A stretch of DNA of 64,000 bases from an uncultured Thermoleophilaceae bacterium. Its GTDB lineage: Bacteria; Actinomycetota; Thermoleophilia; Solirubrobacterales; Thermoleophilaceae. Every line of letters begins with the position of its first letter. Within the stretch, counting starts at the first letter, position 1. The notes beneath the pieces were generated by a model, which searched no databases, had not been told where the DNA came from, and saw only the letters and a list, made by a program, of their open reading frames with translations. Shown here piece by piece: positions 1 to 64,000 of this stretch. The stretch is taken from the NCBI GenBank assembly GCA_963803085.1, contig CAWDLE010000033.1, positions 71,597 to 135,596 on the forward strand, given 5' to 3'. The translations under genes and the position numbers were made by a program.

Positions 1-267
1 GAGCTCCGAGTGCTCACCCACGTCGGACTGCCGGAACAAGATGCAGCGCTCGGGGTCGAGGCCGGCGGCGATCAGCATCGCCGTGGTGTCGAGCACGTAG
101 TCGGGCAACGCCTTCGGGTCATACGAGACGCTTGTGGCGTGCAGATCGACGATGCAGTAGATCGCCGGGTCGCCGCGCTCCTGGCCGTCGAGGTAACCGA
201 GGATGGCCCCGATGTAGTTGCCGAGGTGCTTGCGCCCCGTCGGTTGGATGCCGCTGAAGATGCGCAC
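1..267 (-). CDS. trpS: tryptophan--tRNA ligase, N-terminal part (gene continues beyond the left edge)
   Basis: Own reverse translation from GTG at 265-267 gives VRIFSGIQPTGRKHLGNYIGAILGYLDGQ..., a typical TrpRS N-terminus with a HIGH-type motif. It is absent from the ORF track because it is open at the window edge. Confidence 0.8.
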   Translation of the reverse strand, partial: MRIFSGIQPTGRKHLGNYIGAILGYLDGQERGDPAIYCIVDLHATSVSYDPKALPDYVLDTTAMLIAAGLDPERCILFRQSDVGEHSEL

Positions 268-279
268 GGGGCGGGCAGT

Positions 280-1356
280 CTAGGGCGAGACCTCCACGGT
301 GATCCTCTCCACCGCGTTGTTCGCGTAGCCCTTCAGGTTCCAAGGTGGGTCGAGCGGCTGGGTGTTGCCGGCGGAGTCTGTGGCTCGTGACGAGAGGACA
401 TGCTCTCCCGGTGTCGCGTCCCAGGTGAAGCTCCAGCCGCGCCAGGCGTTGGGGCCGAGTGGCGGGTCCAGAACAGCAGCACTGAAGGTTGCGCCTCCGT
501 CTGTGGAGACCGCTACTGCTTCGATGCTGCCCTTTCCGGACCAGGCGCGGCCCGTGAGCTTCGTGGGTCCTGGCTCCACGTGGCGCGTGCGAGTCATGAA
601 GTCCGGCACCCCGGGCGGCACCATCAGGGAGCGCGGCAGCATGCGGGTGACCGGCTCGCCGGGCTCGCCGTCCTCGTCGTACATCCGGTAGGCCACCGAG
701 TTCTGGAAGCCGGCGAAGGGCTCCTCGAGCACGGTGATGCGGGTGAGCCACTTCACGTTCTGCATGCCGTACCAGCCCGGCACAACGAGCCGGAGCGGGA
801 AGCCGTGCTGGGGCGGGAGCGGCTCGCCGTTCATGTCGTAGGCGAGGATCGCGTCGCGGGCTTCCTGGACCGGCAGCGCCCGTTCGTAGGTTTGAGGCTC
901 ACCCCCTTCGATCCCCGAGTCGAGAGCAGTGAACAGGAGCTCGATCGCTGCTCTGCTCGCCCCGACCTCTTCGAGCAGTGGGGCGAGGAGCGTCCCGCCC
1001 CACTCCGCGGTTCCCACGGCCTCGGTCAGCCATGGCTGGCTCACCGGACGAGGCTCGAGCAGTGCGCGGCCGTTGCCGGCGCACTCGAAGGTGATCGGCT
1101 TGTCCAGACGCTCCCTCCTTCGAAGGTCATCAAGGGAAAGCGTCAACGGCCGCTCCACCGCTCCTGTGATCTCCAGACGGAAGCTCTCCGGGTCGACCGC
1201 CGGGATGTCGTAGTGGATCAGGAGGTAATGCAGCCCGGCCGGCGTGATCGGGTGCCGCAACGCCTCAAGCGGAAGGCCGTGGTTGCGAGCCGCGAGCCGT
1301 AGCTCCGCAGCTGTGATCCCTTGGTCGCCGACGGTGCCGGCGGGCGCGCCGTCCAT
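280..1356 (-). CDS. sulfite oxidase-like molybdopterin oxidoreductase
   Basis: 358-aa ORF. It shows an Oxidored_molyb-type core (ITFECAGNGR, FPLRLVVPGWYGMQNVKWL) and a C-terminal Mo-co dimerisation-like domain. Confidence 0.8.
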   Translation of the reverse strand: MDGAPAGTVGDQGITAAELRLAARNHGLPLEALRHPITPAGLHYLLIHYDIPAVDPESFRLEITGAVERPLTLSLDDLRRRERLDKPITFECAGNGRALLEPRPVSQPWLTEAVGTAEWGGTLLAPLLEEVGASRAAIELLFTALDSGIEGGEPQTYERALPVQEARDAILAYDMNGEPLPPQHGFPLRLVVPGWYGMQNVKWLTRITVLEEPFAGFQNSVAYRMYDEDGEPGEPVTRMLPRSLMVPPGVPDFMTRTRHVEPGPTKLTGRAWSGKGSIEAVAVSTDGGATFSAAVLDPPLGPNAWRGWSFTWDATPGEHVLSSRATDSAGNTQPLDPPWNLKGYANNAVERITVEVSP

Positions 1357-1447
1357 GCGGCGACTCTAGCCCTGGAAGACGCCGCCGTCGAAGTCGCTGA
1401 GCCCGAGGATCACCGAGTGCGGGCGCACACGACGGGGATTGAAGGCG

Positions 1448-2982
1448 CTACATCGCGCCTGAACCGGAGCCGGGGGCCTCTTGGGCGCGCTCGGGGTCGC
1501 CCGGGTTTTCGACGTTCGGGCGCCAGCGGACCACGGGGTGCTTTGCCGCGCCGGCTTCGTCGAGGCGGCGGACCGGTGTGGTGTGCGGAGCGGTGCGCGC
1601 CACCTCGGGGTCCTCCTTCGCCTCCTCGAGGATCGCGCGGACCACCTCGGCGAAGTGGTCGAGGCGCTCCTTCGTCTCCGTCTCGGTGGGCTCGATCATC
1701 AGCGCCTCGTCGACGAGCAGGGGGAAGTACACGGTCGGCGGGTGGACATTGTGGTCGAGCATGCGCTTGGCGATGTCGAGCGTCCTGATTCCGAGCTGGT
1801 CCTTCGCTCCCTGTCCCGACAGGACGAACTCGTGCATGCACGTGCGATCGAACGCGATCGGGAGATATTCCTCAATGCCCGGCTCCGCCATCAGCGCCTT
1901 CAAATAATTGGCATTGAGGACAGCGACTTCAGAGGCTTGCTTCAGGCCGTCGGACCCCAGCGAGCAGATGTACGCATACGAACGCACGAAGACACCGAAG
2001 TTGCCCTGGAATCCGCGCAGTTTTCCGATGGACTTGGGGCGCTCGTGGTCTAGATCGAACCGATCCTCGCGGCAGATGATTTGAGGGATCGGCAGGAAAG
2101 GCTCGATCCGATCCGAGCAGGCAATCGGGCCCGCGCCCGGGCCGCCGCCGCCGTGCGGCTGCGTAAAGGTCTTGTGCAGGTTGAAGTGGACGATGTCGAA
2201 GCCCATGTCGCCCGGGCGCGTCACGCCCATCACAGCGTTCAGGTTCGCGCCGTCGTAGTAGAGCGTCGCGCCGGCGTCGTGCACGATCCGGGCGATCTCC
2301 TCGATGTTGCGGTCGAACAGGCCGAGCGTGTTCGGGTTGGTGAGCATCAGGCACGCCACGTCGTCGGTGGCCTTCTCGCGCAGGTCGTCGAGGTCCACCC
2401 CGCCGTCCGGCGCCGTTCCCACCTTCACGACCTCGTAGCCCGCCATCGTCACCGTCGCCGGGTTCGTGCCGTGGGCGGTGTCGGGCGTGAGCACCTTGGT
2501 GCGCTCTCGCCGCGGTCCTCGTGGTAGGCCCGAGTGAGCAGCAGGCCCGCCAGCTCGCCGTGCGACCCGGCGCTCGGCTGGAGTGACACGTGCGGCAACC
2601 CGGCGATCTCGCCGAGCGCGCCCTGGAGGCGCCACATCAACTCGAGCGCCCCCTGCGCGTACTCCGGATCCTGGAGCGGGTGCAGCCGTGCGTGGCCGGG
2701 CAGCGCCGCCACCCGCTCGTGCAGCTTCGGGTTGTGCTTCATCGTGCAGGATCCGAGCGGGTAGAAGCCCTCGTCCAGGTGGAAGTTCTTCGACGAGAGC
2801 GTCGTGTAGTGGCGCACCAGCTCGGGCTCGGAGATCTCGGGTAGCTCGGCCGGGCGATCGCGGATCGCCTCGGCCGGGAGGAGCTCCTCCACCGCCACCT
2901 CGGGCACATCCGTGACAGGCGCGGTGAAGGCGCGACGGCCCGGACGCGACTGCTCAAAGACCGTGAGCGTGTCTTCGGTCAT
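1448..2982 (-). pseudogene. gcvPB: glycine dehydrogenase (decarboxylating) subunit 2, read in two frames (apparent 1-nt deletion near 2505-2515)
   Basis: ORF 2449..2982 gives the N-terminus up to ...LLLTRAYHEDRGE. ORF 1448..2635 continues in another frame with RTKVLTPDTAHGTNPATV...HFNLHKTF...; end coordinates differ mod 3 (2982 vs 2635). Confidence 0.85.
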
Positions 2983-4328
2983 GCGGTCGCCGCCTCGTGG
3001 ATCGGGGCGCCCACGAGCTCCGCGAGCCGGTCGATGTGCTCCTTGGTGCGCCGTTCTGTGACGGCAACGAGAAGCCCGTCCGGATATTCGGGATAGTCGC
3101 GACCAAGCGGGTAGCCCGGATTGATACCGGCGTCGCGGGCACGGGCGATGACGGCGGGCAGGTCGGGTACGCGCACGGCGAACTCGCGGACGATGGGTCC
3201 CGGGTTGATCGCCTCGAGCCCCAGCGCCTCGCGGGCGTAGTGGGTGCGGCGCAGCATCAGCTCGCCGATCTCCACGAGCCCGCGCTTGCCGAGCCAGGAA
3301 AGGTAGATCACTCCCGCCAGCGCGTTCAGCGCCTGGGCGGTGCAGATGTTGTGCGTGGCCTTCTCGCGACGGATGTGCTGCTCGCGAGTCTGCAGCGTGA
3401 GCACGAATCCGCGGCGGCCGTCCACGTCGCGCGTCTCGCCGGCGATCCGGCCCGGCATCTTGCGGATGAAGCGCTGGTCAGCGGCGAAGAATCCAAAGGA
3501 CGGGCCGCCAAAGTCGAGCCGGTTGCCCAGCGACTGGCCCTCGCCCACGCACACATCCACGCCGAGCTCGCCGGGCGGCTTGAGGATGCCGAGCGGGATC
3601 GGGTCGGCCGCGCACACGAACAGGGCGCCGGTGCGCTTGGCGGCCTCGGACAGCGTCCCGAGGTCCTCAACCGTGCCGAGGAAGTTCGGCTGCTGCACGA
3701 ACACGGCGGCGGTGTCGTCGTCCACCTCAGCGGCGAGCGCATCGACCTCGGTCGCGCCGTCCTCGTCGAGCGGCACCTCGACCACCTCCATGCCGTATCC
3801 GGCCGCGTGAGTCCTGAGGGCGGCACGCGAGTCCGGATGGAGCCCGCGGCTCGCGACGAGCTTCCCGCGCTTGGTCTCGAGCTTCGCCAGGTAGCCCGCC
3901 GCGGCCACCGCGCTCGGCCCCTCGTAGACCGACGCGTTCGAGACCGGCAGTCCGGTGAGCTCCGAGATGGCCGTCTGGAACTCGAACATCACTTGGAGCC
4001 CGCCCTGCGAGATCTCGGGCTGGTACGGGGTGTACGGCGTGAGGAACTCGGACCGGCTCAGCAGCGTGTCGATCAGGGCCGGCACGTAGTGGTCGTACAT
4101 GCCTGCGCCGAGAAAGCTCACCTCCTCCTCGGTGTGCCTGTTGCGAGCGGCCAGAGCGGACAGGTGCTCGTAGACCTCCTGCTCTGAGCGGCCCTGGGGA
4201 AGGTCGAGCTCGCGACCCAGCCGAACCGACTCCGGGATGTCCGCGAAGAGATCCTCAAGCGAGCCGGCGCCGATGGCGTCGAGCATCTGCCTGAGGTCTT
4301 CGTCTGTAACGCCCGTGTAGCGGCTCAT
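2979..4328 (-). CDS. gcvPA: glycine dehydrogenase (decarboxylating) subunit 1
   Basis: 449-aa ORF with a typical GcvPA sequence (FLGAGMYDHYVPA, TPYQPEISQG). ATGA overlap with gcvPB. Confidence 0.93.
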   Translation of the reverse strand: MSRYTGVTDEDLRQMLDAIGAGSLEDLFADIPESVRLGRELDLPQGRSEQEVYEHLSALAARNRHTEEEVSFLGAGMYDHYVPALIDTLLSRSEFLTPYTPYQPEISQGGLQVMFEFQTAISELTGLPVSNASVYEGPSAVAAAGYLAKLETKRGKLVASRGLHPDSRAALRTHAAGYGMEVVEVPLDEDGATEVDALAAEVDDDTAAVFVQQPNFLGTVEDLGTLSEAAKRTGALFVCAADPIPLGILKPPGELGVDVCVGEGQSLGNRLDFGGPSFGFFAADQRFIRKMPGRIAGETRDVDGRRGFVLTLQTREQHIRREKATHNICTAQALNALAGVIYLSWLGKRGLVEIGELMLRRTHYAREALGLEAINPGPIVREFAVRVPDLPAVIARARDAGINPGYPLGRDYPEYPDGLLVAVTERRTKEHIDRLAELVGAPIHEAATA

Positions 4329-4342
4329 GAGCCTCCACGACG

Positions 4343-4738
4343 TTAGCTACCCGCCTGGAGCAACTCCTTGTACTGGTTCGCGTCCATCAGCTGGTCGAGC
4401 TCGGACTGGTCGGAGAGCCGGACCTTCACCATCCAGCCCTCGCCGTACGGGTCCGCATTGACCTTCTCGGGGGTGTCGGCGAGGCCCTCGTTCACCTCGA
4501 CGATCTCGCCCGACAGCGGGGCGAACACGTCCGACACCGCCTTCACGGACTCCACCTCTGCGTAGGCCTCGTCCTTGGAGACCGAGGTGCCCACCTCCGG
4601 CGGGTCGAAGAACACGACCTCCCCGAGCGCGTCCTGTGCGTACCAGGTGATCCCGAACGTGGCCGTATCGCCCTCAATGCGCGCCCAGTCATGTTCGGCG
4701 TGGTACTTCAGGTCCTCGGGGTAGCTGGCCTCAGCCAC
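4343..4738 (-). CDS. gcvH: glycine cleavage system H protein
   Basis: 131-aa ORF with the lipoyl-lysine motif context (VESVKAVSDV). Confidence 0.93.
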   Translation of the reverse strand: MAEASYPEDLKYHAEHDWARIEGDTATFGITWYAQDALGEVVFFDPPEVGTSVSKDEAYAEVESVKAVSDVFAPLSGEIVEVNEGLADTPEKVNADPYGEGWMVKVRLSDQSELDQLMDANQYKELLQAGS

Positions 4739-5850
4739 TGGTCTCCTTCCGGTAGAGCGGTTTCTCCCTCACCTCGGCGGCGCGCGCCTTGCCGCGCACG
4801 TCCACCTCCAACTCGGTGCCAGGCGCCGCGGCGGCCACCGGCACGTATGCCATCCCGATGCCCACCTCCAGGCACGGTGACAGCGAGCCGCTGGTCACGA
4901 CTCCCTCGCCGTGAAAACGGGTGCTCGCGCGCACCGCGCGCTCGCCGGTCGCTGTGCGCACAGGGTTCCCCTGGCGCGGGATCCCGGCGCCCGTGAACGC
5001 GAACGGCACGAGCGTCTGGTCCGGCTCGATCCCGCGCAGCGCGTCCGCGCCGATGAAGCCGGTGTCGAGCTTGCAACACCATGCAAGGCCGGCCTCGATC
5101 GGGTTGCGGTCCTCGGACAGGTCGTTCCCATATAGGTGGAAGCAGACCTCGAGCCTCAGCGTGTCGCGGGCGCCGAGGCCCGCGGGCACGACGCCCTGCT
5201 CGAGGAGCGCATCCCAGACCTCCACGGCGCCCTCCGGTGGGATCAGCAGCTCCACGCCGTCCTCGCCGGTGTAGCCCGTGCCGCACGCGAGGCACTCCAC
5301 TCCCGCGATGGACACCTCCGCCGTCCGCATCCGCGCCGGCAGCTCACCCTCGGCCACACGCTCCACGGCCGCGCGGGCGTCCGGTCCCTGCACGGCGAGC
5401 ATCGCCCAGCGCTCGTGCGCGTCGGTGACCTCCGCGTCGAAATCCCCCGTGTGCTCGCGGAACCAGGCGAGATCCTTCTCGTGGTTCGACGCGTTGGTGA
5501 CCGTCAGGAAGCGGTCCGGCCCCAGCCGGTAGGTGAACAGGTCATCCAGGACACCGCCGTCCTCGCGGCAGAGCACCGAGTACTGGGCGCCGCGCTCGCC
5601 GATCTTGGTCACATCATTCGAGAGCAGCCGCTGGAGCAGCTCCTCGGCCTGCGGGCCGCTCGTCTCGATCTCCCCCATGTGCGAGACGTCGAACATGCCG
5701 GCGCCGAGTCCGTACCGCCACGTGCTCCTGGCGGATGCCCTCGTACTGGACCGGCATCTCCCAGCCCGCGAACGGGACGAGCCTCGCGCCCGCCTGCTCG
5801 TGTCGATCGAACAGCGGCGTGCGGCGGAGGGTGTCTGCGGCGGGCGGCAA
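4731..5850 (-). pseudogene. gcvT: aminomethyltransferase (glycine cleavage T protein), read in two frames (frameshift near 5697-5712)
   Basis: The N-terminus [41 protein letters not shown] lies in the frame of ORF 5614..6063. The rest, (G)[13 protein letters not shown]..., lies in ORF 4731..5696; the frames differ mod 3. The start is guessed as TTG at 5848-5850. Confidence 0.85.
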
Positions 5851-5861
5851 CCGCCCGCAGG

Positions 5862-6044
5862 TTACCCCCTGTCGATAACCGCCGGAGCCTCCGCCGTGCG
5901 GCGGCACTGGTCCACGGCTACGGCCAGCCCCAGCCATCCCGAGAAGGGGAGATCCGGCGTATGCTGGGCGCGCAGTACACCGCGGACGCCATCGGGCTCG
6001 AGGACGAGCTCGACGTGTGCGGTGACGGGTTCGGCTGGTGACAT
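5862..6044 (-). CDS. hypothetical small protein (60 aa) immediately upstream of gcvT
   Basis: Internal ATG of ORF 5862..6074. Third-position GC is elevated (about 3/4 by hand count). The stop lies 11 nt before the putative gcvT start. No recognisable domain. Confidence 0.3.
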
Positions 6045-6050
6045 GCTGCG

Positions 6051-8996
6051 ATGTTCGCGCCAAAGCGCGCGCATCGCGTCGGGAGCACCCCCGACCCCTA
6101 CCCCGATATTCCGATGGACTCGCAGACCACAGCGCCAGATCCCGAGCTCCTCGAGCGGGACTCAGAGCTGCTCGCCCTCGACCAGGCGCTGGCCGAGGCG
6201 GTCGATGGACGCGGGAGCGTGGTGGCGGTGGAGGGCCCGCCCGGCATCGGGAAGTCGAGCCTGGTGACCGCCTGTATCGAGCGCGCCCGCGAGCGCGAGA
6301 TGTACACCCTGTCCGTACGAGCTACCGAGCTGGAGCGCAGCTATCCGTACGGCATCGTGCGACAGACGGCCGACTCGGTCGCGCTCGACAAGACCCAGGA
6401 GGAGCGCTCGGCGCTGTTCACCGGGGCGGCGCGGCTCGCCCTTCCGATCCTGGATCCCGGCAGCGCCGAGGACGCCGACAGCCCAGAGCTGATGTACCAG
6501 CGCCTGCACGGCCTGTACTGGCTCACCGCCAACCTCGCCCGCGAGCAGCCGCTGCTGATCGCGATCGACGACGCCCAGTGGGCCGACGAGGCGTCGATGG
6601 CCGCCGAGCGCTTCCTCAGCCTGCGAATCGCCGACCTCCCGATGGTCCTACTTCTGGCCGTGCGCACCGCCGAGGTCGGCCAGCTCGGCGTGCCGCTCGC
6701 CGAGATCCTCGCCGACCCGGCCACCGTCTCGATCCGGCCGGGCGCGCTCTCGCCTGATGGCGCCGGACAGCGCGTGGAGGCGTTGCTCGGCACAGCGGAC
6801 TCTGAGTTCGCGGCCGCCTGCCATCACGCCACGGGCGGCAATCCCTTCCTGCTCGAGCAGCTCGTGAGCGAGGTGCGCGCAGAGGGCATTGAGCCGACCG
6901 AGGCGAGCGCGGCGCGCGTGTCCTCCCTGGGCCCGGACACGGTGCGCGCCTCGGTGCTGCTCCGCCTCGAGCGTCTGCCGAGTGCCGGCGGGCCGGTGGC
7001 GCGCGCGTTGGCGATTCTCGGGGAGCACGACATCGCGATCAGAGACGTGGCCACGCTCGCCGGAGTGCCTGAGGACGCCGCGGCCGACGCGCTCGCGGAG
7101 CTCGAGCGCTCCGGCCTCGTGACCGGCGCCCCCCACGTCCGCTTCACGCACCCGATCCTGCGCGCGGCCATCGAGGACGACCTGCCCGCGGTGGAGCGCT
7201 CGCGCGCACACGAGCAGGCGGCGCGCATGCTCGCCGACCGCGACGCCGACCCGGTGGCCGTGGCCGCGCACTTGCTGGTGTCCGAGCCGGGCCAGGGCGA
7301 GTGGGCGATTGCCACACTGCGCGCGGCCGCGCGCCGCGCCGAGGCGCTCGGCGACCCCGCCGGCGCGGTGCGCTACTTGGAGCGCGCCGTGACCGAGCGG
7401 CCCGAGCCGGCCGAGCTCGCCGAGGTTCTGTTCCAGCTGGGGCTCGCCGCAGCCCACGCCGGCGATCCCGACGCCGCCGAGCACCTCCAGCGCGCAGCGG
7501 CGGCGGGCGGACCGACGCGGCTGCGCGCCATGCACTGGACAGCCGTGCTGGACCTGGTTGCGGGACGAGTGAGCCAGGCAGCCGACGTCCTGGAGTCGGC
7601 GCTCGCCGACTTCCACGAAGAGGACGACGCGGCGAAGCCCCTGCTCGAGACGTTGATCGCGGCTGGACTCGAGAGCGCGACGGTCCGCCGGCGGCTCGGC
7701 GACCTCTTTGACCACGTCGAGGAGCCGCGCGGTGCCCCCAAGAGCGACTTCGAGCGCTTCGCGCTGATCACGCACGCGTACGTCTCGGTGGTGGAGCAAG
7801 CAGACGCGCGGCGCGCCAACGAGCTCATCCACCGGGCACTCGCGGTCGAGGAGCACGGCTACTACGAATCCGTCATGCGAGCAAGCGTTGGCCGGCCGAT
7901 GACGGCGTTTGTGCTCACCCTCCTGGAGCGCTTCGACGAGTCCCGCGCGATCCTCGACCGGCTCGTGGGCGCGGCGCGCGAGTACGGCGACCGCTCGGCT
8001 GTCGGCGTCTTCCTCGCGGAGCGCGCGTGGACGCGGTACCGCGCGGGCGATGCCGAGGGCGCCGAGGCCGACGCCTCGGAGGCGCTGCTGATCGCACGCG
8101 ACGCCACGCGTGCCCGGGGCCATGCGCCGATTGCGGCGTCCGTCGCCGTCCTCGCCGGCATGGAACGGGAGCGGCCTTTCGAGGAGCTGGAGGCCATCGT
8201 CGCCGGCCTGCCGCCTGCCGGCGACCCGGACACCGTGGTCCAAGACGACCTCGCCCTCGCACGCGCCTGGCTGCTGCTCGCCCAAGGGGACGCGCGCGGC
8301 GCCGCCGATCTCGCGCTCGAGCTGGATCGTGCCGAGTCCTGGGGTTGCGGCTCGCCAACGCTCCTTCCGTGGCGCTCCGTGGCGTCGGTCGCGCTGACAC
8401 AGCTCGGCGAGGAAGAGCGGGGGCTCGCTCTTGCCCAGGAGGAGCTGCAGCTCGCGGAGCAGCTGGGAACGCCGCGCGCGGTGGGCATCGCGCAGCGCGC
8501 CGTCGCGCTGGCAGGGCCGCCCGAGGAGCGCCAGGCCGGGCTCGAGGCCGCGGTGGCCGTGCTGGAGAACGGGGGCGCCCGCCTCGAGCTCGCGCGTGTG
8601 ACCTGCGAGCTCGGCGCCGAGCTGCGCCGCGCTGGCGAGCGCAGCGCTGCCCGCGACATGCTGCGCCGCGCCCATACCCTCGCCACAGAATGCGGCGCCA
8701 CGCGCCTCGCCGACAGGGCACGCGACGAGCTCGGCCGCTCCGGCGCCCGGCTGATGCGCGAGCCGGCGAGCGGCGTCGAGGGCCTCACGCCGAGCGAGGT
8801 GCGCGTGGCGGAGCTGGCGGCGGAGGGGCTCACCAACCGCGAGGTGGCGCAGTCACTGTTCGTCTCGGAGAAGACCGTGGAGACGCACCTGGGACGGGTC
8901 TACCGCAAGCTCGACATCAAGTCGCGCCACGCGCTCCCGGGCGCGCTCGGAGAGCGCAACAGCGCCGACTCCGACACCGCCGAAGTCGCCTCGTAG
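6051..8996 (+). CDS. LAL-type (large ATP-binding LuxR family) transcriptional regulator
   Basis: 981 aa with an N-terminal P-loop ([10 protein letters not shown]), a long helical/TPR-like middle and a C-terminal LuxR HTH ([43 protein letters not shown]). An alternative start is ATG 6114. Confidence 0.9.
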
Positions 8997-9017
8997 GAGC
9001 GCTCATAAAAGACAGCG

Positions 9018-9071
9018 GTGAAGGGGTGGCGACGTCGACAAGTCGCCACTCGGGTCGCCGAACCCCTTCAC
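9018..9071. terminator. GC-rich compound hairpin between convergent genes (possible bidirectional terminator, no U-tract)
   Basis: The outer arms GTGAAGGGGT (9018-9027) and ACCCCTTCAC (9062-9071) are perfectly complementary. An inner GGCGAC/GTCGCC stem sits at 9028-9033 / 9042-9047. Confidence 0.35.
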
Positions 9072-9104
9072 TGCAAGGTGATGCCGGGCGCCGACCTAGT
9101 CCGA

Positions 9105-10229
9105 CTAGGCGCCCAGCAGCGCCGCCGTGACCGCCAGCGCCACCTCGGCGCGGGTGCGGAGCGACTCGGCGCTCACCCACTCGTGCGGGGCGTGCGCGCC
9201 GCCGCCACGCGGCCCCAGGCCGTCGATCGTGAGCTCGATGCCGCCCGCGGCCATGTGGCTCGCGTCGCTCGCGCCGCCGCGCTCGGCAGCGACGATGGGC
9301 CGGCCGAGAGTCTCGGATGCGGCCGTGAGCACGGCGGCCGTGGCTGTGCGCGAGTCCATTCCGGGCCAGGCGCGCACCATGGTCGGCTCGAGCCTGACGT
9401 CGTCTTGCTCGGTCGGGATCGCGTCGAGTACGGGACCGAATGCCTCGAGGCGGTCGGCGCGCAGGTCGCACACCAGCTCGCCGGCCGCCGGCACGACGTT
9501 GAAGGCGTCGCCCGAGCGCAAGATGGTGGGCACCGAGGTCAGGCGGTCGGGTCCCGCGGGGTCGCTGCTGGCGGCGACGAGCTGAGCCACCGCCGCGAGG
9601 GCCAGCAGGGCGCTGCGGCCCTTCTCCGGGGCCGACCCGGAGTGCGACGGACGCCCATGAGCTTGAACGCTCAGCGTGGCGGCCGCCTTGCGCTTCACGA
9701 TCACCGCCTCTTCGCCCGCCTTCGTGCGCTCACCGGCCTCGAAGCACAGACAGGCGTCGAAGTCCGCGAAGCGCTTGGCATGGGCGAACGCCGCGGTGCG
9801 CCACTCCTCGTCGTTCACCAGCAGGATCACGGCCTCGGCGAAGAGCCCGGGCCGCGCCGCCAGCTCCCTCATCACTCCGAGCGAGAGCGCCACGCCGCCC
9901 TTCATGTCCACCGCGCCCGAGCCGGTGAGGCGGTCGCCGTCGTCCCGCGTCAACGGACGGTGGGCCTCGTGCGAGACCACCGTGTCGAGGTGCCCCAGCA
10001 GCAGCACCCTGCGCTCTCCGCTTCCGCGCAGACGCCCGAGGAGGTCTTGCGCATGCTCGGGCGTGGAGCATTCGAGCCGCTCCACCTCCGCCTCGGTGGG
10101 CAGGAACGCGGTGGCGAGCGCCACGCACGCCTCGGCGCCCTCCAGGTCACCCGATGGCGATGACACCCCCACGAGCGCCTCGAGCTCGCGCTCGGCGGCG
10201 AGCGCCATCCGGGGTGCCGCGTCGATCAT
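9105..10229 (-). CDS. M20 family metallopeptidase (carboxypeptidase G2/ArgE-like)
   Basis: M20-type motifs are present (LLLGHLDTV, GSGAVDMKGG, NDEEWRT). The start is taken at MIDAAP (ATG 10229), which forms an ATGA overlap with the upstream GNAT gene. The longer track ORF (to 10373) would overlap the GNAT gene. Confidence 0.85.
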   Translation of the reverse strand: MIDAAPRMALAAERELEALVGVSSPSGDLEGAEACVALATAFLPTEAEVERLECSTPEHAQDLLGRLRGSGERRVLLLGHLDTVVSHEAHRPLTRDDGDRLTGSGAVDMKGGVALSLGVMRELAARPGLFAEAVILLVNDEEWRTAAFAHAKRFADFDACLCFEAGERTKAGEEAVIVKRKAAATLSVQAHGRPSHSGSAPEKGRSALLALAAVAQLVAASSDPAGPDRLTSVPTILRSGDAFNVVPAAGELVCDLRADRLEAFGPVLDAIPTEQDDVRLEPTMVRAWPGMDSRTATAAVLTAASETLGRPIVAAERGGASDASHMAAGGIELTIDGLGPRGGGAHAPHEWVSAESLRTRAEVALAVTAALLGA

Positions 10230-10609
10230 TCGAGCGGCGCGGCGAAGTGGTAGCTCGTGATGCGCAGGCCGGTGTTGAAGTAGAGCCGGTGCGCGTCCTC
10301 GCGCTCGGGTCCGACCCCGGAGTCGAGGTGGAACTCCTTGCAGCCCTCGCGGCGGCCCTCCTCCATGCACCACTCGAGGAGCGCGCGCCCGTAGCCGCGC
10401 CGGCGGCCGTCCGGATGCGTGGACAGGTCGTCCACGTAGAGGCTGTCGCCCCAGGCCAGGTTGCGGATCACGCGGAAGCCGGCCACGCCGAGGCAGCGGT
10501 CCTCCTCGTCGAAGGCGCCTACGAGCCGGTAGCCCTGGGGGCGCTGCACCTCGTCCACACGGCGCACGAACTCCGCCTCATCCGCATAGTGCGTGCGGAG
10601 CGCGCGCAT
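10226..10609 (-). CDS. GNAT family N-acetyltransferase
   Basis: 127 aa with an acetyl-CoA binding motif (RRRGYGRALLEW). Confidence 0.85.
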   Translation of the reverse strand: MRALRTHYADEAEFVRRVDEVQRPQGYRLVGAFDEEDRCLGVAGFRVIRNLAWGDSLYVDDLSTHPDGRRRGYGRALLEWCMEEGRREGCKEFHLDSGVGPEREDAHRLYFNTGLRITSYHFAAPLE

Positions 10610-10650
10610 GGCATCGAAGGCCTGCGCCGTGTCCGGCGGGAGGAGCTCTC

Positions 10651-11739
10651 TCAGTCCTTCAGGAATGACGGAACGTCGATGTCGTCGTCCGAGATCTCGA
10701 GCGAGGCGCGCTGGCGCTCGTCGAGGGACACGTCGCGGCGTCTCGGCTCGCGCCGGCGACCGGTGGAGTCCTCCTCGAACAGCGGCGTGCGACTCGGCCG
10801 CTCGAAGCCCGTGGCGATCACGGTCACTCGGACGGAGTCGGCGAGCGTGTCGTCCACGACCGCGCCGAAGATGATGTTCGAGTTCTGGTCGGCGGCGCTC
10901 TGGATGATCTCGGCCGCCTCGTTCACCTCGAAGAGGCCGAGGTCGGTGCCGCCGGTGATGTTGAGGAGGATGCCCGTGGCGCCCTCGACCGACTGCTCGA
11001 GCAGCGGGCTCGACACGGCGTTCTTCGCAGCCTCGGCCGCCCGGTTCTCGCCGGACGCCTCGCCGATGCCCATGAGCGCCGAGCCGGCGTCCTCCATGAT
11101 CGTGCGCACGTCGGCGAAGTCGAGGTTGATGAGGCCGGGCGTGGTGATCAGGTCGGTGATGCCCTGCACGCCCTGGCCGAGGACGGCGTCGGCCTCACGG
11201 AAGGCGTCGAGGATGCTCGTGCGGCGCTCGACGACGGCGAGCAGCTTCTCGTTCGGGATCACGATCATCGTGTCCACCTGCTCGCGGAGGCGGTCGATGC
11301 CCTCCACGGCCTGGCGCATGCGCTGCGTGCCCTCGAAGTCGAACGGCTTCGTCACGACGCCGACGGTGAGCGCGCCTACCTCCTGCTTGGAGACCTCAGC
11401 GATCACCGGCGCGGCGCCCGTGCCGGTGCCGCCGCCCTCGCCCGCTGTCACGAAGACCATGTCCGCGCCCTTCAGCGCCTCCTTGATCTCGTCGCGGCTC
11501 TCGTTGGCCGCGCCGTAGCCGACGTCCGGGTTCGCGCCCGCGCCAAGGCCGCGCGTGAGCTGATCGCCGATCTGAAGCTTGATGTCGGCGTCGCACATCT
11601 GGAGCGCCTGGGCGTCCGTGTTCACGGCGATGAATTCGACGCCCTTGAGGCCCTGGTCCACCATGCGGTTGACGGCGTTTGTTCCGCCGCCACCGATGCC
11701 GACGACCTTGATGACCGCCAGGTAGCTACCCGTGTCCAT
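10651..11739 (-). CDS. ftsZ: cell division protein FtsZ
   Basis: 362 aa with [15 protein letters not shown] and the tubulin signature [13 protein letters not shown]. Confidence 0.97.
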
Positions 11740-11812
11740 GTCTGAAGTGGTGCCTCTCTACCGTCCGAAGCTCAAGCAAGAGTGGAGGGTTTCCTTCTCC
11801 CGCAAACACCGC

Positions 11813-11842
11813 ACTGTAGGCGGAGTTCCCGGCAAGTGTCAA
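11813..11842 (-). promoter_or_regulatory. candidate sigma-A type promoter for ftsZ
   Basis: The minus strand reads TTGACA-N18-TACAGT (-35 at 11837-11842, -10 at 11813-11818), about 75 nt upstream of the ftsZ ATG, in the 183-nt ftsQ-ftsZ gap. Confidence 0.45.
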
Positions 11843-11922
11843 TCGTCCTCGCAAGAAATCGTGCAGGCAGACACTCTAGTGCTGGTCGAGAGTTGCCCTG
11901 AAGCTCAACCAGCGGGTGAGGG

Positions 11923-13020
11923 TTATCCAGGTGGCGGCGAGACCCCTCCAGCCCCGGTGGAATCAGTGGGCGCGGGCGCTGGTTGGGTCTCTGTCGGGGC
12001 GGCCTGCGTTGAGGGCGGGACCTCTGTTGCGGGCGCCGTGCCGTCGGCGGTCGTGGGGGCCGGCGAAAGCTGTTCGGTGGCCGGATCGCCCCCGGAAGCG
12101 GTCGGTGCGGTGCCCATCGGCGCGGCGAGGTCCGCACTCCCGGCAGGGGCGACGGGAGCCACCGTCTCGGCGGGGAGGCCACCCGCCGCCGGCCGCCCGG
12201 GGAGCCGCACGTCGATGTAGCTCGCGCCGGCGGCCTCTGGGTCGGCGAGGATTCGCACTGCGGCGATCCACTTGGCGCGTACCCGTGTGCCGTTGCCGAA
12301 ATAGAGCTCGGGGCCGTCGCGCAGCTCGACCACGATGCCCTCCTCCGGGCGGATGACGATTCGATCGAGGCGTCCCCGCAGCGGAGCCGGCGCCCCGCCC
12401 GCCACGTGGGCCGCGCGGAGACTTGCCGGATCCGACAGGCGGTTGCCGTCGAGCTTCCCGCGCACGTCCAGCTCGGGAAGCCTCCCCTCCACCGGAAGGC
12501 CGCGCAGGATCGTGCCGTCGCCCGCCACCGGGAGACCGCCGACAATCGCCGCGGGCCGATGCTCGATCACCCGGATGTCGAGGCGGTGCGGGAAGTCGGC
12601 CTCCACGTGGAGCGCGCGGACCACCGGGTACGCGGCGATCGCATCCTCGAGCTCGGCCTGGTCCACGTGCAAAGTGGTCATGGTGTGAGCGGCCGCCACG
12701 AGCGAGGCGCGCACGCGCGAGGCGTCCTTGGTCGTGAGACCGCTGACCTTCACGTCCTCCACGGCCACGAGCGTGGAGTCCCGCAGCCAGAACTGGAAGC
12801 CCGCGGCGAGCGCGAGGCATGCGGCGAGCGCCATGAAGACCCGGCGCCGCATCCGCGGTGGCAGAAAGCGCAGTGTGAGGGTCCGCAGCGCGAAGGCCGT
12901 GAGCGCCCCGGAGCGCCCATTGCGCGTCCGGGCACGGCGGGCCTTGCCGCGCCCGCCTGCGGGCGGCTTGCGGCGCTTGCCAGCCGGCCGCCGCCCCGCG
13001 ACCGCCTGGCCGCCGCTCAC
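11923..13020 (-). CDS. ftsQ: cell division protein FtsQ (POTRA domain) with a Pro/Thr/Ala-rich C-terminal tail
   Basis: Basic N-terminus, one TM segment (FMALAACLALAAGFQFWL), a POTRA-like segment (VEDVKVSGL) and position between murB and ftsZ. The start is taken as GTG 13020 (GTGA overlap with the murB stop); the track ORF starts at 13035. Confidence 0.8.
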   Translation of the reverse strand: MSGGQAVAGRRPAGKRRKPPAGGRGKARRARTRNGRSGALTAFALRTLTLRFLPPRMRRRVFMALAACLALAAGFQFWLRDSTLVAVEDVKVSGLTTKDASRVRASLVAAAHTMTTLHVDQAELEDAIAAYPVVRALHVEADFPHRLDIRVIEHRPAAIVGGLPVAGDGTILRGLPVEGRLPELDVRGKLDGNRLSDPASLRAAHVAGGAPAPLRGRLDRIVIRPEEGIVVELRDGPELYFGNGTRVRAKWIAAVRILADPEAAGASYIDVRLPGRPAAGGLPAETVAPVAPAGSADLAAPMGTAPTASGGDPATEQLSPAPTTADGTAPATEVPPSTQAAPTETQPAPAPTDSTGAGGVSPPPG

Positions 13021-13934
13021 GCTGGCTCGCCCCACAGCGGCGTGGCGTCCACCTCGCCCAGGAACTGGACCTCGGGCTGGAGCTCCACGCCGAAGCGCTC
13101 GCGCACCCGACGGCGACCCTCGCCCATCAGCGCGATCACATCGGCCGTGGTGGCCTCGCCCATGTTCTCCACGAAGTTCGCGTGCTTCTCCGAGAAGCGT
13201 GCGCCGCCGACGGTGAGGCCGCGACAGCCGGCCTCGTCGAGCAGCACGCCGGCGCTGCGGCCCTCCGCGCGGGGATCGTCCGGGTTCTTGAAGGTCGAGC
13301 CGAAGGTCTTGATGCCGGAGGGCTGCGCGGCCCTGCGCGAGGCGCGCATGTCGGCGAGCGTGGCCTTCACCGTTTCCGGCGCCGCCGGGCTGAGCGCGAA
13401 CGAGGCGCGGGCGACGATCTCGCGGTCGGCGAGATTCGAGCGGCGGTAGCTGAAACCGAGCTCGTCGGGAGCGCGGCGCTCGGTCCCGGTGGCGGTGGTG
13501 ACCTCCACCCAGTCGAGCACGCGTGCGAGGTCTCCGCCGTAAGCGTTCGCGTTCATCTTCACGGCGCCGCCGACGGTCCCGGGGATGTTCACCCCGAACT
13601 CGAGCCCGCTGAGCCCCGCCCGAGCCGCGAAGGCCGCGGCCTGCGGGAGCCGTGCGCCGCCGCCGCAGAGCAGGCGCTGCCCATCCTGCTCAATCGTTGC
13701 AAGCGAGCCGTCAAGCTTCACGACAAGTCCTCGGAACCCTTCATCCGCTACGAGGAGGTTCGAGCCGGACCCGACCACTCCTACCTGGACCCTCTCCGCG
13801 GTTGCCCAGGCGAGCAGCTCGGCGAGGCCGTCCGGCGAATCCGGGCGGGCGAAGAAGTCGCCGTGGCCGCCCGTCCGGATAGTCGTGAGGCGGGCGAGCG
13901 GGTAGTCGGCCTCGACGCCTGGCGGGGTGCTCAT
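13017..13934 (-). CDS. murB: UDP-N-acetylenolpyruvoylglucosamine reductase
   Basis: 305 aa with a MurB FAD-binding domain (GGHGDFF, VVGSGSNLLV) and a C-terminal MurB domain. Confidence 0.93.
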   Translation of the reverse strand: MSTPPGVEADYPLARLTTIRTGGHGDFFARPDSPDGLAELLAWATAERVQVGVVGSGSNLLVADEGFRGLVVKLDGSLATIEQDGQRLLCGGGARLPQAAAFAARAGLSGLEFGVNIPGTVGGAVKMNANAYGGDLARVLDWVEVTTATGTERRAPDELGFSYRRSNLADREIVARASFALSPAAPETVKATLADMRASRRAAQPSGIKTFGSTFKNPDDPRAEGRSAGVLLDEAGCRGLTVGGARFSEKHANFVENMGEATTADVIALMGEGRRRVRERFGVELQPEVQFLGEVDATPLWGEPA

Positions 13935-15262
13935 GCCACCAGCCTTCGGGCGAGCTCATCCACGTCTCCGGCGCCGAGCGTGAGCAGGAGGTCTCCCTCG
14001 GTCAGCTCGCCCTGAAGGCTGCGCTCGGCGTCCTCGAGGCGCGGCATCCACCAGACCGGGCGGCCTCCTGCCGCATCCGCCGCCGCCTGGGCGACGAGGT
14101 AGCCGCTCACGTCGGGGAAGTCCTCGGGCCGTTCGCGTGCGCGATAGACGTCGAGCACGACGACGAGATCAGCGAGTGCGAGGGCGCGGCCGAAGTCGCG
14201 GGCGAGCATCCGCGTGCGCGAGTAGAGATGCGGCTGGAAGGCGGCCACCAGGCGGCGCGGCTCGAGCGTGCGCGCGGCCTCGAGCGTGGCGCGCACCTCG
14301 GTCGGGTGGTGGGCGTAGTCGTCGTACACGAGTGCGCCCCGTGGCGTTCGGCCGTGCTCCTCGAAGCGGCGGCCGGCGCCGGTGAACTTGGCGAGGCCGG
14401 GCGCGGCCTCCTCGATCGGCACGCCCGCGGCGTCGAGCGCCGCCAGCGCCGCTAGGGCATTGAGGACGTTGTGCTCGCCGGGTACCTGGAGCTCGACCTC
14501 CACCCCCTTTACCGCGAATCGTGAGCCGCCCGGTGTGAGGGTCAGCTGCTTCGCGTCCTCGATGCCGAAGCGGACCGCCTCGTCCTCGCCCCCAAGCTCC
14601 ACACCCGGCCCGAGGACCCGTACTGCGGCCGGCGCCACAAACTCCTCGAACGCCTTCTCCAGCTCGCCGAGGTTCACGTAGGTGGCGTGGTGGTCCAGCT
14701 CGATGTTCGTGACCACCGCGACATCGCGACCGAGCGCCAAGAACGAGCGGTCCGACTCGTCGGCCTCGATCACGGCCCACTCCCCCGTTCCCCACGCCGC
14801 ATTGGTGCCGGCCGCGCGGACCTCTCCGCCGATCAGAAACGCGGGCTCCCGGCCCGCCTCGAGGAGCGCCAGTGCCGCCATCGACGCGCTGGTGGTCTTC
14901 CCGTGCGTGCCGCCGACGGCGATCGTCCGCTTCATCCGCGACAGCTCGCCCAGGAGCTCGCCGCGGTGGAGGACGGTGGCGCCGGCGGCGCGCGCAGCCG
15001 CGAGCTCTGGGTTGTCCTCCGGGATCGCCGTGGAGACAACGACCTCGGCGCCCTCTGGGAGGTTGGCGGCGTCGTGGCCGATGACGGGGTAGATGCCGGC
15101 GTCTCTGAGCTGGGTGCAGTAGCTCGACTCCGCCTGGTCAGAGCCCGTGACGCTCGCCCCCAGCTCGCGCGCGACCAGCGCCAGCCCGCTCATGCCCGCG
15201 CCGCCGATCCCGATGAAGTGGAGGGCGCGGCCGGAAAACGGCGCATTGAGGGGGTCGGCCAT
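13931..15262 (-). CDS. murC: UDP-N-acetylmuramate--L-alanine ligase
   Basis: HFIGIGGAGMSGLA and GGTHGKTTSA are present. The start is taken at MADPLNAP (ATG 15262); the track ORF extends to 15493 with an Arg-rich, non-homologous extension. Confidence 0.92.
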   Translation of the reverse strand: MADPLNAPFSGRALHFIGIGGAGMSGLALVARELGASVTGSDQAESSYCTQLRDAGIYPVIGHDAANLPEGAEVVVSTAIPEDNPELAAARAAGATVLHRGELLGELSRMKRTIAVGGTHGKTTSASMAALALLEAGREPAFLIGGEVRAAGTNAAWGTGEWAVIEADESDRSFLALGRDVAVVTNIELDHHATYVNLGELEKAFEEFVAPAAVRVLGPGVELGGEDEAVRFGIEDAKQLTLTPGGSRFAVKGVEVELQVPGEHNVLNALAALAALDAAGVPIEEAAPGLAKFTGAGRRFEEHGRTPRGALVYDDYAHHPTEVRATLEAARTLEPRRLVAAFQPHLYSRTRMLARDFGRALALADLVVVLDVYRARERPEDFPDVSGYLVAQAAADAAGGRPVWWMPRLEDAERSLQGELTEGDLLLTLGAGDVDELARRLVA

Positions 15263-15362
15263 GGCCGCCTGACGATAAGCGACCGCCCCGCCGGACCGAC
15301 CATACTGCCTAGTGGACCGTATAGGTACCCCAGGCAGTACGGTCGACGTGGCGGGCTCCCCT

Positions 15363-16451
15363 TTAATGCTTGTCGTTCGTCGCGAGCCCGAGCAACTCAT
15401 CGGCGATCCGGTCCGCCGCGTCCGGGCGCGCCACCGCCGTCGCGGCCTGCGCCATCGCCGCCGTTCGCTGTGGGGCTCCGAGCAGCGCGGCAACCTCGCG
15501 GGCCAGCCGGGGGCCGTCGAGCTCGCTATCGGGGATCACCAACGCGGCGCCGGCCTTCTCCATGAAGCGCGCGTTGGCCGTTTGGTGGTCCGCCGTTGCG
15601 TACGGATAGGGCACGAGGATCGCCGGTAGCCCGGCCGCAGCCAGCTCGAAGACCGAGCCGCCCGCGCGGGCGACCGCGATGTCCGCGGCGGCCAGGGCGT
15701 CCGCGAAGGGCTCGATGAAGCGGAACAGCCGGTAGTGCTGCGGCGACCCGAGCTCGTCGAGCCGGCGGCGCAGGTCCGCGTAGTCGCGCTCGCCCGCCGC
15801 GTGAACGATTGCGCCGGGCGCCCCGGAGCCGAACGCGTCCATCGCCGCGTCGTTCAACCGCCGAGCACCGAGGGAGCCGCCGAAGACGAGCACGCACGGA
15901 ACATCCGGCGCAACGCCCAGGAGAGCCCGCGCAACCTCGCGATCACCCCTGTCGGTGCCCGCTGGAACCGGACGCCCGGTCACGAGGTATTTCGAGCCGC
16001 CGCGGCCCTCCAGCGGAAACGCCAGAAACACCCGCCGCGCAACCGGAGCGAGCAGCCGGTTCGTGAGCCCGAGGTGGCTGTCGGCCTCAGTCAACGCCAG
16101 CGGCAGCCGCAGCGTCCGGGCCGCGAGCCCCACCGGCCCCGCGACGTAGCCCCCGCCGCCGAGCACCACGTCAGCGCCGATGCCCCGCAGCAGACGCCGG
16201 GCCCGCCCGGTGGCGCGCGCAGCCAGCAGAACCGCCCGGGCGGCCCGCAACGGGTTCTGACGGTCGATCCCCGCCACCCGCAGGCGGTGGAGCCGATAGC
16301 CGGCGGCCGGCACCAGCTCGGCTTCCGCCCGCTCGCCACCGATGAACTCGACGCGCGCCCCGCGCGCCCGGAGCGCGTCAGCGACCGCGAGTGCCGGCAC
16401 GACGTGTCCCGCCGTGCCTCCGGCGGCGATCACGATCGTTGGCATCGCCAC
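15363..16451 (-). CDS. murG: undecaprenyldiphospho-muramoylpentapeptide beta-N-acetylglucosaminyltransferase
   Basis: 362 aa with the GGTAGHVVPALAV motif. Confidence 0.93.
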   Translation of the reverse strand: MAMPTIVIAAGGTAGHVVPALAVADALRARGARVEFIGGERAEAELVPAAGYRLHRLRVAGIDRQNPLRAARAVLLAARATGRARRLLRGIGADVVLGGGGYVAGPVGLAARTLRLPLALTEADSHLGLTNRLLAPVARRVFLAFPLEGRGGSKYLVTGRPVPAGTDRGDREVARALLGVAPDVPCVLVFGGSLGARRLNDAAMDAFGSGAPGAIVHAAGERDYADLRRRLDELGSPQHYRLFRFIEPFADALAAADIAVARAGGSVFELAAAGLPAILVPYPYATADHQTANARFMEKAGAALVIPDSELDGPRLAREVAALLGAPQRTAAMAQAATAVARPDAADRIADELLGLATNDKH

Positions 16452-17616
16452 CCCCGTCGATCGCGCGCAGCTCGGGGCGCTCGCCCGCCAGCTCTGGCTT
16501 GCCGGCCCGCTTCGCGCGGCCGCCCGTGGCCGCCACGTTCAGCAGCAGGCCCATCGCGCCCATCAGCACCACGAGGTTGCTGGCGCCGTACGAGATGAAC
16601 GGCAGCGGCACGCCGGTGAGCGGCATTAGCCCGAGCACCGCGAAGAAGTTGAGCGTGGCCTGGCAGAGAATCAGCGACGTGATGCCCGCGGCGAGCAGCT
16701 TCGCGTAGCGGTCGGCCGCGAGCTTCGCGGTGCGCAGCCCGGCGTATCCGATCATCCCGTAGAGGGAGATCAGGCCGAGGATCCCGAACAGCCCGAGCTC
16801 CTCGCCGATGATGGCCAGGATCATGTCCGTGTGGGCCTCGGGCAGGTAGAAGATCTTCTGCACCGACTCGCCGAGGCCCACCCCGAAGAAGCCACCCGAG
16901 CCGATCGCCGTGAGCGCCTGGACCGACTGGAAGCCGCTGTCGCCGGCGTCGGCGAACGGGTCGATGAACGAGAACAGCCGCTCGCGCCGGTACGGCTCCG
17001 CGATCGCCAGCACGGTGGCGAGGAAGAGGAGGACGCCGCCGATCAGCGCGATGTTGCGCATCGGCACGCCGGCGGCCACCAGCAGTGCGCCGATCGAGAA
17101 GCAGATCACCATCGTGGTGCCCATGTCGGGCTGCTTCATCAGCAGGGCGCACGCCGCGCCCACCACGAGCAGCAGCGGCTTGGTGAGCGTCCCGACGCTC
17201 TGCGTGCACTGCGGCCGTGACGCCAGCAGCTGCGCCGCGTACAGCACGAGCGCCACCTTCAGCAGCTCGGAGGGCTGGAACTGGAGTGGCCCCGCCCCGA
17301 GCCAGCGGGTGGCGCCGTTGACCGTCACTCCCACGCCGGGGAGCATCACGGCGACCGTGAGCACGAACGAGGACATCAGGAGGACCGGCGTGAGCCCGCG
17401 GATCACCCTGAGGCCGTGACGCGACGCCAGCTGCAGAATCACCATCCCGGCCAGCGCGAACATCACGTAGCGCTTCAGGTAGTAGGACGCATCTCCGGGG
17501 CCGGAGAGGAGCGACTCCGCCGAGCTTGCCGAGTACACCATCACCGCTCCTCCCGCGAGCAGGCAGAGCGTGGCGGTGTAGAGGATCGAGTACTCGACCG
17601 GGCGCTTCCGGGGCAT
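16378..17616 (-). CDS. ftsW: SEDS family peptidoglycan glycosyltransferase FtsW
   Basis: 412 aa, multi-pass membrane protein with FtsW/RodA-type motifs (QPSELLK, PDMGT). Its basic C-terminal tail overlaps murG by 74 nt. Confidence 0.9.
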   Translation of the reverse strand: MPRKRPVEYSILYTATLCLLAGGAVMVYSASSAESLLSGPGDASYYLKRYVMFALAGMVILQLASRHGLRVIRGLTPVLLMSSFVLTVAVMLPGVGVTVNGATRWLGAGPLQFQPSELLKVALVLYAAQLLASRPQCTQSVGTLTKPLLLVVGAACALLMKQPDMGTTMVICFSIGALLVAAGVPMRNIALIGGVLLFLATVLAIAEPYRRERLFSFIDPFADAGDSGFQSVQALTAIGSGGFFGVGLGESVQKIFYLPEAHTDMILAIIGEELGLFGILGLISLYGMIGYAGLRTAKLAADRYAKLLAAGITSLILCQATLNFFAVLGLMPLTGVPLPFISYGASNLVVLMGAMGLLLNVAATGGRAKRAGKPELAGERPELRAIDGGGDANDRDRRRRHGGTRRAGTRGR

Positions 17617-17646
17617 CCAGACGTTTTTCTACGCCCAGCCCCGGAT

Positions 17647-18879
17647 TCATCCCCGCGGGACCAACCTCCTGAAGGCCTCGCCGCGCTCCTCGTAGTCGCG
17701 GAACTGGTCGAAGCTGGCGCAAGCGGGCGACAGGAGGACCACCTCGCCGGGCTCCGCGGCCTCGGTCGCGGCCCTGACAGCGCTCTGCAGGTCGCCCGAT
17801 CGGTGGAGCGGCACCGCCCCCCCGAGGTCCGCTTCCAGCCTCTCGGCCGCCTCGCCGATCAGATACGCAGCCACGCAGCGCGACGCCACCGCGTCGCGCA
17901 GACCCTCGAAGCCGCCGCCCTTGAGACTCCCGCCGAGGATCACGTGCACGCCGCCGTCGAACGCCTCGATCCCACGCACCGCGGAGGAGACGTTCGTGGC
18001 CTTGGAGTCGTTCACGTAGACCACGCCGTTCACCGACCCCACCTCCTCGAGCCGGTGTGGCACTCCGGGGAACGTCCGCAGCGCGGCCGCCACTGCCTCC
18101 TCCGGCACGCCGGAGGCGATCGCAGCCGCGGAGGCGCCCATGGCGTTCTCGAGGTTGTGCGCTCCGCGCAGGCGGATCTCGTCGGGAGGCAACGGGAGCT
18201 CCCCGAACTCGACGCGCCGCGCCACGCCCGGCACCTCCACCCCCGGCGGCACAATCGCCACCTGCTCCGACGTCTGGTTCGCGAACACGCGCAGCTTCGC
18301 CTTGCGGTAGGCCTCGACGGTCCCGTGTCGATCGAGGTGGTCCTCGGTCACGTTCAGCAGCAACGCCGTGTCGGGAGCGAAGGCCTCCGAGTCCTCCGCC
18401 TGGAAGCTTGAGACCTCGCAGACGATGGTCGCCCGGGGATGGACCGCGCCGACGAGGGAGGCCAGCGGCCTTCCCACGTTGCCCGCGACTGCCACCGGCA
18501 GGTCGGCCTCACGCCAGATGGCCCCCAGCAGCTCCGTCGTGGTCGTCTTTCCGTTCGTGCCGGTGACCGCCACGAAGCGGTTCGGCAGCAGCCGCCACGC
18601 CAGCTCGAGCTCGCCGAGCACGGGCAGGCCCTGCTCGCGCGCGGCGACGATCACGGGCGCCTCGTTCGGCACGCCAGGGCTCTTCACGACGCAGGCCGCG
18701 CGCTCGAGCAGCTCCAACCCGTCCACGCCGAGGTGCGCCTCGAGATTGCCGGGCACGTCCGGGCTGCCGGAGTCGGCCCCGATCACCTGACCGTGGCGGG
18801 CAAGCATGCGGGCGGCCGCGATCCCGGAGCGCGCGAGCCCGACCACCAGGTACGGACCCTCGGGGAGGGGCGGCCTCAC
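17647..18879 (-). CDS. murD: UDP-N-acetylmuramoylalanine--D-glutamate ligase
   Basis: VVGLARSGIAAARML and VTGTNGKTTTT are present. The start is taken as GTG 18879 (GTGA overlap with the mraY stop); the track ORF extends spuriously into mraY. Confidence 0.92.
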   Translation of the reverse strand: MRPPLPEGPYLVVGLARSGIAAARMLARHGQVIGADSGSPDVPGNLEAHLGVDGLELLERAACVVKSPGVPNEAPVIVAAREQGLPVLGELELAWRLLPNRFVAVTGTNGKTTTTELLGAIWREADLPVAVAGNVGRPLASLVGAVHPRATIVCEVSSFQAEDSEAFAPDTALLLNVTEDHLDRHGTVEAYRKAKLRVFANQTSEQVAIVPPGVEVPGVARRVEFGELPLPPDEIRLRGAHNLENAMGASAAAIASGVPEEAVAAALRTFPGVPHRLEEVGSVNGVVYVNDSKATNVSSAVRGIEAFDGGVHVILGGSLKGGGFEGLRDAVASRCVAAYLIGEAAERLEADLGGAVPLHRSGDLQSAVRAATEAAEPGEVVLLSPACASFDQFRDYEERGEAFRRLVPRG

Positions 18880-19853
18880 TGGCCTGGGATCGACGCCTGG
18901 TAGAGCGTGAAACCGATCGCCGCGCAGATCGCCGCGACGATCCAGAAGCGCAGGATGATCTTCGTCTCGGACCAGCCGGCCAGTTCGAAGTGGTGGTGGA
19001 TCGGTGCCATCAGGAAGACGCGCCGTCGGAAGCGCTGGAAGGCGATCACCTGGATCCCCACCGACAGGGCCTCGATCACGAAGATTCCGCCGATCACGAT
19101 CAGCAGGAGCTCGGTCTTCGTCACCACGGCCAGCGCGGCGATGGCGCCGCCCAGGCCGAGCGAGCCGGTGTCCCCCATGAACACAGAGGCCGGGAACGAG
19201 TTGAACCACAGGAAGCCCACGCACGCACCCACCAGCGTGGCGCTGAGGAGCGCCAGATCGCCGTAGCCCGGGGTGATGAACGTGATCACCGTGTACGTGA
19301 GGAACACGATCGCGCAGCACCCGGCCGCGAGGCCGTCGAGTCCGTCGGTGAGGTTCACGCCGTTGGTGGCCCCAGCCAGCACCAGGAAGATCAGGAACGG
19401 ATAGACGTAGCCGAGCTCCACCGTGGCATCGACCACGCGCAGCCGCAGCGTGTCGTTCAGATCGACGTACTGGGTCAGGAAGAGCCAGAGCGCGATCGCG
19501 GTCAGCGCTTGGACGAGCAGCTTCACCCTCCCCGACACGCCCAGCGAGCGGCGCTTGCGCAGCTTGATGATGTCGTCGGCGAAGCCGAGCGCGGCCATCG
19601 CGAGGGCCGTCCCGAGAACCGCGAGACTCGTGGCGCGGTAGTCGGACAGGATCAGGAAGGGCACCATGATCGAGAGGAAGATCGCGAGGCCGCCCATCGT
19701 GGGCGTGCCCGCCTTGCCCTGATGGCCGGCCGGACCCTCCTCGCGGATCTGCTGGCCGAACTCCTTGAGGCGCAGGTAGTCGATGAAGCGCGGCCCCAGA
19801 AACATGCAGATCAGCAGGGAAGCCGACCCGGCCATGACGATCTCGCCGAGCAT
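18876..19853 (-). CDS. mraY: phospho-N-acetylmuramoyl-pentapeptide transferase
   Basis: 325 aa, polytopic, with MraY motifs (KxGTPTMGG, NLTDGLDGLA). Confidence 0.95.
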   Translation of the reverse strand: MLGEIVMAGSASLLICMFLGPRFIDYLRLKEFGQQIREEGPAGHQGKAGTPTMGGLAIFLSIMVPFLILSDYRATSLAVLGTALAMAALGFADDIIKLRKRRSLGVSGRVKLLVQALTAIALWLFLTQYVDLNDTLRLRVVDATVELGYVYPFLIFLVLAGATNGVNLTDGLDGLAAGCCAIVFLTYTVITFITPGYGDLALLSATLVGACVGFLWFNSFPASVFMGDTGSLGLGGAIAALAVVTKTELLLIVIGGIFVIEALSVGIQVIAFQRFRRRVFLMAPIHHHFELAGWSETKIILRFWIVAAICAAIGFTLYQASIPGQ

Positions 19854-19855
19854 CC

Positions 19856-21208
19856 CTAGCTGAGCACCCGCTCCAGCCCGACCGAGCGCGAGCCCTTCAC
19901 GAGCACGCGGTCGCCGGGACGGGCCACCTCCTCGAGCAGCGCACTGGCCTCCTCAGGCGTGGCCACGGGCTGCGTCTCGCCGTCGAAGCCGGCGGTGTAG
20001 GCGAGAGCCTCCTCACCCACCGGCACGAGCAGGTCCACCCCGCGCTTCGCCGCGTGTGCGCCGATCTCGCGGTGGTACTCAGGCGAGTCCTTGCCGAGCT
20101 CCGCCATCGTGCCCAGCACGGCAATCCGGCGCTCAGCCGGGCTTTCCGCCAGATGGTCGAGGGCCGCCCGCATGGACATGGGGTTGGCGTTGTAGCAGTC
20201 GTTCACGACCACGACACCGCCCGGCAGCTCCACCACCTCGCCGCGCATGGACGAGAACTGCACGTTCACGGCGCCGCCCACGCGCACCCCAAGCGCCCGG
20301 GCGGCGGCCACCGCGGCCAGAGTGTTGAGCAGGTTGTGAGGCTCGCGGTAGGACAGCTCGAGCTGGATCTGCTCGCCGCGCGCCTCGATCTCCGCGTGCT
20401 CTCCGTCCATGGCAAGGAGCTGGACCTGGCCCCCGGGACCGAAGGTCCACGTGTCGAGGTCGTCGCGCAGATGCGAGTCGAGCAGCGGCTCGCTGGCAGG
20501 CACCACGCACGCGGCGCCCGGCCGCAGGTCGCGGATCAGCTCAGCCTTGGCGGCGGCCACGCGCTCGACGGTGCCGAGGATCTCAAGGTGCACCGGGCCC
20601 ACATTCACGATCACCCCCACGTCGGGCTCCGCGATCTCCGCGAGCTCGGCGATCTGGCCCTCGCCTCGCATCGCCATCTCGAGCACGAGCACCTCGGTGC
20701 CGCGCTCGGCCTCGAGGATCGTGAGCGGCAGGCCGATCTCCGTGTTGAAGTTCTCCTGGCTTGCGTGAGTGCTTGCGCGCGAGCGAATCAGCGCCGCGAG
20801 GATGTCCTTGGTCGAGGTCTTGCCGGTCGAGCCGGTCACCCCGGCCACGCGCGCGCCGAGCTCGCGGCGCCACCCGCGCGCGACCAGCTGGAGCCCGCGC
20901 AGCGGATCGCGCGCCAGGATCGCTGTTGCGGAGGCGCACGACGACTGGCCGGTGGAGCTCTCCGCGGCCTCGACCGCCGCCGCGCGGTGCTCCGGCCCCA
21001 CGAGTACTCCCCACGCCCCCGCCTCGAGCGCCTGGGCGGTGAAGCGCCCGCCGTCCGCACTCGCGCCGCGCAGGCCCACGAACAGGTCCCCGGGCCCCAC
21101 CTCGCGCGAATCGATCACCGCTCGCTCCGGCCCGGCCCGCTCGGGGTCACCCGCGGCCAGCTCTCCCCCCGCCAGGGCGGCGATCCGGCCTGCCGACAGG
21201 TCGATCAC
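19856..21208 (-). CDS. murF: UDP-N-acetylmuramoyl-tripeptide--D-alanyl-D-alanine ligase
   Basis: 450 aa with GVTGSTGKTSTKD. GTG start overlapping the murE stop. Confidence 0.93.
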   Translation of the reverse strand: MIDLSAGRIAALAGGELAAGDPERAGPERAVIDSREVGPGDLFVGLRGASADGGRFTAQALEAGAWGVLVGPEHRAAAVEAAESSTGQSSCASATAILARDPLRGLQLVARGWRRELGARVAGVTGSTGKTSTKDILAALIRSRASTHASQENFNTEIGLPLTILEAERGTEVLVLEMAMRGEGQIAELAEIAEPDVGVIVNVGPVHLEILGTVERVAAAKAELIRDLRPGAACVVPASEPLLDSHLRDDLDTWTFGPGGQVQLLAMDGEHAEIEARGEQIQLELSYREPHNLLNTLAAVAAARALGVRVGGAVNVQFSSMRGEVVELPGGVVVVNDCYNANPMSMRAALDHLAESPAERRIAVLGTMAELGKDSPEYHREIGAHAAKRGVDLLVPVGEEALAYTAGFDGETQPVATPEEASALLEEVARPGDRVLVKGSRSVGLERVLS

Positions 21209-22614
21209 GCCCGCACCCCGAGCCGCGCCCGCAGCGCCTCACGAGCCACGGTCACATCGTCAAACGGCTCCTTGCGGCCGTTCTCGAACTCCTGGCCCTG
21301 CTCGTGGCCCTTTCCGGCGATCACAACCACGTCGCCGGGCTCGGCCTCCTCGATCACCCGCGTGATCGCGCCGCGGCGGTCGACCTCGCGCTCGGCCTCG
21401 GGCCCGGCGCCCTCCATCACCTCGTCGATGATCGCCTCGGGCTGCTCGCTGCGCGGGTTGTCCGACGTGACAACGACGCGATCGGCGAGCCGCCGGGCGG
21501 CCTCCCCCATCAGGGGACGCTTGCCGCGGTCGCGGTCCCCGCCCGCGCCGAAGATCACGTGAACGCGACGGCGCGTGACCTCTCGTGCCGCGCGCAGGAC
21601 GTTCTCGAGCGAGTCGGGCGTGTGCGCATAGTCCACGAGCACGCCGAAGTCCTGGCCCTCGTCGACGGCCTCGAAGCGCCCCGGCACGCGGCCGAAGCCC
21701 TCGAGCGAGATCTCCTCCACGCCCAGCGAACGCACGGCGGCCACCGCAGCGAGCACGTTCTGCACGTTGAAGAGCCCTGGCAGCGGCGAGTCGATCCGCA
21801 GCTCGCCGTCCGGTGACTCGAGCAGGAAGCGCGACCCCATCAGGTCGAACTCGATGTCGCGCGCCCGGTAGTCCGCCTCACGCTCGATGCCGAAGGTCAC
21901 GGCGTCCACCTCGGCGGCCAGGCGGCGGCCGTACCCGTCGTCCACGTTCACCACCGACAGCCCCGGCTCCTCGAACAGCCGGCGCTTGGCCGCGAAGTAA
22001 GCGTCCATGGTCTCGTGGAAGTCGAGGTGGTCCTGGGTGAGGTTGGTGAACACGCGGCATGCGAAGCGAATGCCGGCCACCCGCCCAAGCTCGAGGGCGT
22101 GCGAGGACACCTCCATCGCCACTGCGCTGTCGCCGCGGTCGCGCATGCGCCTGAAGGTCTCCTGGAGATCGATCGCCTCCGGGGTCGTTCGCTCGACCTC
22201 CTCCTCCATGCCGCCCACCACGCGCTTCACCGTCCCGAGGAGGCCCGTCTGCCGGCCGGCCGCCTCGAGCAGCTGGCGAACGAGGAACGCCGTTGTGGTC
22301 TTGCCGTTCGTGCCCGTGATGCCGACCACGTCGAGCTCGGCTGTGGGATCGCCGTAGAAGCGGGCCGCCGCCGGGCCCATGGCGGCTCGGACGTCGTCCA
22401 CCACCACCTCGGGCACGCCGAGGTCGAGGCGGCGCTCGGTCACGAGCGCGGCGGCACCGCGCTGAACCGCATCAGGAGCGAAATCGTGGCCGTCCGAGCG
22501 GAAGCCCGGTACGCAAAAAAAGAGCGCCCCCGGGGTGACGCTCTGGCTCGAGTAGGCCAGGCCCGAGATCTCGACCTCGGGCGCCCCAGGGCCCATCAGG
22601 TCGCGAAGGGTCAT
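21205..22614 (-). CDS. murE: UDP-N-acetylmuramoyl-L-alanyl-D-glutamate--2,6-diaminopimelate ligase
   Basis: GITGTNGKTTTAF is present along with a DNPR motif (TSDNPRSE). The start is taken at MTLRDLMGPG (ATG 22614). The 773-aa track ORF continues antisense through the neighbouring plus-strand gene and is not credible. Confidence 0.92.
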   Translation of the reverse strand: MTLRDLMGPGAPEVEISGLAYSSQSVTPGALFFCVPGFRSDGHDFAPDAVQRGAAALVTERRLDLGVPEVVVDDVRAAMGPAAARFYGDPTAELDVVGITGTNGKTTTAFLVRQLLEAAGRQTGLLGTVKRVVGGMEEEVERTTPEAIDLQETFRRMRDRGDSAVAMEVSSHALELGRVAGIRFACRVFTNLTQDHLDFHETMDAYFAAKRRLFEEPGLSVVNVDDGYGRRLAAEVDAVTFGIEREADYRARDIEFDLMGSRFLLESPDGELRIDSPLPGLFNVQNVLAAVAAVRSLGVEEISLEGFGRVPGRFEAVDEGQDFGVLVDYAHTPDSLENVLRAAREVTRRRVHVIFGAGGDRDRGKRPLMGEAARRLADRVVVTSDNPRSEQPEAIIDEVMEGAGPEAEREVDRRGAITRVIEEAEPGDVVVIAGKGHEQGQEFENGRKEPFDDVTVAREALRARLGVRA

Positions 22615-22644
22615 GGATCCCGGTGAGACTACCCGCTGGGCAAG

Positions 22645-23661
22645 ATGCCTCACGACCGCTACACCCCTCACGCTTTTGCGCTGGGAGCCGATAGGTATCA
22701 CGTGAGCGGCACCGCCCTGAGTTCGCTCGCTCGCCTCGCGGAACGCCGATTCACAAGCTTCTCCGAGGCAGCCGACACGGTCCTCGACTTGCTCGAGGCC
22801 GAGCTCCCGCCTGGTTCCGTACTTCTGGGCCGCGTGGACTGGGACGAGGGCGAGCTTCACCTGATCGACGTGCGCGGCGCGGCGGCCTCCCAGCTTCAGG
22901 CCGGCGGCACGCTGCCACTGGCCCCCGGAGCGAACAGCGCCGGGACCGGATTGCTCGATCCGGCCGCCCTCCAGCGCCTCTCGGTTCGCTCCTACCTGGC
23001 CCTGCCGCTCGAGACCAGCTCCGGCGCGGGAGCGCTCACCGTTTGCGCGCTCGCGGCCGGCACCGACGTCTTCTCGCAGACCCACCTGGAGCTGCTCACG
23101 GTGGCCGGGCGCCTGCTCACCTACGAGTGGGAGAGCGTGAAGTGGCGCGCCGACCTTCGCCGGCTCAACGAGCGACTGCGCGACCCGGAGCGCACCGACG
23201 CGCTCACGGGCCTGCTGAACCGCATCGCCTTTGTGGAGGCCACCGAGCGCGAGTGGCGGCTCGCCGAGCGGGGGACACTCGAGACGTACGTGCTCGCTTG
23301 CCGGATCACGAACCTCGGCCAGATCTCGCAGCGCCACGGCTCCGCCGTGGGCGAGCTGCTGCTGAAGGACGCCGCCGACGTGATGCAGACGGCCGTTCGC
23401 CGCACGGATTACGCCGGCCGCCTCGCCGACGACGTGTATGGCGCGGTGCTGGTGGGCTGCAAGGGACTCGAGGGCGCCGCCGCGTTCATCGGGCGCTACG
23501 GGCAGGCGCTCCAGCGCGTGACTCACGAGCGCCCGGCGCAGCTCGAGGTCACGTATGCGATGTCCTCGCTGGGCGACGCCGAGTCGCCCGAGGCCGCTCT
23601 TGACCGGGTCGAGACCGAGGCCAGGGACGCCCCCGTGCCGGTCACCGGGGAGGTCGCGTGA
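22645..23661 (+). CDS. GAF domain / degenerate GGDEF domain protein (A-site ADDVY, I-site RRTD retained)
   Basis: 338 aa. An N-terminal GAF-like region is followed by a GGDEF-domain start (DALTGLLNRIAFVE). The GG(D/E)EF position reads RLADDVYGAVL, and RRTD lies exactly 5 residues upstream, as for a canonical RxxD I-site. Confidence 0.8.
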   Translation: MPHDRYTPHAFALGADRYHVSGTALSSLARLAERRFTSFSEAADTVLDLLEAELPPGSVLLGRVDWDEGELHLIDVRGAAASQLQAGGTLPLAPGANSAGTGLLDPAALQRLSVRSYLALPLETSSGAGALTVCALAAGTDVFSQTHLELLTVAGRLLTYEWESVKWRADLRRLNERLRDPERTDALTGLLNRIAFVEATEREWRLAERGTLETYVLACRITNLGQISQRHGSAVGELLLKDAADVMQTAVRRTDYAGRLADDVYGAVLVGCKGLEGAAAFIGRYGQALQRVTHERPAQLEVTYAMSSLGDAESPEAALDRVETEARDAPVPVTGEVA

Positions 23662-26600
23662 GCGGGGAGGCAGGCACCGCCACGCCGCCGCCCCCGAAGG
23701 GAGTGGTTCCGCCCACTGAGCCCGGCGGCCGCTCGGGCTTCCTGAGCGACGTGATCGTCGAGCTCGGCTTCGCCACTTCGGATGCCGTCGAGGAGGCGGT
23801 CCGCGAGGCGCGCAGCGGAAGCACGGTCGCGCAGGTGCTCGTGGAGTCCGGCACGATCAGCGAGGAGCAGCTCGCGCGCGCGACCGCCGAGCGCTACGGG
23901 ATCGCCTACATCGATCTGGAGAACTACGAGGTCGACTCGAACGCCGCCGCGATGATCAAGCCGTCGGCCGCGAAGCGCTACCACGCAGTTCCCGTCGGCT
24001 TCGTGGGCGGAGGGCTGCTTGTGGCCATGGCCGATCCGGCGGACGCCCTCGGTGTGAACGACATCGCGGTGATGACGAAGCTCGAGGTCCAGCCGGCGGT
24101 GGCACCGCGCCCCGCTCTCGACGCGCTGCTCGACAAGCTCACGCTCGTCGCCGAGGGCTCCGACGAGGCAGCCGGGGACGAGGAGGGCGCGGGCAAGCCA
24201 ACGCGCGCCGCATCCACTGCGGTGTTCTGGCAGGCGGACGAGGCCGACGGCGAGGGACAGGAGCAGGATCTGCCGTCGGTCCAGCGCGCGCCGGTGGAGC
24301 GCTCCGCGGACCCCCGCGAGACCGAGCACATGCGCGCCGAGCTGGTCGAGCTGCGCCGCAAGCTGGTGGGCGCCGAGACCGAGCTCGTCAAGGCGCGCGC
24401 CGAACTGAGCGCCTCACAGGACGACCTCACGGCCGCCCGCGAGGCCGCCAACGGCCCGAACGCCCAGCAGGAGCAGCTCAAGACGGCGCTGGCTGAGGCC
24501 CGAGCGGCCGCGGACAGGGCGTCCACCGAGGTCGAGGAGCTGCGCGGCCGGATCACCGCGATGGAGTCCGAGCTCGCCGAGCAGCGCGAGAGCGCCGCAA
24601 AGGTGGCGGAGGAGCGCGAAAGCGCAGCCGCGAAGGCGGCCGAGCACGAGGCCGAGCTCGCGCGCGAGCGCGACGCAGCGGCCGCCAAGGCCGCCCAGCA
24701 CGAGGCCGAGCTCGCCGCCGCCACCGAGGCAGCCGAGAAGGCCGCCGCGATCGAAGCGGAGCTTGCCCGCGAGCGCGAGGCCGCCGCCGCTAAGGCCACC
24801 CAACACGAGGCCGAGCTCGCAAGGGAGCGCGAGGCCGCCGCCGCCAAGGCCGCCCAACACGAGGCCGAGCTCACGCGCGAGCGCGACGCAGGGGCCGCCA
24901 AGACCGCCGAGCACGAGGCCGAGCTGACCCGCGAGCGCGAGGCAGCCGCCGCAAAGGCCGCCCAACACGAGGCCGAGCTCGCCGCCGCCACCGAGGCAGC
25001 CGAGAAGGCCGCCGCGATCGAGGCCGAGCTTGCCCGCGAGCGCCAGGTAGCCGCGGCGAAGGGCGCCGCCGAATCGGACCTGCAGGCCGAGCGCGAGGCG
25101 GCGCTCGCTAGGGCGGCCGCCGTGGAGTCTGAGCTGGATGCGGAGCGCAAGGCCGCGGATACGGCGCTCGTCAGAGCCGCTGCCGCCGAGGGCGAGCTCG
25201 CCTCCTTGCGGGAGGAGACGGCTCAAAGCCTTGCCGAGATCGAGGCCGAGCTCACGCGTACTCGCGAGCACGCGGCCACGCCGCAGGCCGAGGTCGAGGC
25301 GCTTCGCGAGCAGCTCGGCAACGCGCAGGTCGAGCTCGAGGCTGCGCTCGCGGCCGCCCAGCAGGCAGAGGGCAGCGCCAAGCAGCTCCAGGAGCTTCGG
25401 GACTCGCTCGGCAACACGCAGGCCGAGCTGGAGAGCGTGCGCGGTCGCAGCGACGAGCTCGAGGCTCAGGTGCAGCAGGCCGAGGACCGAGCCCGCACTC
25501 TCACGGAGAACGCCGGAGCGGCACAGACCCGAGTGGAGGAACTCGAGCGCCTGCTCGACAGCACGCGCACCGAGGGCCGGAACGTCGAAACCAAGCTGCA
25601 GGAGGCGCTCGCCGCCCGCGAGAGCCACGAGGCCGACCTCACGGGTGCCCGTGCCGCGGCGGAACAGGCTGAGGCCAAGCTCGAGGATGCCCGCGCACAG
25701 GCCGAGCGGCTGGAGAGCGAGCTGAACGAGGCGCGCGGCGCCGACAGCGGAATCGAGCACAAGCTGGCTGACGCCGGCGTTGCGATCGAACGACTCGAGG
25801 CGGAGCTTGCGCGCTCGCTCGCGGAGAACGAGACCTTTGGCGCACAGCTGCGCGAGGCCGTGGCCGCCTCGGAGGGGCACGAGGAGGAGCTGGGGGCCGC
25901 ACGCAGCGAAGCCAAGCGCCTCGCCACCGAACTTGCCGAGGCGCACGCCGAGACAAAGACGCTCGCCGACGAACTCGCCCTCACCCGTAGCGCCACCGAG
26001 GGATTCGACGCGAGCCTCAGCGAGGCGCGCGACCAGGCCGAGGAGCTTCGCAGCGAGCTCGCCGACGCCCGCTCACAGGTCGAGCGGCTCGAAGCCGATC
26101 TCGAGCAGGCCCGCTCGGCCAAGGAGGAGCTCGACGCCGAGCGCGCACGCACGCGCTCCGAGCTCGAGGGTCTCGAGACCGAGCTGGCCCAGGCGCGGGC
26201 GGCGAGCGACGGCCTCACCGCTCAGCTCAGCGGTGCACGGGCGAAAAGCGAGGGTCTGATCGTCGAGCTGCGCGGTGCCCGCGGGGCGGCCGAGGCGCTC
26301 GAGGAGAAGCTCACCGAGGCACAGGCCGCGACAGAGGCGGCGGAGGCCGAGCTGGCCGAGGAGCGCACCGCGAAGGAGAAGCTGGCAGCCAAGCTCTCAG
26401 AGGCACGCGCCAAGGCCGAGAAGCTCGCGGAGCTGCAGCCGCGGCTCGACGATGCGGAGGCCGAGCTCGCGAAGCTGCGCGACGAGGCCGGCAGCCTCGA
26501 GGACCTGCGCACCGAGCTGGAAAATGCGAACGCAGGACTGGAGAGCGCGAGCGCCGAGGCACGCAAGCAGGGCGACGAGCTCCTGATCACGCAGAAGGCG

Positions 26601-26924
26601 CTCGACCGCGCCGGCACGCAGGCGGCGGAGCTGCGCAGCGAGCTGGCCGAGACCCAGACCGCGCTTGACCGCGCACGCCTCGAGGCCCAGGAGCTGGACA
26701 CGCTGCACGCCAAGCTGTCGGACGCCGAGCTTGCGCTCCGCGAGTCCGACCAGGCGCACAAACAGACGCGGAAGCGCATGGAGCGCGTGGAGGGCCGGCT
26801 GGCCGAGGCCCAGGGCGCCGCATTTGCCTCGGAGCGGGCCGCGGATCAGCTGCGCATGGCGCAGGAGCGGATGCGCGAGGCGCTCCGCCCGCTCGACGAA
26901 GACGAGCCGGATCCGTCCGCCTAG
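23658..26924 (+). CDS. T2SSE_N/MshEN-like N-terminal domain fused to a very long Ala/Glu-rich coiled coil (1088 aa)
   Basis: The GTG start overlaps the upstream stop (GTGA). Residues of roughly 25-165 look like a GspE/PilB N-domain (VAQVLVESGTISEEQLARATAERYGIAYIDLENYEVD...AKRYHAVPVGF...LLVAMADP). The remainder is heptad-like low complexity (AELARERxAAAAKAAQHE...) with no TM segment. Confidence 0.85.
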   Translation: MSGEAGTATPPPPKGVVPPTEPGGRSGFLSDVIVELGFATSDAVEEAVREARSGSTVAQVLVESGTISEEQLARATAERYGIAYIDLENYEVDSNAAAMIKPSAAKRYHAVPVGFVGGGLLVAMADPADALGVNDIAVMTKLEVQPAVAPRPALDALLDKLTLVAEGSDEAAGDEEGAGKPTRAASTAVFWQADEADGEGQEQDLPSVQRAPVERSADPRETEHMRAELVELRRKLVGAETELVKARAELSASQDDLTAAREAANGPNAQQEQLKTALAEARAAADRASTEVEELRGRITAMESELAEQRESAAKVAEERESAAAKAAEHEAELARERDAAAAKAAQHEAELAAATEAAEKAAAIEAELAREREAAAAKATQHEAELAREREAAAAKAAQHEAELTRERDAGAAKTAEHEAELTREREAAAAKAAQHEAELAAATEAAEKAAAIEAELARERQVAAAKGAAESDLQAEREAALARAAAVESELDAERKAADTALVRAAAAEGELASLREETAQSLAEIEAELTRTREHAATPQAEVEALREQLGNAQVELEAALAAAQQAEGSAKQLQELRDSLGNTQAELESVRGRSDELEAQVQQAEDRARTLTENAGAAQTRVEELERLLDSTRTEGRNVETKLQEALAARESHEADLTGARAAAEQAEAKLEDARAQAERLESELNEARGADSGIEHKLADAGVAIERLEAELARSLAENETFGAQLREAVAASEGHEEELGAARSEAKRLATELAEAHAETKTLADELALTRSATEGFDASLSEARDQAEELRSELADARSQVERLEADLEQARSAKEELDAERARTRSELEGLETELAQARAASDGLTAQLSGARAKSEGLIVELRGARGAAEALEEKLTEAQAATEAAEAELAEERTAKEKLAAKLSEARAKAEKLAELQPRLDDAEAELAKLRDEAGSLEDLRTELENANAGLESASAEARKQGDELLITQKALDRAGTQAAELRSELAETQTALDRARLEAQELDTLHAKLSDAELALRESDQAHKQTRKRMERVEGRLAEAQGAAFASERAADQLRMAQERMREALRPLDEDEPDPSA
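24571..25160 (+). repeat. in-frame tandem repeat array (about 10 units of 51-54 nt; higher-order duplication of about 270 nt)
   Basis: The protein units ARER[DE]AAAAKAAQHEAEL and AAATEAAEKAAAIEAEL recur. The block AAKAAQHEAELAAATEAAEKAAAIEAELARER occurs twice, at about 24690 and 24955. Confidence 0.85.
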
Positions 26925-28621
26925 CCGGGCGGGATCTTCAGGTACGGCAGCGCGAACTCCATGATGCGCTCGAAGGCGGGCGCTGCCACGGTGCCGCCGT
27001 AGATGTCGCCGCGTGGCGTGTCGACCATCACCGCCACCAGCAGGCGCGGGTTCTTCGCCGGGGCGAAGCCAATGAAGGACGCGATGAAGTCCGTCTTCGA
27101 GTAGCCCCCCTTGATCGCCTTCTCGGCCGTACCGGTCTTTCCGGCGAGCGTGTACCCCTCGACCTGGGCCTCCTCCGCCGTCCCTCCGGCGGCCAGCACA
27201 CCCTCGAGCATGTGCGACACCTGCTCCGCGGTACGGCGCGAGAGCACCCGCTTGGGCGGCGGCGCCTCACCCTGCACGATGTAGGGACGGCGCATCACGC
27301 CGTGGTTGGCGATCGCGGTGTACGCGGTGGCCATCTGCATCGGGGTGACCGCGATGCCCTGGCCGATCGGCATGTTCCCCATCGAGGAGCCCGAGTAGTT
27401 CCCCGGGCGAAGGACGATGCCGCCCTCCTCGCCTGGGAGGTCCACTCCGGTCGGCCGGCCGAACCCGAACCGGCGCACCCACTTGTCGAACTTCTTCGCG
27501 CCGAGCTTCAGCCCGATCATCACCGAGCCCACGTTCGATGACTCCGCGAGGATCTGCGACACCGTCTTGGTGCCTCCGCCGCCATCGTGGGCCTCGCCGA
27601 CGGTCCGGTCAGCCACCGTAATCTCCGGCGGCACGGCCAGCGTCGTTCCGGGCTCCACCAGCCTCTCCTCGAGCGCGCCGGACACGGTGAAGGCCTTGAA
27701 GGTCGAGCCCGGCTCGTAGTTCGCCTGGATCGAGCGGTTCTGGCGCGCGTAGGCGGGCGCGCCGTCCACGTTGTTGGCGTCCACACGCGGCCAGTTCGCG
27801 AGCGCGAGCACCTGGCCCGTCCGTGGGTCCAACACAACCGCCGTGGCACCCACCGGCGTGTAGGTCTGGCCGACGTCCGCGAGCACCGCCTCGGTGCGCT
27901 CCTGGATGCGGGCATCGAGTGTGAGCGCGAGATCGTCGCCAGGCTCGGAGCGCTTCGTCTCGATCATGCTGATCGGCTCGCCGAGCGCGTCCTTCACGAG
28001 CCGGCGCTCGCCATCCTCGCCGCTCAATGACTCGTCCTCCGAGTACTCCAGCCCAGACAGCCCGGTGTTGTCGGTGCCGACGAGGCCAAGCACCTGCGAC
28101 GCCAGGAACCCCTGCGGGTACGTGCGCTTCGGCTCGGTGACCGTGCCGATGCCCTCGATCCCGAGCTTCTCGACCTTGTCGCCGCGCGTGGCGTCCATCT
28201 TGCGCTCCAGGTAGATGAACCCGGTCTTCCTGTCGGATAGCTCGCGGAGCAGCTCGTCCTCGGGACGCTCGAGCAGCGGCGCGAGCTCGGCGGCCACCTT
28301 CACCGGGTCCTTGATCAGAAACGGATTTGCGAAGACGGTCACGGAGTCCTCAGAGACCGCCAGCTCCACGCCGTTGCGGTCCACGATCGTCCCGCGGCGC
28401 GCCGGATCGGCCATGTCCTCGATCTGCTGGCTCACCGCGCGCTCGGACAGTGAGCCGGCTCTCACCGTTCCGATCCAGGTGGCGCGCAGGGCCGCCAGCC
28501 CGAGCAGTAGAAGGAAGACCGCGAACAGCAGGCCGATGCGGCGCTCGACCAGCCGCACGGGCGGACGCCCCGGACCCCGCTGGCGGCGCCGGGTCGGAGG
28601 GCGTCGCTGGGTAGCGGGCAC
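26921..28621 (-). CDS. ftsI: class B penicillin-binding protein / peptidoglycan D,D-transpeptidase FtsI
   Basis: 566 aa with an N-terminal TM segment and the transpeptidase triad SxxK (GSTFKAF), SxN (ESSNVG) and KTG (GKTGTA). Confidence 0.93.
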   Translation of the reverse strand: MPATQRRPPTRRRQRGPGRPPVRLVERRIGLLFAVFLLLLGLAALRATWIGTVRAGSLSERAVSQQIEDMADPARRGTIVDRNGVELAVSEDSVTVFANPFLIKDPVKVAAELAPLLERPEDELLRELSDRKTGFIYLERKMDATRGDKVEKLGIEGIGTVTEPKRTYPQGFLASQVLGLVGTDNTGLSGLEYSEDESLSGEDGERRLVKDALGEPISMIETKRSEPGDDLALTLDARIQERTEAVLADVGQTYTPVGATAVVLDPRTGQVLALANWPRVDANNVDGAPAYARQNRSIQANYEPGSTFKAFTVSGALEERLVEPGTTLAVPPEITVADRTVGEAHDGGGGTKTVSQILAESSNVGSVMIGLKLGAKKFDKWVRRFGFGRPTGVDLPGEEGGIVLRPGNYSGSSMGNMPIGQGIAVTPMQMATAYTAIANHGVMRRPYIVQGEAPPPKRVLSRRTAEQVSHMLEGVLAAGGTAEEAQVEGYTLAGKTGTAEKAIKGGYSKTDFIASFIGFAPAKNPRLLVAVMVDTPRGDIYGGTVAAPAFERIMEFALPYLKIPPG

Positions 28622-28623
28622 GG

Positions 28624-29391
28624 CTAGCCCGCCGGCGCGGTGGTCGTGGGAGGCGCTGTGGTGGCGGCCGGATCTGCGGGGATGGTGGTGGCGGCCGGGT
28701 CGGCCGCAGCCGGATCGGTGACGACAGGGTCGGCTGCGGCGGGGTCGGTGACGGCTGGGTCTGTGCTCGGCACCACCGGCTCCGGTGCCACCGGCTCCGG
28801 AGCGACGTACGTGAGATTCGGCTCGGTGATCCGCTTGACCGCCTGTCCGGCGTCGCGCGTGGGCCGCGCCTTCAGGTAGCGCACCTCACCGGGCGCGGGC
28901 AGCACGAGCCCGAGCAGCGCGGCCGACTCCTGGATGCGCTCGCTCGAAGCGAGCCTGGCCTCCTCGAGGAGGAGGCGTGCGTTCTCGCGCTTGAGCGCCG
29001 AGACCCGGTCCGCATCGCGTGCGATGTCGCGGTTCATCTGGAGCAGGTCGACGTTGAAGAAGACGATCCCAGCAAGCAGCACGAAGACGAGTGCGATCCA
29101 GCCGCGTCCGGACAGGAGGGCGTCGAGGAGGCTGCCGGTGCGCGCGCGGGCCGCCCGGGCGAAGGGGGCGTTGAGGACGCGGACCGGAAGGGCGACGGCG
29201 GGCGCGCCCGCGGAGGCACCGGACAGGCGCCGGTGCGCCGCGGCCCCACGCTGTGAAGTGGTGCGCGTCCGCCCGGCGTGCCGCGCCGGCGCACGGCGAG
29301 CGGGTGCGCGCTTCGGCGCAGCCTGGGCCCGACCGGTGGGAGCGCGGCGTGACGCAGGGCGGGGAGCGGTGGCCGCCGCCGTGCGGGCCAT
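28624..29391 (-). CDS. ftsL: FtsL-like septum formation protein with a basic N-tail and repetitive Pro/Asp/Ala/Thr C-tail
   Basis: Sits between rsmH and ftsI. It has a single TM segment (WIALVFVLLAGIVFFNV) followed by a short coiled coil (DRVSALKRENARLLLEEARL). The start is taken at MARTAAAT (29391), overlapping the rsmH stop by 1 nt. Confidence 0.75.
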   Translation of the reverse strand: MARTAAATAPRPASRRAPTGRAQAAPKRAPARRAPARHAGRTRTTSQRGAAAHRRLSGASAGAPAVALPVRVLNAPFARAARARTGSLLDALLSGRGWIALVFVLLAGIVFFNVDLLQMNRDIARDADRVSALKRENARLLLEEARLASSERIQESAALLGLVLPAPGEVRYLKARPTRDAGQAVKRITEPNLTYVAPEPVAPEPVVPSTDPAVTDPAAADPVVTDPAAADPAATTIPADPAATTAPPTTTAPAG

Positions 29392-30356
29392 CAGGCGGCT
29401 TCCCTGAGCTTGCGCGCGGCACGCAGGCGGCCCGACTTGGCGCGCGGGTTGTCGGCCATCTCTCCGGCCGTCGGCACGACGGCGCGGCCGATCAACTCCG
29501 CCTCCGGCTCGCGCCCGCACACGCACACGGGGAAGTCGGGCGGACAGACGCAGCCGCGGGCGCGCTCCGCGAGGAAGCGCTTTACGCGCCGGTCCTCGAG
29601 TGAGTGGAAGGAGATCGCGGCGAGGCGGCCGTTCTCGCGCAGCAGCTCCCAGGCGAGCGGGAGCGCGCGATCGAGAGAGTCGAGCTCTGAGTTCACGGCG
29701 ATCCGGATGGCCTGGAACACGCGCTTCGCGGGGCTGCCACCGCCGAAGCTGCGGCGCACCGCGGCCGGCAGCGCGCCCTCGATCGCCGAAACCAGCTCGC
29801 CTGTCGTCTGAATCGGCGCGCGCTCGCGGCGCCGCACGATCTCGCGCGCGATCCGCTTCGAGTTCGGGTCCTCGCCTAGGCGCCGGAAAAGCTGGGCCAG
29901 CTGGCGTTCGTCCCAGGTGTTCACGATCTCGCGCGCGTCGAGCTGTTGGCCCGGGTCCATGCGCATGTCGAGCGGCGCGTCGTACGAGTAGGAGAAGCCG
30001 CGCTCGCGCGCGTCGACCTGCATCGACGAGATCCCGAGGTCCAGGTAGATGACGTCCGCGGACAGGCCCTCTTCGCGGAGGAGGTCGAGCCCCTCGGCGT
30101 AATCCATGCGCAGGAAGCGCGTCTCGCAGGCGACCTCGCGCGCAAGCTCCTCGAAGTGCTCCTCGGCCGCGGGGTCGCGATCGATGCAGACGAGCGTCCC
30201 GGACGGGCCGATCCGGTCTGCGATCAGGCGCGCGTGACCGCCCGCGCCGAAGGTGCAGTCGACCACCGTCTCGCCCGCCGCCGGCGCGGTCAACTCGATC
30301 AGCTCGCCGGCCAGCACGGGTACGTGGACGCGGTTCATGTCAAGAAGGATGGCCAA
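29391..30356 (-). CDS. rsmH: 16S rRNA (cytosine1402-N4)-methyltransferase
   Basis: HVPVLAGE..., DCTFGAGGHA and FHSLEDR motifs are present. An alternative start is ATG 30338. Confidence 0.93.
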   Translation of the reverse strand: MAILLDMNRVHVPVLAGELIELTAPAAGETVVDCTFGAGGHARLIADRIGPSGTLVCIDRDPAAEEHFEELAREVACETRFLRMDYAEGLDLLREEGLSADVIYLDLGISSMQVDARERGFSYSYDAPLDMRMDPGQQLDAREIVNTWDERQLAQLFRRLGEDPNSKRIAREIVRRRERAPIQTTGELVSAIEGALPAAVRRSFGGGSPAKRVFQAIRIAVNSELDSLDRALPLAWELLRENGRLAAISFHSLEDRRVKRFLAERARGCVCPPDFPVCVCGREPEAELIGRAVVPTAGEMADNPRAKSGRLRAARKLREAA

Positions 30357-30774
30357 GGCGTTCCGTCACCTCCCCGATCTCGGCGTCGAGGGCCTCCTGC
30401 TGCTCGTGCCAGTGCTCCTTGGACCAGACCTCGAGATGGTCGCCGACACCCACCACCACGACCTCCTTCTCGATCCCGGTGTGGGTGAGCAGCGGCGGCG
30501 GCAGCGTCACGCGGCCGCTCGCGTCCAGTTCGATCTCGAAGGAGTTGCCCTGGTAGAAGCGCGAGAGCTTGCGGTACTCCGAGCCCATCGGGTTCAGGCC
30601 ACCGAGCGCGCGCTCGATGATCGCCTCGTGCGTCTCGGGAGTCCACACCGCCACGCAGGGCTCCGGGTCCTTGGCGAGAACGGTTCCACTGGCGAAGGAC
30701 GTGCGAAAGCGGGCCGGAATACTGAGCCGGTTCTTCGCATCCAACGAGTGCTCGAAGTGGCCGCGAAATGCCAA
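30340..30774 (-). CDS. mraZ: division/cell wall cluster transcriptional regulator MraZ
   Basis: 144 aa with two SpoVT/AbrB-like repeats carrying DxxxR motifs (LDAKNRLSIP, LDASGRVTLP). TTG start. Confidence 0.92.
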   Translation of the reverse strand: MAFRGHFEHSLDAKNRLSIPARFRTSFASGTVLAKDPEPCVAVWTPETHEAIIERALGGLNPMGSEYRKLSRFYQGNSFEIELDASGRVTLPPPLLTHTGIEKEVVVVGVGDHLEVWSKEHWHEQQEALDAEIGEVTERLGHPS

Positions 30775-30798
30775 TTGTCATGAACCAGGGAGTTCAGA

Positions 30799-30835
30799 CC
30801 GGAGTGGCGGAGTGGGAGGAGCCCCGCCACTCCGG
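30799..30835 (-). promoter_or_regulatory. perfect 12-bp stem hairpin in the mraZ leader
   Basis: CCGGAGTGGCGG (30799-30810) and CCGCCACTCCGG (30824-30835) are perfectly complementary with a 13-nt loop. The hairpin ends 25 nt upstream of the mraZ start. Confidence 0.5.
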
Positions 30836-30844
30836 TCGATTGGT

Positions 30845-30895
30845 GAGGCCACCGTACCCCACTATCCCCCACTTCGCAACACGATTCCCCACCTT
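30845..30895 (-). promoter_or_regulatory. candidate MraZ operator (GTGGGG direct repeats at 10-nt phasing) overlapping a candidate Pmra
   Basis: The minus strand reads GGTGGGGaatcgtgttgcgaaGTGGGGGataGTGGGGtacGGTGGcc, giving repeats at offsets 0, 20, 30 and 40. A TTGCGA-N17-TACGGT promoter candidate (30879-30851) has two repeats inside its spacer. Confidence 0.55.
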
Positions 30896-31112
30896 TCCGT
30901 CCGATGCTCGCCGGAGGCCTCGGGCGATCACGCCAGTTTTGGCTCTAGGAAGCGCGATGGGCGGGTGGCGAGCAGTGGGTCGAAGACCCGCTGAGGGCGC
31001 CGTATCCCGGCCGCGAACGCGATTTGGGCGCAATCCTGCGTGCGGATCGGCCGATTGGTGGGCTTCTTGCAGACCGCCGCAACCACTGCCCTCCGGCCCT
31101 GTTGCAGGACGT

Positions 31113-31676
31113 ATGAAGCGAATACGCATTCCCTCACCAGCAATGGCAATCGCCTGCCTGGCGCTGTTCGTCGCACTCAGCGGCGTGGCGTACGCGGCAG
31201 CCACAATCGGATCAGACGACATCATCGACGGCTCGATCAGGAACCGCGACTTCAAGGACGGCACCCTGCGAGGCAACGAGGCCAAGCGCGAGGGCTTCGG
31301 CGGCGGCGCGATCAAGGAGAGCTCGCTGGACGCCAGCAAGCTCAACGCCACCAAGATCGGCAAGGTCAACAGTGCTGGCGTGGCCGACGGCTTGGCTCGA
31401 CACGGCGTGATCTCGAATGTCGGCGCGCTCGTGCGCGGGCGCGGCATCACGTCCGCCAGCAAGACCGGCGATGGCCAATACCAGGCGATCTTCGATGTTG
31501 ACGTGCGCAACTGCACGTACTCCGCGACGCTCGGTGACGAATCGGCCTCGGGTCCGGGAACCGGCCAGATAGCGGTGACCTCTGCAGCGACCAACGCCAA
31601 TGGCGTACGCGTGGTCACGCGCAACAGCACCGGAGACCTCGCGGACCGCTCGTTCCACCTGATCGTGTCGTGTTGA
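31113..31676 (+). CDS. secreted hypothetical protein
   Basis: 187 aa read from ATG 31113. It has a signal-peptide-like N-terminus (MKRIRIPSPAMAIACLALFVALSGVAYA). No recognised domain. The track ORF start (30768) overlaps the mraZ leader. Confidence 0.65.
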   Translation: MKRIRIPSPAMAIACLALFVALSGVAYAAATIGSDDIIDGSIRNRDFKDGTLRGNEAKREGFGGGAIKESSLDASKLNATKIGKVNSAGVADGLARHGVISNVGALVRGRGITSASKTGDGQYQAIFDVDVRNCTYSATLGDESASGPGTGQIAVTSAATNANGVRVVTRNSTGDLADRSFHLIVSC

Positions 31677-31683
31677 CACAGCC

Positions 31684-32532
31684 CTAGAGCGGCAAGGCGT
31701 CGGCGCTGCCATCGAGCAGCGCCGACGCCAGCGCCGCTGCCACCAGCAATAGGACCGACGGCACGAGCAGCAGCGCCACCACGAGCTGGATCTTCGGACC
31801 GGCGCGGGCGGCGTCGTCGCGGATCCGGCGCGCCAGCGCAAAGCGGGCGCTGCGGGCCTGTGCTGCGAGCGTGTCCGCCAGCGGAGCGCCGTGACGCCGT
31901 GCGCGCTCGAGCGCGCCGACGAGTGCGTGGATCTCCGGCAGCGGCAGCCGCTCGTCCATTCCGCGGAGCGCCTCCGCCAGCGGGACCCCAAGCGCGACCT
32001 CCCGCCCCACTGCCGCCCACTCGCGCGCGAGCGGACCGCTGGAGCGCTCGCCCACCAAGCGCAGCGCCTCCGGCAGCGAGCCGCCGGCCTCGACGCTCAC
32101 GCGCAGGATGTCGAGCAGCGCCGGCAGGTCGCGGCGCACACGCCGCGCGCGCTCGGCGGCCACGCGCGAGAGCCAGAGGTCCGGGGCGAGGAAGCCTGCC
32201 GCCGGCGCGCCCAGGATGATGACGAGCCCGAGGCGGCCGGGCGCGAGCGCCGCGAGCGGCAGCGAGGCCGCTCCCAGCAGAACCGCGGCGGCCACCTTCG
32301 CCGCCATCGCCTCACGAACGCCGAGACCCGCGGGACGTCCAGCCGCCTCGATGCGACCGCGGAGATCACGTGGCGCGCCGGCGGGCCGGGCGCGGCGGCC
32401 GGCAGATGCGAGCAGGAGCAGCAACCTGAGGCCGCGCTCCGGTCCGCGCGGCGCCGCACGCCGCTCCGGCACGAGCGTGAGCAGGCCGGCCGCTCCGCAC
32501 GCACCGGCCGCGAATGCGAGCAGCGTGCTCAC
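31684..32532 (-). CDS. tadC: type II secretion system F family protein (TadC-like)
   Basis: T2SSF motif LPALLDILRVSVEAGGSLPEAL with flanking TM segments. The start is taken as GTG 32532 (GTGA overlap with the tadB stop). The rest of the 573-aa track ORF is an Arg-rich shadow. Confidence 0.8.
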   Translation of the reverse strand: MSTLLAFAAGACGAAGLLTLVPERRAAPRGPERGLRLLLLLASAGRRARPAGAPRDLRGRIEAAGRPAGLGVREAMAAKVAAAVLLGAASLPLAALAPGRLGLVIILGAPAAGFLAPDLWLSRVAAERARRVRRDLPALLDILRVSVEAGGSLPEALRLVGERSSGPLAREWAAVGREVALGVPLAEALRGMDERLPLPEIHALVGALERARRHGAPLADTLAAQARSARFALARRIRDDAARAGPKIQLVVALLLVPSVLLLVAAALASALLDGSADALPL

Positions 32533-33395
32533 CAGCGCACTCTTCCGAGCCTGCGCGTGAGCACGGCGGCGGCGAGTTGCAGCATGAGGGCGATACCCAC
32601 GAGCCACGCAGTGAGGAACGAGCTCCACAGCCCGAGAAACCAACCCGGGCTTGCGAGCTCGGCCAGCAGGCCGCCGCCCACCGGCATCAGGACCACGAGC
32701 ATCGCGGTGAAGCGCGCCTGCGCGGTGGCGGAGCGGACCTCGTCCTCGAGACGCGAGTGGTCCTCCATCGCGCGGGCGCTCTCGCGGAGCAGGCCCGCGA
32801 GGTCGCCGCCGGCATGGCGCTGGAGCACGCACGCCGCCACGAGCGTGTCCATGCGTGGTGAGCGCACGCGTAGCCGCATGGCCTCGAGTGCGTCGTCGGT
32901 GGCAGCGCCCGCCTCGAGCTCGGCGGCTGTGCGGCGGAGCTCGTGCCCCGCCGCTCCACCGAGGCCGCCGGCCGCCTCGACGAGGGCCGCGCGCAGAGAG
33001 CGCCCGCCGCCGATCGCATCGGCGATGGCCACCGCGCCCTGCGCCACGCCGGCGTCGACCGCAGCGCGATAGCGCTCGCGGCGCGCGCGCAGCAGTCGGC
33101 CGACGGCCCACGGGCTCGAGGCGCCAAGCGCGAGCCCGGCAAGCGGGCCGACGGTGATCGCCCCGGCAGCGAGCGCGCCCACCGACACGCCCACCAGCAG
33201 GCGCCGGCGCTCGGCCACCCCAGGGTCGCGCCCCTCGCGCCCGGCGCGCACGAGAACCTCCACGAGCCCAGCGCCCGCGCCCGCCCAGCGTGGCACACGC
33301 GCTGCGACCCGGGACAGTGCGAGCCCGCCGAGCTCGAGCGCCGCAGCACCGGCGGCCGCGCCGCCAAAAAACGCGAGCGCCGCGGCGGCGCTCAC
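32529..33395 (-). CDS. tadB: type II secretion system F family protein (TadB-like)
   Basis: 288 aa with a T2SSF-like core (IADAIGGGRSLRAAL) and terminal TM segments. Confidence 0.8.
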   Translation of the reverse strand: MSAAAALAFFGGAAAGAAALELGGLALSRVAARVPRWAGAGAGLVEVLVRAGREGRDPGVAERRRLLVGVSVGALAAGAITVGPLAGLALGASSPWAVGRLLRARRERYRAAVDAGVAQGAVAIADAIGGGRSLRAALVEAAGGLGGAAGHELRRTAAELEAGAATDDALEAMRLRVRSPRMDTLVAACVLQRHAGGDLAGLLRESARAMEDHSRLEDEVRSATAQARFTAMLVVLMPVGGGLLAELASPGWFLGLWSSFLTAWLVGIALMLQLAAAVLTRRLGRVRW

Positions 33396-33441
33396 CAGGG
33401 CCCACCGCGTGCCGCGCTCGGGGATGCCGCGCCCATCGCGA

Positions 33442-34653
33442 TCACGGGAGCGCGCCGCGTGGCGCGCGCACGCTCGCCCCTCCCCCGCGCAGTCGCTCCA
33501 GCCGCGTCGCGAGCTGCCCGGGGCCTGGCCGGCGCAGGCGGGCGCCGCGCGACCACAGCTCGCGTGTGCCCGCCCCGCCCGCCACCCGCACCACCTCGGT
33601 CACGGATTCGACCACCCGCGATCCGTCGGGAAGCCGGGCCTGGTGCACAACCACGTCCAGGGCGCTCGCCACCTGATCCCTCACGGCGGCATGTGGCAGC
33701 CCCACTCCCGCCATCAGGGCAAGCGTTTCAACCCGCCGCAACGCATCGGCCGGTGAGTTCGCGTGGACGGTCGTGAGCGAGCCGTCGTGCCCGGTATTGA
33801 GCGCCTGGAGCATGTCGAGCGCCTCCGCGCCCCTCACCTCACCCACGACGATCCGGTCGGGCCGCATGCGCAGCGCGTTCACCACCAACTGCCTGATCGT
33901 GATCTCGCCGCGACCCTCGAGGTTCGGCGGGCGCGCCTCGAGCCGCACGACGTGTCGCTGCCGCAGCCGTAGCTCGGCCGCGTCCTCGATGGTGACTATG
34001 CGCTCCTCGCCCGGGATCGCTCCCGAAAGGGCGTTCAGCGTGGTCGTCTTCCCGGAGCCGGTCCCACCGCTCACCAGAACGGACGCCCGCGCCGCCACGC
34101 AGAGCGCGAGCAGCTCGGCGAGCTCCGCCGGAAGCGTGCCGCCCGCCACCAGCTCCCGCAGCGAGAAGCCCTGGCGCCGGAAGCGCCGGACGGTGAGGCA
34201 CGGACCCGAGAGCGACAACGGCGGGATCACCACGTTCACGCGTGACCCGTCGGCCAGCCGGGCGTCGCACAGCGGCGACGCCTCGTCCACCCTGCGCCCC
34301 AGCGGCGCGAGGATCCGCTCGACGGCGTGCATCAGCTCCGCCTCCGACCCGAAGCGCACGCCGGTCCGCTCGATGCGCCCGCGCCGCTCCACGTACACGG
34401 CCTCGGGCCCGTTCACCATCACCTCGTCCACCGCAGGATCCGACAGCAGCGGCTCGAGCGGCCCCAGACCGGTGGCCAGCAGCAGCACGCGCCGGCGCAG
34501 CGAGTCCTGCTCCGATTCCGGCAAGGCACCCGCCTCACGTTCCACGAGCTCGCGCACCTCGGCATCGAGCCCCGCGGCGCCCGTCTCGCCCGCGCGCGCC
34601 CTCTCGATCAGCCGCGCGCGCAGCGCGACCGCGAGGTCATCGAGAGCCTCCAT
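33442..34653 (-). CDS. cpaF: CpaF/TadA family pilus assembly ATPase
   Basis: 403 aa with Walker A (VSGGTGSGKTTTLNAL), RPDRIVVGEVRG and HDGSLTTVHAN. Confidence 0.92.
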   Translation of the reverse strand: MEALDDLAVALRARLIERARAGETGAAGLDAEVRELVEREAGALPESEQDSLRRRVLLLATGLGPLEPLLSDPAVDEVMVNGPEAVYVERRGRIERTGVRFGSEAELMHAVERILAPLGRRVDEASPLCDARLADGSRVNVVIPPLSLSGPCLTVRRFRRQGFSLRELVAGGTLPAELAELLALCVAARASVLVSGGTGSGKTTTLNALSGAIPGEERIVTIEDAAELRLRQRHVVRLEARPPNLEGRGEITIRQLVVNALRMRPDRIVVGEVRGAEALDMLQALNTGHDGSLTTVHANSPADALRRVETLALMAGVGLPHAAVRDQVASALDVVVHQARLPDGSRVVESVTEVVRVAGGAGTRELWSRGARLRRPGPGQLATRLERLRGGGASVRAPRGALP

Positions 34654-34688
34654 GGCAGGAGAAGGCTCAAACGCGAAAGACTCTCCCC

Positions 34689-35039
34689 ATGGACCTCACG
34701 CTCGTGCACCTCGACAACCCCACCGAGACCCGCACCTTCGACCGAGGTCGCTTCGAGCTCTACTCGGTCGGGCCCATGACGATCGGCCGCGCTACCTACG
34801 AGCCGGGCTGGCGATGGTCGGAACACGTCGGTGCCCCGGCCGGCGCGAGCTCGTGCATGGTCGAACACGTGGGGCTCGTGGTTAGCGGCCGCGCCGCGGT
34901 GAAGATGGACGACGGCGAGGAGCGCGTGATGGAGCCCGGGGACTTTTTCTACGTGCCGCCCGGACACGACAGCTGGGTCGTCGGCAACGAGCCGTACATA
35001 TCTCTCCACGTCATGGGCAGCGAGAATTACGCCACATGA
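34689..35039 (+). CDS. cupin domain protein
   Basis: 116 aa read from ATG 34689 (MDLTLVHLDN...). Cupin motif region (GDFFYVPPGHDSW). Confidence 0.75.
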   Translation: MDLTLVHLDNPTETRTFDRGRFELYSVGPMTIGRATYEPGWRWSEHVGAPAGASSCMVEHVGLVVSGRAAVKMDDGEERVMEPGDFFYVPPGHDSWVVGNEPYISLHVMGSENYAT

Positions 35040-35827
35040 CTCGACGCGAGATCCGCTCCTGGCTGATGGACATGGACGGCGTGCTGGTGCGCGAGCAGAA
35101 CGCGGTGCCGGGCGCACAGGAGTTCCTGGCCCGGCTGCGCGAGCTCGAGCTCCCGTTTCTCGTCCTCACGAACAACTCGATCTACACCCAGCGCGATCTC
35201 GCGGCCAGGCTGCGCCGGACGGGGCTAGACGTGCCCGAGGAGTCGATCTGGACCTCCGCGCTCGCCACGGCGCAGTTCCTGGACGACCAGCGCCCACGTG
35301 GCTCTGCGTTCGTGATCGGCGAGTCAGGCCTGACCACGGCGCTCCACGCCGTCGGCTACACGCTCAGCGAGCGCGACCCCGACTACGTCGTGCTCGGCGA
35401 GACCCGCACATACAGCTTCGAGCGCATCACGTTGGCGATCAGGCTGATCGCTGCGGGCTCGCGCTTCATCGCCACGAACCCGGACAACGTCGGTCCGACA
35501 CCCGACGGCCCGCTGCCGGCAACCGGCTCTGTGGCGGCACTCGTGAGCCGCGCGACGGGTGTCGATCCGTACTACGTGGGTAAGCCGAACCCATTGATGA
35601 TGCGCTCTGCCCTGAACGCGATCGAGGCGCACTCCGAAAGCACGGCGATGATCGGCGACCGCATGGACACCGACGTCGTGGCCGGCCTCGAGGCCGGGCT
35701 CCACACGATCCTCGTCCTGACGGGCGTCACCCAGGTGGGAGAGACCGAGCGCTACTCGTACCGGCCGTCGCGGATCGTCGACTCCGTCGCCGACCTGCTC
35801 CCCGAGCTGGACGGCCAAGGTGGCTGA
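35036..35827 (+). CDS. HAD-IIA family hydrolase (NagD-like)
   Basis: 263 aa with DMDGVL motif I, LTNNS and a GDRxxTD motif. Confidence 0.88.
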   Translation: MTRREIRSWLMDMDGVLVREQNAVPGAQEFLARLRELELPFLVLTNNSIYTQRDLAARLRRTGLDVPEESIWTSALATAQFLDDQRPRGSAFVIGESGLTTALHAVGYTLSERDPDYVVLGETRTYSFERITLAIRLIAAGSRFIATNPDNVGPTPDGPLPATGSVAALVSRATGVDPYYVGKPNPLMMRSALNAIEAHSESTAMIGDRMDTDVVAGLEAGLHTILVLTGVTQVGETERYSYRPSRIVDSVADLLPELDGQGG

Positions 35828-36527
35828 GCTCGACGGCAAGGTCGCCCTCGTGACCGGCGCCAGCGGCGGCATCGGCGCCGCGGTGGCGCGCTCGCTGCAC
35901 GAGGCCGGAGCGTCGGTTGGCCTGCTCTCGCGCCGCGGCGAGGACCTGGGCCTCGAGCGGGCGCTCGGGATCGCCTGCGACGTCCGCGACCGCGCCGCCG
36001 TGGCGGAGGCCACCGAGCAGGTCGTGGAGCGCTTCGGCCACCTCGACATCGCGGTCGCAAACGCGGGAGTCGGCTCCTACGGCCCGTTCCTCGAGCTCGA
36101 CCCCGACGACCTCGAGGCGATGATCGACGTGAACCTCAAGGGCACGCTTTACACCGCCGCAGCCGCGCTCCCCCACCTGATCGCGTCCGGCGCCGGCGAC
36201 TTCGTGTCGCTCGCCAGCGTGGCCGGAGTGCGCGCGTTTCTTGGGGAGGCCGTCTACAACGCCTCGAAGTTCGGCCAGGTCGGCTTCACGCGCGCGCTGG
36301 ATCTGGAGCTGCGCGAGCGCGGCGTGCGGGCCACGAGCATCGCGCCCGGTGGCGTGAACACCGAGTTCGCGATCGGGACGGGCCGCGAGCACGGCGACCC
36401 TGCGCTCGCCGAGATGATGAGCGCGGACGACGTGGCGGAGGTCGTGCTGTTCGCCGTAACCCGCCCGCGCAACATGCGCATCCTCACCACGACCTTCCGA
36501 CCCCTGAGCGAGGGCTCGGCCGGCTGA
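35820..36527 (+). CDS. SDR family oxidoreductase
   Basis: 235 aa with TGASGGIGAA and YNASK. Confidence 0.9.
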   Translation: MAELDGKVALVTGASGGIGAAVARSLHEAGASVGLLSRRGEDLGLERALGIACDVRDRAAVAEATEQVVERFGHLDIAVANAGVGSYGPFLELDPDDLEAMIDVNLKGTLYTAAAALPHLIASGAGDFVSLASVAGVRAFLGEAVYNASKFGQVGFTRALDLELRERGVRATSIAPGGVNTEFAIGTGREHGDPALAEMMSADDVAEVVLFAVTRPRNMRILTTTFRPLSEGSAG

Positions 36528-36618
36528 AGCTTCTTCTCGCAGCCTGACTGCGAAATCTCGGTTAGAGTGGCCACGTCGCGCGCTCGGCCCGAGCGCCGCT
36601 GGATTCGAGGGAGAAGGA

Positions 36619-38703
36619 ATGCGCAAGCTGTTGCTGTTCGCCGTCGCAGTGGCCGTATTGGCTCTCGCCCCACCCGCGATGGCCGACCCGAAGCCCGATC
36701 ACTTCACGTTCGAGACGCTCTCGTCGCGCGCCGACACGGTGAGCGGCGGCGACACTCTGGTCGCCGTGAACGTCCCGAGCTCACTCAAGCTGAAGAAGGT
36801 CAAGATCCTGCTCGGCGGCACGAACGTGACGAGCAAGTTCAGCTCCGATCCGGACGACCCGAACCGCCTCGTGGCGCTGCTCGACGGGCTCGCGCTCGGC
36901 GAGAACACCCTGGTCGCCGACTCGAACGGAGAGGGCAAGGGCCGCCCCCATGACGAGCTCGTGCTCGTGAACCACGCGATCACCGGTCCCGTCTTCTCGG
37001 GTCCGCACCAGTCGCCGTTCATCTGCCGCACGGGTGAGGCCGCGAATGGCCTCGGCGCGCCACTCGACACCAACTGCTCCGCCCCCACGCGGGTCGACTG
37101 GTTCTACCGCTCGAACGTGACGAACACCTTCAGGCCGCTCGCCAACCCCACGGACCGGCCCGCCGACCTGGCGCAGACCACGACGCGCGACGGCCGGACC
37201 GTCGACTACGTCGTGCGAATGGAGTCCGGCACGATCAACCGCGCCGTCTACCGCTGGGCCGTCCTGGCCGCGGGCGGCGAGACCGGCAACGGCTGGAACC
37301 GCCGGCTCGTGTACGAGTACGGCGGCGGCTGCGGTACGGGCTATCACCAGGGCACGCTGGCCCAAGGCGGCGTGCTCGACACCGCCGTGCTCTCGCAGGG
37401 CTTCGCGAAGGCGAGCTCGAGCCTCACCGAGTTCGCGACCGCCTGCAACGACGTGCTGTCGGCGGAGACGACGTCGATGGTGAAGGAGCGGCTGATCGAG
37501 CAGCTGGGCGAGCCGCCCGTCTGGACAATGGGCTGGGGAGGATCGGGAGGCGCGATCCAGCAGAACATGATCGCCCAGAACTACCCGGGGCTACTCGACG
37601 GGATCGTTCCCGCGCTCACGTTCCAGGACGCGCAGCTCGGCGAGCCGGTCGACTGCCGCCTGATCAACCGCTACTTCGCGGGCTCCGGCGCCCCGCTGAA
37701 TACCGCGCAGCGGCGGGCGATCCACGGCTACATCAGTCCGTTCACGTGTCCCGCGTGGGACTCAGCATTCGCCAACGTGATCGTTGCGAGCCTCGGCTGC
37801 AACTCGATCGTGCCGCCGGCGGACCGCTACAACGCCGTGACGAACCCGACGGGCGCCCGCTGCACGACGTGGGACAGCATGGTGAACGTCTACGGCCGTG
37901 ATCCCGCGACGGGGTTCGCGCGGCGGACGCTCGACAACGTCGGCGTCCAGTACGGCCTCAAGGCGTTGCAGGAGGGCGTGATCACGACGGACCGCTTCCT
38001 CGACCTGAACGAGAAGATCGGCGGCTACGACAACGACGGCAACCCGCGGGCGGCGCGCGCCGTCGCGGATCCGGAGGCGCTGGCGATCGCGTACCGCACC
38101 GGTCGCGTGAACCAGGCCGCCGGGGGACTGCCCGACGTGCCGATCCTCGATCTGCGCCCGTACTCGGACAACGCCGTCGACATCCACACGTACATCCACT
38201 CGTTCATCATGCGCGAGCGGTTGCGCCAGGTGCTCGGCTCGGCGGCCAACCAGGTGATGTGGCGGGCCGCCGGTGGCGGCACGGCACCCATGACCGCCGC
38301 GGCGCGCTCGCTGATGGCGGACTGGCTGGACGCGATCGAGGCCGACGGCTCCGACCGCCCGCTGTCGGAGAAGGTCGTGGCGGCGAAGCCGGCCACCGGC
38401 GTGGACGCCTGCTGGACGGGCGCCGGCGTGCGGATCGACGACCCCGCCGAGGTGGACGGCACCGGGCCGTGCACAGCGCTCTACCCGCCGGCGAGCACAC
38501 CGCGCCTGCGGGCCGGAGCACCGCTCGACTCGATGGCGCTGAAGTGCCAGCTGCGCCCGGTGAACCTGAGCGACTACCCGGCGCTGAGCCCGGACCAGGA
38601 GGCGAAGCTGCACGCCGTCTTCCCGGACGGCGTCTGCGACTACTCGAGGCCGGGCGTCGGCCAGCAGCCCGTTCAGGGGACCTGGCTGTCGTTCGGATCG
38701 TGA
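36619..38703 (+). CDS. secreted protein, possible alpha/beta-hydrolase (tannase/feruloyl-esterase-like fold; function uncertain)
   Basis: 694 aa with a signal peptide (MRKLLLFAVAVAVLALAPPAMA), a GGAGAAGG-type SD upstream and a nucleophile-elbow-like GWGGSGGA. The family assignment is from memory only. Confidence 0.7.
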   Translation: MRKLLLFAVAVAVLALAPPAMADPKPDHFTFETLSSRADTVSGGDTLVAVNVPSSLKLKKVKILLGGTNVTSKFSSDPDDPNRLVALLDGLALGENTLVADSNGEGKGRPHDELVLVNHAITGPVFSGPHQSPFICRTGEAANGLGAPLDTNCSAPTRVDWFYRSNVTNTFRPLANPTDRPADLAQTTTRDGRTVDYVVRMESGTINRAVYRWAVLAAGGETGNGWNRRLVYEYGGGCGTGYHQGTLAQGGVLDTAVLSQGFAKASSSLTEFATACNDVLSAETTSMVKERLIEQLGEPPVWTMGWGGSGGAIQQNMIAQNYPGLLDGIVPALTFQDAQLGEPVDCRLINRYFAGSGAPLNTAQRRAIHGYISPFTCPAWDSAFANVIVASLGCNSIVPPADRYNAVTNPTGARCTTWDSMVNVYGRDPATGFARRTLDNVGVQYGLKALQEGVITTDRFLDLNEKIGGYDNDGNPRAARAVADPEALAIAYRTGRVNQAAGGLPDVPILDLRPYSDNAVDIHTYIHSFIMRERLRQVLGSAANQVMWRAAGGGTAPMTAAARSLMADWLDAIEADGSDRPLSEKVVAAKPATGVDACWTGAGVRIDDPAEVDGTGPCTALYPPASTPRLRAGAPLDSMALKCQLRPVNLSDYPALSPDQEAKLHAVFPDGVCDYSRPGVGQQPVQGTWLSFGS

Positions 38704-39752
38704 GCTTCGTGGGGCGCTGCGGCCTGCCGCAGCGCCCCACGTGCCTCCACCGCGAGCCGCTGCACCAGCTCGCCCGCGGGCACGTCGGCCGCCAGCGTGT
38801 GGGCCTGCCCGGCCCATAGGTTGAAGCCGTCCGCGTCGTCGCGCTCGCGTGCTGCAGCGCGCACGGGTGCCGTGAGGTGGTGCACCTCCGGGTAGCCGTG
38901 CGGGGCGTCGGCCTCGTGCTCGCGCATGAAGCGGTTCTCGATCCCACGAGCGCTGCGACCGGTGAACGCGCGCGTGAGAGCCGTAGGCCCACGCTCTCTC
39001 AGGGCCCTGCGGTGCGCGGGAGAGGTTGCCGCCTCCGGGCAGAGCATGAAGGCGGTGCCAAGCTGGGCCGCTGCCGCTCCGGCCGCCAGCACCGCCGCCA
39101 CTCCGCGTCCGGTGGCGATGCCGCCGGTGGCTACGAGCGGCAGGTCGGTCACTGCGGACACGAGTTGCAGGAGCGCGAGCAGACCCACGTCGCCGGTTGC
39201 ACGCTCGTCGAAGGAACCGCGGTGGCCGCCGGCCTCCACGCCCTGCACCACGAGCGCGTCGGCCCCCGCCTCCTGCGCGATGAGCGCCTCGGCGGGAGTG
39301 GTCACCGTCACCCAGAGGGCGCAACCCGCCGCGTGCAGCGCATCGACCTCAGCCGCGGACGGGCAGCCGAAGGTCACGGACACGACCGGCATGCGCGCGT
39401 CCGCCACGAGTGCGAGCTTCTCCTGCCAGCCATCGTCGTCGTGGCGCGGCTCCCCCAGCTCGACGCCGTAGCGCTCGGCCTCGCCGGCCAGCGTGGAGGC
39501 ATATCCCGCAAGGGCCTCGCCCTCCCCAAGCGCCGGGCCCGGCGCGAACAGGTTGATGCCGAAGGGACGCCCCGTGAGCCGCCTCAGCTCGCCGATCTCC
39601 TCGCGCACCGCAGCCGCGCTGCGGTATCCCGCGGCCAGGAAGCCCAGCCCGCCGGCCTCGGACACCGCCGCGGCGAGCGCCGGCGTGGATGGCCCGCCGG
39701 CCATCGGCGCCTGGACGATCGGGTGCTCGAGCTGCGTGAGCGAGAAGCGCAC
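38673..39752 (-). CDS. nitronate monooxygenase (NPD family)
   Basis: 359 aa with PIVQAPMAGG...GGLGFLAAG and a TIM-barrel FMN enzyme pattern. The 3' end overlaps the convergent gene by 31 nt. Confidence 0.88.
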   Translation of the reverse strand: MRFSLTQLEHPIVQAPMAGGPSTPALAAAVSEAGGLGFLAAGYRSAAAVREEIGELRRLTGRPFGINLFAPGPALGEGEALAGYASTLAGEAERYGVELGEPRHDDDGWQEKLALVADARMPVVSVTFGCPSAAEVDALHAAGCALWVTVTTPAEALIAQEAGADALVVQGVEAGGHRGSFDERATGDVGLLALLQLVSAVTDLPLVATGGIATGRGVAAVLAAGAAAAQLGTAFMLCPEAATSPAHRRALRERGPTALTRAFTGRSARGIENRFMREHEADAPHGYPEVHHLTAPVRAAARERDDADGFNLWAGQAHTLAADVPAGELVQRLAVEARGALRQAAAPHEAHDPNDSQVP

Positions 39753-39776
39753 CGATCAGAAGATAAGGTCACCGCG

Positions 39777-40625
39777 ATGCGAATCGGTGTCGTGGGCGGA
39801 GGGCTGATGGGCTCGGGGATCGCGGAGGTCTGCGCGCGTTCGGGCGTAGACGTGACCGTGGTCGAGGCCGACGACGCCGGCGTGGCGCGCGCACAGGCCG
39901 CAATCGATCGCTCGCTCGAGCGCGCCATCCGGGCCGGAAAGCTGGACGCTGCCGAGAGCGAGGCGGCCACGGAGCGGATCGCATATACGACCGCCCTGGC
40001 GGACCTCGCTGGTGCCGACGCCGCAATCGAGGCCGTCATAGAGGACGAGGACCTGAAGCGCGATGTCTTCAGGCAGCTCGACGCGACCGTGCCGGAAGCG
40101 CAGTTCCTCGCCTCGAACACCTCATCCGTGCCGATCATGAAGCTCGGCGCCGAGACCTCCCATCCGGGCCGAGTGATCGGCCTGCACTTCTTCAACCCTG
40201 TGCCGGTGCTTCCGCTGGTGGAGGTGGTCCGCTCGATCATGACCTCCGAGGAGACGTTGGAGAAGGCCACGTCGTTCGCGGAGCAGACGCTCGGCAAGAC
40301 GACGATCCACTCGCAGGACCGCGCCGGATTCGTGGTCAACGCTCTGCTCATCCCCTACCTCCTCTCCTCGATCCGCATGTTCGAGTCTGGCTTCGCCTCG
40401 AAGGAGGACATCGACGAGGGGATGATGAAGGGCTGCGCCCACCCGATGGGCCCGCTCCAGCTGTCCGACCTGATCGGGCTCGACACGCTGCTGGCCGTCT
40501 CGCAGTCGCTCTACGAGGAGTTCCGCGACCCGGCTTCCGTTGCTCCCGCGCTGCTGAACCGGATGGTCGAGGCGGGTCTCCTCGGCCGCAAGTCCGGCCG
40601 CGGCTTCTACGACTACACGTCCTAG
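39777..40625 (+). CDS. hbd: 3-hydroxybutyryl-CoA dehydrogenase
   Basis: 282 aa read from ATG 39777 with IGVVGGGLMGSGIA, HFFNPVP and GFVVNALL. Confidence 0.92.
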   Translation: MRIGVVGGGLMGSGIAEVCARSGVDVTVVEADDAGVARAQAAIDRSLERAIRAGKLDAAESEAATERIAYTTALADLAGADAAIEAVIEDEDLKRDVFRQLDATVPEAQFLASNTSSVPIMKLGAETSHPGRVIGLHFFNPVPVLPLVEVVRSIMTSEETLEKATSFAEQTLGKTTIHSQDRAGFVVNALLIPYLLSSIRMFESGFASKEDIDEGMMKGCAHPMGPLQLSDLIGLDTLLAVSQSLYEEFRDPASVAPALLNRMVEAGLLGRKSGRGFYDYTS

Positions 40626-41533
40626 TCCGGAAAGCTCTCAGGCTCCTCCACCGCACGCCGGTGGAGGTCGTCGTCGATGTTGCGCCCGGTCACGATCAGG
40701 ACCGTTGGGTCGTGCTCGGGCGCGAGCTCGCGGAAGGCCGCCAGTGCCGATCCTGCGGCGCCCTCCGCGCGAATCCCCGCACGTGCGTAATCACCGACCG
40801 CGCGGGCGATCTCTCGCTCCGACACCATCGTCATCGGGTAGCCGCGGCGGAGCTCCTCGATCACCGATGGGATCGCCACGCGCACGGCCATGCCGTCTGC
40901 AAACGTGGCGCATTGATCGCACTCCACGGGATGCCCGGCTTCCACGCTGAGCGCCATCACCGGGGCTTCCTTCGCCACCACTCCAAGCACGCGGCCAATC
41001 CCCCGATAGACCCCGATGAGCAGAGCGCCGTTGCCGACCGGAACGATCACGCGGGCGGGTGGCCCACCGAGCTGCGTCAGAATCTCCTCGCCGATCGCCT
41101 CGTAGCCGTCGTACTGCGCGGACTCTGCGCCGTCCTCGAAGAACGGCAGCTCATTCGCCGACGCGTACTCCCGCGCCAGGTCCTTTGACTCGTCCAGATC
41201 CGCACCTACGCGGCGCAGCTCAGCCCCGAGCTGCTCCAGGAGGCCGACCTTCGCCTCGCTCGCCTCCTCCGGCACGAACACCACCGCTCGCATGCCGAGC
41301 CGCTCCGCCGCCCACGCGCTCGCCGCGCCGTGATTGCCGGTGGAGGCGGTGACCACGCCCCCAGCGCCCCGGTCCCGAAACCCCTCGAGCGCCGGCAGCG
41401 CCCCGCGCCACTTGAACGCACCGAGCTCATGGACGTCCTCGCGCTTCAGGAACAGCGGCCCCCCGTCCGCGAGTGAGGGCGGCGCCTCTTCGAGTGGAGT
41501 CGGTGCATCGGGCATTGAAGGAGATACTGCCAT
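40622..41533 (-). CDS. PLP-dependent threonine/serine dehydratase-like enzyme
   Basis: 303 aa read from ATG 41533 with a PLP-lysine motif (GAFKWRGA) and STGNHG. The rest of the 927-aa track ORF is antisense to pepF. Confidence 0.82.
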   Translation of the reverse strand: MAVSPSMPDAPTPLEEAPPSLADGGPLFLKREDVHELGAFKWRGALPALEGFRDRGAGGVVTASTGNHGAASAWAAERLGMRAVVFVPEEASEAKVGLLEQLGAELRRVGADLDESKDLAREYASANELPFFEDGAESAQYDGYEAIGEEILTQLGGPPARVIVPVGNGALLIGVYRGIGRVLGVVAKEAPVMALSVEAGHPVECDQCATFADGMAVRVAIPSVIEELRRGYPMTMVSEREIARAVGDYARAGIRAEGAAGSALAAFRELAPEHDPTVLIVTGRNIDDDLHRRAVEEPESFPD

Positions 41534-41566
41534 CCCGCTGCCGCTCCGCTGGCTAACCTCGGTTGG

Positions 41567-43414
41567 GTGAGCGCCACCGTGGACGAACAGCTGGAAGCCG
41601 CCTCCTGGAACCTCGCCCCGCTGGTAGACGGCCGGGGCCCAGAGGCCGTGGAGGCGATGCTGAACGAGGCGCGCGTGCGCGCCGAGGCCGTCGCGGAGCG
41701 CTACCGCGGCCGTGTCGCGGAGCTGGACGTGGCTGAGCTGGCGGAGGCGATGCACGAGCTGGCCGAGATCCAGGACCTCGCCGGCCGCGCCGGGTCGTAC
41801 GCGGTCCTGAGCTACTCGCTCGACACGGCGGACCCAGCGCGGGGCGCGCTGCTCCAGAAGGGCCGCGAGCTCGGCGCCGCGATCGAGACGCAGCTGCTCT
41901 TCTTCGACCTGGAGTGGAACGAGGCGCCGGACGAGCGTGCCGAGGAGCTGCTCGCGGCCCCGGAGCTCGGGTTCGCCGCCCACTATCTGCGGACGCTGCG
42001 CCGCTACCGCCCGCACCAGCTCTCCGAGCCCGAGGAGCGCGTGCTCACCGAGACCAACGTCACGGGCGGCTCGGCGTTCCAGCGCCTCTTCACCGAGCAG
42101 ACCTCTGCCCTCCAGGTGCCGCTCCCCGGCCGTGAGGAGGAGCCGGCCTCCCTTGAGGAGGGCCTCTCGCTCCTGCAGGACCCGGACCGCAAGCGCCGCG
42201 CCGAGGCGGCCGCGGCCGTGACCGAGTCGCTCCGGCCGGGGCTCCACACGCGTGCATTCGTCTTCAACACGCTGCTCCAGGACAAGGCCACCAAGGACCG
42301 GCTTCGCGACTACCCGCACTGGCTCGCGTCGCGCAACCTCGCGAACGAGGCGAGCGACGAGTCGGTGCAGGCCCTCATCGAGGCGGTCCAGGGCCGCTAC
42401 GACCTCGCCCGCCGCTGGTACGCGCTGAAGGCGCGCCTCCTCGGCCTTGACAGGCTCGCCTACTACGACCGCATGGCGCCGGTGTCGGATAGCGACGACC
42501 GCATCCCGTACGGGGATGCCGAGGAGATCGTGCTCGACTGCTACCGCACCTTCTCGCCTGAGCTCGGCGCGGTGGCCGCCGAGTTCTTCACGGGCGGCTA
42601 CATCGACGGCCCCCCGCGCCCGAGCAAGCGCGGTGGCGCCTTCTGCTCGTACACGGTGCCGTCGGCGCACCCGTACGTGATGCTGAACTACACGTCGCGC
42701 CCGCACGACGTGCTGGTGATGGCGCACGAGCTCGGCCACGGCGTGCACGCCGCGCTGGCGCGGCCGCAGGGGATCTACCACTTCTCCACGCCGCTCACGC
42801 TGGCCGAAACCGCCTCGATCTTCGGCGAGAACATCGTGCTCGAGCGGCTGCTCGAACGGGCGCCCGGCCCGGCCGAGCGGCTCGATCTGCTCGCGGGCGC
42901 GCTCGACGGCGCGGTGGCCGCCGTGTTCCGCCAGGTTGCGATGAACCGCTTCGAGGACGCAATCCACACCGCTCGCCGCGAGGCGGGCGAGCTGTCGGTG
43001 GAGCGCTTCGGCGAGCTCTGGCTCGCCACGCAGAGCGACCTGCTCGGCGACAGCGTGGAGCTCGACGACGACTACGCGCTCTGGTGGTCCTACATCTGGC
43101 ACTTCGTGGACGCGCCGGGCTACGTGTACGCCTACGCGTACGGCCACCTGCTCGCGCTGTCGGTCTACCGCCGCTACGAGGAGGAGGGCGAGGAGTTCGT
43201 CTCTTCCTACCTCGATCTGCTGAAGGCCGGCGGATCGCGGCCTCCGGAGGAGCTCGGCGCCATCGTGGGCGTCGACCTGTCCGACCCGGGCTTCTGGAGC
43301 TCCGGGCTCGAGCTGATCGAGCGGCAGCTCGACGCCGCCGAGGCCGCCGCGCGGGAGGCCGGGCGGATTGAAAACGGGGCTGCGCCGGCACCGCCGGCTC
43401 CGCAAGGGCCTTGA
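41567..43414 (+). CDS. pepF: M3 family oligoendopeptidase F
   Basis: 615 aa with the zinc motif HELGHGVH. Confidence 0.92.
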   Translation: MSATVDEQLEAASWNLAPLVDGRGPEAVEAMLNEARVRAEAVAERYRGRVAELDVAELAEAMHELAEIQDLAGRAGSYAVLSYSLDTADPARGALLQKGRELGAAIETQLLFFDLEWNEAPDERAEELLAAPELGFAAHYLRTLRRYRPHQLSEPEERVLTETNVTGGSAFQRLFTEQTSALQVPLPGREEEPASLEEGLSLLQDPDRKRRAEAAAAVTESLRPGLHTRAFVFNTLLQDKATKDRLRDYPHWLASRNLANEASDESVQALIEAVQGRYDLARRWYALKARLLGLDRLAYYDRMAPVSDSDDRIPYGDAEEIVLDCYRTFSPELGAVAAEFFTGGYIDGPPRPSKRGGAFCSYTVPSAHPYVMLNYTSRPHDVLVMAHELGHGVHAALARPQGIYHFSTPLTLAETASIFGENIVLERLLERAPGPAERLDLLAGALDGAVAAVFRQVAMNRFEDAIHTARREAGELSVERFGELWLATQSDLLGDSVELDDDYALWWSYIWHFVDAPGYVYAYAYGHLLALSVYRRYEEEGEEFVSSYLDLLKAGGSRPPEELGAIVGVDLSDPGFWSSGLELIERQLDAAEAAAREAGRIENGAAPAPPAPQGP

Positions 43415-44019
43415 TAGCCGAGCGCATTCCGTTGCCCGGCGGCGAGGTGGAGCTGATGCGACCGCCGGATGCAGAGGCGCTGATCAGCGAGGAGTCGTTC
43501 GAGCACGAGGAGTTCCTGCCCTACTGGGCGGAGCTGTGGGCCAGCGCCGTTGCCCTCGCGCATGACGTGGCGATGAGGTCGCTGCGCGGCAAGCGGACGC
43601 TCGAGCTGGGCTGCGGACTCGGTCTGCCGAGCATCGCGGCGGCGCGAGCCGGCGGCCGCGTTCTGGCCACCGACTGGTCACCAGACGCCGTGCGCGCCAC
43701 CGCTGCGAACGCCGAGCGGAACGATGTCGACATCGAGACGCTGTGCTGCGCATGGGGCGAACCGGACGAGATCGTGGCCCGTGGGCCCTGGCATCTCGTG
43801 CTCGCCTCCGACGTGCTCTACGAGCGCCGCAACGTCGACCAGCTGCTGGACCTGCTGCCGCGCCTGGTGGACGAGCGCGGCCTCGTCCTGCTCGCCGACC
43901 CTGGGCGCGCCCACTCAGCTGGGTTCCTGGAGCGGGCCACCGAGAACGGGTGGATCATCCGCAGCACGCACAGCCCGCGCGCCCAGCGCGTCTCGATTCA
44001 CCGCATGCGGCGCGGCTAG
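43411..44019 (+). CDS. class I SAM-dependent methyltransferase (Nnt1/METTL21-like)
   Basis: 202 aa with LELGCGLGLPSIAAA and SDVLYE. TTG start overlapping the pepF stop. Confidence 0.8.
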   Translation: MIAERIPLPGGEVELMRPPDAEALISEESFEHEEFLPYWAELWASAVALAHDVAMRSLRGKRTLELGCGLGLPSIAAARAGGRVLATDWSPDAVRATAANAERNDVDIETLCCAWGEPDEIVARGPWHLVLASDVLYERRNVDQLLDLLPRLVDERGLVLLADPGRAHSAGFLERATENGWIIRSTHSPRAQRVSIHRMRRG

Positions 44020-44909
44020 ACGAGCTGGATCGCGCCGCCGCCGCGCAGGCTCACGGCGTCGGCCGCCTCGAGCGCGGCCTGGAGTAGCGCGGCGGGACGG
44101 CGCACTCCGGCGGCGGAGCAGGTGGCGCCGACGCTTGGGATGAGCGGAAGTCCGCCGGCCCCGAGCGGGCGACCCGCGACTTCGCAGATCCGCTCGGCGA
44201 TGCGGACCACGGTGGTCTCCTCGTGAACGCCCGCGCACACGGCGGCGAGGCGCTCGTCGTCAAGCTGCCCGACGAGGTCGAGCGGCCGCAGGACCGAGGT
44301 GATGTGCCGGCCGAGCTCGCGCAGGACGAGGCTCGTGGCCGGACGGCCGCGGTCCTCCACGAGCCGCTCCATGCCGTCGAGGCGAATGACGATGACCGCG
44401 CCGGCACCGGACCCCGCGGGGTGCAGCGCCCAGGCGAGGCGGTCGAGCAGAGCGAAGCGGGTGGGAAGGCCGGTCGCGGGATCGATCTCGGCCGTGGTCT
44501 GCGGCTCGGCGCCCACCACGTCCATGCGGCGGGTGACCCACTGAACCTCCGCGCCGTCGCCTGCCACGAAGGTCGTCTCGACCGGGCACCAGCCGCCGCC
44601 GCAGGCGAGCACGCGGTACTCGACGGTCTTGGCACCGGGACCGCGGACCCAGGCCCGGTGCACGGACATCACGCGATCACAGTCCTCCGGGTGGATCAGA
44701 GCCTGGATCGGGCTGCCAAGCAGCGTGTCACGCGGAACTCCCGTCAGCTCGGACAGGAGCGGCGATGCGTAGATGAACGATCCGGCCGCATCGTGCAGCG
44801 AAATCAGTGCGCGCACGTTGCCCGCGAGCAGCCGGAAACGCTGCTCCCACGGGTCCAGGACGATGCTGTCGTCGTCTACAGCCTGCAGATGGCGCTTGGG
44901 AGGGACCAC
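44016..44909 (-). CDS. PAS domain / degenerate GGDEF domain protein (A-site DDERL, I-site RPLD retained)
   Basis: 297 aa. A PAS-like N-half is followed by a GGDEF-domain start (DPATGLPTRFALLDRL). The motif position reads GQLDDERLAAV, with RPLD 5 residues upstream. Confidence 0.75.
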   Translation of the reverse strand: MVPPKRHLQAVDDDSIVLDPWEQRFRLLAGNVRALISLHDAAGSFIYASPLLSELTGVPRDTLLGSPIQALIHPEDCDRVMSVHRAWVRGPGAKTVEYRVLACGGGWCPVETTFVAGDGAEVQWVTRRMDVVGAEPQTTAEIDPATGLPTRFALLDRLAWALHPAGSGAGAVIVIRLDGMERLVEDRGRPATSLVLRELGRHITSVLRPLDLVGQLDDERLAAVCAGVHEETTVVRIAERICEVAGRPLGAGGLPLIPSVGATCSAAGVRRPAALLQAALEAADAVSLRGGGAIQLV

Positions 44910-44940
44910 GCTGGTGTTATCGGCGGCGTGAGGGCGAGCC

Positions 44941-46257
44941 TTAGCGCGGCAGGTCGGCCAGAGAGCGATACAGCTCCCGCGCCGTTAGCTCGCCGAGCCT
45001 GAGGCTCTCGAGCCGGTAGCTCTCGTTCGGCGCGTGAAAGGCGTCCGCGCCCAGCGCAAAGCCGCTCACGATGGTGGGCGTGCCCTGCTCCGCGAGCACC
45101 GCGAGCAACGGCAAGGTTCCGCCCAGCCGAACGAACGCGGGCGGGATGCCGCAGGCGCGCTCGAATGCCCCGGCGGCGAGCTGAAGCGCCGGCTCACGCG
45201 CATCGAAGAGGGCCGGGTCGGACAGGTCGAGCTCAATCGAGACCTCGGCAGCGTCCGGCACAGCAGCGCGCAGCAGCCGCTCGAGCTCCGCGCCGATCTG
45301 CTCGGCACTCTGCCCAGGCGCGAGCCGCACGCTCACCTGCGCACGCGCCACCGACGGGATCACGGTCCGCGGCTCGCCACTCTCGAGCATGTTCACGTCC
45401 ACCGCGGGCTCGGCCCCGGTGCGCTCCCAGAACTCGTCGGCCGCCCCGGCCGTCACCTCCGCGGCGCCGGCCTCGGCGATCATCTCCGCGCCGCTCGGCA
45501 GGCGCGCCCACGACTCGCGCTCCTCAGCGCTCGGGCTCGCCACCCCGGCGCGGAGCTCCTCGCGCACCCGGCCGTCTGGCCCCGGCAGCACCTCCTGCAG
45601 GATGCCCATGAGCACGTGCGTGGCGTTCAGCACGGCGCCGCCGTAGAGCCCCGAGTGCAGGTCGCGCCGTCCGGTGCGCACCTCCACCGGCCCCTGGACG
45701 AGGCCACGCGCGCCGGTGTTGATGGCGGGCGTGCGCTCGTCGGCCATCAGCGAGTCGAACACGATCACGCAGTCGGCCTCCTGCGGCTGCTCGCGCAGGT
45801 AGGTGAGGAGCGAGACGCTCCCCACCTCCTCCTCGCCCTCCACCAGGAAGCGCACGTTCACCGGCAGCTCGCCGGCTCGCGCCATCTCGCACGCCACGTG
45901 CAGCAGCGGCAGGAAGTTGCCCTTGTCGTCGGCGGCCCCGCGCGCATAGAGGCGGCCGTCGCGCTCGGTGGGCTCGAACGGCGGCGACTCCCACGCGTCG
46001 AGCGGGCCCGGGTCCTGCACGTCGTAGTGCCCGTAGGAGAGGATCGTGGGTGCGTCCGGTCGCGACGCGCGCAGCTCCCCGACTGCCATCGGGTTGCTGC
46101 CGTTCACCACCACCCGCTCGGCGCTCCCGCCCGCGGCCTCGATGCGCTCGAGCACCCAGTCGCAGGCACGGCCGAGTGCGTCCGCATCCCCCTGGCCCGT
46201 CGAGACGGAGGGGATGCGCAACCAGTCTTCGAGCTCTTCCCGGATCGGCGGCATCAC
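44941..46257 (-). CDS. M20 family dipeptidase
   Basis: 438 aa with YGHYDVQ and ARGAADDKGN. Confidence 0.88.
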   Translation of the reverse strand: MMPPIREELEDWLRIPSVSTGQGDADALGRACDWVLERIEAAGGSAERVVVNGSNPMAVGELRASRPDAPTILSYGHYDVQDPGPLDAWESPPFEPTERDGRLYARGAADDKGNFLPLLHVACEMARAGELPVNVRFLVEGEEEVGSVSLLTYLREQPQEADCVIVFDSLMADERTPAINTGARGLVQGPVEVRTGRRDLHSGLYGGAVLNATHVLMGILQEVLPGPDGRVREELRAGVASPSAEERESWARLPSGAEMIAEAGAAEVTAGAADEFWERTGAEPAVDVNMLESGEPRTVIPSVARAQVSVRLAPGQSAEQIGAELERLLRAAVPDAAEVSIELDLSDPALFDAREPALQLAAGAFERACGIPPAFVRLGGTLPLLAVLAEQGTPTIVSGFALGADAFHAPNESYRLESLRLGELTARELYRSLADLPR

Positions 46258-46275
46258 TCATTTAGCATCGTATGG

Positions 46276-47436
46276 ATGCGCCGGCTCTTCTGGCTCGTCG
46301 CCGCGGTGGTGCTCGTGGACACGATGTTCTTCGCCGCCGTGGCGCCGCTGCTTCCCCATTACTCCGACGAGCTGGACCTGTCCAAGACCGGTGCGGGAGT
46401 GCTCACGGCCGCCTACCCGGCCGGCACGTTCGTGGGCGCGCTGCCGGCCGGCTGGCTGGCGATCCGCTGGGGCGTGAAGCCCACGCTGATGGCCGGCCTG
46501 GCGATGCTCGGCCTGTCGAGCCTTGCGTTCGCGTTCGCCGGGCACATCGTGCTGCTCGACGGCGCGCGCTTCCTACAGGGCATCGGCGGAGCCTGCATGT
46601 GGGCCGCCGGTATGGCGTGGCTCGTTTCCGCTGCGCCCGTGGAGCGCCGAGGCGAGCTGATCGGCGCTGCGCTCAGCGCGGCGATCGTGGGCGTGCTGCT
46701 CGGGCCCGTGCTCGGTGGCGCGGCCACGGTGCTCAGCCCCGAGGCGGTCTTCAGCGCCGTCTCGGTGCTGGCGGTGGGTCTCGCGGCCTGGGCATGGTCG
46801 ATGCCGGGCGTTGAGCCAGAGGCGAGCCCCGGCATCCGCGCGATGCTTCGCACGCTGCGGAGGCCCGCCGTGATGGCGGGCTTCTGGCTGTTCACGATCC
46901 CGGCGCTCTTTGCAGGCGTGATCGAGGTCCTGGTGCCACTTCGGATGGACGACCTCGGCGCCTCCGGAGCCGCCATCGGGGCGCTGTTCCTCGTAGCGGC
47001 GGCCGTCGAGGCGACCATCAGTCCGGTCGCCGGGCGCTGGTCTGACCGCGCCGGCCGGCTTGCCCCGATCCGCGCTGGCCTCATCGGAGCGGCCGTCATG
47101 GCGGTGTTGCTCCCACTGCCGGGAACCGCCGTGCTGCTCGGGCTGAGCGTCGTGATCGCCATCGCGTGCCTCGCCGTGTTCTGGGCGCCTGGTATGGCGA
47201 TGCTGTCGGACGCGGCCGAGGACGCCGGATTGGACCAAGCACTTGCCTTCTCGCTCGCGAACCTCGCATGGGCCCTCGGCCACATCGTCGGCGCGGGCAG
47301 CGGTGGCGCGATCGCGGAGGCCACCTCAGACGCGGTTCCCTACGGCGGGCTGGCCGTCGCGTGCGTCCTGACGCTTCTCGGGCTGTCGGCCAACCGCCGC
47401 CGCCGGGCGGCGGTCACCGCTCGCCTCGGCGCCTAG
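46276..47436 (+). CDS. MFS transporter
   Basis: 386 aa read from ATG 46276 (MRRLFWLVAAV...), about 12 TM segments. The upstream part of the 800-aa track ORF is antisense to the dipeptidase. Confidence 0.85.
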   Translation: MRRLFWLVAAVVLVDTMFFAAVAPLLPHYSDELDLSKTGAGVLTAAYPAGTFVGALPAGWLAIRWGVKPTLMAGLAMLGLSSLAFAFAGHIVLLDGARFLQGIGGACMWAAGMAWLVSAAPVERRGELIGAALSAAIVGVLLGPVLGGAATVLSPEAVFSAVSVLAVGLAAWAWSMPGVEPEASPGIRAMLRTLRRPAVMAGFWLFTIPALFAGVIEVLVPLRMDDLGASGAAIGALFLVAAAVEATISPVAGRWSDRAGRLAPIRAGLIGAAVMAVLLPLPGTAVLLGLSVVIAIACLAVFWAPGMAMLSDAAEDAGLDQALAFSLANLAWALGHIVGAGSGGAIAEATSDAVPYGGLAVACVLTLLGLSANRRRRAAVTARLGA

Positions 47437-48026
47437 CCGCAGTTCGGCCAGGGCGCGCTGCCGCGCTGGCGATACAGCCTGAGCGCAAGCCGGTCCTGCA
47501 ACCACTCGGGCGCATCGGCCGGGTCGCCGCTACCGCCGAGAGTCCGCCAGGTCTCGCGGCTGAACTGGTACTTGCCGCGGTACTGCCCTCCCGGTGAGAC
47601 GGCGCGCGGGTTGCCCCCGGACTCGCACTCGGCGATCCGCTGCAGCACAGCGGGCACGTTCACGCTGACGCTGCTCGTACGGCGCACGGAGCGGCTGCTG
47701 AACGGCCTGAGCCCGAGCGCACCGCGCGTGAGCGGTCCGACGATGCCGTCCGGCACGAGGTCATGCCGGCGCTGGAAGCGCTTGACGGCACGCTCGGTCT
47801 GCGCGCCGAAGACGCCGTCGGCCGAAATCCCGAGCTCCTGCTGAATGCTCCGCACGGCCTCGCCGCGGTCGCCGCGCTTGACGACGACCTCGCTGGAGGC
47901 AATGGCGCCGCCTGCGGCCGAGGCGCCGGGGTCCGCGAGTGCAGGCACGGCTGCCGCTGCGAGCGCAGCCAGCGCGAGCAGCACCGCGAAATGCGGACCA
48001 CGCACGGCGTCGAAGATCCTTGCCAC
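47433..48026 (-). CDS. secreted peptidoglycan-binding / resuscitation-promoting-factor-like transglycosylase
   Basis: 197 aa with a signal peptide, a PG_binding_1 repeat (GDRGEAVRSIQQELGISADGVFGAQT) and an Rpf-type transglycosylase-like domain (IAECESGGNPRAVSPGGQYRGKYQF). GTG start. Confidence 0.85.
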   Translation of the reverse strand: MARIFDAVRGPHFAVLLALAALAAAAVPALADPGASAAGGAIASSEVVVKRGDRGEAVRSIQQELGISADGVFGAQTERAVKRFQRRHDLVPDGIVGPLTRGALGLRPFSSRSVRRTSSVSVNVPAVLQRIAECESGGNPRAVSPGGQYRGKYQFSRETWRTLGGSGDPADAPEWLQDRLALRLYRQRGSAPWPNCG

Positions 48027-48039
48027 CTGACGTTTCCCC

Positions 48040-48197
48040 TTTCCCTATGCCTACGAGGTGAGCTGACGGGCTCGCGCCGGAAAGTGGCGCTACGCGACAA
48101 GGCTGTCGCGATTCGCCCCAGCGGCCTTAACGGCCGCAAGTGGGTCCCCCGTTCCTCGCCGTCGGGACAGCGAGAACTCGGCAGTTCGAATCAGAAG
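48040..48197 (-). promoter_or_regulatory. ydaO/yuaA-type (c-di-AMP) riboswitch in the leader of the Rpf-like gene
   Basis: The minus strand carries hallmark blocks: ACGGGGGACCCA (48152-48141), GGGGCGAAUC (48119-48110) and CCGUCAGCUCACCUCGUAGGC (48069-49). The SD and GTG start follow about 20 nt later. Confidence 0.75.
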
Positions 48198-48255
48198 TCG
48201 TACATCCAAGCACATCGGCGCCGCGACTGTTGCGGTGGATGACCCGAATGGGGTA

Positions 48256-48429
48256 CTAGCGAGCGACGTTCAGCAGGTCGTCGACCACGCTCACGATGTC
48301 GATCTGAGCCACCGGCGGCGGGGGCGCTAGGGCTATCGGCTGCGGGCGTCGGCGCTGGAGCCAGACGGCCGTCGCAAGCGCACCCACGAGGAAGGGGGCC
48401 ATGCGCAGGAGCAGCCGTAGACCGGGCAT
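48256..48429 (-). CDS. hypothetical small membrane protein (57 aa)
   Basis: This is the tail of track ORF 48256..48729, read from ATG 48429: MPGLRLLLRMAPFLVGALATAVWLQ.... It has one hydrophobic helix and high third-position GC by hand count. It lies in otherwise unassigned space upstream of the riboswitch. Confidence 0.3.
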   Translation of the reverse strand: MPGLRLLLRMAPFLVGALATAVWLQRRRPQPIALAPPPPVAQIDIVSVVDDLLNVAR

Positions 48430-48469
48430 CGGCGCGACCCTACACCCGCTCACGGATACTCTGCGAGTC

Positions 48470-49216
48470 ATGGATCTTGGCCTCGAGGGCAGGGTCGCGC
48501 TCGTGACGGGCGCCTCGCAGGGCATCGGCCTCGGCATCGCGCGGGAGCTTGCGGGCGAGGGCGCGCGGGTGGCGGTGAGCTCCCGGACGCGCGAGAAGAT
48601 CGAGCCCGCCGCCGCCGATATCGGCGCGAGGCCGTATGTGCACGACACGCTCGACCTCGATTCGGCACCCGAGCTGCTCGAGAACGTGGAGCGCGACCTG
48701 GGCCCGATCGACATCCTCGTGACCAACACGGGCGGTCCCGCCGGAGGCGATCCGCTCGAGTTCAGCCGCGATCAGTGGGAGGCCGCCCACCGCGAGCTGG
48801 TCGTGGCGCCGATCGAGATGATCGAGCGGGTGGTGCCCGGGATGCGCGAGCGCAGCTTCGGGCGAATCGTGAGCGTGTCGTCGTCCGCCGCGCGCGAGCC
48901 GATTCCCGCGCTGATGCTGTCGAACTCGCACCGCCCCGGTCTCCTCGGCGCGTTCAAGACGCTCGCCCGCAAGCTCGCGGGCGACGGCATCACGCTCAAC
49001 ACGATCCTGCCCGGGCGGATCGCCACCGATCGCATCGCTCACCTGCACGGGTCGATCGAGGAGGCCGAGAAGGTGGCCCGCGACGAGATTCCGGCCGGCC
49101 GGCTCGGGACCGCGGAGGAGATCGCGGCGACCGCGGCATTCCTCTGCTCCGAGCGGGCCAGCTACATCACCGGAGTGGCCCTGCTCGTGGACGGCGGGCT
49201 TACGGGGAGCATCTGA
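48470..49216 (+). CDS. SDR family oxidoreductase
   Basis: 248 aa read from ATG 48470 (MDLGLEGRVALVTGASQGIGLGIA). Confidence 0.9.
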   Translation: MDLGLEGRVALVTGASQGIGLGIARELAGEGARVAVSSRTREKIEPAAADIGARPYVHDTLDLDSAPELLENVERDLGPIDILVTNTGGPAGGDPLEFSRDQWEAAHRELVVAPIEMIERVVPGMRERSFGRIVSVSSSAAREPIPALMLSNSHRPGLLGAFKTLARKLAGDGITLNTILPGRIATDRIAHLHGSIEEAEKVARDEIPAGRLGTAEEIAATAAFLCSERASYITGVALLVDGGLTGSI

Positions 49217-49221
49217 GCACG

Positions 49222-50370
49222 GTGTCAACGGAATCGGCCTCCACCCCCAGCCCGATCGCTCCGGGCGTGGCCTTCGAGGTCGAGCGCTTCGAGTGGACCT
49301 CGCGCGATCGCCTCGAGCTCGTCGGCCGCTGGTCCGGGCTGCGCGGGCACCGCTTCCTGAGGCCCACGCTCGATGTTCAGGTGGAGGGCGAGCGGCACCG
49401 GATGCTCGCGCTGCTCGAGCACAAGCCGTGGGCGCCCGAGGACGGCCAGGACTGGGTGGCAGCCTTCACCTGGAGGGGCGAGCCGGCGAACTTCGACGAG
49501 GCCGAGCTCACGGTGAGCCCGGACCTCGCGGTGCAGCTGCCGGCACCGGGCGGCGTGGTGGAGCACGGTGAGGTTCACGCCGCGACCCCGGCGGCCGATC
49601 GCCTACCCGCACGTCGCCCGCGCAGTGCCGTGCTCGAGACCGAGCTCGCCGCTGCACTTGCCGAGGTGGAGCGGGCGGGCGAGGAGCTGGAGCGGACGCG
49701 TGCGATGCACTCGGAGGCGGCCAAGGAGCTGCGCGAGCGCCTCAGGGAAGAGCACGCGAAGATCCGGACACTCGAGACCGAGCTCGAGCAGTCGCGCGCC
49801 GCGATCGCGCTGGCCGAGGAGGCCGCCGCCGAGGATGCCGATCGCTTGCGCGACGAGCGCGACGCCGCCGCGGCCGAACGAGACGCCGCCATGGTGGCGC
49901 GCGACGCCGCGCTCGCGGAGGCCGACGAGGCGCGCACCGCACGCGACGAGGCGCTTGAGAAGCTCAGCGGGGTCGAGGGCGAGCGCGACGCCCTGGCAGA
50001 GGCGCGCGACCGGGCCCGCCTCGAACGCAACGCGTGGATGTCACGGGCCCGCGCCGCGGCTGCCGGTCGCCCGAGCGCGGAGGCCAGAGCCGTGCCCAAG
50101 CCGCTCGCCGACCCGGAGCCAGAGCCAGAGCTACCCGAATCCACACAGGTGATCGAGCCACCCCAAGCCCCTTCCCCACCCTCCGAACGGCGGACGATCC
50201 AGATCGGGGAGCGGCCCGGGCGGGCAACGCCAAAACCCCCGGCCTCGCCTATGCAAGACCGGGGGTCGGCTTCCTACCTGCGGGCCTGGGGCCCGCGGCT
50301 TGCCGCCGCGGTGGCCCTGGCCCTGTTTGTCCTGATCGTGGTGGTCGTGCTGCTGGGCGACGTCCTCTAG
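49222..50370 (+). CDS. tail-anchored coiled-coil protein (hypothetical)
   Basis: 382 aa read from GTG 49222. An N-terminal globular region of about 110 aa is followed by an Ala/Glu/Asp/Arg coiled coil (ERDAAAAERDAAMVARDAALAEADEARTARDEA), a Pro-rich linker and a C-terminal TM segment (LAAAVALALFVLIVVVVLLG). Confidence 0.7.
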   Translation: MSTESASTPSPIAPGVAFEVERFEWTSRDRLELVGRWSGLRGHRFLRPTLDVQVEGERHRMLALLEHKPWAPEDGQDWVAAFTWRGEPANFDEAELTVSPDLAVQLPAPGGVVEHGEVHAATPAADRLPARRPRSAVLETELAAALAEVERAGEELERTRAMHSEAAKELRERLREEHAKIRTLETELEQSRAAIALAEEAAAEDADRLRDERDAAAAERDAAMVARDAALAEADEARTARDEALEKLSGVEGERDALAEARDRARLERNAWMSRARAAAAGRPSAEARAVPKPLADPEPEPELPESTQVIEPPQAPSPPSERRTIQIGERPGRATPKPPASPMQDRGSASYLRAWGPRLAAAVALALFVLIVVVVLLGDVL

Positions 50371-50377
50371 GGGTTCC

Positions 50378-52666
50378 CTAGGCGGCGGCGATGGCCGGCG
50401 TCTGAGCCGGCTCCAGCGCCACATCGAGCACCTCGTCGATGGACATCACCGGGTGGAAGGTCATCGCGTCGCGGACCTCCTCCGGCACGTCGTCCAGGTC
50501 GGCCCGGTTGCGCTCGGGCAGGATCACGTCCGTGAGCCCCGCCGCGTGCGCGGCCAGCACCTTCTGCTTCAGCCCGCCGATCGGCAGCACCCGGCCCTGG
50601 AGCGTGACCTCGCCGGTCATGCCCACCGTGTGCTTCACCGGGCGGCCGCTGAGCAGCGACGAGAGCGCCGTCGTCATCGTGATGCCCGCGCTCGGACCGT
50701 CCTTCGGGATCGCTCCCGCCGGCACGTGGACGTGGAACTCACGCCCGTCGAACGCGTCCTCGTCGATGTCGAGCGACTCCGCGTGGCCGCGGACGTAGGA
50801 GAGCGCGATCCGCGCGGACTCCTTCATCACGTCGCCGAGCTGACCCGTGAGCACCAGGCCGTCCTTGCCCTTCATCGAGGTGGCCTCGATGAACAGGACG
50901 TCGCCGCCGACTCCGGTCACGGCCAGGCCCGTTGCCACGCCCGGGATCGCCGTGCGCTCGGCCGACTCCTGGAAGAAGCGCTGGCGGCCCAGGCCGTCCC
51001 GCACCTCGTCCTCCCCGATCTGAACCGGGGGTTCGACCTTGCCTGACGCGATCCGCGTCGCGGTCTTGCGCAGCAGGGTGCCGAGCTCGCGCTCGAGTTG
51101 GCGCACGCCCGCCTCGCGGGTGTACTCCGTCACCACGGTGCGCAGGACCTCGTCGCTCACGGCGACCTCGTCCTCGCGCAGACCGTTGCGCTCACGCTGA
51201 CGCGGCTGGAGGTATCCCTTGGCGATCGCGACCTTCTCATCGGTGGTGTAGCCATCGAAGCGGACGACCTCCATGCGGTCGAGCAGCGGCGCAGGGATGG
51301 TTTCAGCCATGTTGCCGGTTGCGATGAACACCACTTCGGACAGGTCTAGTTCGACATCCAGGTAGTGGTCGCGGAACGAGTGGTTCTGTGCCGGGTCGAG
51401 CACCTCGAGCAGGGCCGCGCTGGGGTCGCCGCGCCAGTCGGCGCCGACCTTGTCGACCTCGTCGAGCATGATCACCGGGTTCATCGTCCCGGCGTCGCGC
51501 AGGGCACGGACGAGCCGGCCCGGCAGGGCGCCGATGTACGTGCGCCGGTGGCCGCGGATCTCCGCCTCGTCACGCACGCCGCCGAGCGACATGCGCACGA
51601 ACTCGCGTCCGGTGGCACGCGCGATCGACTCCCCGATGGAGGTCTTGCCCGTGCCGGGCGGTCCGATCAGCGTCAGGATGGCGCCGCTCTTCTTGTCCTC
51701 GGCGATGCCGCGCTCCTCGCGCAGCTTGCGCACGGCGATGTACTCGACGATGCGGTCCTTCACATCCTCGAGACCCGCGTGGTCGGCGTCCAGGACCTCA
51801 CGCGCGTGCGTGGGGTCGAGCCGCTCGTCTGAGCGCTTCGACCACGGCACGGCGATCAGCCAGTCGAGGTAGGAGCGGATCATCGAGCTCTCGCCCGACT
51901 GCTCGCCCATGCGCTCGAAGCGGGCCAGCTCGCGCTCGGCCTGCTCACGCACCTCGTCCGGCATGCCGGCTTCCTCGATCTTGGCGCGGTACTCCTCGAC
52001 GACCGAGCCGTCGTCGTCGCCTAGCTCCTTCTGGATCGACTCCATCTGCTTGCGCAGGAAGTACTCGCGCTGCTGCTTCTCCGCACCCGACTGCACGTCG
52101 TCGCGGATCTGGCGGCGCACCTGCATCTCGGTCAGGCGCTCACGCTGGAGCTCGAGCGCCCTTGCGAGCCGCTCGGTCACGTCGAGCAGCTCGAGCAGCT
52201 CGACCTTCTGGTCGTAGCTCAGGTCCGGCGAGTAGCCGGCGGTGTCGGCCAGGGCACCGGGCTCGATGATCGAGCGCACGAACGCCGCGACACGGCCGTC
52301 GTCTCCGCGAAGCTCGAGGAGCTCCTCGACAACGGCGCGGTACTGGCGCTCGAGGTCACGGGTGAGGCCGTCGACCGGCTGGTCGTCCGGCTGCGCCTCC
52401 ACCTCGACACGCAGGTTGCCGTCCGGGCCGGTGCTCGCGGCGCCTATCCGGCCTCGATGCTGGCCCTCTAGAGCGACCGCACGCCCGCCGCCGGGCAGGC
52501 GAACGCGGTCCACCACGTCGGCAACCGTGCCGACGGAGGCGAACTCCTCGCCCTTGCGCGGAACGAGCACGACACGTTCCTCCGTGCCGACGTCGATCGC
52601 CAATGTCACTGTCATGGTCGGGAAGACGACCGAATCGTCTACCGGGACCAGCAGCATCGTCTCCAT
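50378..52666 (-). CDS. lon: ATP-dependent Lon protease (LonA)
   Basis: 762 aa read from ATG 52666 with Walker A ([11 protein letters not shown]) and the catalytic Ser context ([11 protein letters not shown]). The upstream part of the track ORF is antisense to rpiA. Confidence 0.95.
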
Positions 52667-52685
52667 TGCATTCTCCAAGTTCTGG

Positions 52686-52717
52686 GGTGAGTCTTGCTTA
52701 CTCAACGTAAGTGAGTA
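52686..52717 (-). promoter_or_regulatory. HAIR-like inverted repeat (possible HspR operator) in the lon promoter region
   Basis: The minus strand reads TATACT (-10-like) ...cgTTGAGT-aagcaag-ACTCAcc, compared with the HAIR consensus CTTGAGT-N7-ACTCAAG. A third half-site (TGAGT/ACTCA) sits a further 7 nt away. Confidence 0.4.
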
Positions 52718-52774
52718 TAGGGATGGTAAGTCCTGGCGACCCGACCCTCCGGAGGGCCTGCAAAGCTCCCGCCC

Positions 52775-53461
52775 GTGAGCGATGCCCGTGAAGCCGCGGC
52801 GGCCGCTGCTGCGGAGCTCGTGGAGCCTTCGATGACGATTGGGCTGGGCTCTGGGCGGGCTGTTTGGGCGGTTGTGGAGCGGTTGCCGAGTGGGACCCGC
52901 GCCGTGGTGGCTTCGGAGCTGACCCGGGCGCGGGCGCTTACGGCGGGCATTGAGGTGGTTGAGCTGGATGGGAGCTGTGAGCTGGACCTGGCGCTGGACG
53001 GTGCCGACGAGGTGGACGGCTCTTTGGGGTTGATCAAGGGCGGTGGTGGCGCGCTCTTGCGCGAGAAGATCGTGATTTCCGCCGCGCGCCGCTTCGTCGT
53101 GGTTGCCGAGGCGGTGAAGAAGGTGGATCGGCTCGGCGAGGGCTTCCGGCTGCCGGTCGAGGTGGTGCGCTTCGGGTGGCGGGACACGCGCCGGCGGCTG
53201 GCTCGGTTTCTGCCTGATGCCGAACTGCGGAGCACTGAGGATGGGTCCGAGCCGTACGTCACCGACGAGGGCCACTACATCCTGGACGGCCCGATTCCGC
53301 CGGACGCCGAATTGGCCGCGCTCGCGGACGACCTTTGCCGCGTGCCCGGCGTGGTGGAGCACGGTTTGTTCCTGGACATGGCAGATCTCGCACTGCTGGG
53401 CAACCCGGACGGCACGGTCGAACGCCTCGAGCGCGGTGCCGCAGGATCTTCATCGCATTGA
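52775..53461 (+). CDS. rpiA: ribose-5-phosphate isomerase A
   Basis: 228 aa with GLGSGR, DGADEVD and KGGGGALLREK. Confidence 0.92.
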   Translation: MSDAREAAAAAAAELVEPSMTIGLGSGRAVWAVVERLPSGTRAVVASELTRARALTAGIEVVELDGSCELDLALDGADEVDGSLGLIKGGGGALLREKIVISAARRFVVVAEAVKKVDRLGEGFRLPVEVVRFGWRDTRRRLARFLPDAELRSTEDGSEPYVTDEGHYILDGPIPPDAELAALADDLCRVPGVVEHGLFLDMADLALLGNPDGTVERLERGAAGSSSH

Positions 53462-53482
53462 TGAAGAAAGTGCGGCAGTGCG

Positions 53483-54183
53483 TCAGAGCTGGCCTTGCGA
53501 GACCGCGGCGCCGGCGGGCGTGTGGTCGCCCGGCGGGCGGGTGAGTAGGCGGATTTCGCGTGCGAAGTTGTCGGCTGCTGTGAGGTAGACGGCCTGGCGG
53601 AGCGTCACGCGTAGGGTGGCGAGCGCCGTCGGGCCGCCCGTGGCGGTGCCGTCGGGCGGTGCGGCATCCGGGGACGCCGGGCTCGATGCGCAGCAGCTCC
53701 GCTCCCGCGAGGGCCACCAGCGTGCGGCCGCCACCGGCGCCCGACTCGGTCGAAACCAGCACATCCACGCGCGAACCCGCGGCCAGACCCGCCGCAGCGC
53801 TCACCTCAACAACCACGGCCCGCCACCCCCGCCCCACACCTTCACTCCCTCGATGCTCGCTGTTCGAGCGCCTCGAACACGCCCGCGGTCAGGTAGCCGC
53901 CGGCGCGCAACGGGTACCGCGAGGTCTGGCGCCGACAACGCCAGTCGCCCGAGGCCAACGCATCGCGCGGCACGTACCGCGCGGGCACCCGCCGAATCAC
54001 GACGGCCCGCGCCGACACCCGCACCCCCGCCCGCAGATCCCGCACCGCCACCAGCACCGGCACCGCCGGACCGACCTGCGCCGCCACGCTTCGCTCGCGC
54101 TCGTGCACCTGTGAGGCCGCGAGTCCTCCGCTCGCCAGCGCCACCGACAGCAGCAACAGCCCGCGTCGCCGACGGGCCTTCAC
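53483..54183 (-). pseudogene. cpaB: Flp pilus assembly protein CpaB (SAF/RcpC), split over three reading frames
   Basis: The N-part (ORF 53842..54183) has a TM segment plus VLVAVRDLRAGVRV. The middle part, RAVVVEVSAAAGLAAGSRVDVLV...LLRIEPG, lies in the frame of ORF 53259..53837. The C-part, TLRVTLRQAVYLTAADNFAREIRLLTRPPGD, lies in ORF 53483..53764. The junctions are near 53840-53880 (G-runs) and about 53675. Confidence 0.75.
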
Positions 54184-54716
54184 ACGTCGGGGAGGTCGAG
54201 CGTGGCCACGGCGCCGTCGCCGACGATCTCGAAGCTCAGCCGCCCGCCCAGCTCCTCGGCGGCGCGCTTGGCGATCTGGAGACCGCGCCCGCGGTTGCGA
54301 ACCTCGACGCGGACTCCGCCCTCATGGGCCCGGCCGATCACCCGCACGGTTCCGGAGCCGTGCTCGGCCGCGTTGGCGAGCACGTTGCCGAGCGCCTGGG
54401 CGAAGCGGCGGCGGTCGAGCCGCGCGGTGACCGGGCCGCCCTCCCACTCGACAGCGGTGTCGCGCCACGGCCGCGCCGCCGCGCTGGTGAGCGACGAAAG
54501 CTCGACCTCCTCGCGCTCGGCCTCGGGCGATCGCGCCCCGCGCGCCGCCGCGAGGTCGGAGAGGCCGGCGCGAAGGCGATCGAGCTGGGCATCGATCACC
54601 GCCGCGTGGTGGCCGGCGGCCGGATCGCGGCGAAGCGCCTCGCACACCAGCGCAAGCGCCGTGGCGGCTCCCCGGAGCTCGTGCTCGGCGCGCGCGATCT
54701 GCTCCGAGTGGCTCAC
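54180..54716 (-). CDS. minimal soluble histidine-kinase-like protein (DHp plus truncated/degenerate CA domain)
   Basis: 178 aa read from GTG 54716 (GTGA overlap with the regulator stop). It has an H-box (ARAEHELRG) and an N-box (LGNVLANAAEHG). G1 is degenerate (VRNRGRG) and runs directly into LQIAKRAAEELGG. There is no sensor or TM region. Confidence 0.7.
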   Translation of the reverse strand: MSHSEQIARAEHELRGAATALALVCEALRRDPAAGHHAAVIDAQLDRLRAGLSDLAAARGARSPEAEREEVELSSLTSAAARPWRDTAVEWEGGPVTARLDRRRFAQALGNVLANAAEHGSGTVRVIGRAHEGGVRVEVRNRGRGLQIAKRAAEELGGRLSFEIVGDGAVATLDLPDV

Positions 54717-55420
54717 AGAGCCTCCGTCAGCTTGTAGCCGACACCGCGCACATTCACCACCCACGGCCGCGACGACGGCCGCAGCTTCTTGCGCAGCCTG
54801 CACGCGTGCGCGTCGAGCGTGCGCGTGTTCCCGATCGAGAGGTAGCCCCAGACGTCGCGCAGCAGCTCGTTCTTCCCGTACACGCGGGTGGGCTCCTCCG
54901 CGAGCGCGTGGAGCAGCGCGAACTCCTTCGCCGCCAGCTCGACCTTCTTCCCCGCCAGGCGGACCGCGCGGGTGCTCGGATCGACGGTGAGCTCCCCCAC
55001 CCGCAGCAGCCCCTGCCGGCGCCTCCCCTCCGCGCGCCGCAGCACCGCCCGCACCCGCCCGAGCAGCTCCGCGTACAGAAACGGCTTCAGCACGTGATCA
55101 TCCGCCCCGCGGGCGAAGCTGCGCACGCGGTCCGCCTCTCCCGCGCGGCCGGTCAACACGATCACCGGCAAGTCCGGATCGAGGCGCGAGGCCAGGCCGT
55201 CGGCTGCGCGCAGGCGGTCGAGCAGGTCGAGTCCGCTGCTGTCCTCGAGGGCGAGATCGAGCACCACGAGGTTCGGCTGACGTACCTCGATCGCTCGCAA
55301 GCCCTCCCCCGCGCTACTCGCCCCCGCGACCCGAAAGCCGTCGGCCGCCAGATTGTCGAGCAGGAACTTGCGAGTGGCCTCGTCGTCCTCCACAACCAGG
55401 ATCAGGCGCTGGTCATCCAC
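54713..55420 (-). CDS. OmpR/PhoB family response regulator
   Basis: 235 aa with a receiver domain (VVEDDEATR, VVLDLALEDSSG, KP) and a winged-helix output domain (TLDAHACRLRKKL...VRGVGYKL). Confidence 0.92.
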   Translation of the reverse strand: MDDQRLILVVEDDEATRKFLLDNLAADGFRVAGASSAGEGLRAIEVRQPNLVVLDLALEDSSGLDLLDRLRAADGLASRLDPDLPVIVLTGRAGEADRVRSFARGADDHVLKPFLYAELLGRVRAVLRRAEGRRRQGLLRVGELTVDPSTRAVRLAGKKVELAAKEFALLHALAEEPTRVYGKNELLRDVWGYLSIGNTRTLDAHACRLRKKLRPSSRPWVVNVRGVGYKLTEAL

Positions 55421-55632
55421 ATCCCAAGAAAGGACCGCGAGCGAGAATCTCGCCCCGGGTGTCGGAGATCAGGAGGCGCACTCGCCAGCGGCGACGCGTC
55501 GCCAGCGGCATCGGACGACGGACCGCGCTCGCCTTGGCAGCGCCAGGGCGAGCGCGGTGGTCGCGGACGTTGCCACGTGCTTAGGTACGCCTGTGGCGCG
55601 AGCCCAGTGCCAGCAGCGCGTTCGACGGGCTA

Positions 55633-56394
55633 CTAGGAGATCTTGCGGCGGTAGGTGGCCATGGCGAAGGTGTACGCGACGATGAGGAGACCAACCAACC
55701 AGGCAAGGGCGATCCAGATGTCGGTGCCGACCGGCTGCTGTGTGAGCAGGTCGCGGATCGCGTTGACGATGGTCGTCACCGGCTGGTTCTCGGCGAAGGC
55801 GCGCACCGCGCCGGGCATGCTGTCGGTGGGCACGAATGCCGAGCTGATGAACGGCAGGAAGATGAGCGGGTAGGCGAACGCGCTCGCACCGTCTGCGGAG
55901 TTCGCGCTGAGACCGGGGATGACGGCGATCCACGTCAACGCCAGGGTGAACAGGATCAGGATGCCCGCGACCGCGAGCCACGCCAGCACTCCCGCCCCCG
56001 AGTGGAAGCCCATGAGGAGGGCGACGAGCACCACGACCACGACCGAGGTCAGATTGGCGACCAGCGATGTCAGCACGTGCGCCCATAGCACGGACGACCG
56101 TGCGATCGGCATGGACTGGAATCGCTCGAAGATGCCGCTCTGCTTGTCCAGGAAGAGCCGGAATGCGGTGTACGAAATGCCCGAGGCAATCGTGATGAGG
56201 AGGATGCCGGGCAGCAGGTAGTTCACGTACGAATCCGACCCTGTGTTGATCGCGCCGCCGAACACGTAGACGAACAGCAGCAGGAAGGCGATCGGCATGA
56301 TCGTGGTCGTGATGATGGTGTCCGGGCTGCGCGTGATGTGGCGCAGGGATCGTCCCGTCAGGGCGGTGGTGTTGTCGAAGAAATGGTTGGTCAT
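55633..56394 (-). CDS. ABC-2 type transporter permease
   Basis: 253 aa, six TM segments, located downstream of a DrrA-like ATPase. Confidence 0.88.
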   Translation of the reverse strand: MTNHFFDNTTALTGRSLRHITRSPDTIITTTIMPIAFLLLFVYVFGGAINTGSDSYVNYLLPGILLITIASGISYTAFRLFLDKQSGIFERFQSMPIARSSVLWAHVLTSLVANLTSVVVVVLVALLMGFHSGAGVLAWLAVAGILILFTLALTWIAVIPGLSANSADGASAFAYPLIFLPFISSAFVPTDSMPGAVRAFAENQPVTTIVNAIRDLLTQQPVGTDIWIALAWLVGLLIVAYTFAMATYRRKIS

Positions 56395-56403
56395 CGTTGT
56401 TCC

Positions 56404-57219
56404 TTACTCGTCCGTGCCGACGCTGACGGTCTTGCCGGCGTCGCCGTGTTTGCCGTCGTCGCCGACGATGGCGAAGAAGACGTCTTCGAGGGTCGGCTGC
56501 TTCTCGACGTATTCGACCTTGGCGGGCGGGAGCAGCTGCTTGAGCTCGGCGAGGGTGCCGTTCACGATGATGCGACCCTGGTGGAGGATCGCGATCCGGT
56601 CGGCGAGCTGTTCGGCCTCGTCCAGATACTGCGTCGTGAGCAGCACCGTCGTGCCGTGCTCCGCGAGGTCCTTGATGGTCTGCCACACCTCGATGCGCCC
56701 TTGGGGGTCGAGCCCGGTCGTCGGTTCGTCGAGGAAGATGACCGGCGGATTCCCGATGAGGCTCATCGCGATGTCGAGGCGGCGGCGCATGCCACCCGAA
56801 TACGTCGACACCTTCCGCGCGGCCGCGTCGGTCAGCGAGAAACGATCGAGCAGGTCATCCGCGATCGCAGCCGGGTCCTTGACCTGCCGCAACCGGGCGA
56901 CGAGCACGAGGTTCTCGCGCCCGCTCAGGATTTCGTCCACGGCCGCGAACTGCCCGGTGAGACTGATGGAGTCCCGCACCTCCGCAGCCAACGTGGCGAC
57001 ATCGAAGCCGTTGACGCTGACAGTCCCAGCGTCGGCCTTGAGCAGCGTCGACAGGATCTTCACGACCGTGGTCTTGCCCGCCCCGTTCGAGCCGAGCAGG
57101 GCGAAAATGCTGCCCCGCGGCACGTCGAAGTCCACGCCGCGCAGCACATCCAGATCCTTGTAGGACTTCTCAAGACCCTGCACGCGGATCGCAGGGCCCA
57201 GGGTCGCCTGGGTCGTCAT
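56404..57219 (-). CDS. ABC transporter ATP-binding protein (DrrA-like)
   Basis: 271 aa read from ATG 57219 with Walker A (GSNGAGKTT), signature (YSGGMRRRL) and Walker B (VIFLDEPT). Confidence 0.92.
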   Translation of the reverse strand: MTTQATLGPAIRVQGLEKSYKDLDVLRGVDFDVPRGSIFALLGSNGAGKTTVVKILSTLLKADAGTVSVNGFDVATLAAEVRDSISLTGQFAAVDEILSGRENLVLVARLRQVKDPAAIADDLLDRFSLTDAAARKVSTYSGGMRRRLDIAMSLIGNPPVIFLDEPTTGLDPQGRIEVWQTIKDLAEHGTTVLLTTQYLDEAEQLADRIAILHQGRIIVNGTLAELKQLLPPAKVEYVEKQPTLEDVFFAIVGDDGKHGDAGKTVSVGTDE

Positions 57220-57644
57220 GAGCGGACCTCCTCTGCTCGCTCGGCCTCCACGATCGCGTTGGTCAGGCGGGCGCGCTCCTTGTCGATCCACTGCGCGCCG
57301 CTGTAGGCCTGGGCGAACGTCTCGGCGAAGTCGACCGGGTCCTCTCCGACGATCGCGCGCACAGGTGTTCCGTCGCCAGCCGCGCGCTCCCAGAGATCGG
57401 CAAAGTCGCCCGTCATCTTCACGGCGGTGTCACCGTCGGTGACGCCCCCGTAGTACATGAAGTACCGCTGCAGAGCCTTCGCGACGGTGCCGTACGGCTC
57501 AGGCAGGGCCTCGATGCGGGCCTTGTACTGCTTGTACTGCTTCTTCTGTTCGAGCGAGCCGGTAACCAGCTCGATCCACTTCGCTGCCATTTCCTTGCCT
57601 CCTTCGTGAAGCTGTTCCAATCGTTCTGCTGGCATGGTCGACAT
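57216..57644 (-). CDS. DUF1048 family protein
   Basis: About 142 aa with EQKKQYKQYKARIEALPEPYGTVAKALQRY. Sits in the typical regulator-DUF1048-ABC arrangement. Confidence 0.75.
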   Translation of the reverse strand: MSTMPAERLEQLHEGGKEMAAKWIELVTGSLEQKKQYKQYKARIEALPEPYGTVAKALQRYFMYYGGVTDGDTAVKMTGDFADLWERAAGDGTPVRAIVGEDPVDFAETFAQAYSGAQWIDKERARLTNAIVEAERAEEVRS

Positions 57645-57648
57645 CGGC

Positions 57649-58143
57649 TCAGTCCTTTCCGGGGAGGTCGCCCGATGTGCGCAGGGCGTCACGGTGTGCC
57701 TCCCACTCCTCTTGCGCGGTGCGGGTCCGCTCGACCAGCCAGTCAGCGAACGCCTCCATCTCCATCAGGGTCGCCCTGCGCTCTGGCGGCGCATCCTTGA
57801 GCACCTCGAGGCCCTCCCTGGCCAGATCAGCCAACTCTTGGTACTCGGTGACATCAAAACCGCGTGACTGGGCGGAGGAGAAGTCCACGCGGACGCGATC
57901 CATCCGCTCTCCCGCCGCGCGCGAGCGGCGGATCGCGTGAATGCGCTCCAACACGTCCAGCGCCCCGGTGACCGCGCTGCGACTGGCCAGCAGCGCGTCG
58001 CTCAGCTCCGCGATCGTCTGGGCCGGCGGGTCGCACACGAGCAGGTAGCCCAGCACGCGACCGGCCATCGGCGGAAACGCGTAGCGGTTGGCGTAGTGGC
58101 GGCCCATGTGATCGGCGAAGGTGATCTCCTCATCTCGCGGCAT
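57649..58143 (-). CDS. GbsR/MarR family transcriptional regulator
   Basis: 164 aa with FPPMAGRVLGYLLVCDPPAQTIAELSDALLASRSAVTGALDVL, a winged HTH. Confidence 0.82.
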   Translation of the reverse strand: MPRDEEITFADHMGRHYANRYAFPPMAGRVLGYLLVCDPPAQTIAELSDALLASRSAVTGALDVLERIHAIRRSRAAGERMDRVRVDFSSAQSRGFDVTEYQELADLAREGLEVLKDAPPERRATLMEMEAFADWLVERTRTAQEEWEAHRDALRTSGDLPGKD

Positions 58144-58508
58144 ACGACAAACATAGCAGATCTCACGGAGATACCGGAAATTTATGTTATCTCAGCCGAT
58201 TGCGATTCTCTCGTTTGGCCGCCTCGTGCGAGGCACCGGGCCGAAGCTGCCTGCCCTCCCGGCGCGAGCGCTAGCCAGCGCGGTCGCCCCTCTCGCTCTG
58301 GACAAACTGCGGCGCTCTTGGCGGGCGAGTAGCTCCCGCCGCACCGGCGACCCCGACGACCCGGGCCCGTGACGATCCGCTTCGAGTGCCCCCGCTGCGG
58401 CAGCCCGCACCGCGTCCAAAGCTGCCCACGTCGCCAGCCTGACTAGCGCTCGGTGAGATCAGTCACACAGTCGCGCCAGCCCGCATCGCGTAAGTATCGT
58501 TTGTAGCG

Positions 58509-58631
58509 ATGAGCTTCGTAGTCGTCTTCTTCATGATCTTCTTCCTCCTGGCCCTGGTCGTCGGCCCGTTGCTCCGCATCGAGGACCGCCCGGCCTTCAA
58601 GTCGCCGGAAAAGAAGATTCGCTGGCTGTAG
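58509..58631 (+). CDS. hypothetical 40-aa hydrophobic peptide
   Basis: Own translation gives MSFVVVFFMIFFLLALVVGPLLRIEDRPAFKSPEKKIRWL. About 37 of 40 codons end in G/C, whereas the antisense frame is poor in GC3. No obvious SD. The ORF is below the track cutoff. Confidence 0.45.
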   Translation: MSFVVVFFMIFFLLALVVGPLLRIEDRPAFKSPEKKIRWL

Positions 58632-58735
58632 CCGGACACCGGCTCGACTAGGCCCGGCCCTGAGCGCCCTGCTGGCGCGGATCCGTTCAAAGCTGCCCCA
58701 AATGGCAACCCATGCCCGATAGGGCAGCAACGGGC

Positions 58736-59213
58736 ACCGCCACCACGCTTGAGCTGCTCACCGAAGCTGGGCGGCTCGCTGACAGGCTGGCCGACAGCGC
58801 CCTGGTGCAGGTCGACTCGCTCCGCGGGCCGACGCCAGTGCGGCCGCTTCTCGAGCACGTCCTTGAGCGCGGGCATCGATCTTCTCGCGATCGAGCGCGT
58901 GGTCCTGATCGCGCAGCTCCTCGAGGCTCGTGGCGATCCACAGGTCACTCGGCTCGGTCAGCTGTGCAGCGGCGATCCGCTCGACCTCGCGCCGGTCGTG
59001 GTCATCCAGGCGGCTCCGAAGCTGATCACGTTCGGCCTCGGTCTCACGTAACCGGCGCCTGTACCTGGCGGCTTCGGCGTTCGGGCTCTGGCTCTCAGGC
59101 TCGGGCTCCTGCGGCGGGACCGCGGTCTCCTGGGTCGCCGCAGCGGAGGCGGCCGCCGCCTCGGACTCCTGGGTCGGCTCTGCGGGCTCGGCCGTCTGCG
59201 TGGTCTCGGTCAT
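58736..59213 (-). pseudogene. actinophage head-scaffolding-like protein remnant (frameshift near 58880; natural stop apparently lost)
   Basis: Frame 1 (ORF 58758..59261, from ATG 59213) reads ...NAEAARYRRRLRETEAERDQLRSRLDDHDRREVERIAAAQLTEPSDLW...DREKIDA. Frame 2 (ORF 58463..58948) reads MPALKDVLEKRPHWRRP...SFGEQLKRGGG. The family assignment is from memory of actinophage scaffold proteins. Confidence 0.45.
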
Positions 59214-59402
59214 CGCGCACCTCGTGGGTGCTGGTCGTAACCCTCCTGGCGCCGGTGCCACGAGAACGTACCGCGAGCATCACCGCGTCAAGTTAGGCGC
59301 ACGAAGCGGCTAGGCGCCACTCCGGCAACCATGGTTTTCTCGCGGCGAGTCGTGCCCCTCCGGTGATCGACCGGAGCGGCGGCGGAGTACCGTTCAAGGG
59401 CC

Positions 59403-60155
59403 ATGCCCAAGGGGGAAGATCTGTGGGGCAGCGCTGGGGACGCCACTCGCGCCGAGGTGCGGGAGATCTTCGCCAGGGCTGCAACCCACGGGCCGCCCGG
59501 TGAGCCCGAGCGCCGGCGACCGCTCCCGGGTGTGCTGGGCCTGCCGCGAAGAGCGTGGCGCGGGCTTTCCCCGGGCTGGCGGCGGGTGGTGGTGGTGCTC
59601 GGCGTCCTGTCGCTGGCTGGCCTTGCCATCGCGATTCCGGCAGCGGTGCGCACCGGCTACGACGTGGCCGACGCCGCGCGGGAGGCGCGCGCGCGTGCCG
59701 AGGCGGCGCGACGGCGCGAGCTGATCGAGGACCAGCGACCGCGCAGCGTTTCGGTGGGGGCTGCGGTGGTAAACGACGTGCGACGCCTGGGCGGCCTCAC
59801 GAACCCGGCGGCAGCGGCGATCGTGGGCGCGCGGATGGAGGACGGGATCACGGCCGACGTCCAGAGCCGGATCCGCGCCGGCCTCCTGGAGGGTCCTGCA
59901 CCCGACACGGAGTGCCGACCGGTTCGCGACCGAGCGGCGCGCGAGGCGAGCTACAACTGCTTCACCCTCTCCGCCCGGCGGGATTTCGGGCAAAGTGTGT
60001 TGCCGCGCGCGCAGGGTGAGCTGTCGGTGGGCTACCGCTTCTCGGGCCGTGCAGACCTGGCGGCGGCGCAGCTGTTCTGGTGCAAGGAGAACCCGCAGCC
60101 GCTGCATCCCACGTCGATCGTGGTCAAGGTGCCGCTGTCGACGCGGTGCCGTTGA
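59403..60155 (+). CDS. hypothetical single-pass membrane protein with a Cys-containing extracytoplasmic domain
   Basis: 250 aa with a TM segment (VVVVLGVLSLAGLAIAIPAAV) and four Cys residues in the C-terminal domain. No recognised family. Confidence 0.6.
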   Translation: MPKGEDLWGSAGDATRAEVREIFARAATHGPPGEPERRRPLPGVLGLPRRAWRGLSPGWRRVVVVLGVLSLAGLAIAIPAAVRTGYDVADAAREARARAEAARRRELIEDQRPRSVSVGAAVVNDVRRLGGLTNPAAAAIVGARMEDGITADVQSRIRAGLLEGPAPDTECRPVRDRAAREASYNCFTLSARRDFGQSVLPRAQGELSVGYRFSGRADLAAAQLFWCKENPQPLHPTSIVVKVPLSTRCR

Positions 60156-60210
60156 GGAAGCCGGCCACCGCCCGCCGCGGTTTCCTCGAGAGCCACCAGC
60201 CGACCGACGC

Positions 60211-60600
60211 TCATGCGCCAACCGGGATGGGGCGAAAAAGGCTCAGCGGATGTGATGCCAAGGGCTTGCAGACGTGATCGTCAGCGCCGCGCGCGAAGCT
60301 CCGCACGCGGTCCGCCTCCGCCACTCGCGCGGTCAGCACGATCACCGGAAAGTCCGGGTCGATCCGTGACGCGAGCCCGTCCGAGGAACGCACGCGGTCG
60401 AGCAGATCGAGCCCACTGCCTCCCTCGAGCGCGAGGTCGAGCAGCACGAGGCTCGGCCGCCTCACCTCGATGGCACGCAACCCCTCGGCGGCGCTCGTCG
60501 CGCTCGCCACCCGGAAACCGTCCGCCGCGATGTTCTCGGCCAGGAAGGCCCGCGTGGCCTCGTCGTCCTCAACGATCAGGATCAGCCGTTGCTCGTCCAT
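60211..60600 (-). pseudogene. truncated paralog of the OmpR-family regulator (receiver domain only, broken right after the conserved K-P)
   Basis: Read from ATG 60600: MDEQRLILIVEDDEATRAFLAENIAADGFRV...GADDHVCKP, followed by an unrelated 14-aa tail. By hand alignment it is about 79% identical to residues 1-113 of the regulator at 54713..55420. DNA similarity stops at 60263/55083. Confidence 0.65.
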
Positions 60601-60643
60601 ACTTCGAACGTCACGGCGGGCCCTTTTTCGCCCCCCGGCCCTC

Positions 60644-61945
60644 CTACCTGGACTCGTCGAGCGCCGCCGCCCAGGCGCCCGCATGCAAGCCGGACTCGAT
60701 CGCCCCGTCGATGAAGCCCGCCCAGCCGTTCGCCAGGTCGGAGCCGGCGAGGATGACGTTGCCCTCGGGTCGGCGCATCGCAGCGTGATGGTGCTCGTAC
60801 CAGCCCGGGCGGTGGATCGCCCAGGTTCCGCGCGAGAACTCGTCAGCGAGCCAATCGTGCGCCGTGGCGGCCAAGACCTCGTAGCCGGGGAGGGTCTCGT
60901 CGAGACTGGCCTGCATCCCAGCTATGTCGGCCGGATCGCAGCGCTCGGCATCGCCGCCGAAGCCGATCATCAGCTGCGTCCCGTCATCGAGCAGGATCTC
61001 GCTGCTCAGGTAGCCGAACGGATGCCGGAAGCGGATCGAGTTCTGGCTCACGTCCTCGCCCCGGGCGTGGATCATCACCTTGATGCCCCGGCTGGCCTGG
61101 CCGAGGTCGATCGCTCTCTGCTTGTCCTCCGGGAGGGACGGGCTGAACTCGATTCCACCGAGCGCGTTCAACGCGACGGCGACGATCGCGGCACCCGCGA
61201 CGAACGTTTCGCCGGCGCGTGTGTGCACCTCCACCTGTCCGCCGTCCTGGACGACCGCCGCGACCGGCGTCGCAAGCCGCCGGTCGAACGCGGCGGCGTC
61301 GCCGATGGCCGTGAGCAGCGCTCCGGTGCCGCCGTCGATCGTCACCCGGCCTCCGGTGAACTGGGTGAGCTCCAGGCTGTAGCCCGAGAGCGCGTGCCAG
61401 CGCAGGATCGCCACGGCGCCCGCCTCGGAGAGCTGGCCGTGGGCGACCGACTCGAGCTCGGCGGCCAGCACGTCGCACTCCTCCTCCTCGAGCTCGAGCT
61501 CGGCGATCCGCTCGGCCATCGTCAGCCGATCGAACCGCGCGAGCTCGGGAAGCGCGGTGAGCGGAGCGTGCGGCTGGGGCAGGGCCTCGCGGACGCCCTC
61601 TACGAAACGGTCCCAGCCACGGCGAGCGATGGCGTCGCGTTCCTCGATCGTGCCCGTGCGGCGCTCGGCGCCGACGTGCCAATGAGCGCGACCGGCGTCA
61701 CCGCTGACGGTGACCGAAAGCCCGGCCCTGGTCAGCTCCGAGAAGGTGTGCGGCTGGTGCCAGTGCACCCATGCGCCCCCGTACTCGATCGGAAACCCGT
61801 TCCAGTCCGCACTCCACGTGCGACCCCCGAGCCGGTCACGGCCCTCGAGCAGCAGCGTCCGCCGGCCTCGCAGGGCGCACTCGCGGGCGGCGGTGACGCC
61901 GGCGAATCCGCCGCCGACGACGACGACGTCATAGCGCTTATCCAT
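60644..61945 (-). CDS. flavin-dependent amine oxidase (putrescine/polyamine oxidase-like)
   Basis: 433 aa read from ATG 61945 with the FAD fold (DVVVVGGGFAGVTAA) and an amino_oxidase-like C-terminus. The upstream part of the track ORF is antisense to the potD-like gene. Confidence 0.85.
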   Translation of the reverse strand: MDKRYDVVVVGGGFAGVTAARECALRGRRTLLLEGRDRLGGRTWSADWNGFPIEYGGAWVHWHQPHTFSELTRAGLSVTVSGDAGRAHWHVGAERRTGTIEERDAIARRGWDRFVEGVREALPQPHAPLTALPELARFDRLTMAERIAELELEEEECDVLAAELESVAHGQLSEAGAVAILRWHALSGYSLELTQFTGGRVTIDGGTGALLTAIGDAAAFDRRLATPVAAVVQDGGQVEVHTRAGETFVAGAAIVAVALNALGGIEFSPSLPEDKQRAIDLGQASRGIKVMIHARGEDVSQNSIRFRHPFGYLSSEILLDDGTQLMIGFGGDAERCDPADIAGMQASLDETLPGYEVLAATAHDWLADEFSRGTWAIHRPGWYEHHHAAMRRPEGNVILAGSDLANGWAGFIDGAIESGLHAGAWAAALDESR

Positions 61946-61999
61946 CGAAAGCAAACAAACGTACATTAGGCTGCCCGAGTCAGCTGAGAGGGAGTCGAG

Positions 62000-63322
62000 T
62001 TGGCCCATCCAAAGGATCGTTCCGGCATGACGCGCCGTCAGCTCGCCCGCGGGGCCGCGGGAGCGGTCGCGGGCGCGGGGGTCGTTGCTGGCCTCGCGGC
62101 ATGCGAAAACACGACCACTCCGGTGGGCGCCGAGGCGGCTGGCGCGACCGGCGCGGCCGCCGAGCTCGTCGTCCAGAAGCCGACCGGGCCAGGCGGTCTG
62201 CCGCTGCCCCGCACCGACAACTCCGTGACCTGGGCGATCACCGAGGAGAACAAGCCGATCAAGGACGGCCTCAAGCCCGAGCCCGGACCGCTGCGCATCT
62301 ACAACTACGCCGACTATCTCGACCCGGCCACCATCAAGCGCTTCCAGAAGCAGTTCTCGACCAAGGTCGAGATCGCAACCTACAACTCGTCCGACGAGGC
62401 GATCGCGAAGCTGTCGTCGGGCGCGGTCGACTTCGACCTGATCGTCGGGCTGACCGGCGCGAACATCGTCGACCTGATCGCGCACAAGCTGCTGGCGCCG
62501 CTCAACCGCTCGTACCTGCCCAACCTCGAGAAGAACGTGTGGGCGCCGCTGGTGGACCCGTTCTACGACCGCGACAGCCACTACACGGTCCCGTACGTCG
62601 TCTGGATGGACGGCATCGGGTGGCGCAACGACAAGGTGAAGGAGGACATCCCGGGCATGGATGTCCCCTGGGACATCTTCTGGCACGCCCAGGCCTACCG
62701 CGGCAAGGTCGGGATACTCGACGACCGGCGCGACGCGCTCAGCATGCCGATGCAGCGCGATGCGATGCAGAAGGGGACCCGGCCCGAACTGAACACCGAG
62801 GACGAGGACGAGGTGAACAAGGCCCAGGCCGAGCTCTCCGAGCTCAGCGGCATCTGCAACCCGAAGGTCACGATCACCGACTACCAAACGCTGCCCGAGG
62901 GCAAGACGGTCCTGCACCAGTCTTGGTCGGGCGACCTCTTGTCGGCGGCCTTCTATTACCTGCCGAAGGGCGTCAACGCCGACGTGCTGTCGTTCTGGGG
63001 GCCGGAGGAGAACGGCGTCGTGCAGAACGACTTCTTCTGCGTCGGGAAGACGACGAAGCGACCCGTGCTCGCGCACGAGTTCATCAACTTCATGCTCGAC
63101 GAGAAGAACGCGTACGACAACTTCGTCAACTTCACCGGCTACACGCCGCCCCAGAATGGGATTGACGCCGAGACGCTGATCAAGCAGGGCCTGATCCCGA
63201 AGACCCTGACGGAGGCCGTCGTGCGGCCGGACCAGTTCGCGGCCAACCAGGAGCTGCTTCAGCTGAGCGTCACCGGCCAGCGCTACTGGGACGACGCCTG
63301 GTCGAAGTTCAAGGCCGGCTGA
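62000..63322 (+). CDS. polyamine ABC transporter substrate-binding lipoprotein (PotD/PotF-like)
   Basis: 440 aa with a Tat-like signal and lipobox (MTRRQLARGAAG...VAGLAAC) and an SBP_bac_8-like body. An alternative start is ATG 62027. Confidence 0.85.
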   Translation: MAHPKDRSGMTRRQLARGAAGAVAGAGVVAGLAACENTTTPVGAEAAGATGAAAELVVQKPTGPGGLPLPRTDNSVTWAITEENKPIKDGLKPEPGPLRIYNYADYLDPATIKRFQKQFSTKVEIATYNSSDEAIAKLSSGAVDFDLIVGLTGANIVDLIAHKLLAPLNRSYLPNLEKNVWAPLVDPFYDRDSHYTVPYVVWMDGIGWRNDKVKEDIPGMDVPWDIFWHAQAYRGKVGILDDRRDALSMPMQRDAMQKGTRPELNTEDEDEVNKAQAELSELSGICNPKVTITDYQTLPEGKTVLHQSWSGDLLSAAFYYLPKGVNADVLSFWGPEENGVVQNDFFCVGKTTKRPVLAHEFINFMLDEKNAYDNFVNFTGYTPPQNGIDAETLIKQGLIPKTLTEAVVRPDQFAANQELLQLSVTGQRYWDDAWSKFKAG

Positions 63323-64000
63323 TGGGGTCTCGCTGGACGTGGCGCCTGGTGGCCCTCCCGGGCGTCGTCTGGCTGTCGGTCTTCTTCCTGGTCGCATTCT
63401 ACGTGGTGCTGGCGGTCGCGTTCGGCAACCAGGACACGCTGTCCCAGCCGGTCCCGCACTGGAACCCGCTCGACTGGAACGTCGGCTACGTCGCCGACAT
63501 GTTCGACAACCTCTTCCACGGAGGGCCCTTCTGGACCGTCTCGCTGCGCACGATCGAGTTCGTCGCGATCGCAGTGGCCCTCTCGCTGCTGGTCGGATAC
63601 CCGGTCGCCTACTTCACGGCGCGCCATGCCGGACGCTGGAAGGGGGTCATCCTGCTCGCCCTGATCCTTCCGCTCTGGATCAACTACCTGATGCGGATGC
63701 TGGCGTGGATCAACCTGCTCGCTCCGGACGGGATCGGCTCGCGGTTCCTCCACAACACCGGAATCGAGTGGCTGTTCCTCCAGCTCGGGCTGCTCTCAGA
63801 GCCGGGTGGCTGGCTCAACGGGCAGCCGACCACGGTCATCCTCGCGCTGCTCTACGGCTACATCCCGTTCTTCATCCTGCCGCTCTTCGTCGTGATCGAC
63901 CGCATCGACCGGCGCCACATAGAGGCGGCCCGCGACCTCGGTGGGAGCCCGGCGAGCGCATTCTTCCGCGTGACGCTGCCGCTGTCGGTGCCGGGCATCC
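63322..64000 (+). CDS. polyamine ABC transporter permease (PotB-like), 5' part, runs off the right edge
   Basis: Own translation from ATG 63322 (overlaps the upstream TGA) gives MGSRWTWRLVALPGVVWLSVFFLVAF...IEAARDLGGSPASAFFRVTLPLS, which includes the EAA-loop motif. Confidence 0.85.
   Translation, partial: MGSRWTWRLVALPGVVWLSVFFLVAFYVVLAVAFGNQDTLSQPVPHWNPLDWNVGYVADMFDNLFHGGPFWTVSLRTIEFVAIAVALSLLVGYPVAYFTARHAGRWKGVILLALILPLWINYLMRMLAWINLLAPDGIGSRFLHNTGIEWLFLQLGLLSEPGGWLNGQPTTVILALLYGYIPFFILPLFVVIDRIDRRHIEAARDLGGSPASAFFRVTLPLSVPGI

Follow-up and report, generated by a model that had tools for sequence, protein, structure and literature searches.

An antisense two-gene insert with a WhiG-type promoter sequence between ftsI and murE in the dcw cluster of Thermoleophilaceae

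Why do two genes on the plus strand stand between ftsI and murE, within a dcw cluster that is otherwise carried by the minus strand? We addressed this question in a stretch of 64,000 nucleotides (64 kb, hereafter the window) from an uncultured Thermoleophilaceae bacterium, where the dcw genes follow the canonical order mraZ, rsmH, an ORF in the ftsL position, ftsI, murE, murF, mraY, murD, ftsW, murG, murC, murB, ftsQ and ftsZ (Table 1). A preliminary description of this DNA had counted 15 dcw genes, but only 14 were found, and no ftsA is present in the window.

The divided dcw cluster and its distribution

The gap of 4.3 kb between ftsI and murE is occupied by two plus-strand ORFs of high GC3 (0.88), encoding a GAF-like protein with a degenerate GGDEF domain and a coiled-coil protein. 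The cluster is therefore not a canonical, co-directional and contiguous one, with its contiguity broken between ftsI and murE and ftsA absent; it is divided into two units, mraZ..ftsI and murE..ftsZ. The upstream unit (mraZ, rsmH, the ftsL-like ORF and ftsI) ends with ftsI, and the downstream unit is led by murE, whose ATG is conserved among relatives. The ftsI-murE junction is a recurrent site of clade-specific insertions, such as spoVD in B. subtilis and Rv2159c-Rv2162c in M. tuberculosis, and some of the inserts at this junction in Bacillus are driven by alternative sigma factors. The insert described here shares with spoVD and Rv2159c-Rv2162c the presence of lineage-specific genes at the ftsI-murE boundary. 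However, those genes are co-directional with the dcw cluster, whereas here they run against it: their convergent stop overlaps that of ftsI at one end, and a divergent promoter pair lies at the other.

Table 1. Features of the dcw cluster and of its insert, in window coordinates
Feature	Position	Strand	Remarks
ftsZ	10651-11739	-	
murE	21205-22614	-	NCBIfam MurE 5e-160, model aligned from residue 12
Intrinsic-terminator-like element in murE	22514-22544	-	8-bp hairpin followed by U7, codons ...SVTPGALFFCV (terminator scan)
-10-like hexamer TAGTCT (TAnnnT)	22626-22631	-	11 nt upstream of murE ATG
WhiG (sigma-28 family)-type promoter	22667-22694	+	CTCA (22667-22670), N16, GCCGATAG (22687-22694); 7 nt before GTG 22702
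GAF-like protein with degenerate GGDEF domain, 319 aa	22702-23661	+	Pfam GGDEF PF00990 4.6e-18
RxxD I-site, RRTD	23398-23409	+	Precedes the GGDEF motif by five residues
GGDEF motif, ADDVY	23425-23439	+	
1088-aa protein: GSPII/MshEN (PilB-N-like) head, linker, helix of about 860 residues	23658-26924	+	Pfam MshEN PF05157 2.8e-15
GSPII/MshEN-fold domain, residues 27-162	23736-24143	+	Nearly invariant across homologues (alignments)
About 8 tandem copies of a 54-nt (18-aa) repeat, ERDAAAAKAAQHEAELAR-like, within the coiled coil	24612-25067	+	Tandem Repeats Finder score 407
C-terminal motif FASERAADQLRMAQERMREALRPL	26823-26894	+	Conserved; common to short and long dcw-site homologues
CTAG, overlapping convergent stops	26921-26924		Coiled-coil TAG 26922-26924, ftsI stop complement of 26921-26923; read from sequence
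ftsI-like class-B penicillin-binding protein	26921-28621	-	Pfam PBP_dimer + Transpeptidase 7.9e-77; NCBIfam SpoVD/FtsI-type
ORF of about 300 aa, ftsL position	28624-29526	-	Without Pfam match
rsmH	29391-30356	-	
mraZ	30340-30774	-	

The parting of ftsI from murE by two plus-strand genes, already seen in the preliminary description, proved to be genuine and evolutionarily fixed. A scan of one genome collection yielded 80 species-level genome loci, and in 45 of them the coiled-coil gene is located between murE and ftsI. The GGDEF gene accompanies it in 36 of these loci and was lost in nine genomes, while the coiled-coil gene stays exactly at the dcw site in all 45, including those devoid of the GGDEF gene. 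Moreover, the split arrangement is found on long-read contigs of 0.3-2.9 Mb and recurs in independent metagenome contigs. Since it is present in 45 of the 80 loci, an assembly artefact is ruled out. Indeed, a misassembly or local inversion confined to one sequence, for which we found no supporting point, is effectively refuted by the dozens of independent assemblies that agree, long-read contigs included, by the conservation of both junction sequences and by the absence of flanking repeats. Insertion by a mobile element was likewise discarded: there are no flanking direct or inverted repeats, neither Pfam nor NCBIfam gave a transposase or integrase gene, and the only repeats recovered by the repeat search are internal to the coiled coil.

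The comparison with relatives proposed in the preliminary description thus showed a conserved ftsI-[2 genes]-murE order, and the murE-ftsI split is kept in 45 genomes, but the gene pair also exists outside the dcw cluster. Four Solirubrobacterales genomes have the pair away from the cluster, and in other Solirubrobacterales the overlapping pair lies among unrelated metabolic genes, with the same WhiG-type promoter and the same 4-nt overlap as at the dcw site. The operon became fixed between ftsI and murE in the Thermoleophilaceae lineage, a family-wide exception to the co-directional linkage of these two genes. The dcw cluster can thus tolerate permanent division into two transcription units, with one head-on and one back-to-back junction.

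Promoters and junctions of the insert

The GGDEF gene had been described as starting at ATG 22645, only 30 nt from murE, and from this it was reasoned that a murE promoter must be located within the GGDEF coding region. This start codon is probably wrong, and the most likely one is GTG 22702, as most homologues have 319 aa from the equivalent position. The alignment begins at the equivalent of this codon (GTG or ATG) in 35/35 comparable loci, and the 19 codons upstream of it are poorly conserved, with 12/19 being identical in a homologue whose overall identity is 91%. The divergent spacer then measures 87 nt (62-89 nt in relatives), therefore the murE promoter need not be within coding sequence, and the argument for its location falls with the start codon on which it rested. 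Indeed, the 87-nt spacer contains both a conserved TAnnnT hexamer next to murE and the conserved WhiG-type promoter of the insert.

The latter agrees in sequence, spacing and position with the features of WhiG targets, namely a -35 CTCA or T(A/C)AA, N16-17 and a -10 GCCGA(TAA) within 200 bp of the start codon (PMC12871210), and is thus a predicted WhiG target promoter. CTCA and GCCGAT are conserved in 35/35 aligned loci amid variable flanking bases, and the motif is kept in the nine GGDEF-less loci and in the four copies outside the dcw cluster. Its end 7 nt before GTG 22702 implies a leaderless mRNA, and the overlap of the two insert genes in GTGA at 23658-23661, with GGAGG upstream, suggests translational coupling. 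The insert is probably a leaderless operon.

The same promoter geometry precedes PilT-type ATPase genes and a pilin-like gene in Thermoleophilia loci (genes checked with Pfam), as well as the gene just upstream of pilB in such loci and a second gene for a PAS-degenerate-GGDEF protein in the window. Targets driven by WhiG in Rubrobacter include type IV pilus genes along with five cyclase/phosphodiesterase genes, and three cultured Thermoleophilia were reported to have WhiG and a single-motif RsiG (PMC8325347). The Rubrobacter WhiG/RsiG-(c-di-GMP) regulon (PMC8325347, PMC12871210) resembles the present case in its promoter elements (-35 CTCA or T(A/C)AA, N16, GCCGATA(A)) and in having type IV pilus genes and GGDEF-type genes as targets. 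Use of the promoter in this operon is predicted from the sequence and from a sister class. A keyword search of the main texts of both papers returned no dcw target, MshEN-coiled-coil protein or Thermoleophilia regulon.

The murE gene has a conserved promoter-like element of its own, as anticipated, in the form of the TAnnnT hexamer. Among 35 aligned class A loci it reads TA..CT at 11-12 nt from the murE ATG. Among the nine GGDEF-less loci (class B), TAnACT (as TACACT or TAGACT) is found in six at a similar distance and TATCCT in the other three, one of which (L039) has it at 10 nt from the ATG. In the window, TAGTCT is a candidate promoter of the murE..ftsZ unit, which would leave little or no leader; a sigma-70 consensus scan of positions 21000-29000 found no promoter. 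The preliminary description was right that the mraZ promoter could reach murE..ftsZ solely by transcription antisense to the insert. The murE..ftsZ unit probably uses a near-leaderless promoter of its own, which stands back to back with the WhiG-type one.

A second putative control element is found about 70 nt inside the murE coding region, where a GC-rich hairpin (-13.9 kcal/mol) is directly followed by a U-run, as in an intrinsic terminator. The T-run is kept in 39/42 loci of relatives (T7 in 29 and T5CT in 10), synonymous positions included; it was lost in 3/42, and in one of these that was folded (L038) the hairpin is gone too. Only 7% of the Phe codons here are TTT, the T7 of murE is the sole A/T run of at least 7 in the window, and the element is the only strong match of the terminator scan over positions 21000-29000. 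The minimum-free-energy fold of the first 116 nt of murE is unexceptional (z = -0.9) and lacks the terminator hairpin, so that the case for the element is made by the local hairpin with its U-run and by conservation. This attenuator-like hairpin, placed early in the second dcw unit, may control the entire murE..ftsZ unit. An Rfam search of the whole window gave no match in or beside the insert. Its sole match in the window was a c-di-AMP riboswitch at 48 kb.

At the other end, the stops of the coiled-coil gene and ftsI do overlap in CTAG, as had been described, and in most relatives the two stops overlap in this way or stand no more than about 25 nt apart, with no conserved hairpin or terminator at this junction across relatives. 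Such a layout raises the possibility that the transcriptional architecture was selected and not the proteins, with activity of the insert modulating mraZ..ftsI and/or murE..ftsZ by interference or promoter competition. WhiG-driven transcription would run head-on into the 3' end of ftsI through a junction of 0-25 nt devoid of a conserved terminator, while the DNA upstream of the insert is shared with the murE promoter, the divergent -10 elements are back to back only 55 bp apart, and the conserved attenuator-like element follows early in murE. We nevertheless consider this explanation improbable, as the spacer varies in length and both insert proteins are strongly conserved (63-99% and 44-96% identity). 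Since the proteins are conserved and the pair is also kept outside the dcw cluster, the proteins themselves are under selection.

A degenerate GGDEF protein and a PilB-N head on a coiled-coil rod

The identification of the first gene product as a GAF-like protein with a degenerate GGDEF domain was borne out by motif alignment, by an AF2 model (pLDDT 85), by Foldseek and by the precomputed GAF_2 matches of its homologues. The full-length Foldseek search retrieved the GAF-GGDEF protein Dcsbis (4zmu) and phytochrome-coupled cyclases, and the model superposes on GGDEF structures with an rmsd of 1.9-2.6 A over about 150 residues. The protein thus has the GGDEF-domain fold, but lacks the GG(D/E)EF active-site motif, which reads [ASGD][DE][DE]x[FYLV] in 48/48 sequences. 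It does have an RxxD five residues before the GGDEF position (RRTD-YAGRL-ADDVY in the window), and the R and D are invariant in the same 48 sequences. The product is a cytoplasmic protein in which a GAF-like sensor is joined to a GGDEF domain that has lost the catalytic motif but has a predicted RxxD inhibitory site. Degenerate GGDEF proteins that act as I-site receptors of c-di-GMP include PopA, PelD, SgmT and CdgA. They too have lost GG(D/E)EF and kept RxxD five residues upstream; however, their N-terminal part is a receiver or transmembrane domain, where here it is GAF-like, and in our case the partner is a PilB-N coiled-coil protein and binding of c-di-GMP is predicted.

The second gene was correctly described as a plus-strand coiled-coil gene for a 1088-aa protein, in agreement with its composition and domain matches. 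Residues 226-1077 contain 3 Pro only, and the helical part is composed of 26% Ala, 19% Glu and 11.5% Leu. In the AF2 model of a 381-aa homologue, residues 28-160 form a head (pLDDT about 88), residues 167-210 are disordered and residues 211-377 make up a single helix. The proteins of relatives have a bimodal length distribution, of 327-579 aa and of 911-1098 aa, and the rod may be from 25 to more than 100 nm long. PADLOC, searched for defence systems, gave only weak compositional matches to the coiled-coil arms of the SMC-like proteins LmuB and JetC, and NCBIfam matches to SMC/Rad50, far below the cut-off, were taken as compositional too. No RsiG-type motif E(X)3S(X)2R(X)3Q(X)3D is present in the protein or its homologues.

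The head belongs to the GSPII/MshEN domain by fold and sequence family, and a PDB profile search matched it to PilF (4e-47), PilB (1e-20), MshE (9e-14) and the PilB-N structure of X. citri, 7lkm (1.7e-11). Its next-best matches are PilB-like proteins of 31 loci, with 44-52% identity. The 26 of these loci that are not cut by a contig end have ORFs of about 590-760 aa, nearly all with PilB-type C-termini, and the two relatives scanned with Pfam are MshEN + T2SSE ATPases. The insert protein itself is not a PilB/GspE ATPase, given that it lacks PF00437 and the rest of it is a helical repeat. From these sequence relationships, the head is a copy of the N-terminal GSPII/MshEN domain of the PilB of this lineage, placed on a flexible linker and a helix of variable length, an architecture so far uncharacterised.

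Could the two proteins form a local c-di-GMP pair, with the GGDEF protein as an active diguanylate cyclase feeding an adjacent c-di-GMP-binding MshEN effector? The pairing of these domains with translational coupling fits such a scheme, as does a weak NCBIfam match to a model of the MshE-related c-di-GMP motif (25 bits, cut-off 38). However, besides the replacement of GG(D/E)EF in all sequences, both 24-residue MshEN motifs lack required positions. The canonical form consists of two tandem RLGxxLLxxGLLxxxxLxxxLxxQ motifs (PMC5013675, Wang et al. 2016), whose Arg, Gly and Gln positions were shown by mutagenesis to be required (PMC5013675, PMC12002112). In the head these motifs, FLSDVIVELGFATSDAVEEAVREA and TVAQVLVESGTISEEQLARATAER, read FLS...A / TVA...R and not RLG...Q. 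Even the relaxed form [RKPN]hGxxhhxx[GAS]hhxxxxhxxxhxx[QNKRYWST], searched as a regular expression, had 0 matches in the window protein and 27 homologue sequences (14 PilB and 13 coiled-coil). As the Thermoleophilia PilB also lacks the canonical motif, it cannot be used as a positive control for loss of binding. The cyclase-effector pair is therefore very improbable.

The head has the same fold as the GSPII (MshEN) domains of MshE and PilF, with two 24-residue helical-hairpin units and conserved hydrophobic and Gly positions, but its Arg, Gly and Gln ligand contacts are replaced in both halves, similarly to the non-binding GSPII-A domain of PilF, and there is no ATPase domain (PMC5013675, PMC12002112). 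A PilB-N domain need not itself bind nucleotide, as in the FimX-PilZ-PilB complex of Xanthomonas and Pseudomonas, where a degenerate c-di-GMP receptor is coupled to a GSPII-type PilB-N (PMC8389850). In contrast to that complex, the PilB-like domain is here joined to a coiled coil instead of an ATPase, the receptor consists of GAF and GGDEF without EAL, there is no adjacent gene for a PilZ adaptor, and an interaction would be hypothetical.

Possible roles of the insert

The explanation that we favour, and hold to be moderately probable, is that the insert is a self-contained two-gene operon of the Thermoleophilia WhiG (sigma-28 family)/c-di-GMP network that became fixed between ftsI and murE. 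When c-di-GMP is low, the anti-sigma factor RsiG would let go of WhiG and the operon would be transcribed along with pilus genes. The GGDEF protein would act as a c-di-GMP receptor and not as a cyclase, together with the coiled-coil protein, whose PilB-like head may engage a partner of the pilus motor while the long stalk may serve as scaffold or tether. The operon is thus a predicted, undescribed target of the WhiG/c-di-GMP switch in the deepest class of the actinobacteria. It counts against this explanation that no gene for WhiG, RsiG or another sigma factor exists within the window, that the head lacks the residues with which MshE binds c-di-GMP, as do the Thermoleophilia PilB domains, and that the operon has no pilB/pilT-type (type IVa) pilus genes beside it; the only pilus-type neighbours in the window are Tad-type genes upstream of mraZ.

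A functional link to division or wall synthesis, as suggested in the preliminary description, was not established, because the same pair and promoter occur among metabolic genes in other Solirubrobacterales, promoters of this type stand before type IV pilus genes in Thermoleophilia, the only globular domain of the coiled-coil protein copies that of PilB, and nine genomes have lost the GGDEF gene from the dcw site. On the other hand, the coiled-coil gene is always kept at this site within the family, therefore a division-related role is possible, and its retention in 45/45 genomes is no less compatible with such a role than with one linked to pili. The coiled-coil protein could be a scaffold of the divisome or septum, in the manner of EzrA, DivIVA or Zap-type proteins, in an actinobacterium without FtsA. 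It would be tuned via c-di-GMP by the GGDEF protein, and its gene would be retained in the dcw cluster by selection for inheritance or regulation in common with ftsI and murE. Besides the retention of the gene, even without the GGDEF gene, the conserved tight junctions, the absence of ftsA from the window, the long helical rod with conserved ends and the control of sporulation septation by WhiG in Streptomyces (PMC8325347) all agree with this possibility. We regard it as rather unlikely, given the occurrence of the identical pair elsewhere, the origin of the globular domain and the type of promoter already mentioned. Moreover, neither Pfam nor NCBIfam revealed similarity to known divisome proteins, and the dcw cluster is otherwise plastic in Thermoleophilaceae, a murF match being missing between murE and mraY in 12 loci.

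The WhiG operon of our favoured explanation could also have been wired into the division locus as a switch, which we put forward as a speculative and less probable extension. Expressed from within the dcw cluster of basal actinobacteria, the c-di-GMP receptor and a PilB-mimicking coiled-coil landmark would label the septum or the new pole; in each cell cycle they would place the type IV pilus motor, or license it, a single time. The insert and murE promoters, together with the murE attenuator, would couple murE..ftsZ to the same signal. The connection of WhiG with septation that appears later in Streptomyces sporulation might have such an arrangement as its ancestral form. Although there is no sequence relationship, TipF being an EAL protein and TipN membrane-anchored, the TipN-TipF pair of Caulobacter, of which the two proteins would be a functional analogue, likewise combines a long coiled-coil landmark with a catalytically dead c-di-GMP receptor and is tied to a sigma-28-type motility organelle.

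Conservation of the opposed insert in the dcw cluster

Two plus-strand ORFs fill the interval from the ftsI stop to the murE start, and their GC3 of 0.88 is typical of genuine genes in the window, whose G+C content is 71%. All dcw genes are on the minus strand and in canonical order, as the preliminary description had stated, but 14 were found and not 15; ftsA is absent from the window's dcw cluster. The CTAG convergent stop overlap described earlier was confirmed, with the TAG of the coiled-coil gene at 26922-26924 and the ftsI stop as the complement of 26921-26923. The GGDEF and coiled-coil genes themselves overlap in GTGA (23658-23661), with GGAGG 5' of the overlap. The Tad-type pilus genes found directly upstream of mraZ keep this neighbourhood in the related contigs examined (loci L001-L004 of relatives).

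Features of the window, in window positions
Feature	Position	Strand	Remark
Tad-type pilus genes	31684-34653	-	CpaF-like T2SSE ATPase and two T2SSF proteins
mraZ	30340-30774	-	dcw gene, canonical order
rsmH	29391-30356	-	dcw gene, canonical order
ORF of ~300 aa	28624-29526	-	ftsL position; no Pfam match
ftsI	26921-28621	-	class-B PBP; dcw gene, canonical order
Coiled-coil gene	23658-26924	+	1088 aa
Tandem repeats	24612-25067	+	eight, of 18 residues, in the rod
Linker motif	24216-24236	+	residues 187-193
GGDEF gene	22702-23661	+	319 aa
WhiG-type promoter	CTCA 22667-22670, GCCGATAG 22687-22694	+	conserved spacer island
murE	21205-22614	-	dcw gene, canonical order
Hairpin and U7	22544-22514	-	within murE
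murF	19856-21208	-	dcw gene, canonical order
mraY, murD, ftsW, murG, murC, murB		-	canonical order after murF
ftsQ		-	POTRA domain
ftsZ	10651-11739	-	last of canonical order
Second WhiG-type promoter	44917-44944	-	leaderless geometry
PAS/degenerate GGDEF gene	44016-44909	-	behind second WhiG-type promoter
c-di-AMP (ydaO-type) riboswitch	48034-48193	-	Rfam RF00379, 78 bits
Rpf-like transglycosylase gene	47433-48026		peptidoglycan-binding domain

A profile of the N-terminal (head) domain of the coiled-coil protein, run against a single genome for each species, gave 199 relatives, the best 80 loci of which were kept and classified by tblastn. The arrangement murE(-)/GGDEF(+)/coiled-coil(+)/ftsI(-) was present in 36 of these 80 loci, a few of whose contigs stop short of ftsI, and the coiled-coil gene stood alone between murE and ftsI in nine. 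Nearly all carriers of the module are labelled Thermoleophilaceae, the closest being 93-96% identical in the head domain, so that the window very probably belongs to this family too. The split of the dcw cluster is not an artefact, since the ftsI-two genes-murE order is kept in relatives, and the layout of the window is repeated in independent metagenome contigs.

It had been inferred that an insert at this boundary is functionally linked to division or wall synthesis. This proposal keeps real weight because, among the best 80 loci, the coiled-coil gene always stays at the dcw site in Thermoleophilaceae. However, module copies also exist outside dcw: four of the 80 loci, all from Solirubrobacterales MAGs, carry a homologous GGDEF and coiled-coil pair with dcw genes absent within 10 kb. 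In the three of these loci that were checked, the two genes still overlap by 4 nt, and the neighbours of the copies are unrelated metabolic genes (5'-3' exonuclease, epimerase, P450, universal stress proteins, fatty-acid synthesis genes). Other dcw rearrangements in the family, at 12 loci without a murF match between murE and mraY, also speak against a division role.

At these 12 Thermoleophilaceae loci (L010-L013, L016, L017, L019, L028, L029, L032, L038, L041) the tblastn matches of murE and mraY are adjacent, and a murF match (E <= 1e-10) is missing within the 10-20 kb examined. Judged from these sequences, there seems to be a second dcw rearrangement within Thermoleophilaceae, with murF missing from the murE-mraY boundary.

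The two proteins of the insert

The GGDEF protein has a Pfam GGDEF domain (4.6e-18) whose catalytic motif is lost, reading ADDVY in the window and [ASGD][DE][DE]x[FYLV] across 48 homologues. Five residues upstream of it lies an RxxD inhibitory-site motif (I-site; RRTD in the window), whose R and D are invariant in the same 48 homologues. The AlphaFold model (pLDDT 85) has full-length matches to Dcsbis (4zmu), a GAF-GGDEF cyclase, and to phytochrome-coupled cyclases, and homologues outside dcw give weak or precomputed GAF_2 matches. Because of the Pfam domain, these model and GAF_2 matches and the lost catalytic motif, the original label of GAF/degenerate GGDEF is right. The analogy of known I-site receptors leads us to predict that this protein binds c-di-GMP and does not make it.

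Residues 27-162 of the coiled-coil protein form a GSPII/MshEN domain (Pfam 2.8e-15), which in a profile search of PDB sequences matched PilF (4e-47), PilB (1e-20), MshE (9e-14) and X. citri PilB-N (1.7e-11), and which is almost invariant across homologues. The c-di-GMP-binding MshEN motif consists of two copies of RLGxxLLxxGLLxxxxLxxxLxxQ (PMC5013675). The head domain keeps its hydrophobic and central Gly positions but departs from the motif in both halves, where the Arg, third-position Gly and Gln are replaced; that these three positions are required was shown with the PilF GSPII-A domain, a non-binding one (PMC12002112). The relaxed pattern (PMC5013675) is matched neither by the window protein nor by 27 homologue sequences, including 14 Thermoleophilia PilB. 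A further 31 of the best 80 loci were PilB-like matches, 44-52% identical in the head domain. The 26 of these 31 uncut by a contig end have ORFs of ~590-760 aa, and the C-termini are of PilB type in nearly all of them; two scanned against Pfam are MshEN + T2SSE ATPases. This origin of the head domain from the N-terminus of PilB is a further point against a division role.

Behind the head, the rod of ~860 residues (26% Ala, 19% Glu, 11.5% Leu, 9.6% Arg) has three prolines before the tail and includes tandem repeats; the conserved C-terminal motif is FASERAADQLRMAQERMREALRPL. In the model of a 381-aa homologue, the head (28-160) is followed by a disordered linker (167-210) and a single unbroken helix (211-377, pLDDT >95). 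Protein length is bimodal in relatives, 327-579 aa versus 911-1098 aa, and the window protein belongs to the long clade. Between head and helix, in an otherwise disordered stretch, there is a motif (S/T)AVFWQA, kept in the homologues closest to the window (head identity ~70% or more) and missing from more distant ones.

A predicted WhiG-type promoter and the probable origin of the insert

An in-frame GTG at 22702 is favoured as the start of the GGDEF gene over the ATG at 22645, 30 nt from murE, that was first assigned. Most database homologues have 319 aa and start at the equivalent of 22702, and in 35/35 comparable loci the protein match starts there (ATG in two), at 62-89 nt from the conserved murE ATG. 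The 19 codons upstream of the GTG are identical at 12/19 to a homologue with 91% overall identity. The divergent spacer of the window is therefore 87 nt long (22615-22701).

Alignment of 36 spacers (window and 35 loci) revealed two conserved islands amid otherwise variable sequence. The first, CTCA-N16-GCCGAT(A), ends 7 nt before the GTG. It agrees with the actinobacterial WhiG (sigma-28 family) promoter consensus, in which N16-17 separates a -35 element, T(A/C)AA or CTCA, from a -10 element, GCCGATAA or GCCGA (PMC12871210). In Rubrobacteria, a sister class, the anti-sigma RsiG holds WhiG in a c-di-GMP-dependent complex and WhiG drives type IV pilus genes and five cyclase/phosphodiesterase genes; cultured Thermoleophilia also encode WhiG and a single-motif RsiG (PMC8325347). 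A keyword search of the main text of PMC12871210 and PMC8325347 gave no mention of a Thermoleophilia WhiG regulon.

In the nine GGDEF-less loci the motif is kept in front of the coiled-coil gene or of its leader, and 4/4 non-dcw copies also have it upstream. The window and all the loci searched together gave 167 motif-and-start-codon matches, 82 of which have this leaderless geometry before a long high-GC3 ORF; a site that can be read with overlapping -35s or with different start codons is counted more than once. Besides the module, the genes so placed include those for PilT-type ATPases and for a pilin-like protein that bears a methylation motif at its N-terminus, and also the gene just upstream of pilB. 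The sole other window match in this geometry, CTAA-N16-GCCGATAA-7 nt-GTG 44909 with one -35 mismatch, precedes a gene for a PAS protein whose GGDEF domain is likewise degenerate yet retains RxxD (RPLD-LVGQL-DDERL).

The best-supported reading is that the insert is a WhiG-regulon operon of the pilus and c-di-GMP network, captured in dcw; the promoter class also weighs against a role in division. Transcribed as part of the WhiG regulon, the operon would encode two proteins, one a c-di-GMP receptor and the other a scaffold that arose from the N-terminal domain of PilB, and would function within that network. Its capture at the ftsI-murE boundary would have occurred in Thermoleophilaceae, where it would later have been trapped or co-opted. 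Insertions at this boundary are also found in Bacillus (spoVD) and M. tuberculosis (Rv2159c-Rv2162c), but those are co-directional with dcw, whereas the window's insert is on the opposite strand. One of the two closest mechanistic precedents, as an analogy, is the Caulobacter pair of TipN, a coiled-coil landmark, and TipF, a dead-enzyme c-di-GMP receptor. The other is the FimX-PilZ-PilB(N) complex: there, the PilB N-terminal domain is the target of a degenerate c-di-GMP receptor (PMC8389850). A dcw split of this kind and an MshEN-coiled-coil protein were undescribed in the literature searched. Each component is of a known kind (dcw variant, I-site-type GGDEF, non-canonical GSPII domain, WhiG promoter); their combination and the dcw location are new.

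The -35 of the second WhiG-type promoter overlaps the stop codon of an upstream M20 peptidase gene. Several Thermoleophilia (L047, L048, L064, L065, L077, L083, L084) have, directly upstream of pilB, a gene that is the first behind a WhiG-type leaderless promoter; its product is an uncharacterised protein of ~200 aa that lacks Pfam matches and bears a single hydrophobic segment at the N-terminus. In GGDEF-less loci the promoter is followed (~9800-9960 per locus) by a leader of ~60 nt (L062) or ~115-170 nt (L044, L053, L055, L057, L070), which begins GTGTGCGC(G)CCACCGTGT...GGCGCGCC, contains an inverted repeat and is conserved at the DNA level though not as an ORF; this may be either what remains of the lost gene's 5' end or a regulatory leader.

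Candidate transcription signals of murE and the convergent junction

The second island reads TA..CT on the minus strand (TAGTCT 22631-22626; consensus TATCCT), a TAnnnT -10 element. It precedes the murE ATG by 11 nt in the 35 aligned loci with both insert genes. Among the nine GGDEF-less loci, six have TAnACT (TACACT or TAGACT) at about 11 nt from this ATG; TATCCT is found in the other three, one of which, L039, has it at 10 nt. Because the element is conserved, it is a candidate for murE's own near-leaderless promoter; it sits outside coding sequence and not inside the GGDEF coding region, where a murE promoter had been thought necessary.

About 70 nt into murE, the mRNA strand carries a GC-rich hairpin with an 8-bp stem (-13.9 kcal/mol) and, directly behind it, U7, the sole A/T run of 7 or more in 64 kb. 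The U-run is made of two TTT Phe codons, and TTT accounts for 7% of Phe codons in the genome. The T-run is kept, synonymous positions included, in 39/42 loci of relatives (T7 in 29, T5CT in 10), and in the hairpin a Thr/Ala codon variant converts a G·U pair to an A-U pair. The remaining three loci have TTCTTC instead, and in L038, the sole one folded, the stem is also gone. We read this element as a putative attenuator on the murE..ftsZ transcript, which a closely coupled ribosome might override.

At the other end of the insert, ftsI and the coiled-coil gene in relatives mostly either overlap by CTAG or lie at most ~25 nt apart, and comparison of these junctions gave no conserved terminator. 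From this layout, either the convergent transcripts would overlap, or one or each would terminate within the opposing gene, and interference between them could occur.

Elsewhere in the window, a c-di-AMP riboswitch lies upstream of an Rpf-like transglycosylase gene, an association already known in actinobacteria.

Follow-up and report, generated by a model that had tools for sequence, protein, structure and literature searches.

An MshEN-headed coiled-coil protein and its degenerate GGDEF partner encoded between ftsI and murE in Thermoleophilia

INTRODUCTION

Thermoleophilia are abundant soil actinobacteria, and to our knowledge their cell biology is almost unknown. In a 64,000-nucleotide stretch of DNA from an uncultured Thermoleophilaceae bacterium (the window), a gene within the dcw cluster encodes an MshEN domain of the kind found in pilus and secretion ATPases, followed by a long coiled coil. 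What does such a protein do among division genes, and does c-di-GMP reach it through its head or by another route? A preliminary description of the locus knew of no characterized protein with this fusion, and our literature searches on the fusion found none; searches on division in Thermoleophilia and on c-di-GMP together with dcw in Actinobacteria yielded nothing of relevance. An exact-sequence lookup with the 1,088-aa protein had no identical sequence on record.

RESULTS

A coupled gene pair on the strand opposite to dcw

The features of the locus are as follows.

21205 to 22614, minus strand: murE, flanking dcw gene (Mur ligase orthologues in loci L001 and L002)
22645 to 23661, plus strand: partner gene, encoding a GAF-like sensor, a long stalk helix and a degenerate GGDEF domain (Pfam, AF2, Foldseek)
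23647 to 23661, plus strand: Shine-Dalgarno sequence GGGGAGG (23647 to 23653) and GTGA start/stop overlap (23658 to 23661), read directly
23658 to 26924, plus strand: MshEN-head coiled-coil gene, GTG start, 1,088 aa
26921 to 28621, minus strand: ftsI (PBP dimer plus transpeptidase), flanking dcw gene (phmmer)
26921 to 26924: convergent stop-codon overlap of the coiled-coil gene (TAG, 26922 to 26924) and ftsI (26921 to 26923, minus strand)

The coiled-coil reading frame has a GC3 of 0.88 and a GC2 of 0.50, in line with the real genes of the window. The name ftsI rests on phmmer matches to L001 and L002 genes with the Pfam domains PBP_dimer and Transpeptidase. The GTG at 23658 overlaps the TGA of the partner gene at 23659 to 23661, in agreement with the translational coupling that had been proposed for the two genes. 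The placement of the gene inside the dcw cluster was right as to position, between ftsI and murE, but not as to orientation: the dcw genes of the window are all on the minus strand, whereas the pair occupies the plus strand, in convergent orientation to ftsI and divergent orientation to murE, whose ATG (22614) is separated from the partner gene by a gap of ~90 bp. The pair is thus not co-transcribed with dcw. A promoter and terminator scan of positions 22300 to 27300 gave no signal exceeding shuffles. Docking of the head on an FtsA/PilM-like actin-fold dcw protein was considered and found to be unsupported; ftsA is absent from the cluster, in which ftsQ (POTRA) is the sole gene between murB and ftsZ.

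An MshEN head that resembles the PilB of its own lineage

Three features make up the protein's N-terminal part.

23694 to 23738, plus strand: conserved N-terminal extension PKGVVPPTEPGGRSG, residues 13 to 27, packing on the head (pLDDT 93 over residues 11 to 20)
23739 to 23894, plus strand: MshEN_N four-helix bundle (helices 29 to 35, 41 to 51, 57 to 63 and 69 to 80 in the AF2 model)
23895 to 24143, plus strand: MshEN_C (T2SSE_N/GSPII) alpha/beta subdomain, residues 80 to 162 (PF05157)

The T2SSE_N/MshEN-like head of the preliminary description was recovered by profile searches and by structure prediction alike. Pfam MshEN (PF05157) matched residues 80 to 162 with an E value of 2.8e-15 (56.5 bits; cutoff, 23.1), and it also matched all relatives tested. 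A phmmer search of the PDB aligned residues ~26 to 165 with PilF (E = 6.8e-44), Geobacter PilB (2e-16) and MshE 5htl (1.6e-10), and NCBIfam gave a weak match to NfrB over residues 26 to 152. The AF2 model of residues 1 to 209 has a pLDDT of 85 overall and above 90 over residues 11 to 160. It predicts the complete two-subdomain MshEN fold, with an N-terminal four-helix bundle and a C-terminal alpha/beta subdomain whose strands and helices (residues 83 to 148) exceed a pLDDT of 90. Its top Foldseek match was MshE with c-di-GMP, 5htl (TMt 0.81, rmsd 2.6 Å, 138 columns); the model superposed best on MshE and PilF-B with c-di-GMP bound, and the PilB-N:PilZ complex 7lkm was also among the matches. 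No ATPase follows the head, as had been noted: in the 1,088-aa protein, Pfam gave no T2SSE (PF00437) match and no Walker A string [AG]xxxxGK[ST] was found, whereas both are present in the true PilBs of the lineage.

The closest sequences to the head are PilB ATPases of its own class. It is 45 to 50% identical to Thermoleophilia PilBs, versus 27 to 34% to the PilB and MshE proteins of the PDB. Heads and lineage PilBs have in common the variant motif F-[LI]-[ST]-DVIVELGF...A / T....R and the N-extension motif G[VIL][TV][PA]P..GG, the extension being richer in basic residues in the PilBs. In a neighbor-joining tree calculated with no support values, the heads of the coiled-coil proteins form one clade apart from the PilBs, and pairs located outside dcw branch basally. 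The real PilB genes of the lineage are at unrelated loci. Judged from these sequences, the head arose by duplication of the N domain of the PilB pilus ATPase that the lineage itself encodes.

Variant motifs in the head

The two helical motifs lie exactly where they had been placed by eye: motif I, FLSDVIVELGFATSDAVEEAVREA, at residues 28 to 51 and motif II, TVAQVLVESGTISEEQLARATAER, at residues 56 to 79, separated by RSGS (residues 52 to 55), a spacer that is 4 aa long in the subclade of this gene. The reported loss of the signature Arg and the terminal Gln was borne out, and Gly3 is replaced in addition (Ser in motif I, Ala in motif II). Positions 1, 3 and 24 are thus F28, S30 and A51 in motif I and T56, A58 and R79 in motif II, all nearly invariant in the family alignments; for the variant residues that line the pocket, such invariance would fit a ligand too.

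We searched for the relaxed MshEN motif of Wang et al. 2016, [RKPN]hGxxhhxx[GAS]hhxxxxhxxxhxx[QNKRYWST] in two tandem 24-residue copies. The window protein did not match it, nor did any of 120 family proteins, 58 coiled-coil ORFs or 26 lineage PilBs, and each of the positive controls (PilF-B, PilF-C and Geobacter PilB) did; the PilF GSPII-A string used in this test lacks the start of motif I and is not valid as a negative control. The NCBIfam c-di-GMP motif model NF053729 scored 25 bits on the head, under its cutoff of 38. Motif-based prediction of MshEN binding has misfired before.

Alternatively, the head itself might be a nucleotide receptor, for c-di-GMP in a noncanonical mode or for a relative of it, for instance cGAMP. 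The protein would then be a scaffold under direct second-messenger control, in line with the second-messenger-linked cytoskeletal or division factor proposed in the preliminary description. Such a role would agree with the high-confidence fold and its superposition on ligand-bound structures, with the retention of Gly10 and of all hydrophobic motif positions (2, 6, 7, 11, 12, 17 and 21), and with the near invariance of F28, S30, A51, T56 and R79 in the pocket. Phe28 is not disqualifying because a hydrophobic position 1 allows nanomolar binding: PilF K167L still binds at 2 nM, and motif II of PilF-B begins with Leu (PMC11731258). MshEN also binds cGAMP weakly (PMC5013675). Against these points stand the failure to match a motif designed to include known binders and the nature of the substitutions. 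Gly3 matters, and in the nonbinding PilF GSPII-A an Ala in its place blocks the pocket sterically (PMC12002112). Both Gln24 residues are gone, and PilF GSPII-B no longer binds when both are lost (PMC11731258). XpsE lost binding through changes at positions matching those altered here, and of the basic cluster found ahead of motif I in MshE and the lineage PilBs, a single Arg is left. The loss of polar contacts at positions 1, 3 and 24 weakens the case for the head as a c-di-GMP receptor; binding in the canonical mode seems unlikely, and we regard a receptor role of any kind for the head as unlikely too.

Instead of receiving a nucleotide, the head may serve for docking. Such a role would have precedents in PilF GSPII-A, a nonbinding "landing pad," and in the N domain of Xanthomonas citri PilB, which c-di-GMP reaches only through PilZ-FimX, as well as in the PilB-N:PilZ complex 7lkm (PMC8389850).

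Linker, rod and tail

The remainder of the protein comprises the following.

24168 to 24332, plus strand: acidic low-confidence linker, residues 171 to 225 (pLDDT 54 to 58)
24333 to 26807, plus strand: alpha-helical rod, residues 226 to 1050, ~825 aa (composition, Pro scarcity, heptad periodicity)
24611 to 25068, plus strand: tandem array, within the rod, of 54-nt (18-aa) Ala-rich repeats, RERE/DAAAAKAAQHEAEL, ~8 copies (TRF)
26784 to 26894, plus strand: conserved tail RVEGRLAEAQGAAFASERAADQLRMAQERMREALRPL, residues 1043 to 1079 (family alignments A1, A2 and A4)

Within the linker, a short conserved motif, AVFWQ (24219 to 24233), recurs as [ST]AVFWQ in most loci of the L001 to L037 subclade and is missing from more distant members. 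Residues 226 to 1088 consist of 26% Ala, 19% Glu, 11.5% Leu and 10% Arg, and only 3 Pro occur in residues 226 to 1077. A hydrophobic periodicity of 3.5 residues, with z values of up to 7.8 relative to shuffles, was found over residues 250 to 380 and 505 to 1050; the best period in each segment with a signal was 3.45 to 3.55, as for ordinary heptads. The tandem array (TRF period 54, 8.1 copies, 75% matches, score 407) contains six HEAEL units spaced by 18 aa, except that the third follows the second after 35 aa, and the repeat block (residues ~320 to 470) gave neither a heptad nor a 3.64 signal. The coiled coil had been called uninterrupted and free of transmembrane segments. The heptads are there, and no transmembrane segment was found (the maximum Kyte-Doolittle 19-mer, 1.47, is located inside the head), but the linker and the heptad-free repeats interrupt it. 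As one continuous coiled coil, the rod would be ~120 nm long. Pfam and NCBIfam matches of the rod to SMC, Rad50, tropomyosin and others were far under their cutoffs and were set aside as generic coiled-coil noise.

The ~900-aa rod had also been singled out as unusual. A long rod is indeed present, but rod length is hypervariable in the family, ranging from ~270 to 1,400 aa. The closest database proteins have only 240 to 410 aa and would make the protein a length outlier; their C termini are frameshift garbage inside the repeats. When genomic loci were read, the nearest relatives had 850 to 1,100 aa, and 1,088 aa is normal in the subclade. A basal family member used as a query returned only metagenome proteins of ~270 aa. 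The tail is confined to the family: a tail profile search matched only 45 clusters among 1.84 billion representatives, and the full-length matches tested (9/9) all had an N-terminal MshEN domain.

The actinobacterial coiled-coil proteins DivIVA/Wag31, Scy and FilP have cytoskeletal and division roles. The divIVA gene is located within or close to the division cluster, Scy and FilP differ greatly in rod length, and their rods follow a non-heptad 51-residue repeat pattern with ~3.64 residues per turn. Our family resembles these proteins in its long Ala/Glu/Leu/Arg-rich rod and actinobacterial host, DivIVA in its division-cluster location, and Scy and FilP in its variable rod length. Of the earlier comparison with Scy and FilP, only the likeness in composition stands. 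Compared by description, the family differs from them in its heptad period, its globular MshEN head and its family-specific tail. Pfam gave no DivIVA match in the protein.

Distribution and gene order in Thermoleophilia

Family members were found in Thermoleophilia only. In more than 35 genomes of this class (within L001 to L044), the order murE (minus), pair (plus), ftsI (minus) recurs, which makes the dcw link much stronger than the one window shows; most genomes have the pair at this site. The slot between ftsI and murE holds the coiled-coil gene in L001 to L044 and in L047, L049, L050, L052 and L061, and the gene is opposite to the dcw strand in the window and at all loci. At L044, L047, L049, L050, L052 and L061, it occupies the slot without the partner; head conservation is therefore independent of an adjacent partner gene. 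Among the partner/coiled-coil pairs of other genomes, 42 of 45 have an in-frame [AG]TGA overlap, including the non-dcw pairs L045, L068 and L079. The neighbors of the copies outside dcw (MiaB-like, MerB, HD/KH, desaturase, MEDS kinase, WS/DGAT) have no common theme.

The pair could serve pilus biogenesis, motility or polar organization, for instance by setting the position of a type IV or Tad pilus machine, with the dcw site being a stable but functionally irrelevant insertion. The PilB descent of the head fits such a function, as do the usual docking of GSPII/N1E domains on PilM/GspL-type platform proteins (PMC12002112; PMC8389850), the Tad-type ATPase and T2SSF genes directly upstream of mraZ in the window and in L001 and L002, and the position of the most basal pairs outside dcw. 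However, the exact slot is kept even without the partner and although the heads of relatives are only ~50 to 60% identical. The pilus genes lie beyond mraZ, with four dcw genes between them and the pair; the unrelated loci of the real PilB genes and the lack of flanking pilus genes at the non-dcw copies also argue against this function, which we hold to be doubtful.

The partner, a predicted dead cyclase with a retained I-site

Two motifs of the partner bear on its function.

23398 to 23409, plus strand: RxxD inhibitory-site (I-site) motif, RRTD, residues 252 to 255 (aligns with RQSD of 3ign)
23425 to 23439, plus strand: degenerate active site, with ADDVY instead of GG[DE]EF (aligns with GGEEF of 3ign, 5euh and WspR)

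The reading frame of the partner opens at ATG 22645; its orthologues begin at the residue equal to GTG 22702 (VSGTALS...), giving ~319 aa. Pfam GGDEF matched residues 184 to 315 (E = 4.6e-18). The AF2 model (pLDDT 82) has strands and helices at residues 24 to 137, a helix at 145 to 179 and a GGDEF fold, and its Foldseek matches were the GAF-GGDEF protein Dcsbis 4zmu, the phytochrome-diguanylate cyclase 5llw and GGDEF with c-di-GMP, 3ign (TMt 0.81).

The neighbor had been described as a GGDEF protein and, by implication, as a cyclase. The domain is there, but the cyclase site is destroyed: the pentapeptide reads [ASG][DE]D-x-[FYLV] in orthologues, Arg stands where the upstream Mg-binding Asp would be, Ser and Gln take the place of the substrate Asn and Asp (LACRITNLG, 23293 to 23319), and these residues are likewise lost in all of the ~50 orthologues. 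The RxxD motif is found five residues upstream of what was the active site, and its R252 and D255 are invariant across 50 orthologues. In distant partners outside dcw, the former active site has drifted freely (VGEDRF, TGTMDL, VGASTL, IDPIAV), whereas the RxxD motif persists as R[RSTGN][TSAG]D. By sequence, the partner is a catalytically dead cyclase that has kept a predicted I-site. Since the cyclase is dead but the I-site is invariant, a second-messenger link is more plausible through the partner as a receptor.

That no second messenger is involved at all, the MshEN head and GGDEF domain being degenerate relics that act purely in protein-protein contacts within a structural, cytoskeletal or tethering complex with any input coming through the GAF-like domain, is in keeping with the departure of both domains from their functional consensus, with a window in which no active diguanylate cyclase is visible (the other GGDEF gene, 44016 to 44909, is also degenerate) and with a partner so conserved throughout (mean column identity of 69% in the 50-sequence alignment) that RxxD invariance alone is weak evidence, but the persistence of RxxD in the distant partners and the fact that an I-site kept in a dead GGDEF domain is the hallmark of receptors such as PopA and PelD make it quite improbable.

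DISCUSSION

The locus encodes a Thermoleophilia-specific head-rod-tail coiled-coil protein with a complete MshEN/GSPII head, an acidic linker, a hypervariable rod and a tail confined to its family. It is co-translated with a GAF-like/GGDEF partner of destroyed cyclase site and invariant RxxD. We tentatively favor, at somewhat less than an even chance, a scaffold that acts at division and receives c-di-GMP through the I-site of the partner, not through the head. Gene order and motifs are the basis for proposing complex formation, c-di-GMP binding by the partner and a role in division. The two proteins would form a complex in which the dead GGDEF partner provides the input for c-di-GMP or for another, GAF-sensed signal and the head serves for docking. 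At the division site, rod and tail would provide a scaffold for some component or set its position, and the state of the signal may thereby modulate septal wall synthesis or division.

Degenerate GGDEF receptors that bind c-di-GMP through an RxxD I-site include PopA of Caulobacter and PelD of Pseudomonas. The partner has the GGDEF fold, the destroyed GG[DE]EF and the strictly kept RxxD of such receptors, and its c-di-GMP site is putative; it differs in its GAF-like N domain and its coupling to a coiled-coil gene, and the relationship is one of the domain only. The nearest parallel in logic is X. citri, in which a PilB N domain of MshEN-type fold with degenerate motifs, like those of our head, receives c-di-GMP indirectly via the degenerate GGDEF-EAL receptor FimX. 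There, the adaptor is PilZ, the receptor site is EAL and the domain belongs to a pilus ATPase; here, a GAF-like/GGDEF partner with a putative I-site would take the receptor role.

With MshE, PilB and PilF (5HTL, 8PDK, 9G1W, 5TSG), the head shares the two-subdomain fold and the tandem 24-residue helical motifs. It differs from them in the noncanonical positions 1, 3 and 24 (F/S/A and T/A/R) and the 4-aa spacer, and the protein differs in having a rod instead of an ATPase and a conserved, packing N-extension. MshEN fusions without the ATPase were described by Wang et al. 2016, with REC, HD-GYP, CheA, cyclase and kinase among the partners; the glycosyltransferase NfrB is likewise one. They too carry an N-terminal regulatory MshEN on a non-ATPase output, but their outputs are enzymatic or signaling and their motifs mostly canonical, whereas here the output is a coiled-coil rod and the motifs are variant. 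A coiled-coil structural output is absent from the architectures of Wang et al. 2016.

A more specific form of the proposal, which we consider rather improbable, is a Thermoleophilia-specific cytoskeletal device of two proteins, gated by c-di-GMP. The dead GAF-GGDEF receptor would load on the PilB-derived head of the long rod and, via the family-specific tail, switch rod assembly or the grip of the rod on the septal wall-synthesis machinery (FtsI, FtsW and the MurE side). The rod would be a spacer or ruler whose length (30 to 180 nm) evolves through expansion of tandem repeats. If true, such a device would be a division regulator without counterpart in model actinobacteria.

Because the I-site, head and tail are small, well-defined targets, these hypotheses are testable in vitro despite the uncultured hosts. 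The scaffold proposal, if correct, would be a further case in which an MshEN-type domain receives a signal indirectly, via a degenerate GGDEF receptor, and it would widen the outputs of MshEN from enzymatic and ATPase domains to a new, structural class. The dcw cluster of Thermoleophilia lacks ftsA and holds a conserved opposite-strand pair between the septal transpeptidase and Mur ligase genes. If this pair acts at division, it would be a lineage-specific regulator of the divisome or of wall synthesis, built from recycled pilus-motor and c-di-GMP parts.

Architecture of the coiled-coil protein

The coiled-coil ORF resembles the real genes of the window (71% G+C) in composition, with a GC3 of 0.88 and a GC2 of 0.50, while the alternative frames overlapping it have a GC2 of >0.8. 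The gene and the parts of its product are as follows.

23658-26924 (+), coiled-coil ORF, GTG start, 1088 aa
Residues 13-27, N-terminal extension, conserved PKGVVPP...GGRSG
Residues 28-165, MshEN/GSPII head
Residues 171-225, acidic, low-confidence linker with a short AVFWQ motif
Residues ~226-1050, alpha-helical rod
24611-25068, tandem repeat array in the rod, ~eight 18-aa Ala-rich repeats, DNA period 54
Residues 1043-1079, conserved tail, followed by an acidic end

The preliminary description had likened the first ~165 residues to a T2SSE_N/MshEN domain, and profile and structure comparisons bear this out. The head matches the Pfam MshEN model over threshold (E=2.8e-15), and phmmer against the PDB returned PilF (6.8e-44), Geobacter PilB (2e-16), and MshE (1.6e-10). 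In an AlphaFold2 model based on 63 relatives, residues 11-160 have a pLDDT of >90, and the best superposition is on c-di-GMP-bound MshE (5HTL; TMt 0.81, rmsd 2.6 Å), followed by PilF GSPII-B, PilF GSPII-A, and the X. citri PilB-N:PilZ complex. The absence of an ATPase and of a TM segment was likewise confirmed: Pfam places no T2SSE domain in the protein, and its sequence contains neither a Walker A motif nor a hydrophobic segment of TM strength.

The rod consists of 26% Ala, 19% Glu, 11.5% Leu, and 10% Arg, with 3 prolines. In residues 250-380 and 505-1050, hydrophobic residues recur with a period of 3.5 residues, at up to 7.8 SD over shuffles; the repeat array lies between these two stretches and lacks the heptad signal. 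The long coiled coil is as first described, but it is not uninterrupted, being preceded by the linker and broken by the repeat block. If continuous, it would be ~120 nm long.

An opposite-strand gene pair within the dcw cluster

The division and cell wall (dcw) genes of the window all lie on the minus strand, while the coiled-coil gene and its upstream partner, both plus-strand genes, sit between ftsI and murE.

30340-30774 (-), mraZ, first in dcw order, followed by rsmH, an ftsL-like ORF, and ftsI
26921-28621 (-), ftsI, flanking the coiled-coil gene at its 3' side
22645-23661 (+), partner gene
Up to 22614 (-), murE, next dcw gene after ftsI, followed by murF and mraY
Directly before ftsZ in dcw order (-), ftsQ (POTRA)
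10651-11739 (-), ftsZ, last in dcw order

Past mraY, a murD-sized gap (outside the scanned region) is followed by ftsW, murG, murC, murB, ftsQ, and ftsZ; no ftsA was found in the cluster. The placement inside the dcw cluster therefore stands, although the gene runs opposite to the dcw genes. The GTGA overlap that was proposed to couple it to the upstream gene can be read directly, with a GGGGAGG Shine-Dalgarno sequence ahead. The 3' end of the coiled-coil gene is convergent with ftsI, their stop codons overlapping by 4 nt, and there is no terminator-like site between the two; the 5' end of the pair is divergent from murE, with ~90 bp between them.

Several further features of this region were recorded. 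In several relatives (P0072, P0074, P0078, P0084, P0088, P0102, and P0111), the coiled-coil ORF extends ~15 codons into the ftsI 3' end in antisense, giving the C terminus ...PTAAGSSGTAARTP, and the stop in the window (region 26921-26964) comes earlier. The ORF at the ftsL position, 28624-29526 (-), is 300 aa as listed, has no Pfam match, and carries long Arg/Ala/Pro-rich N-terminal and Pro/Thr/Ala-rich C-terminal stretches. At 10651-13934 (-), murB lies between murC and ftsQ, and ftsQ is directly followed by ftsZ. In model actinobacteria, a sepF/divIVA block is familiar downstream of ftsZ; here, an M20 peptidase and no such block is found. About 1.7 kb past the ftsZ end, on the opposite strand, lies a 981-aa LuxR-type regulator with an AAA_16 ATPase, TPR, and GerE HTH (6051-8996, +). 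Immediately upstream of mraZ are Tad/type IV-like pilus genes (31891-34653, -), including T2SSF and a 403-aa T2SSE ATPase without an MshEN domain. Since this arrangement is syntenic in two distant relatives (L001, 14301-17146; L002, 13381-16483), pilus genes adjoin the dcw cluster in this lineage.

Elsewhere in the window, a 994-aa Lon protease ORF (50378-53362, -) has its substrate-binding domain only from residue 236, so that it may either possess an N-terminal extension or have been listed with too early a start. The Pfam model of DUF6351 is matched end to end (E=8e-241) by a tannase-like protein of 694 aa (36619-38703, +).

The partner is a degenerate GGDEF protein

The neighbor had been described as a GGDEF-domain protein. 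Pfam agrees on the domain, but the cyclase site is destroyed: aligned with solved cyclases, the partner has ADDVY at the GG[DE]EF site, Arg in place of the Mg-binding Asp, and neither the GTP-contacting Asn nor Asp. Five residues before the former active site, its RRTD coincides with the RxxD inhibitory site of these cyclases. The ~50 orthologues show [ASG][DE]D-x-[FYLV] at the former active site and an invariant R252 and D255 (partner numbering); the most distant copies still have R-x-x-D, although their pentapeptide has diverged freely. An AF2 model (pLDDT 82) places a GAF-like sensor of alpha/beta type and a stalk helix of 35 residues before a GGDEF fold, and its Foldseek matches include the GAF-GGDEF protein Dcsbis, phytochrome-linked cyclases, and c-di-GMP-bound GGDEF domains. 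Judged from its sequence, the partner no longer works as a cyclase and has the features of a c-di-GMP receptor of the I-site type, which would be expected to bind this ligand.

A second GGDEF protein of the window (44016-44909, -; PAS and GGDEF by Pfam) is also degenerate, with DDERL at the GGDEF site and RPLD (RxxD) five residues upstream. Thus, both GGDEF domains among the scanned ORFs are dead cyclases with an I-site, and no active cyclase was found among these ORFs.

Distribution and length of the family

A word-indexed search with residues 1-252 of the coiled-coil protein returned 238 relatives with PF05157 only, the few named ones being Thermoleophilaceae MAGs. In a scan of one genome per species, 80 of 199 genomes with a relative were retained, and all 80 are Thermoleophilia (Thermoleophilaceae, Solirubrobacterales, Conexibacter, and Baekduia). 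More than 35 genomes have the order murE(-), dead GGDEF(+), MshEN-coiled-coil(+), ftsI(-); six have the coiled-coil gene without partner in the ftsI/murE slot. At six loci the pair lies elsewhere, among neighbors unrelated to one another; one of these loci is in a MAG with a further copy of the pair in its dcw cluster. Another 26 loci encode genuine PilB ATPases (~580 aa, with Walker A). The in-frame [AG]TGA stop/start overlap was found in 42 of 45 pairs, non-dcw copies included. At a Solirubrobacterales locus (L078; features at 1-663 (-), 5977-8019 (+), and 8076-10157 (+)), two MshEN ORFs and a 693-aa GGDEF-family ORF directly 3' of the coiled-coil gene hint, from gene content, at a local expansion of the module.

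Intact coiled-coil proteins are ~330 to 1403 aa long, with basal relatives of ~270 aa; because the nearest relatives have 911-1098 aa, 1088 aa is typical of the subclade. Rods differ ~five-fold in length among family members, and recent tandem duplication accounts for part of this spread. The short "closest" entries in the database are frameshifted gene calls inside repeats and were rejected as true lengths. Gene calls from long-read soil MAGs (proteins P0001, P0002, P0006, and P0051; loci L006, L012, L030, L032, and L035) are often truncated or Arg/Gly-rich frameshift products within the repetitive rod, so database lengths badly underestimate the real proteins. A tail profile searched against 1.84 billion representative proteins matched only 45 clusters, and all nine full-length matches tested carry an N-terminal MshEN domain, so that head and tail together delimit a single narrow family.

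Origin and ligand binding of the head

The head has 45-50% identity to PilB N-domains from its own class and shares with lineage PilBs the N-terminal G[VIL]TPP..GG extension and a variant of the tandem 24-residue motifs (motif I, F at position 1, S/T at 3, and A at 24; motif II, T at 1 and R at 24). In a rough NJ tree without support values, all coiled-coil heads form one clade apart from the PilBs, with non-dcw pairs basal. We infer that a PilB N-domain was duplicated, that the copy was then paired with a dead GGDEF gene, and that both genes next entered the ftsI/murE slot, with later loss of the partner in a few lineages.

The relaxed MshEN motif used by Wang et al. to count likely binders (PMC5013675) matched the controls PilF-B, PilF-C, and Geobacter PilB, and none of 120 family proteins, 58 coiled-coil ORFs, or 26 lineage PilBs. 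The NCBIfam c-di-GMP motif model scored 25 bits on the head (cutoff, 38). Gly3 matters for binding, as Ala there obstructs the pocket of the nonbinding PilF GSPII-A (PMC12002112); loss of both Gln24 residues abolishes binding by PilF GSPII-B (PMC11731258), and XpsE loses binding through changes at motif positions that are altered in the head. The motifs are degenerate, as first noted, but binding, then left open, can be narrowed: canonical c-di-GMP binding by the head is unlikely from these motifs. Such readings are fallible both ways, since a hydrophobic residue at position 1 is compatible with 2 nM affinity (PMC11731258) and a return to the consensus was not enough on its own to make PilF GSPII-A bind (PMC12002112). 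Noncanonical nucleotide binding by a head whose closest fold is that of ligand-bound MshE is conceivable, though we consider it improbable.

A candidate signaling scaffold

Three features are established: the head-rod-tail architecture, the stable ftsI/murE position, and the pairing, by translational coupling, with a GAF-like/GGDEF protein whose cyclase site is dead and whose RxxD is kept. A pilus or polar function with an incidental dcw position, to which the PilB-like head and the pairs outside the cluster might point, is rather unlikely; the slot is held in more than 35 genomes. Still less likely is a module that involves no second messenger; the degenerate head motifs and GGDEF site would fit it, but RxxD persists in the distant partners whose former active site has drifted.

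As the preliminary description had supposed, no characterized protein with this fusion emerged: the literature searched yielded nothing on an MshEN or T2SSE_N coiled-coil fusion, on Thermoleophilia division proteins, or on a c-di-GMP element in an actinobacterial dcw cluster. The non-ATPase MshEN fusions of Wang et al. have enzymatic or signaling outputs (PMC5013675). The nearest mechanistic precedent is X. citri, in which a nonbinding PilB N-domain gets the c-di-GMP signal via PilZ and FimX, a degenerate GGDEF-EAL receptor (PMC8389850); PilF GSPII-A has been proposed as a protein "landing pad" (PMC12002112). MshEN domains, degenerate GGDEF receptors, and coiled-coil scaffolds are known kinds; what is new is how they are combined, together with the conserved module of two genes and its placement in the dcw cluster. 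We favor a complex of the two proteins in which the partner would respond to c-di-GMP at its I-site, to another cue at the GAF-like domain, or to both, with the MshEN head as the docking module. The five-fold variation in rod length suggests a spacer or filament role under a loose length constraint, and rod and tail may serve as a scaffold or tether for division-site components.
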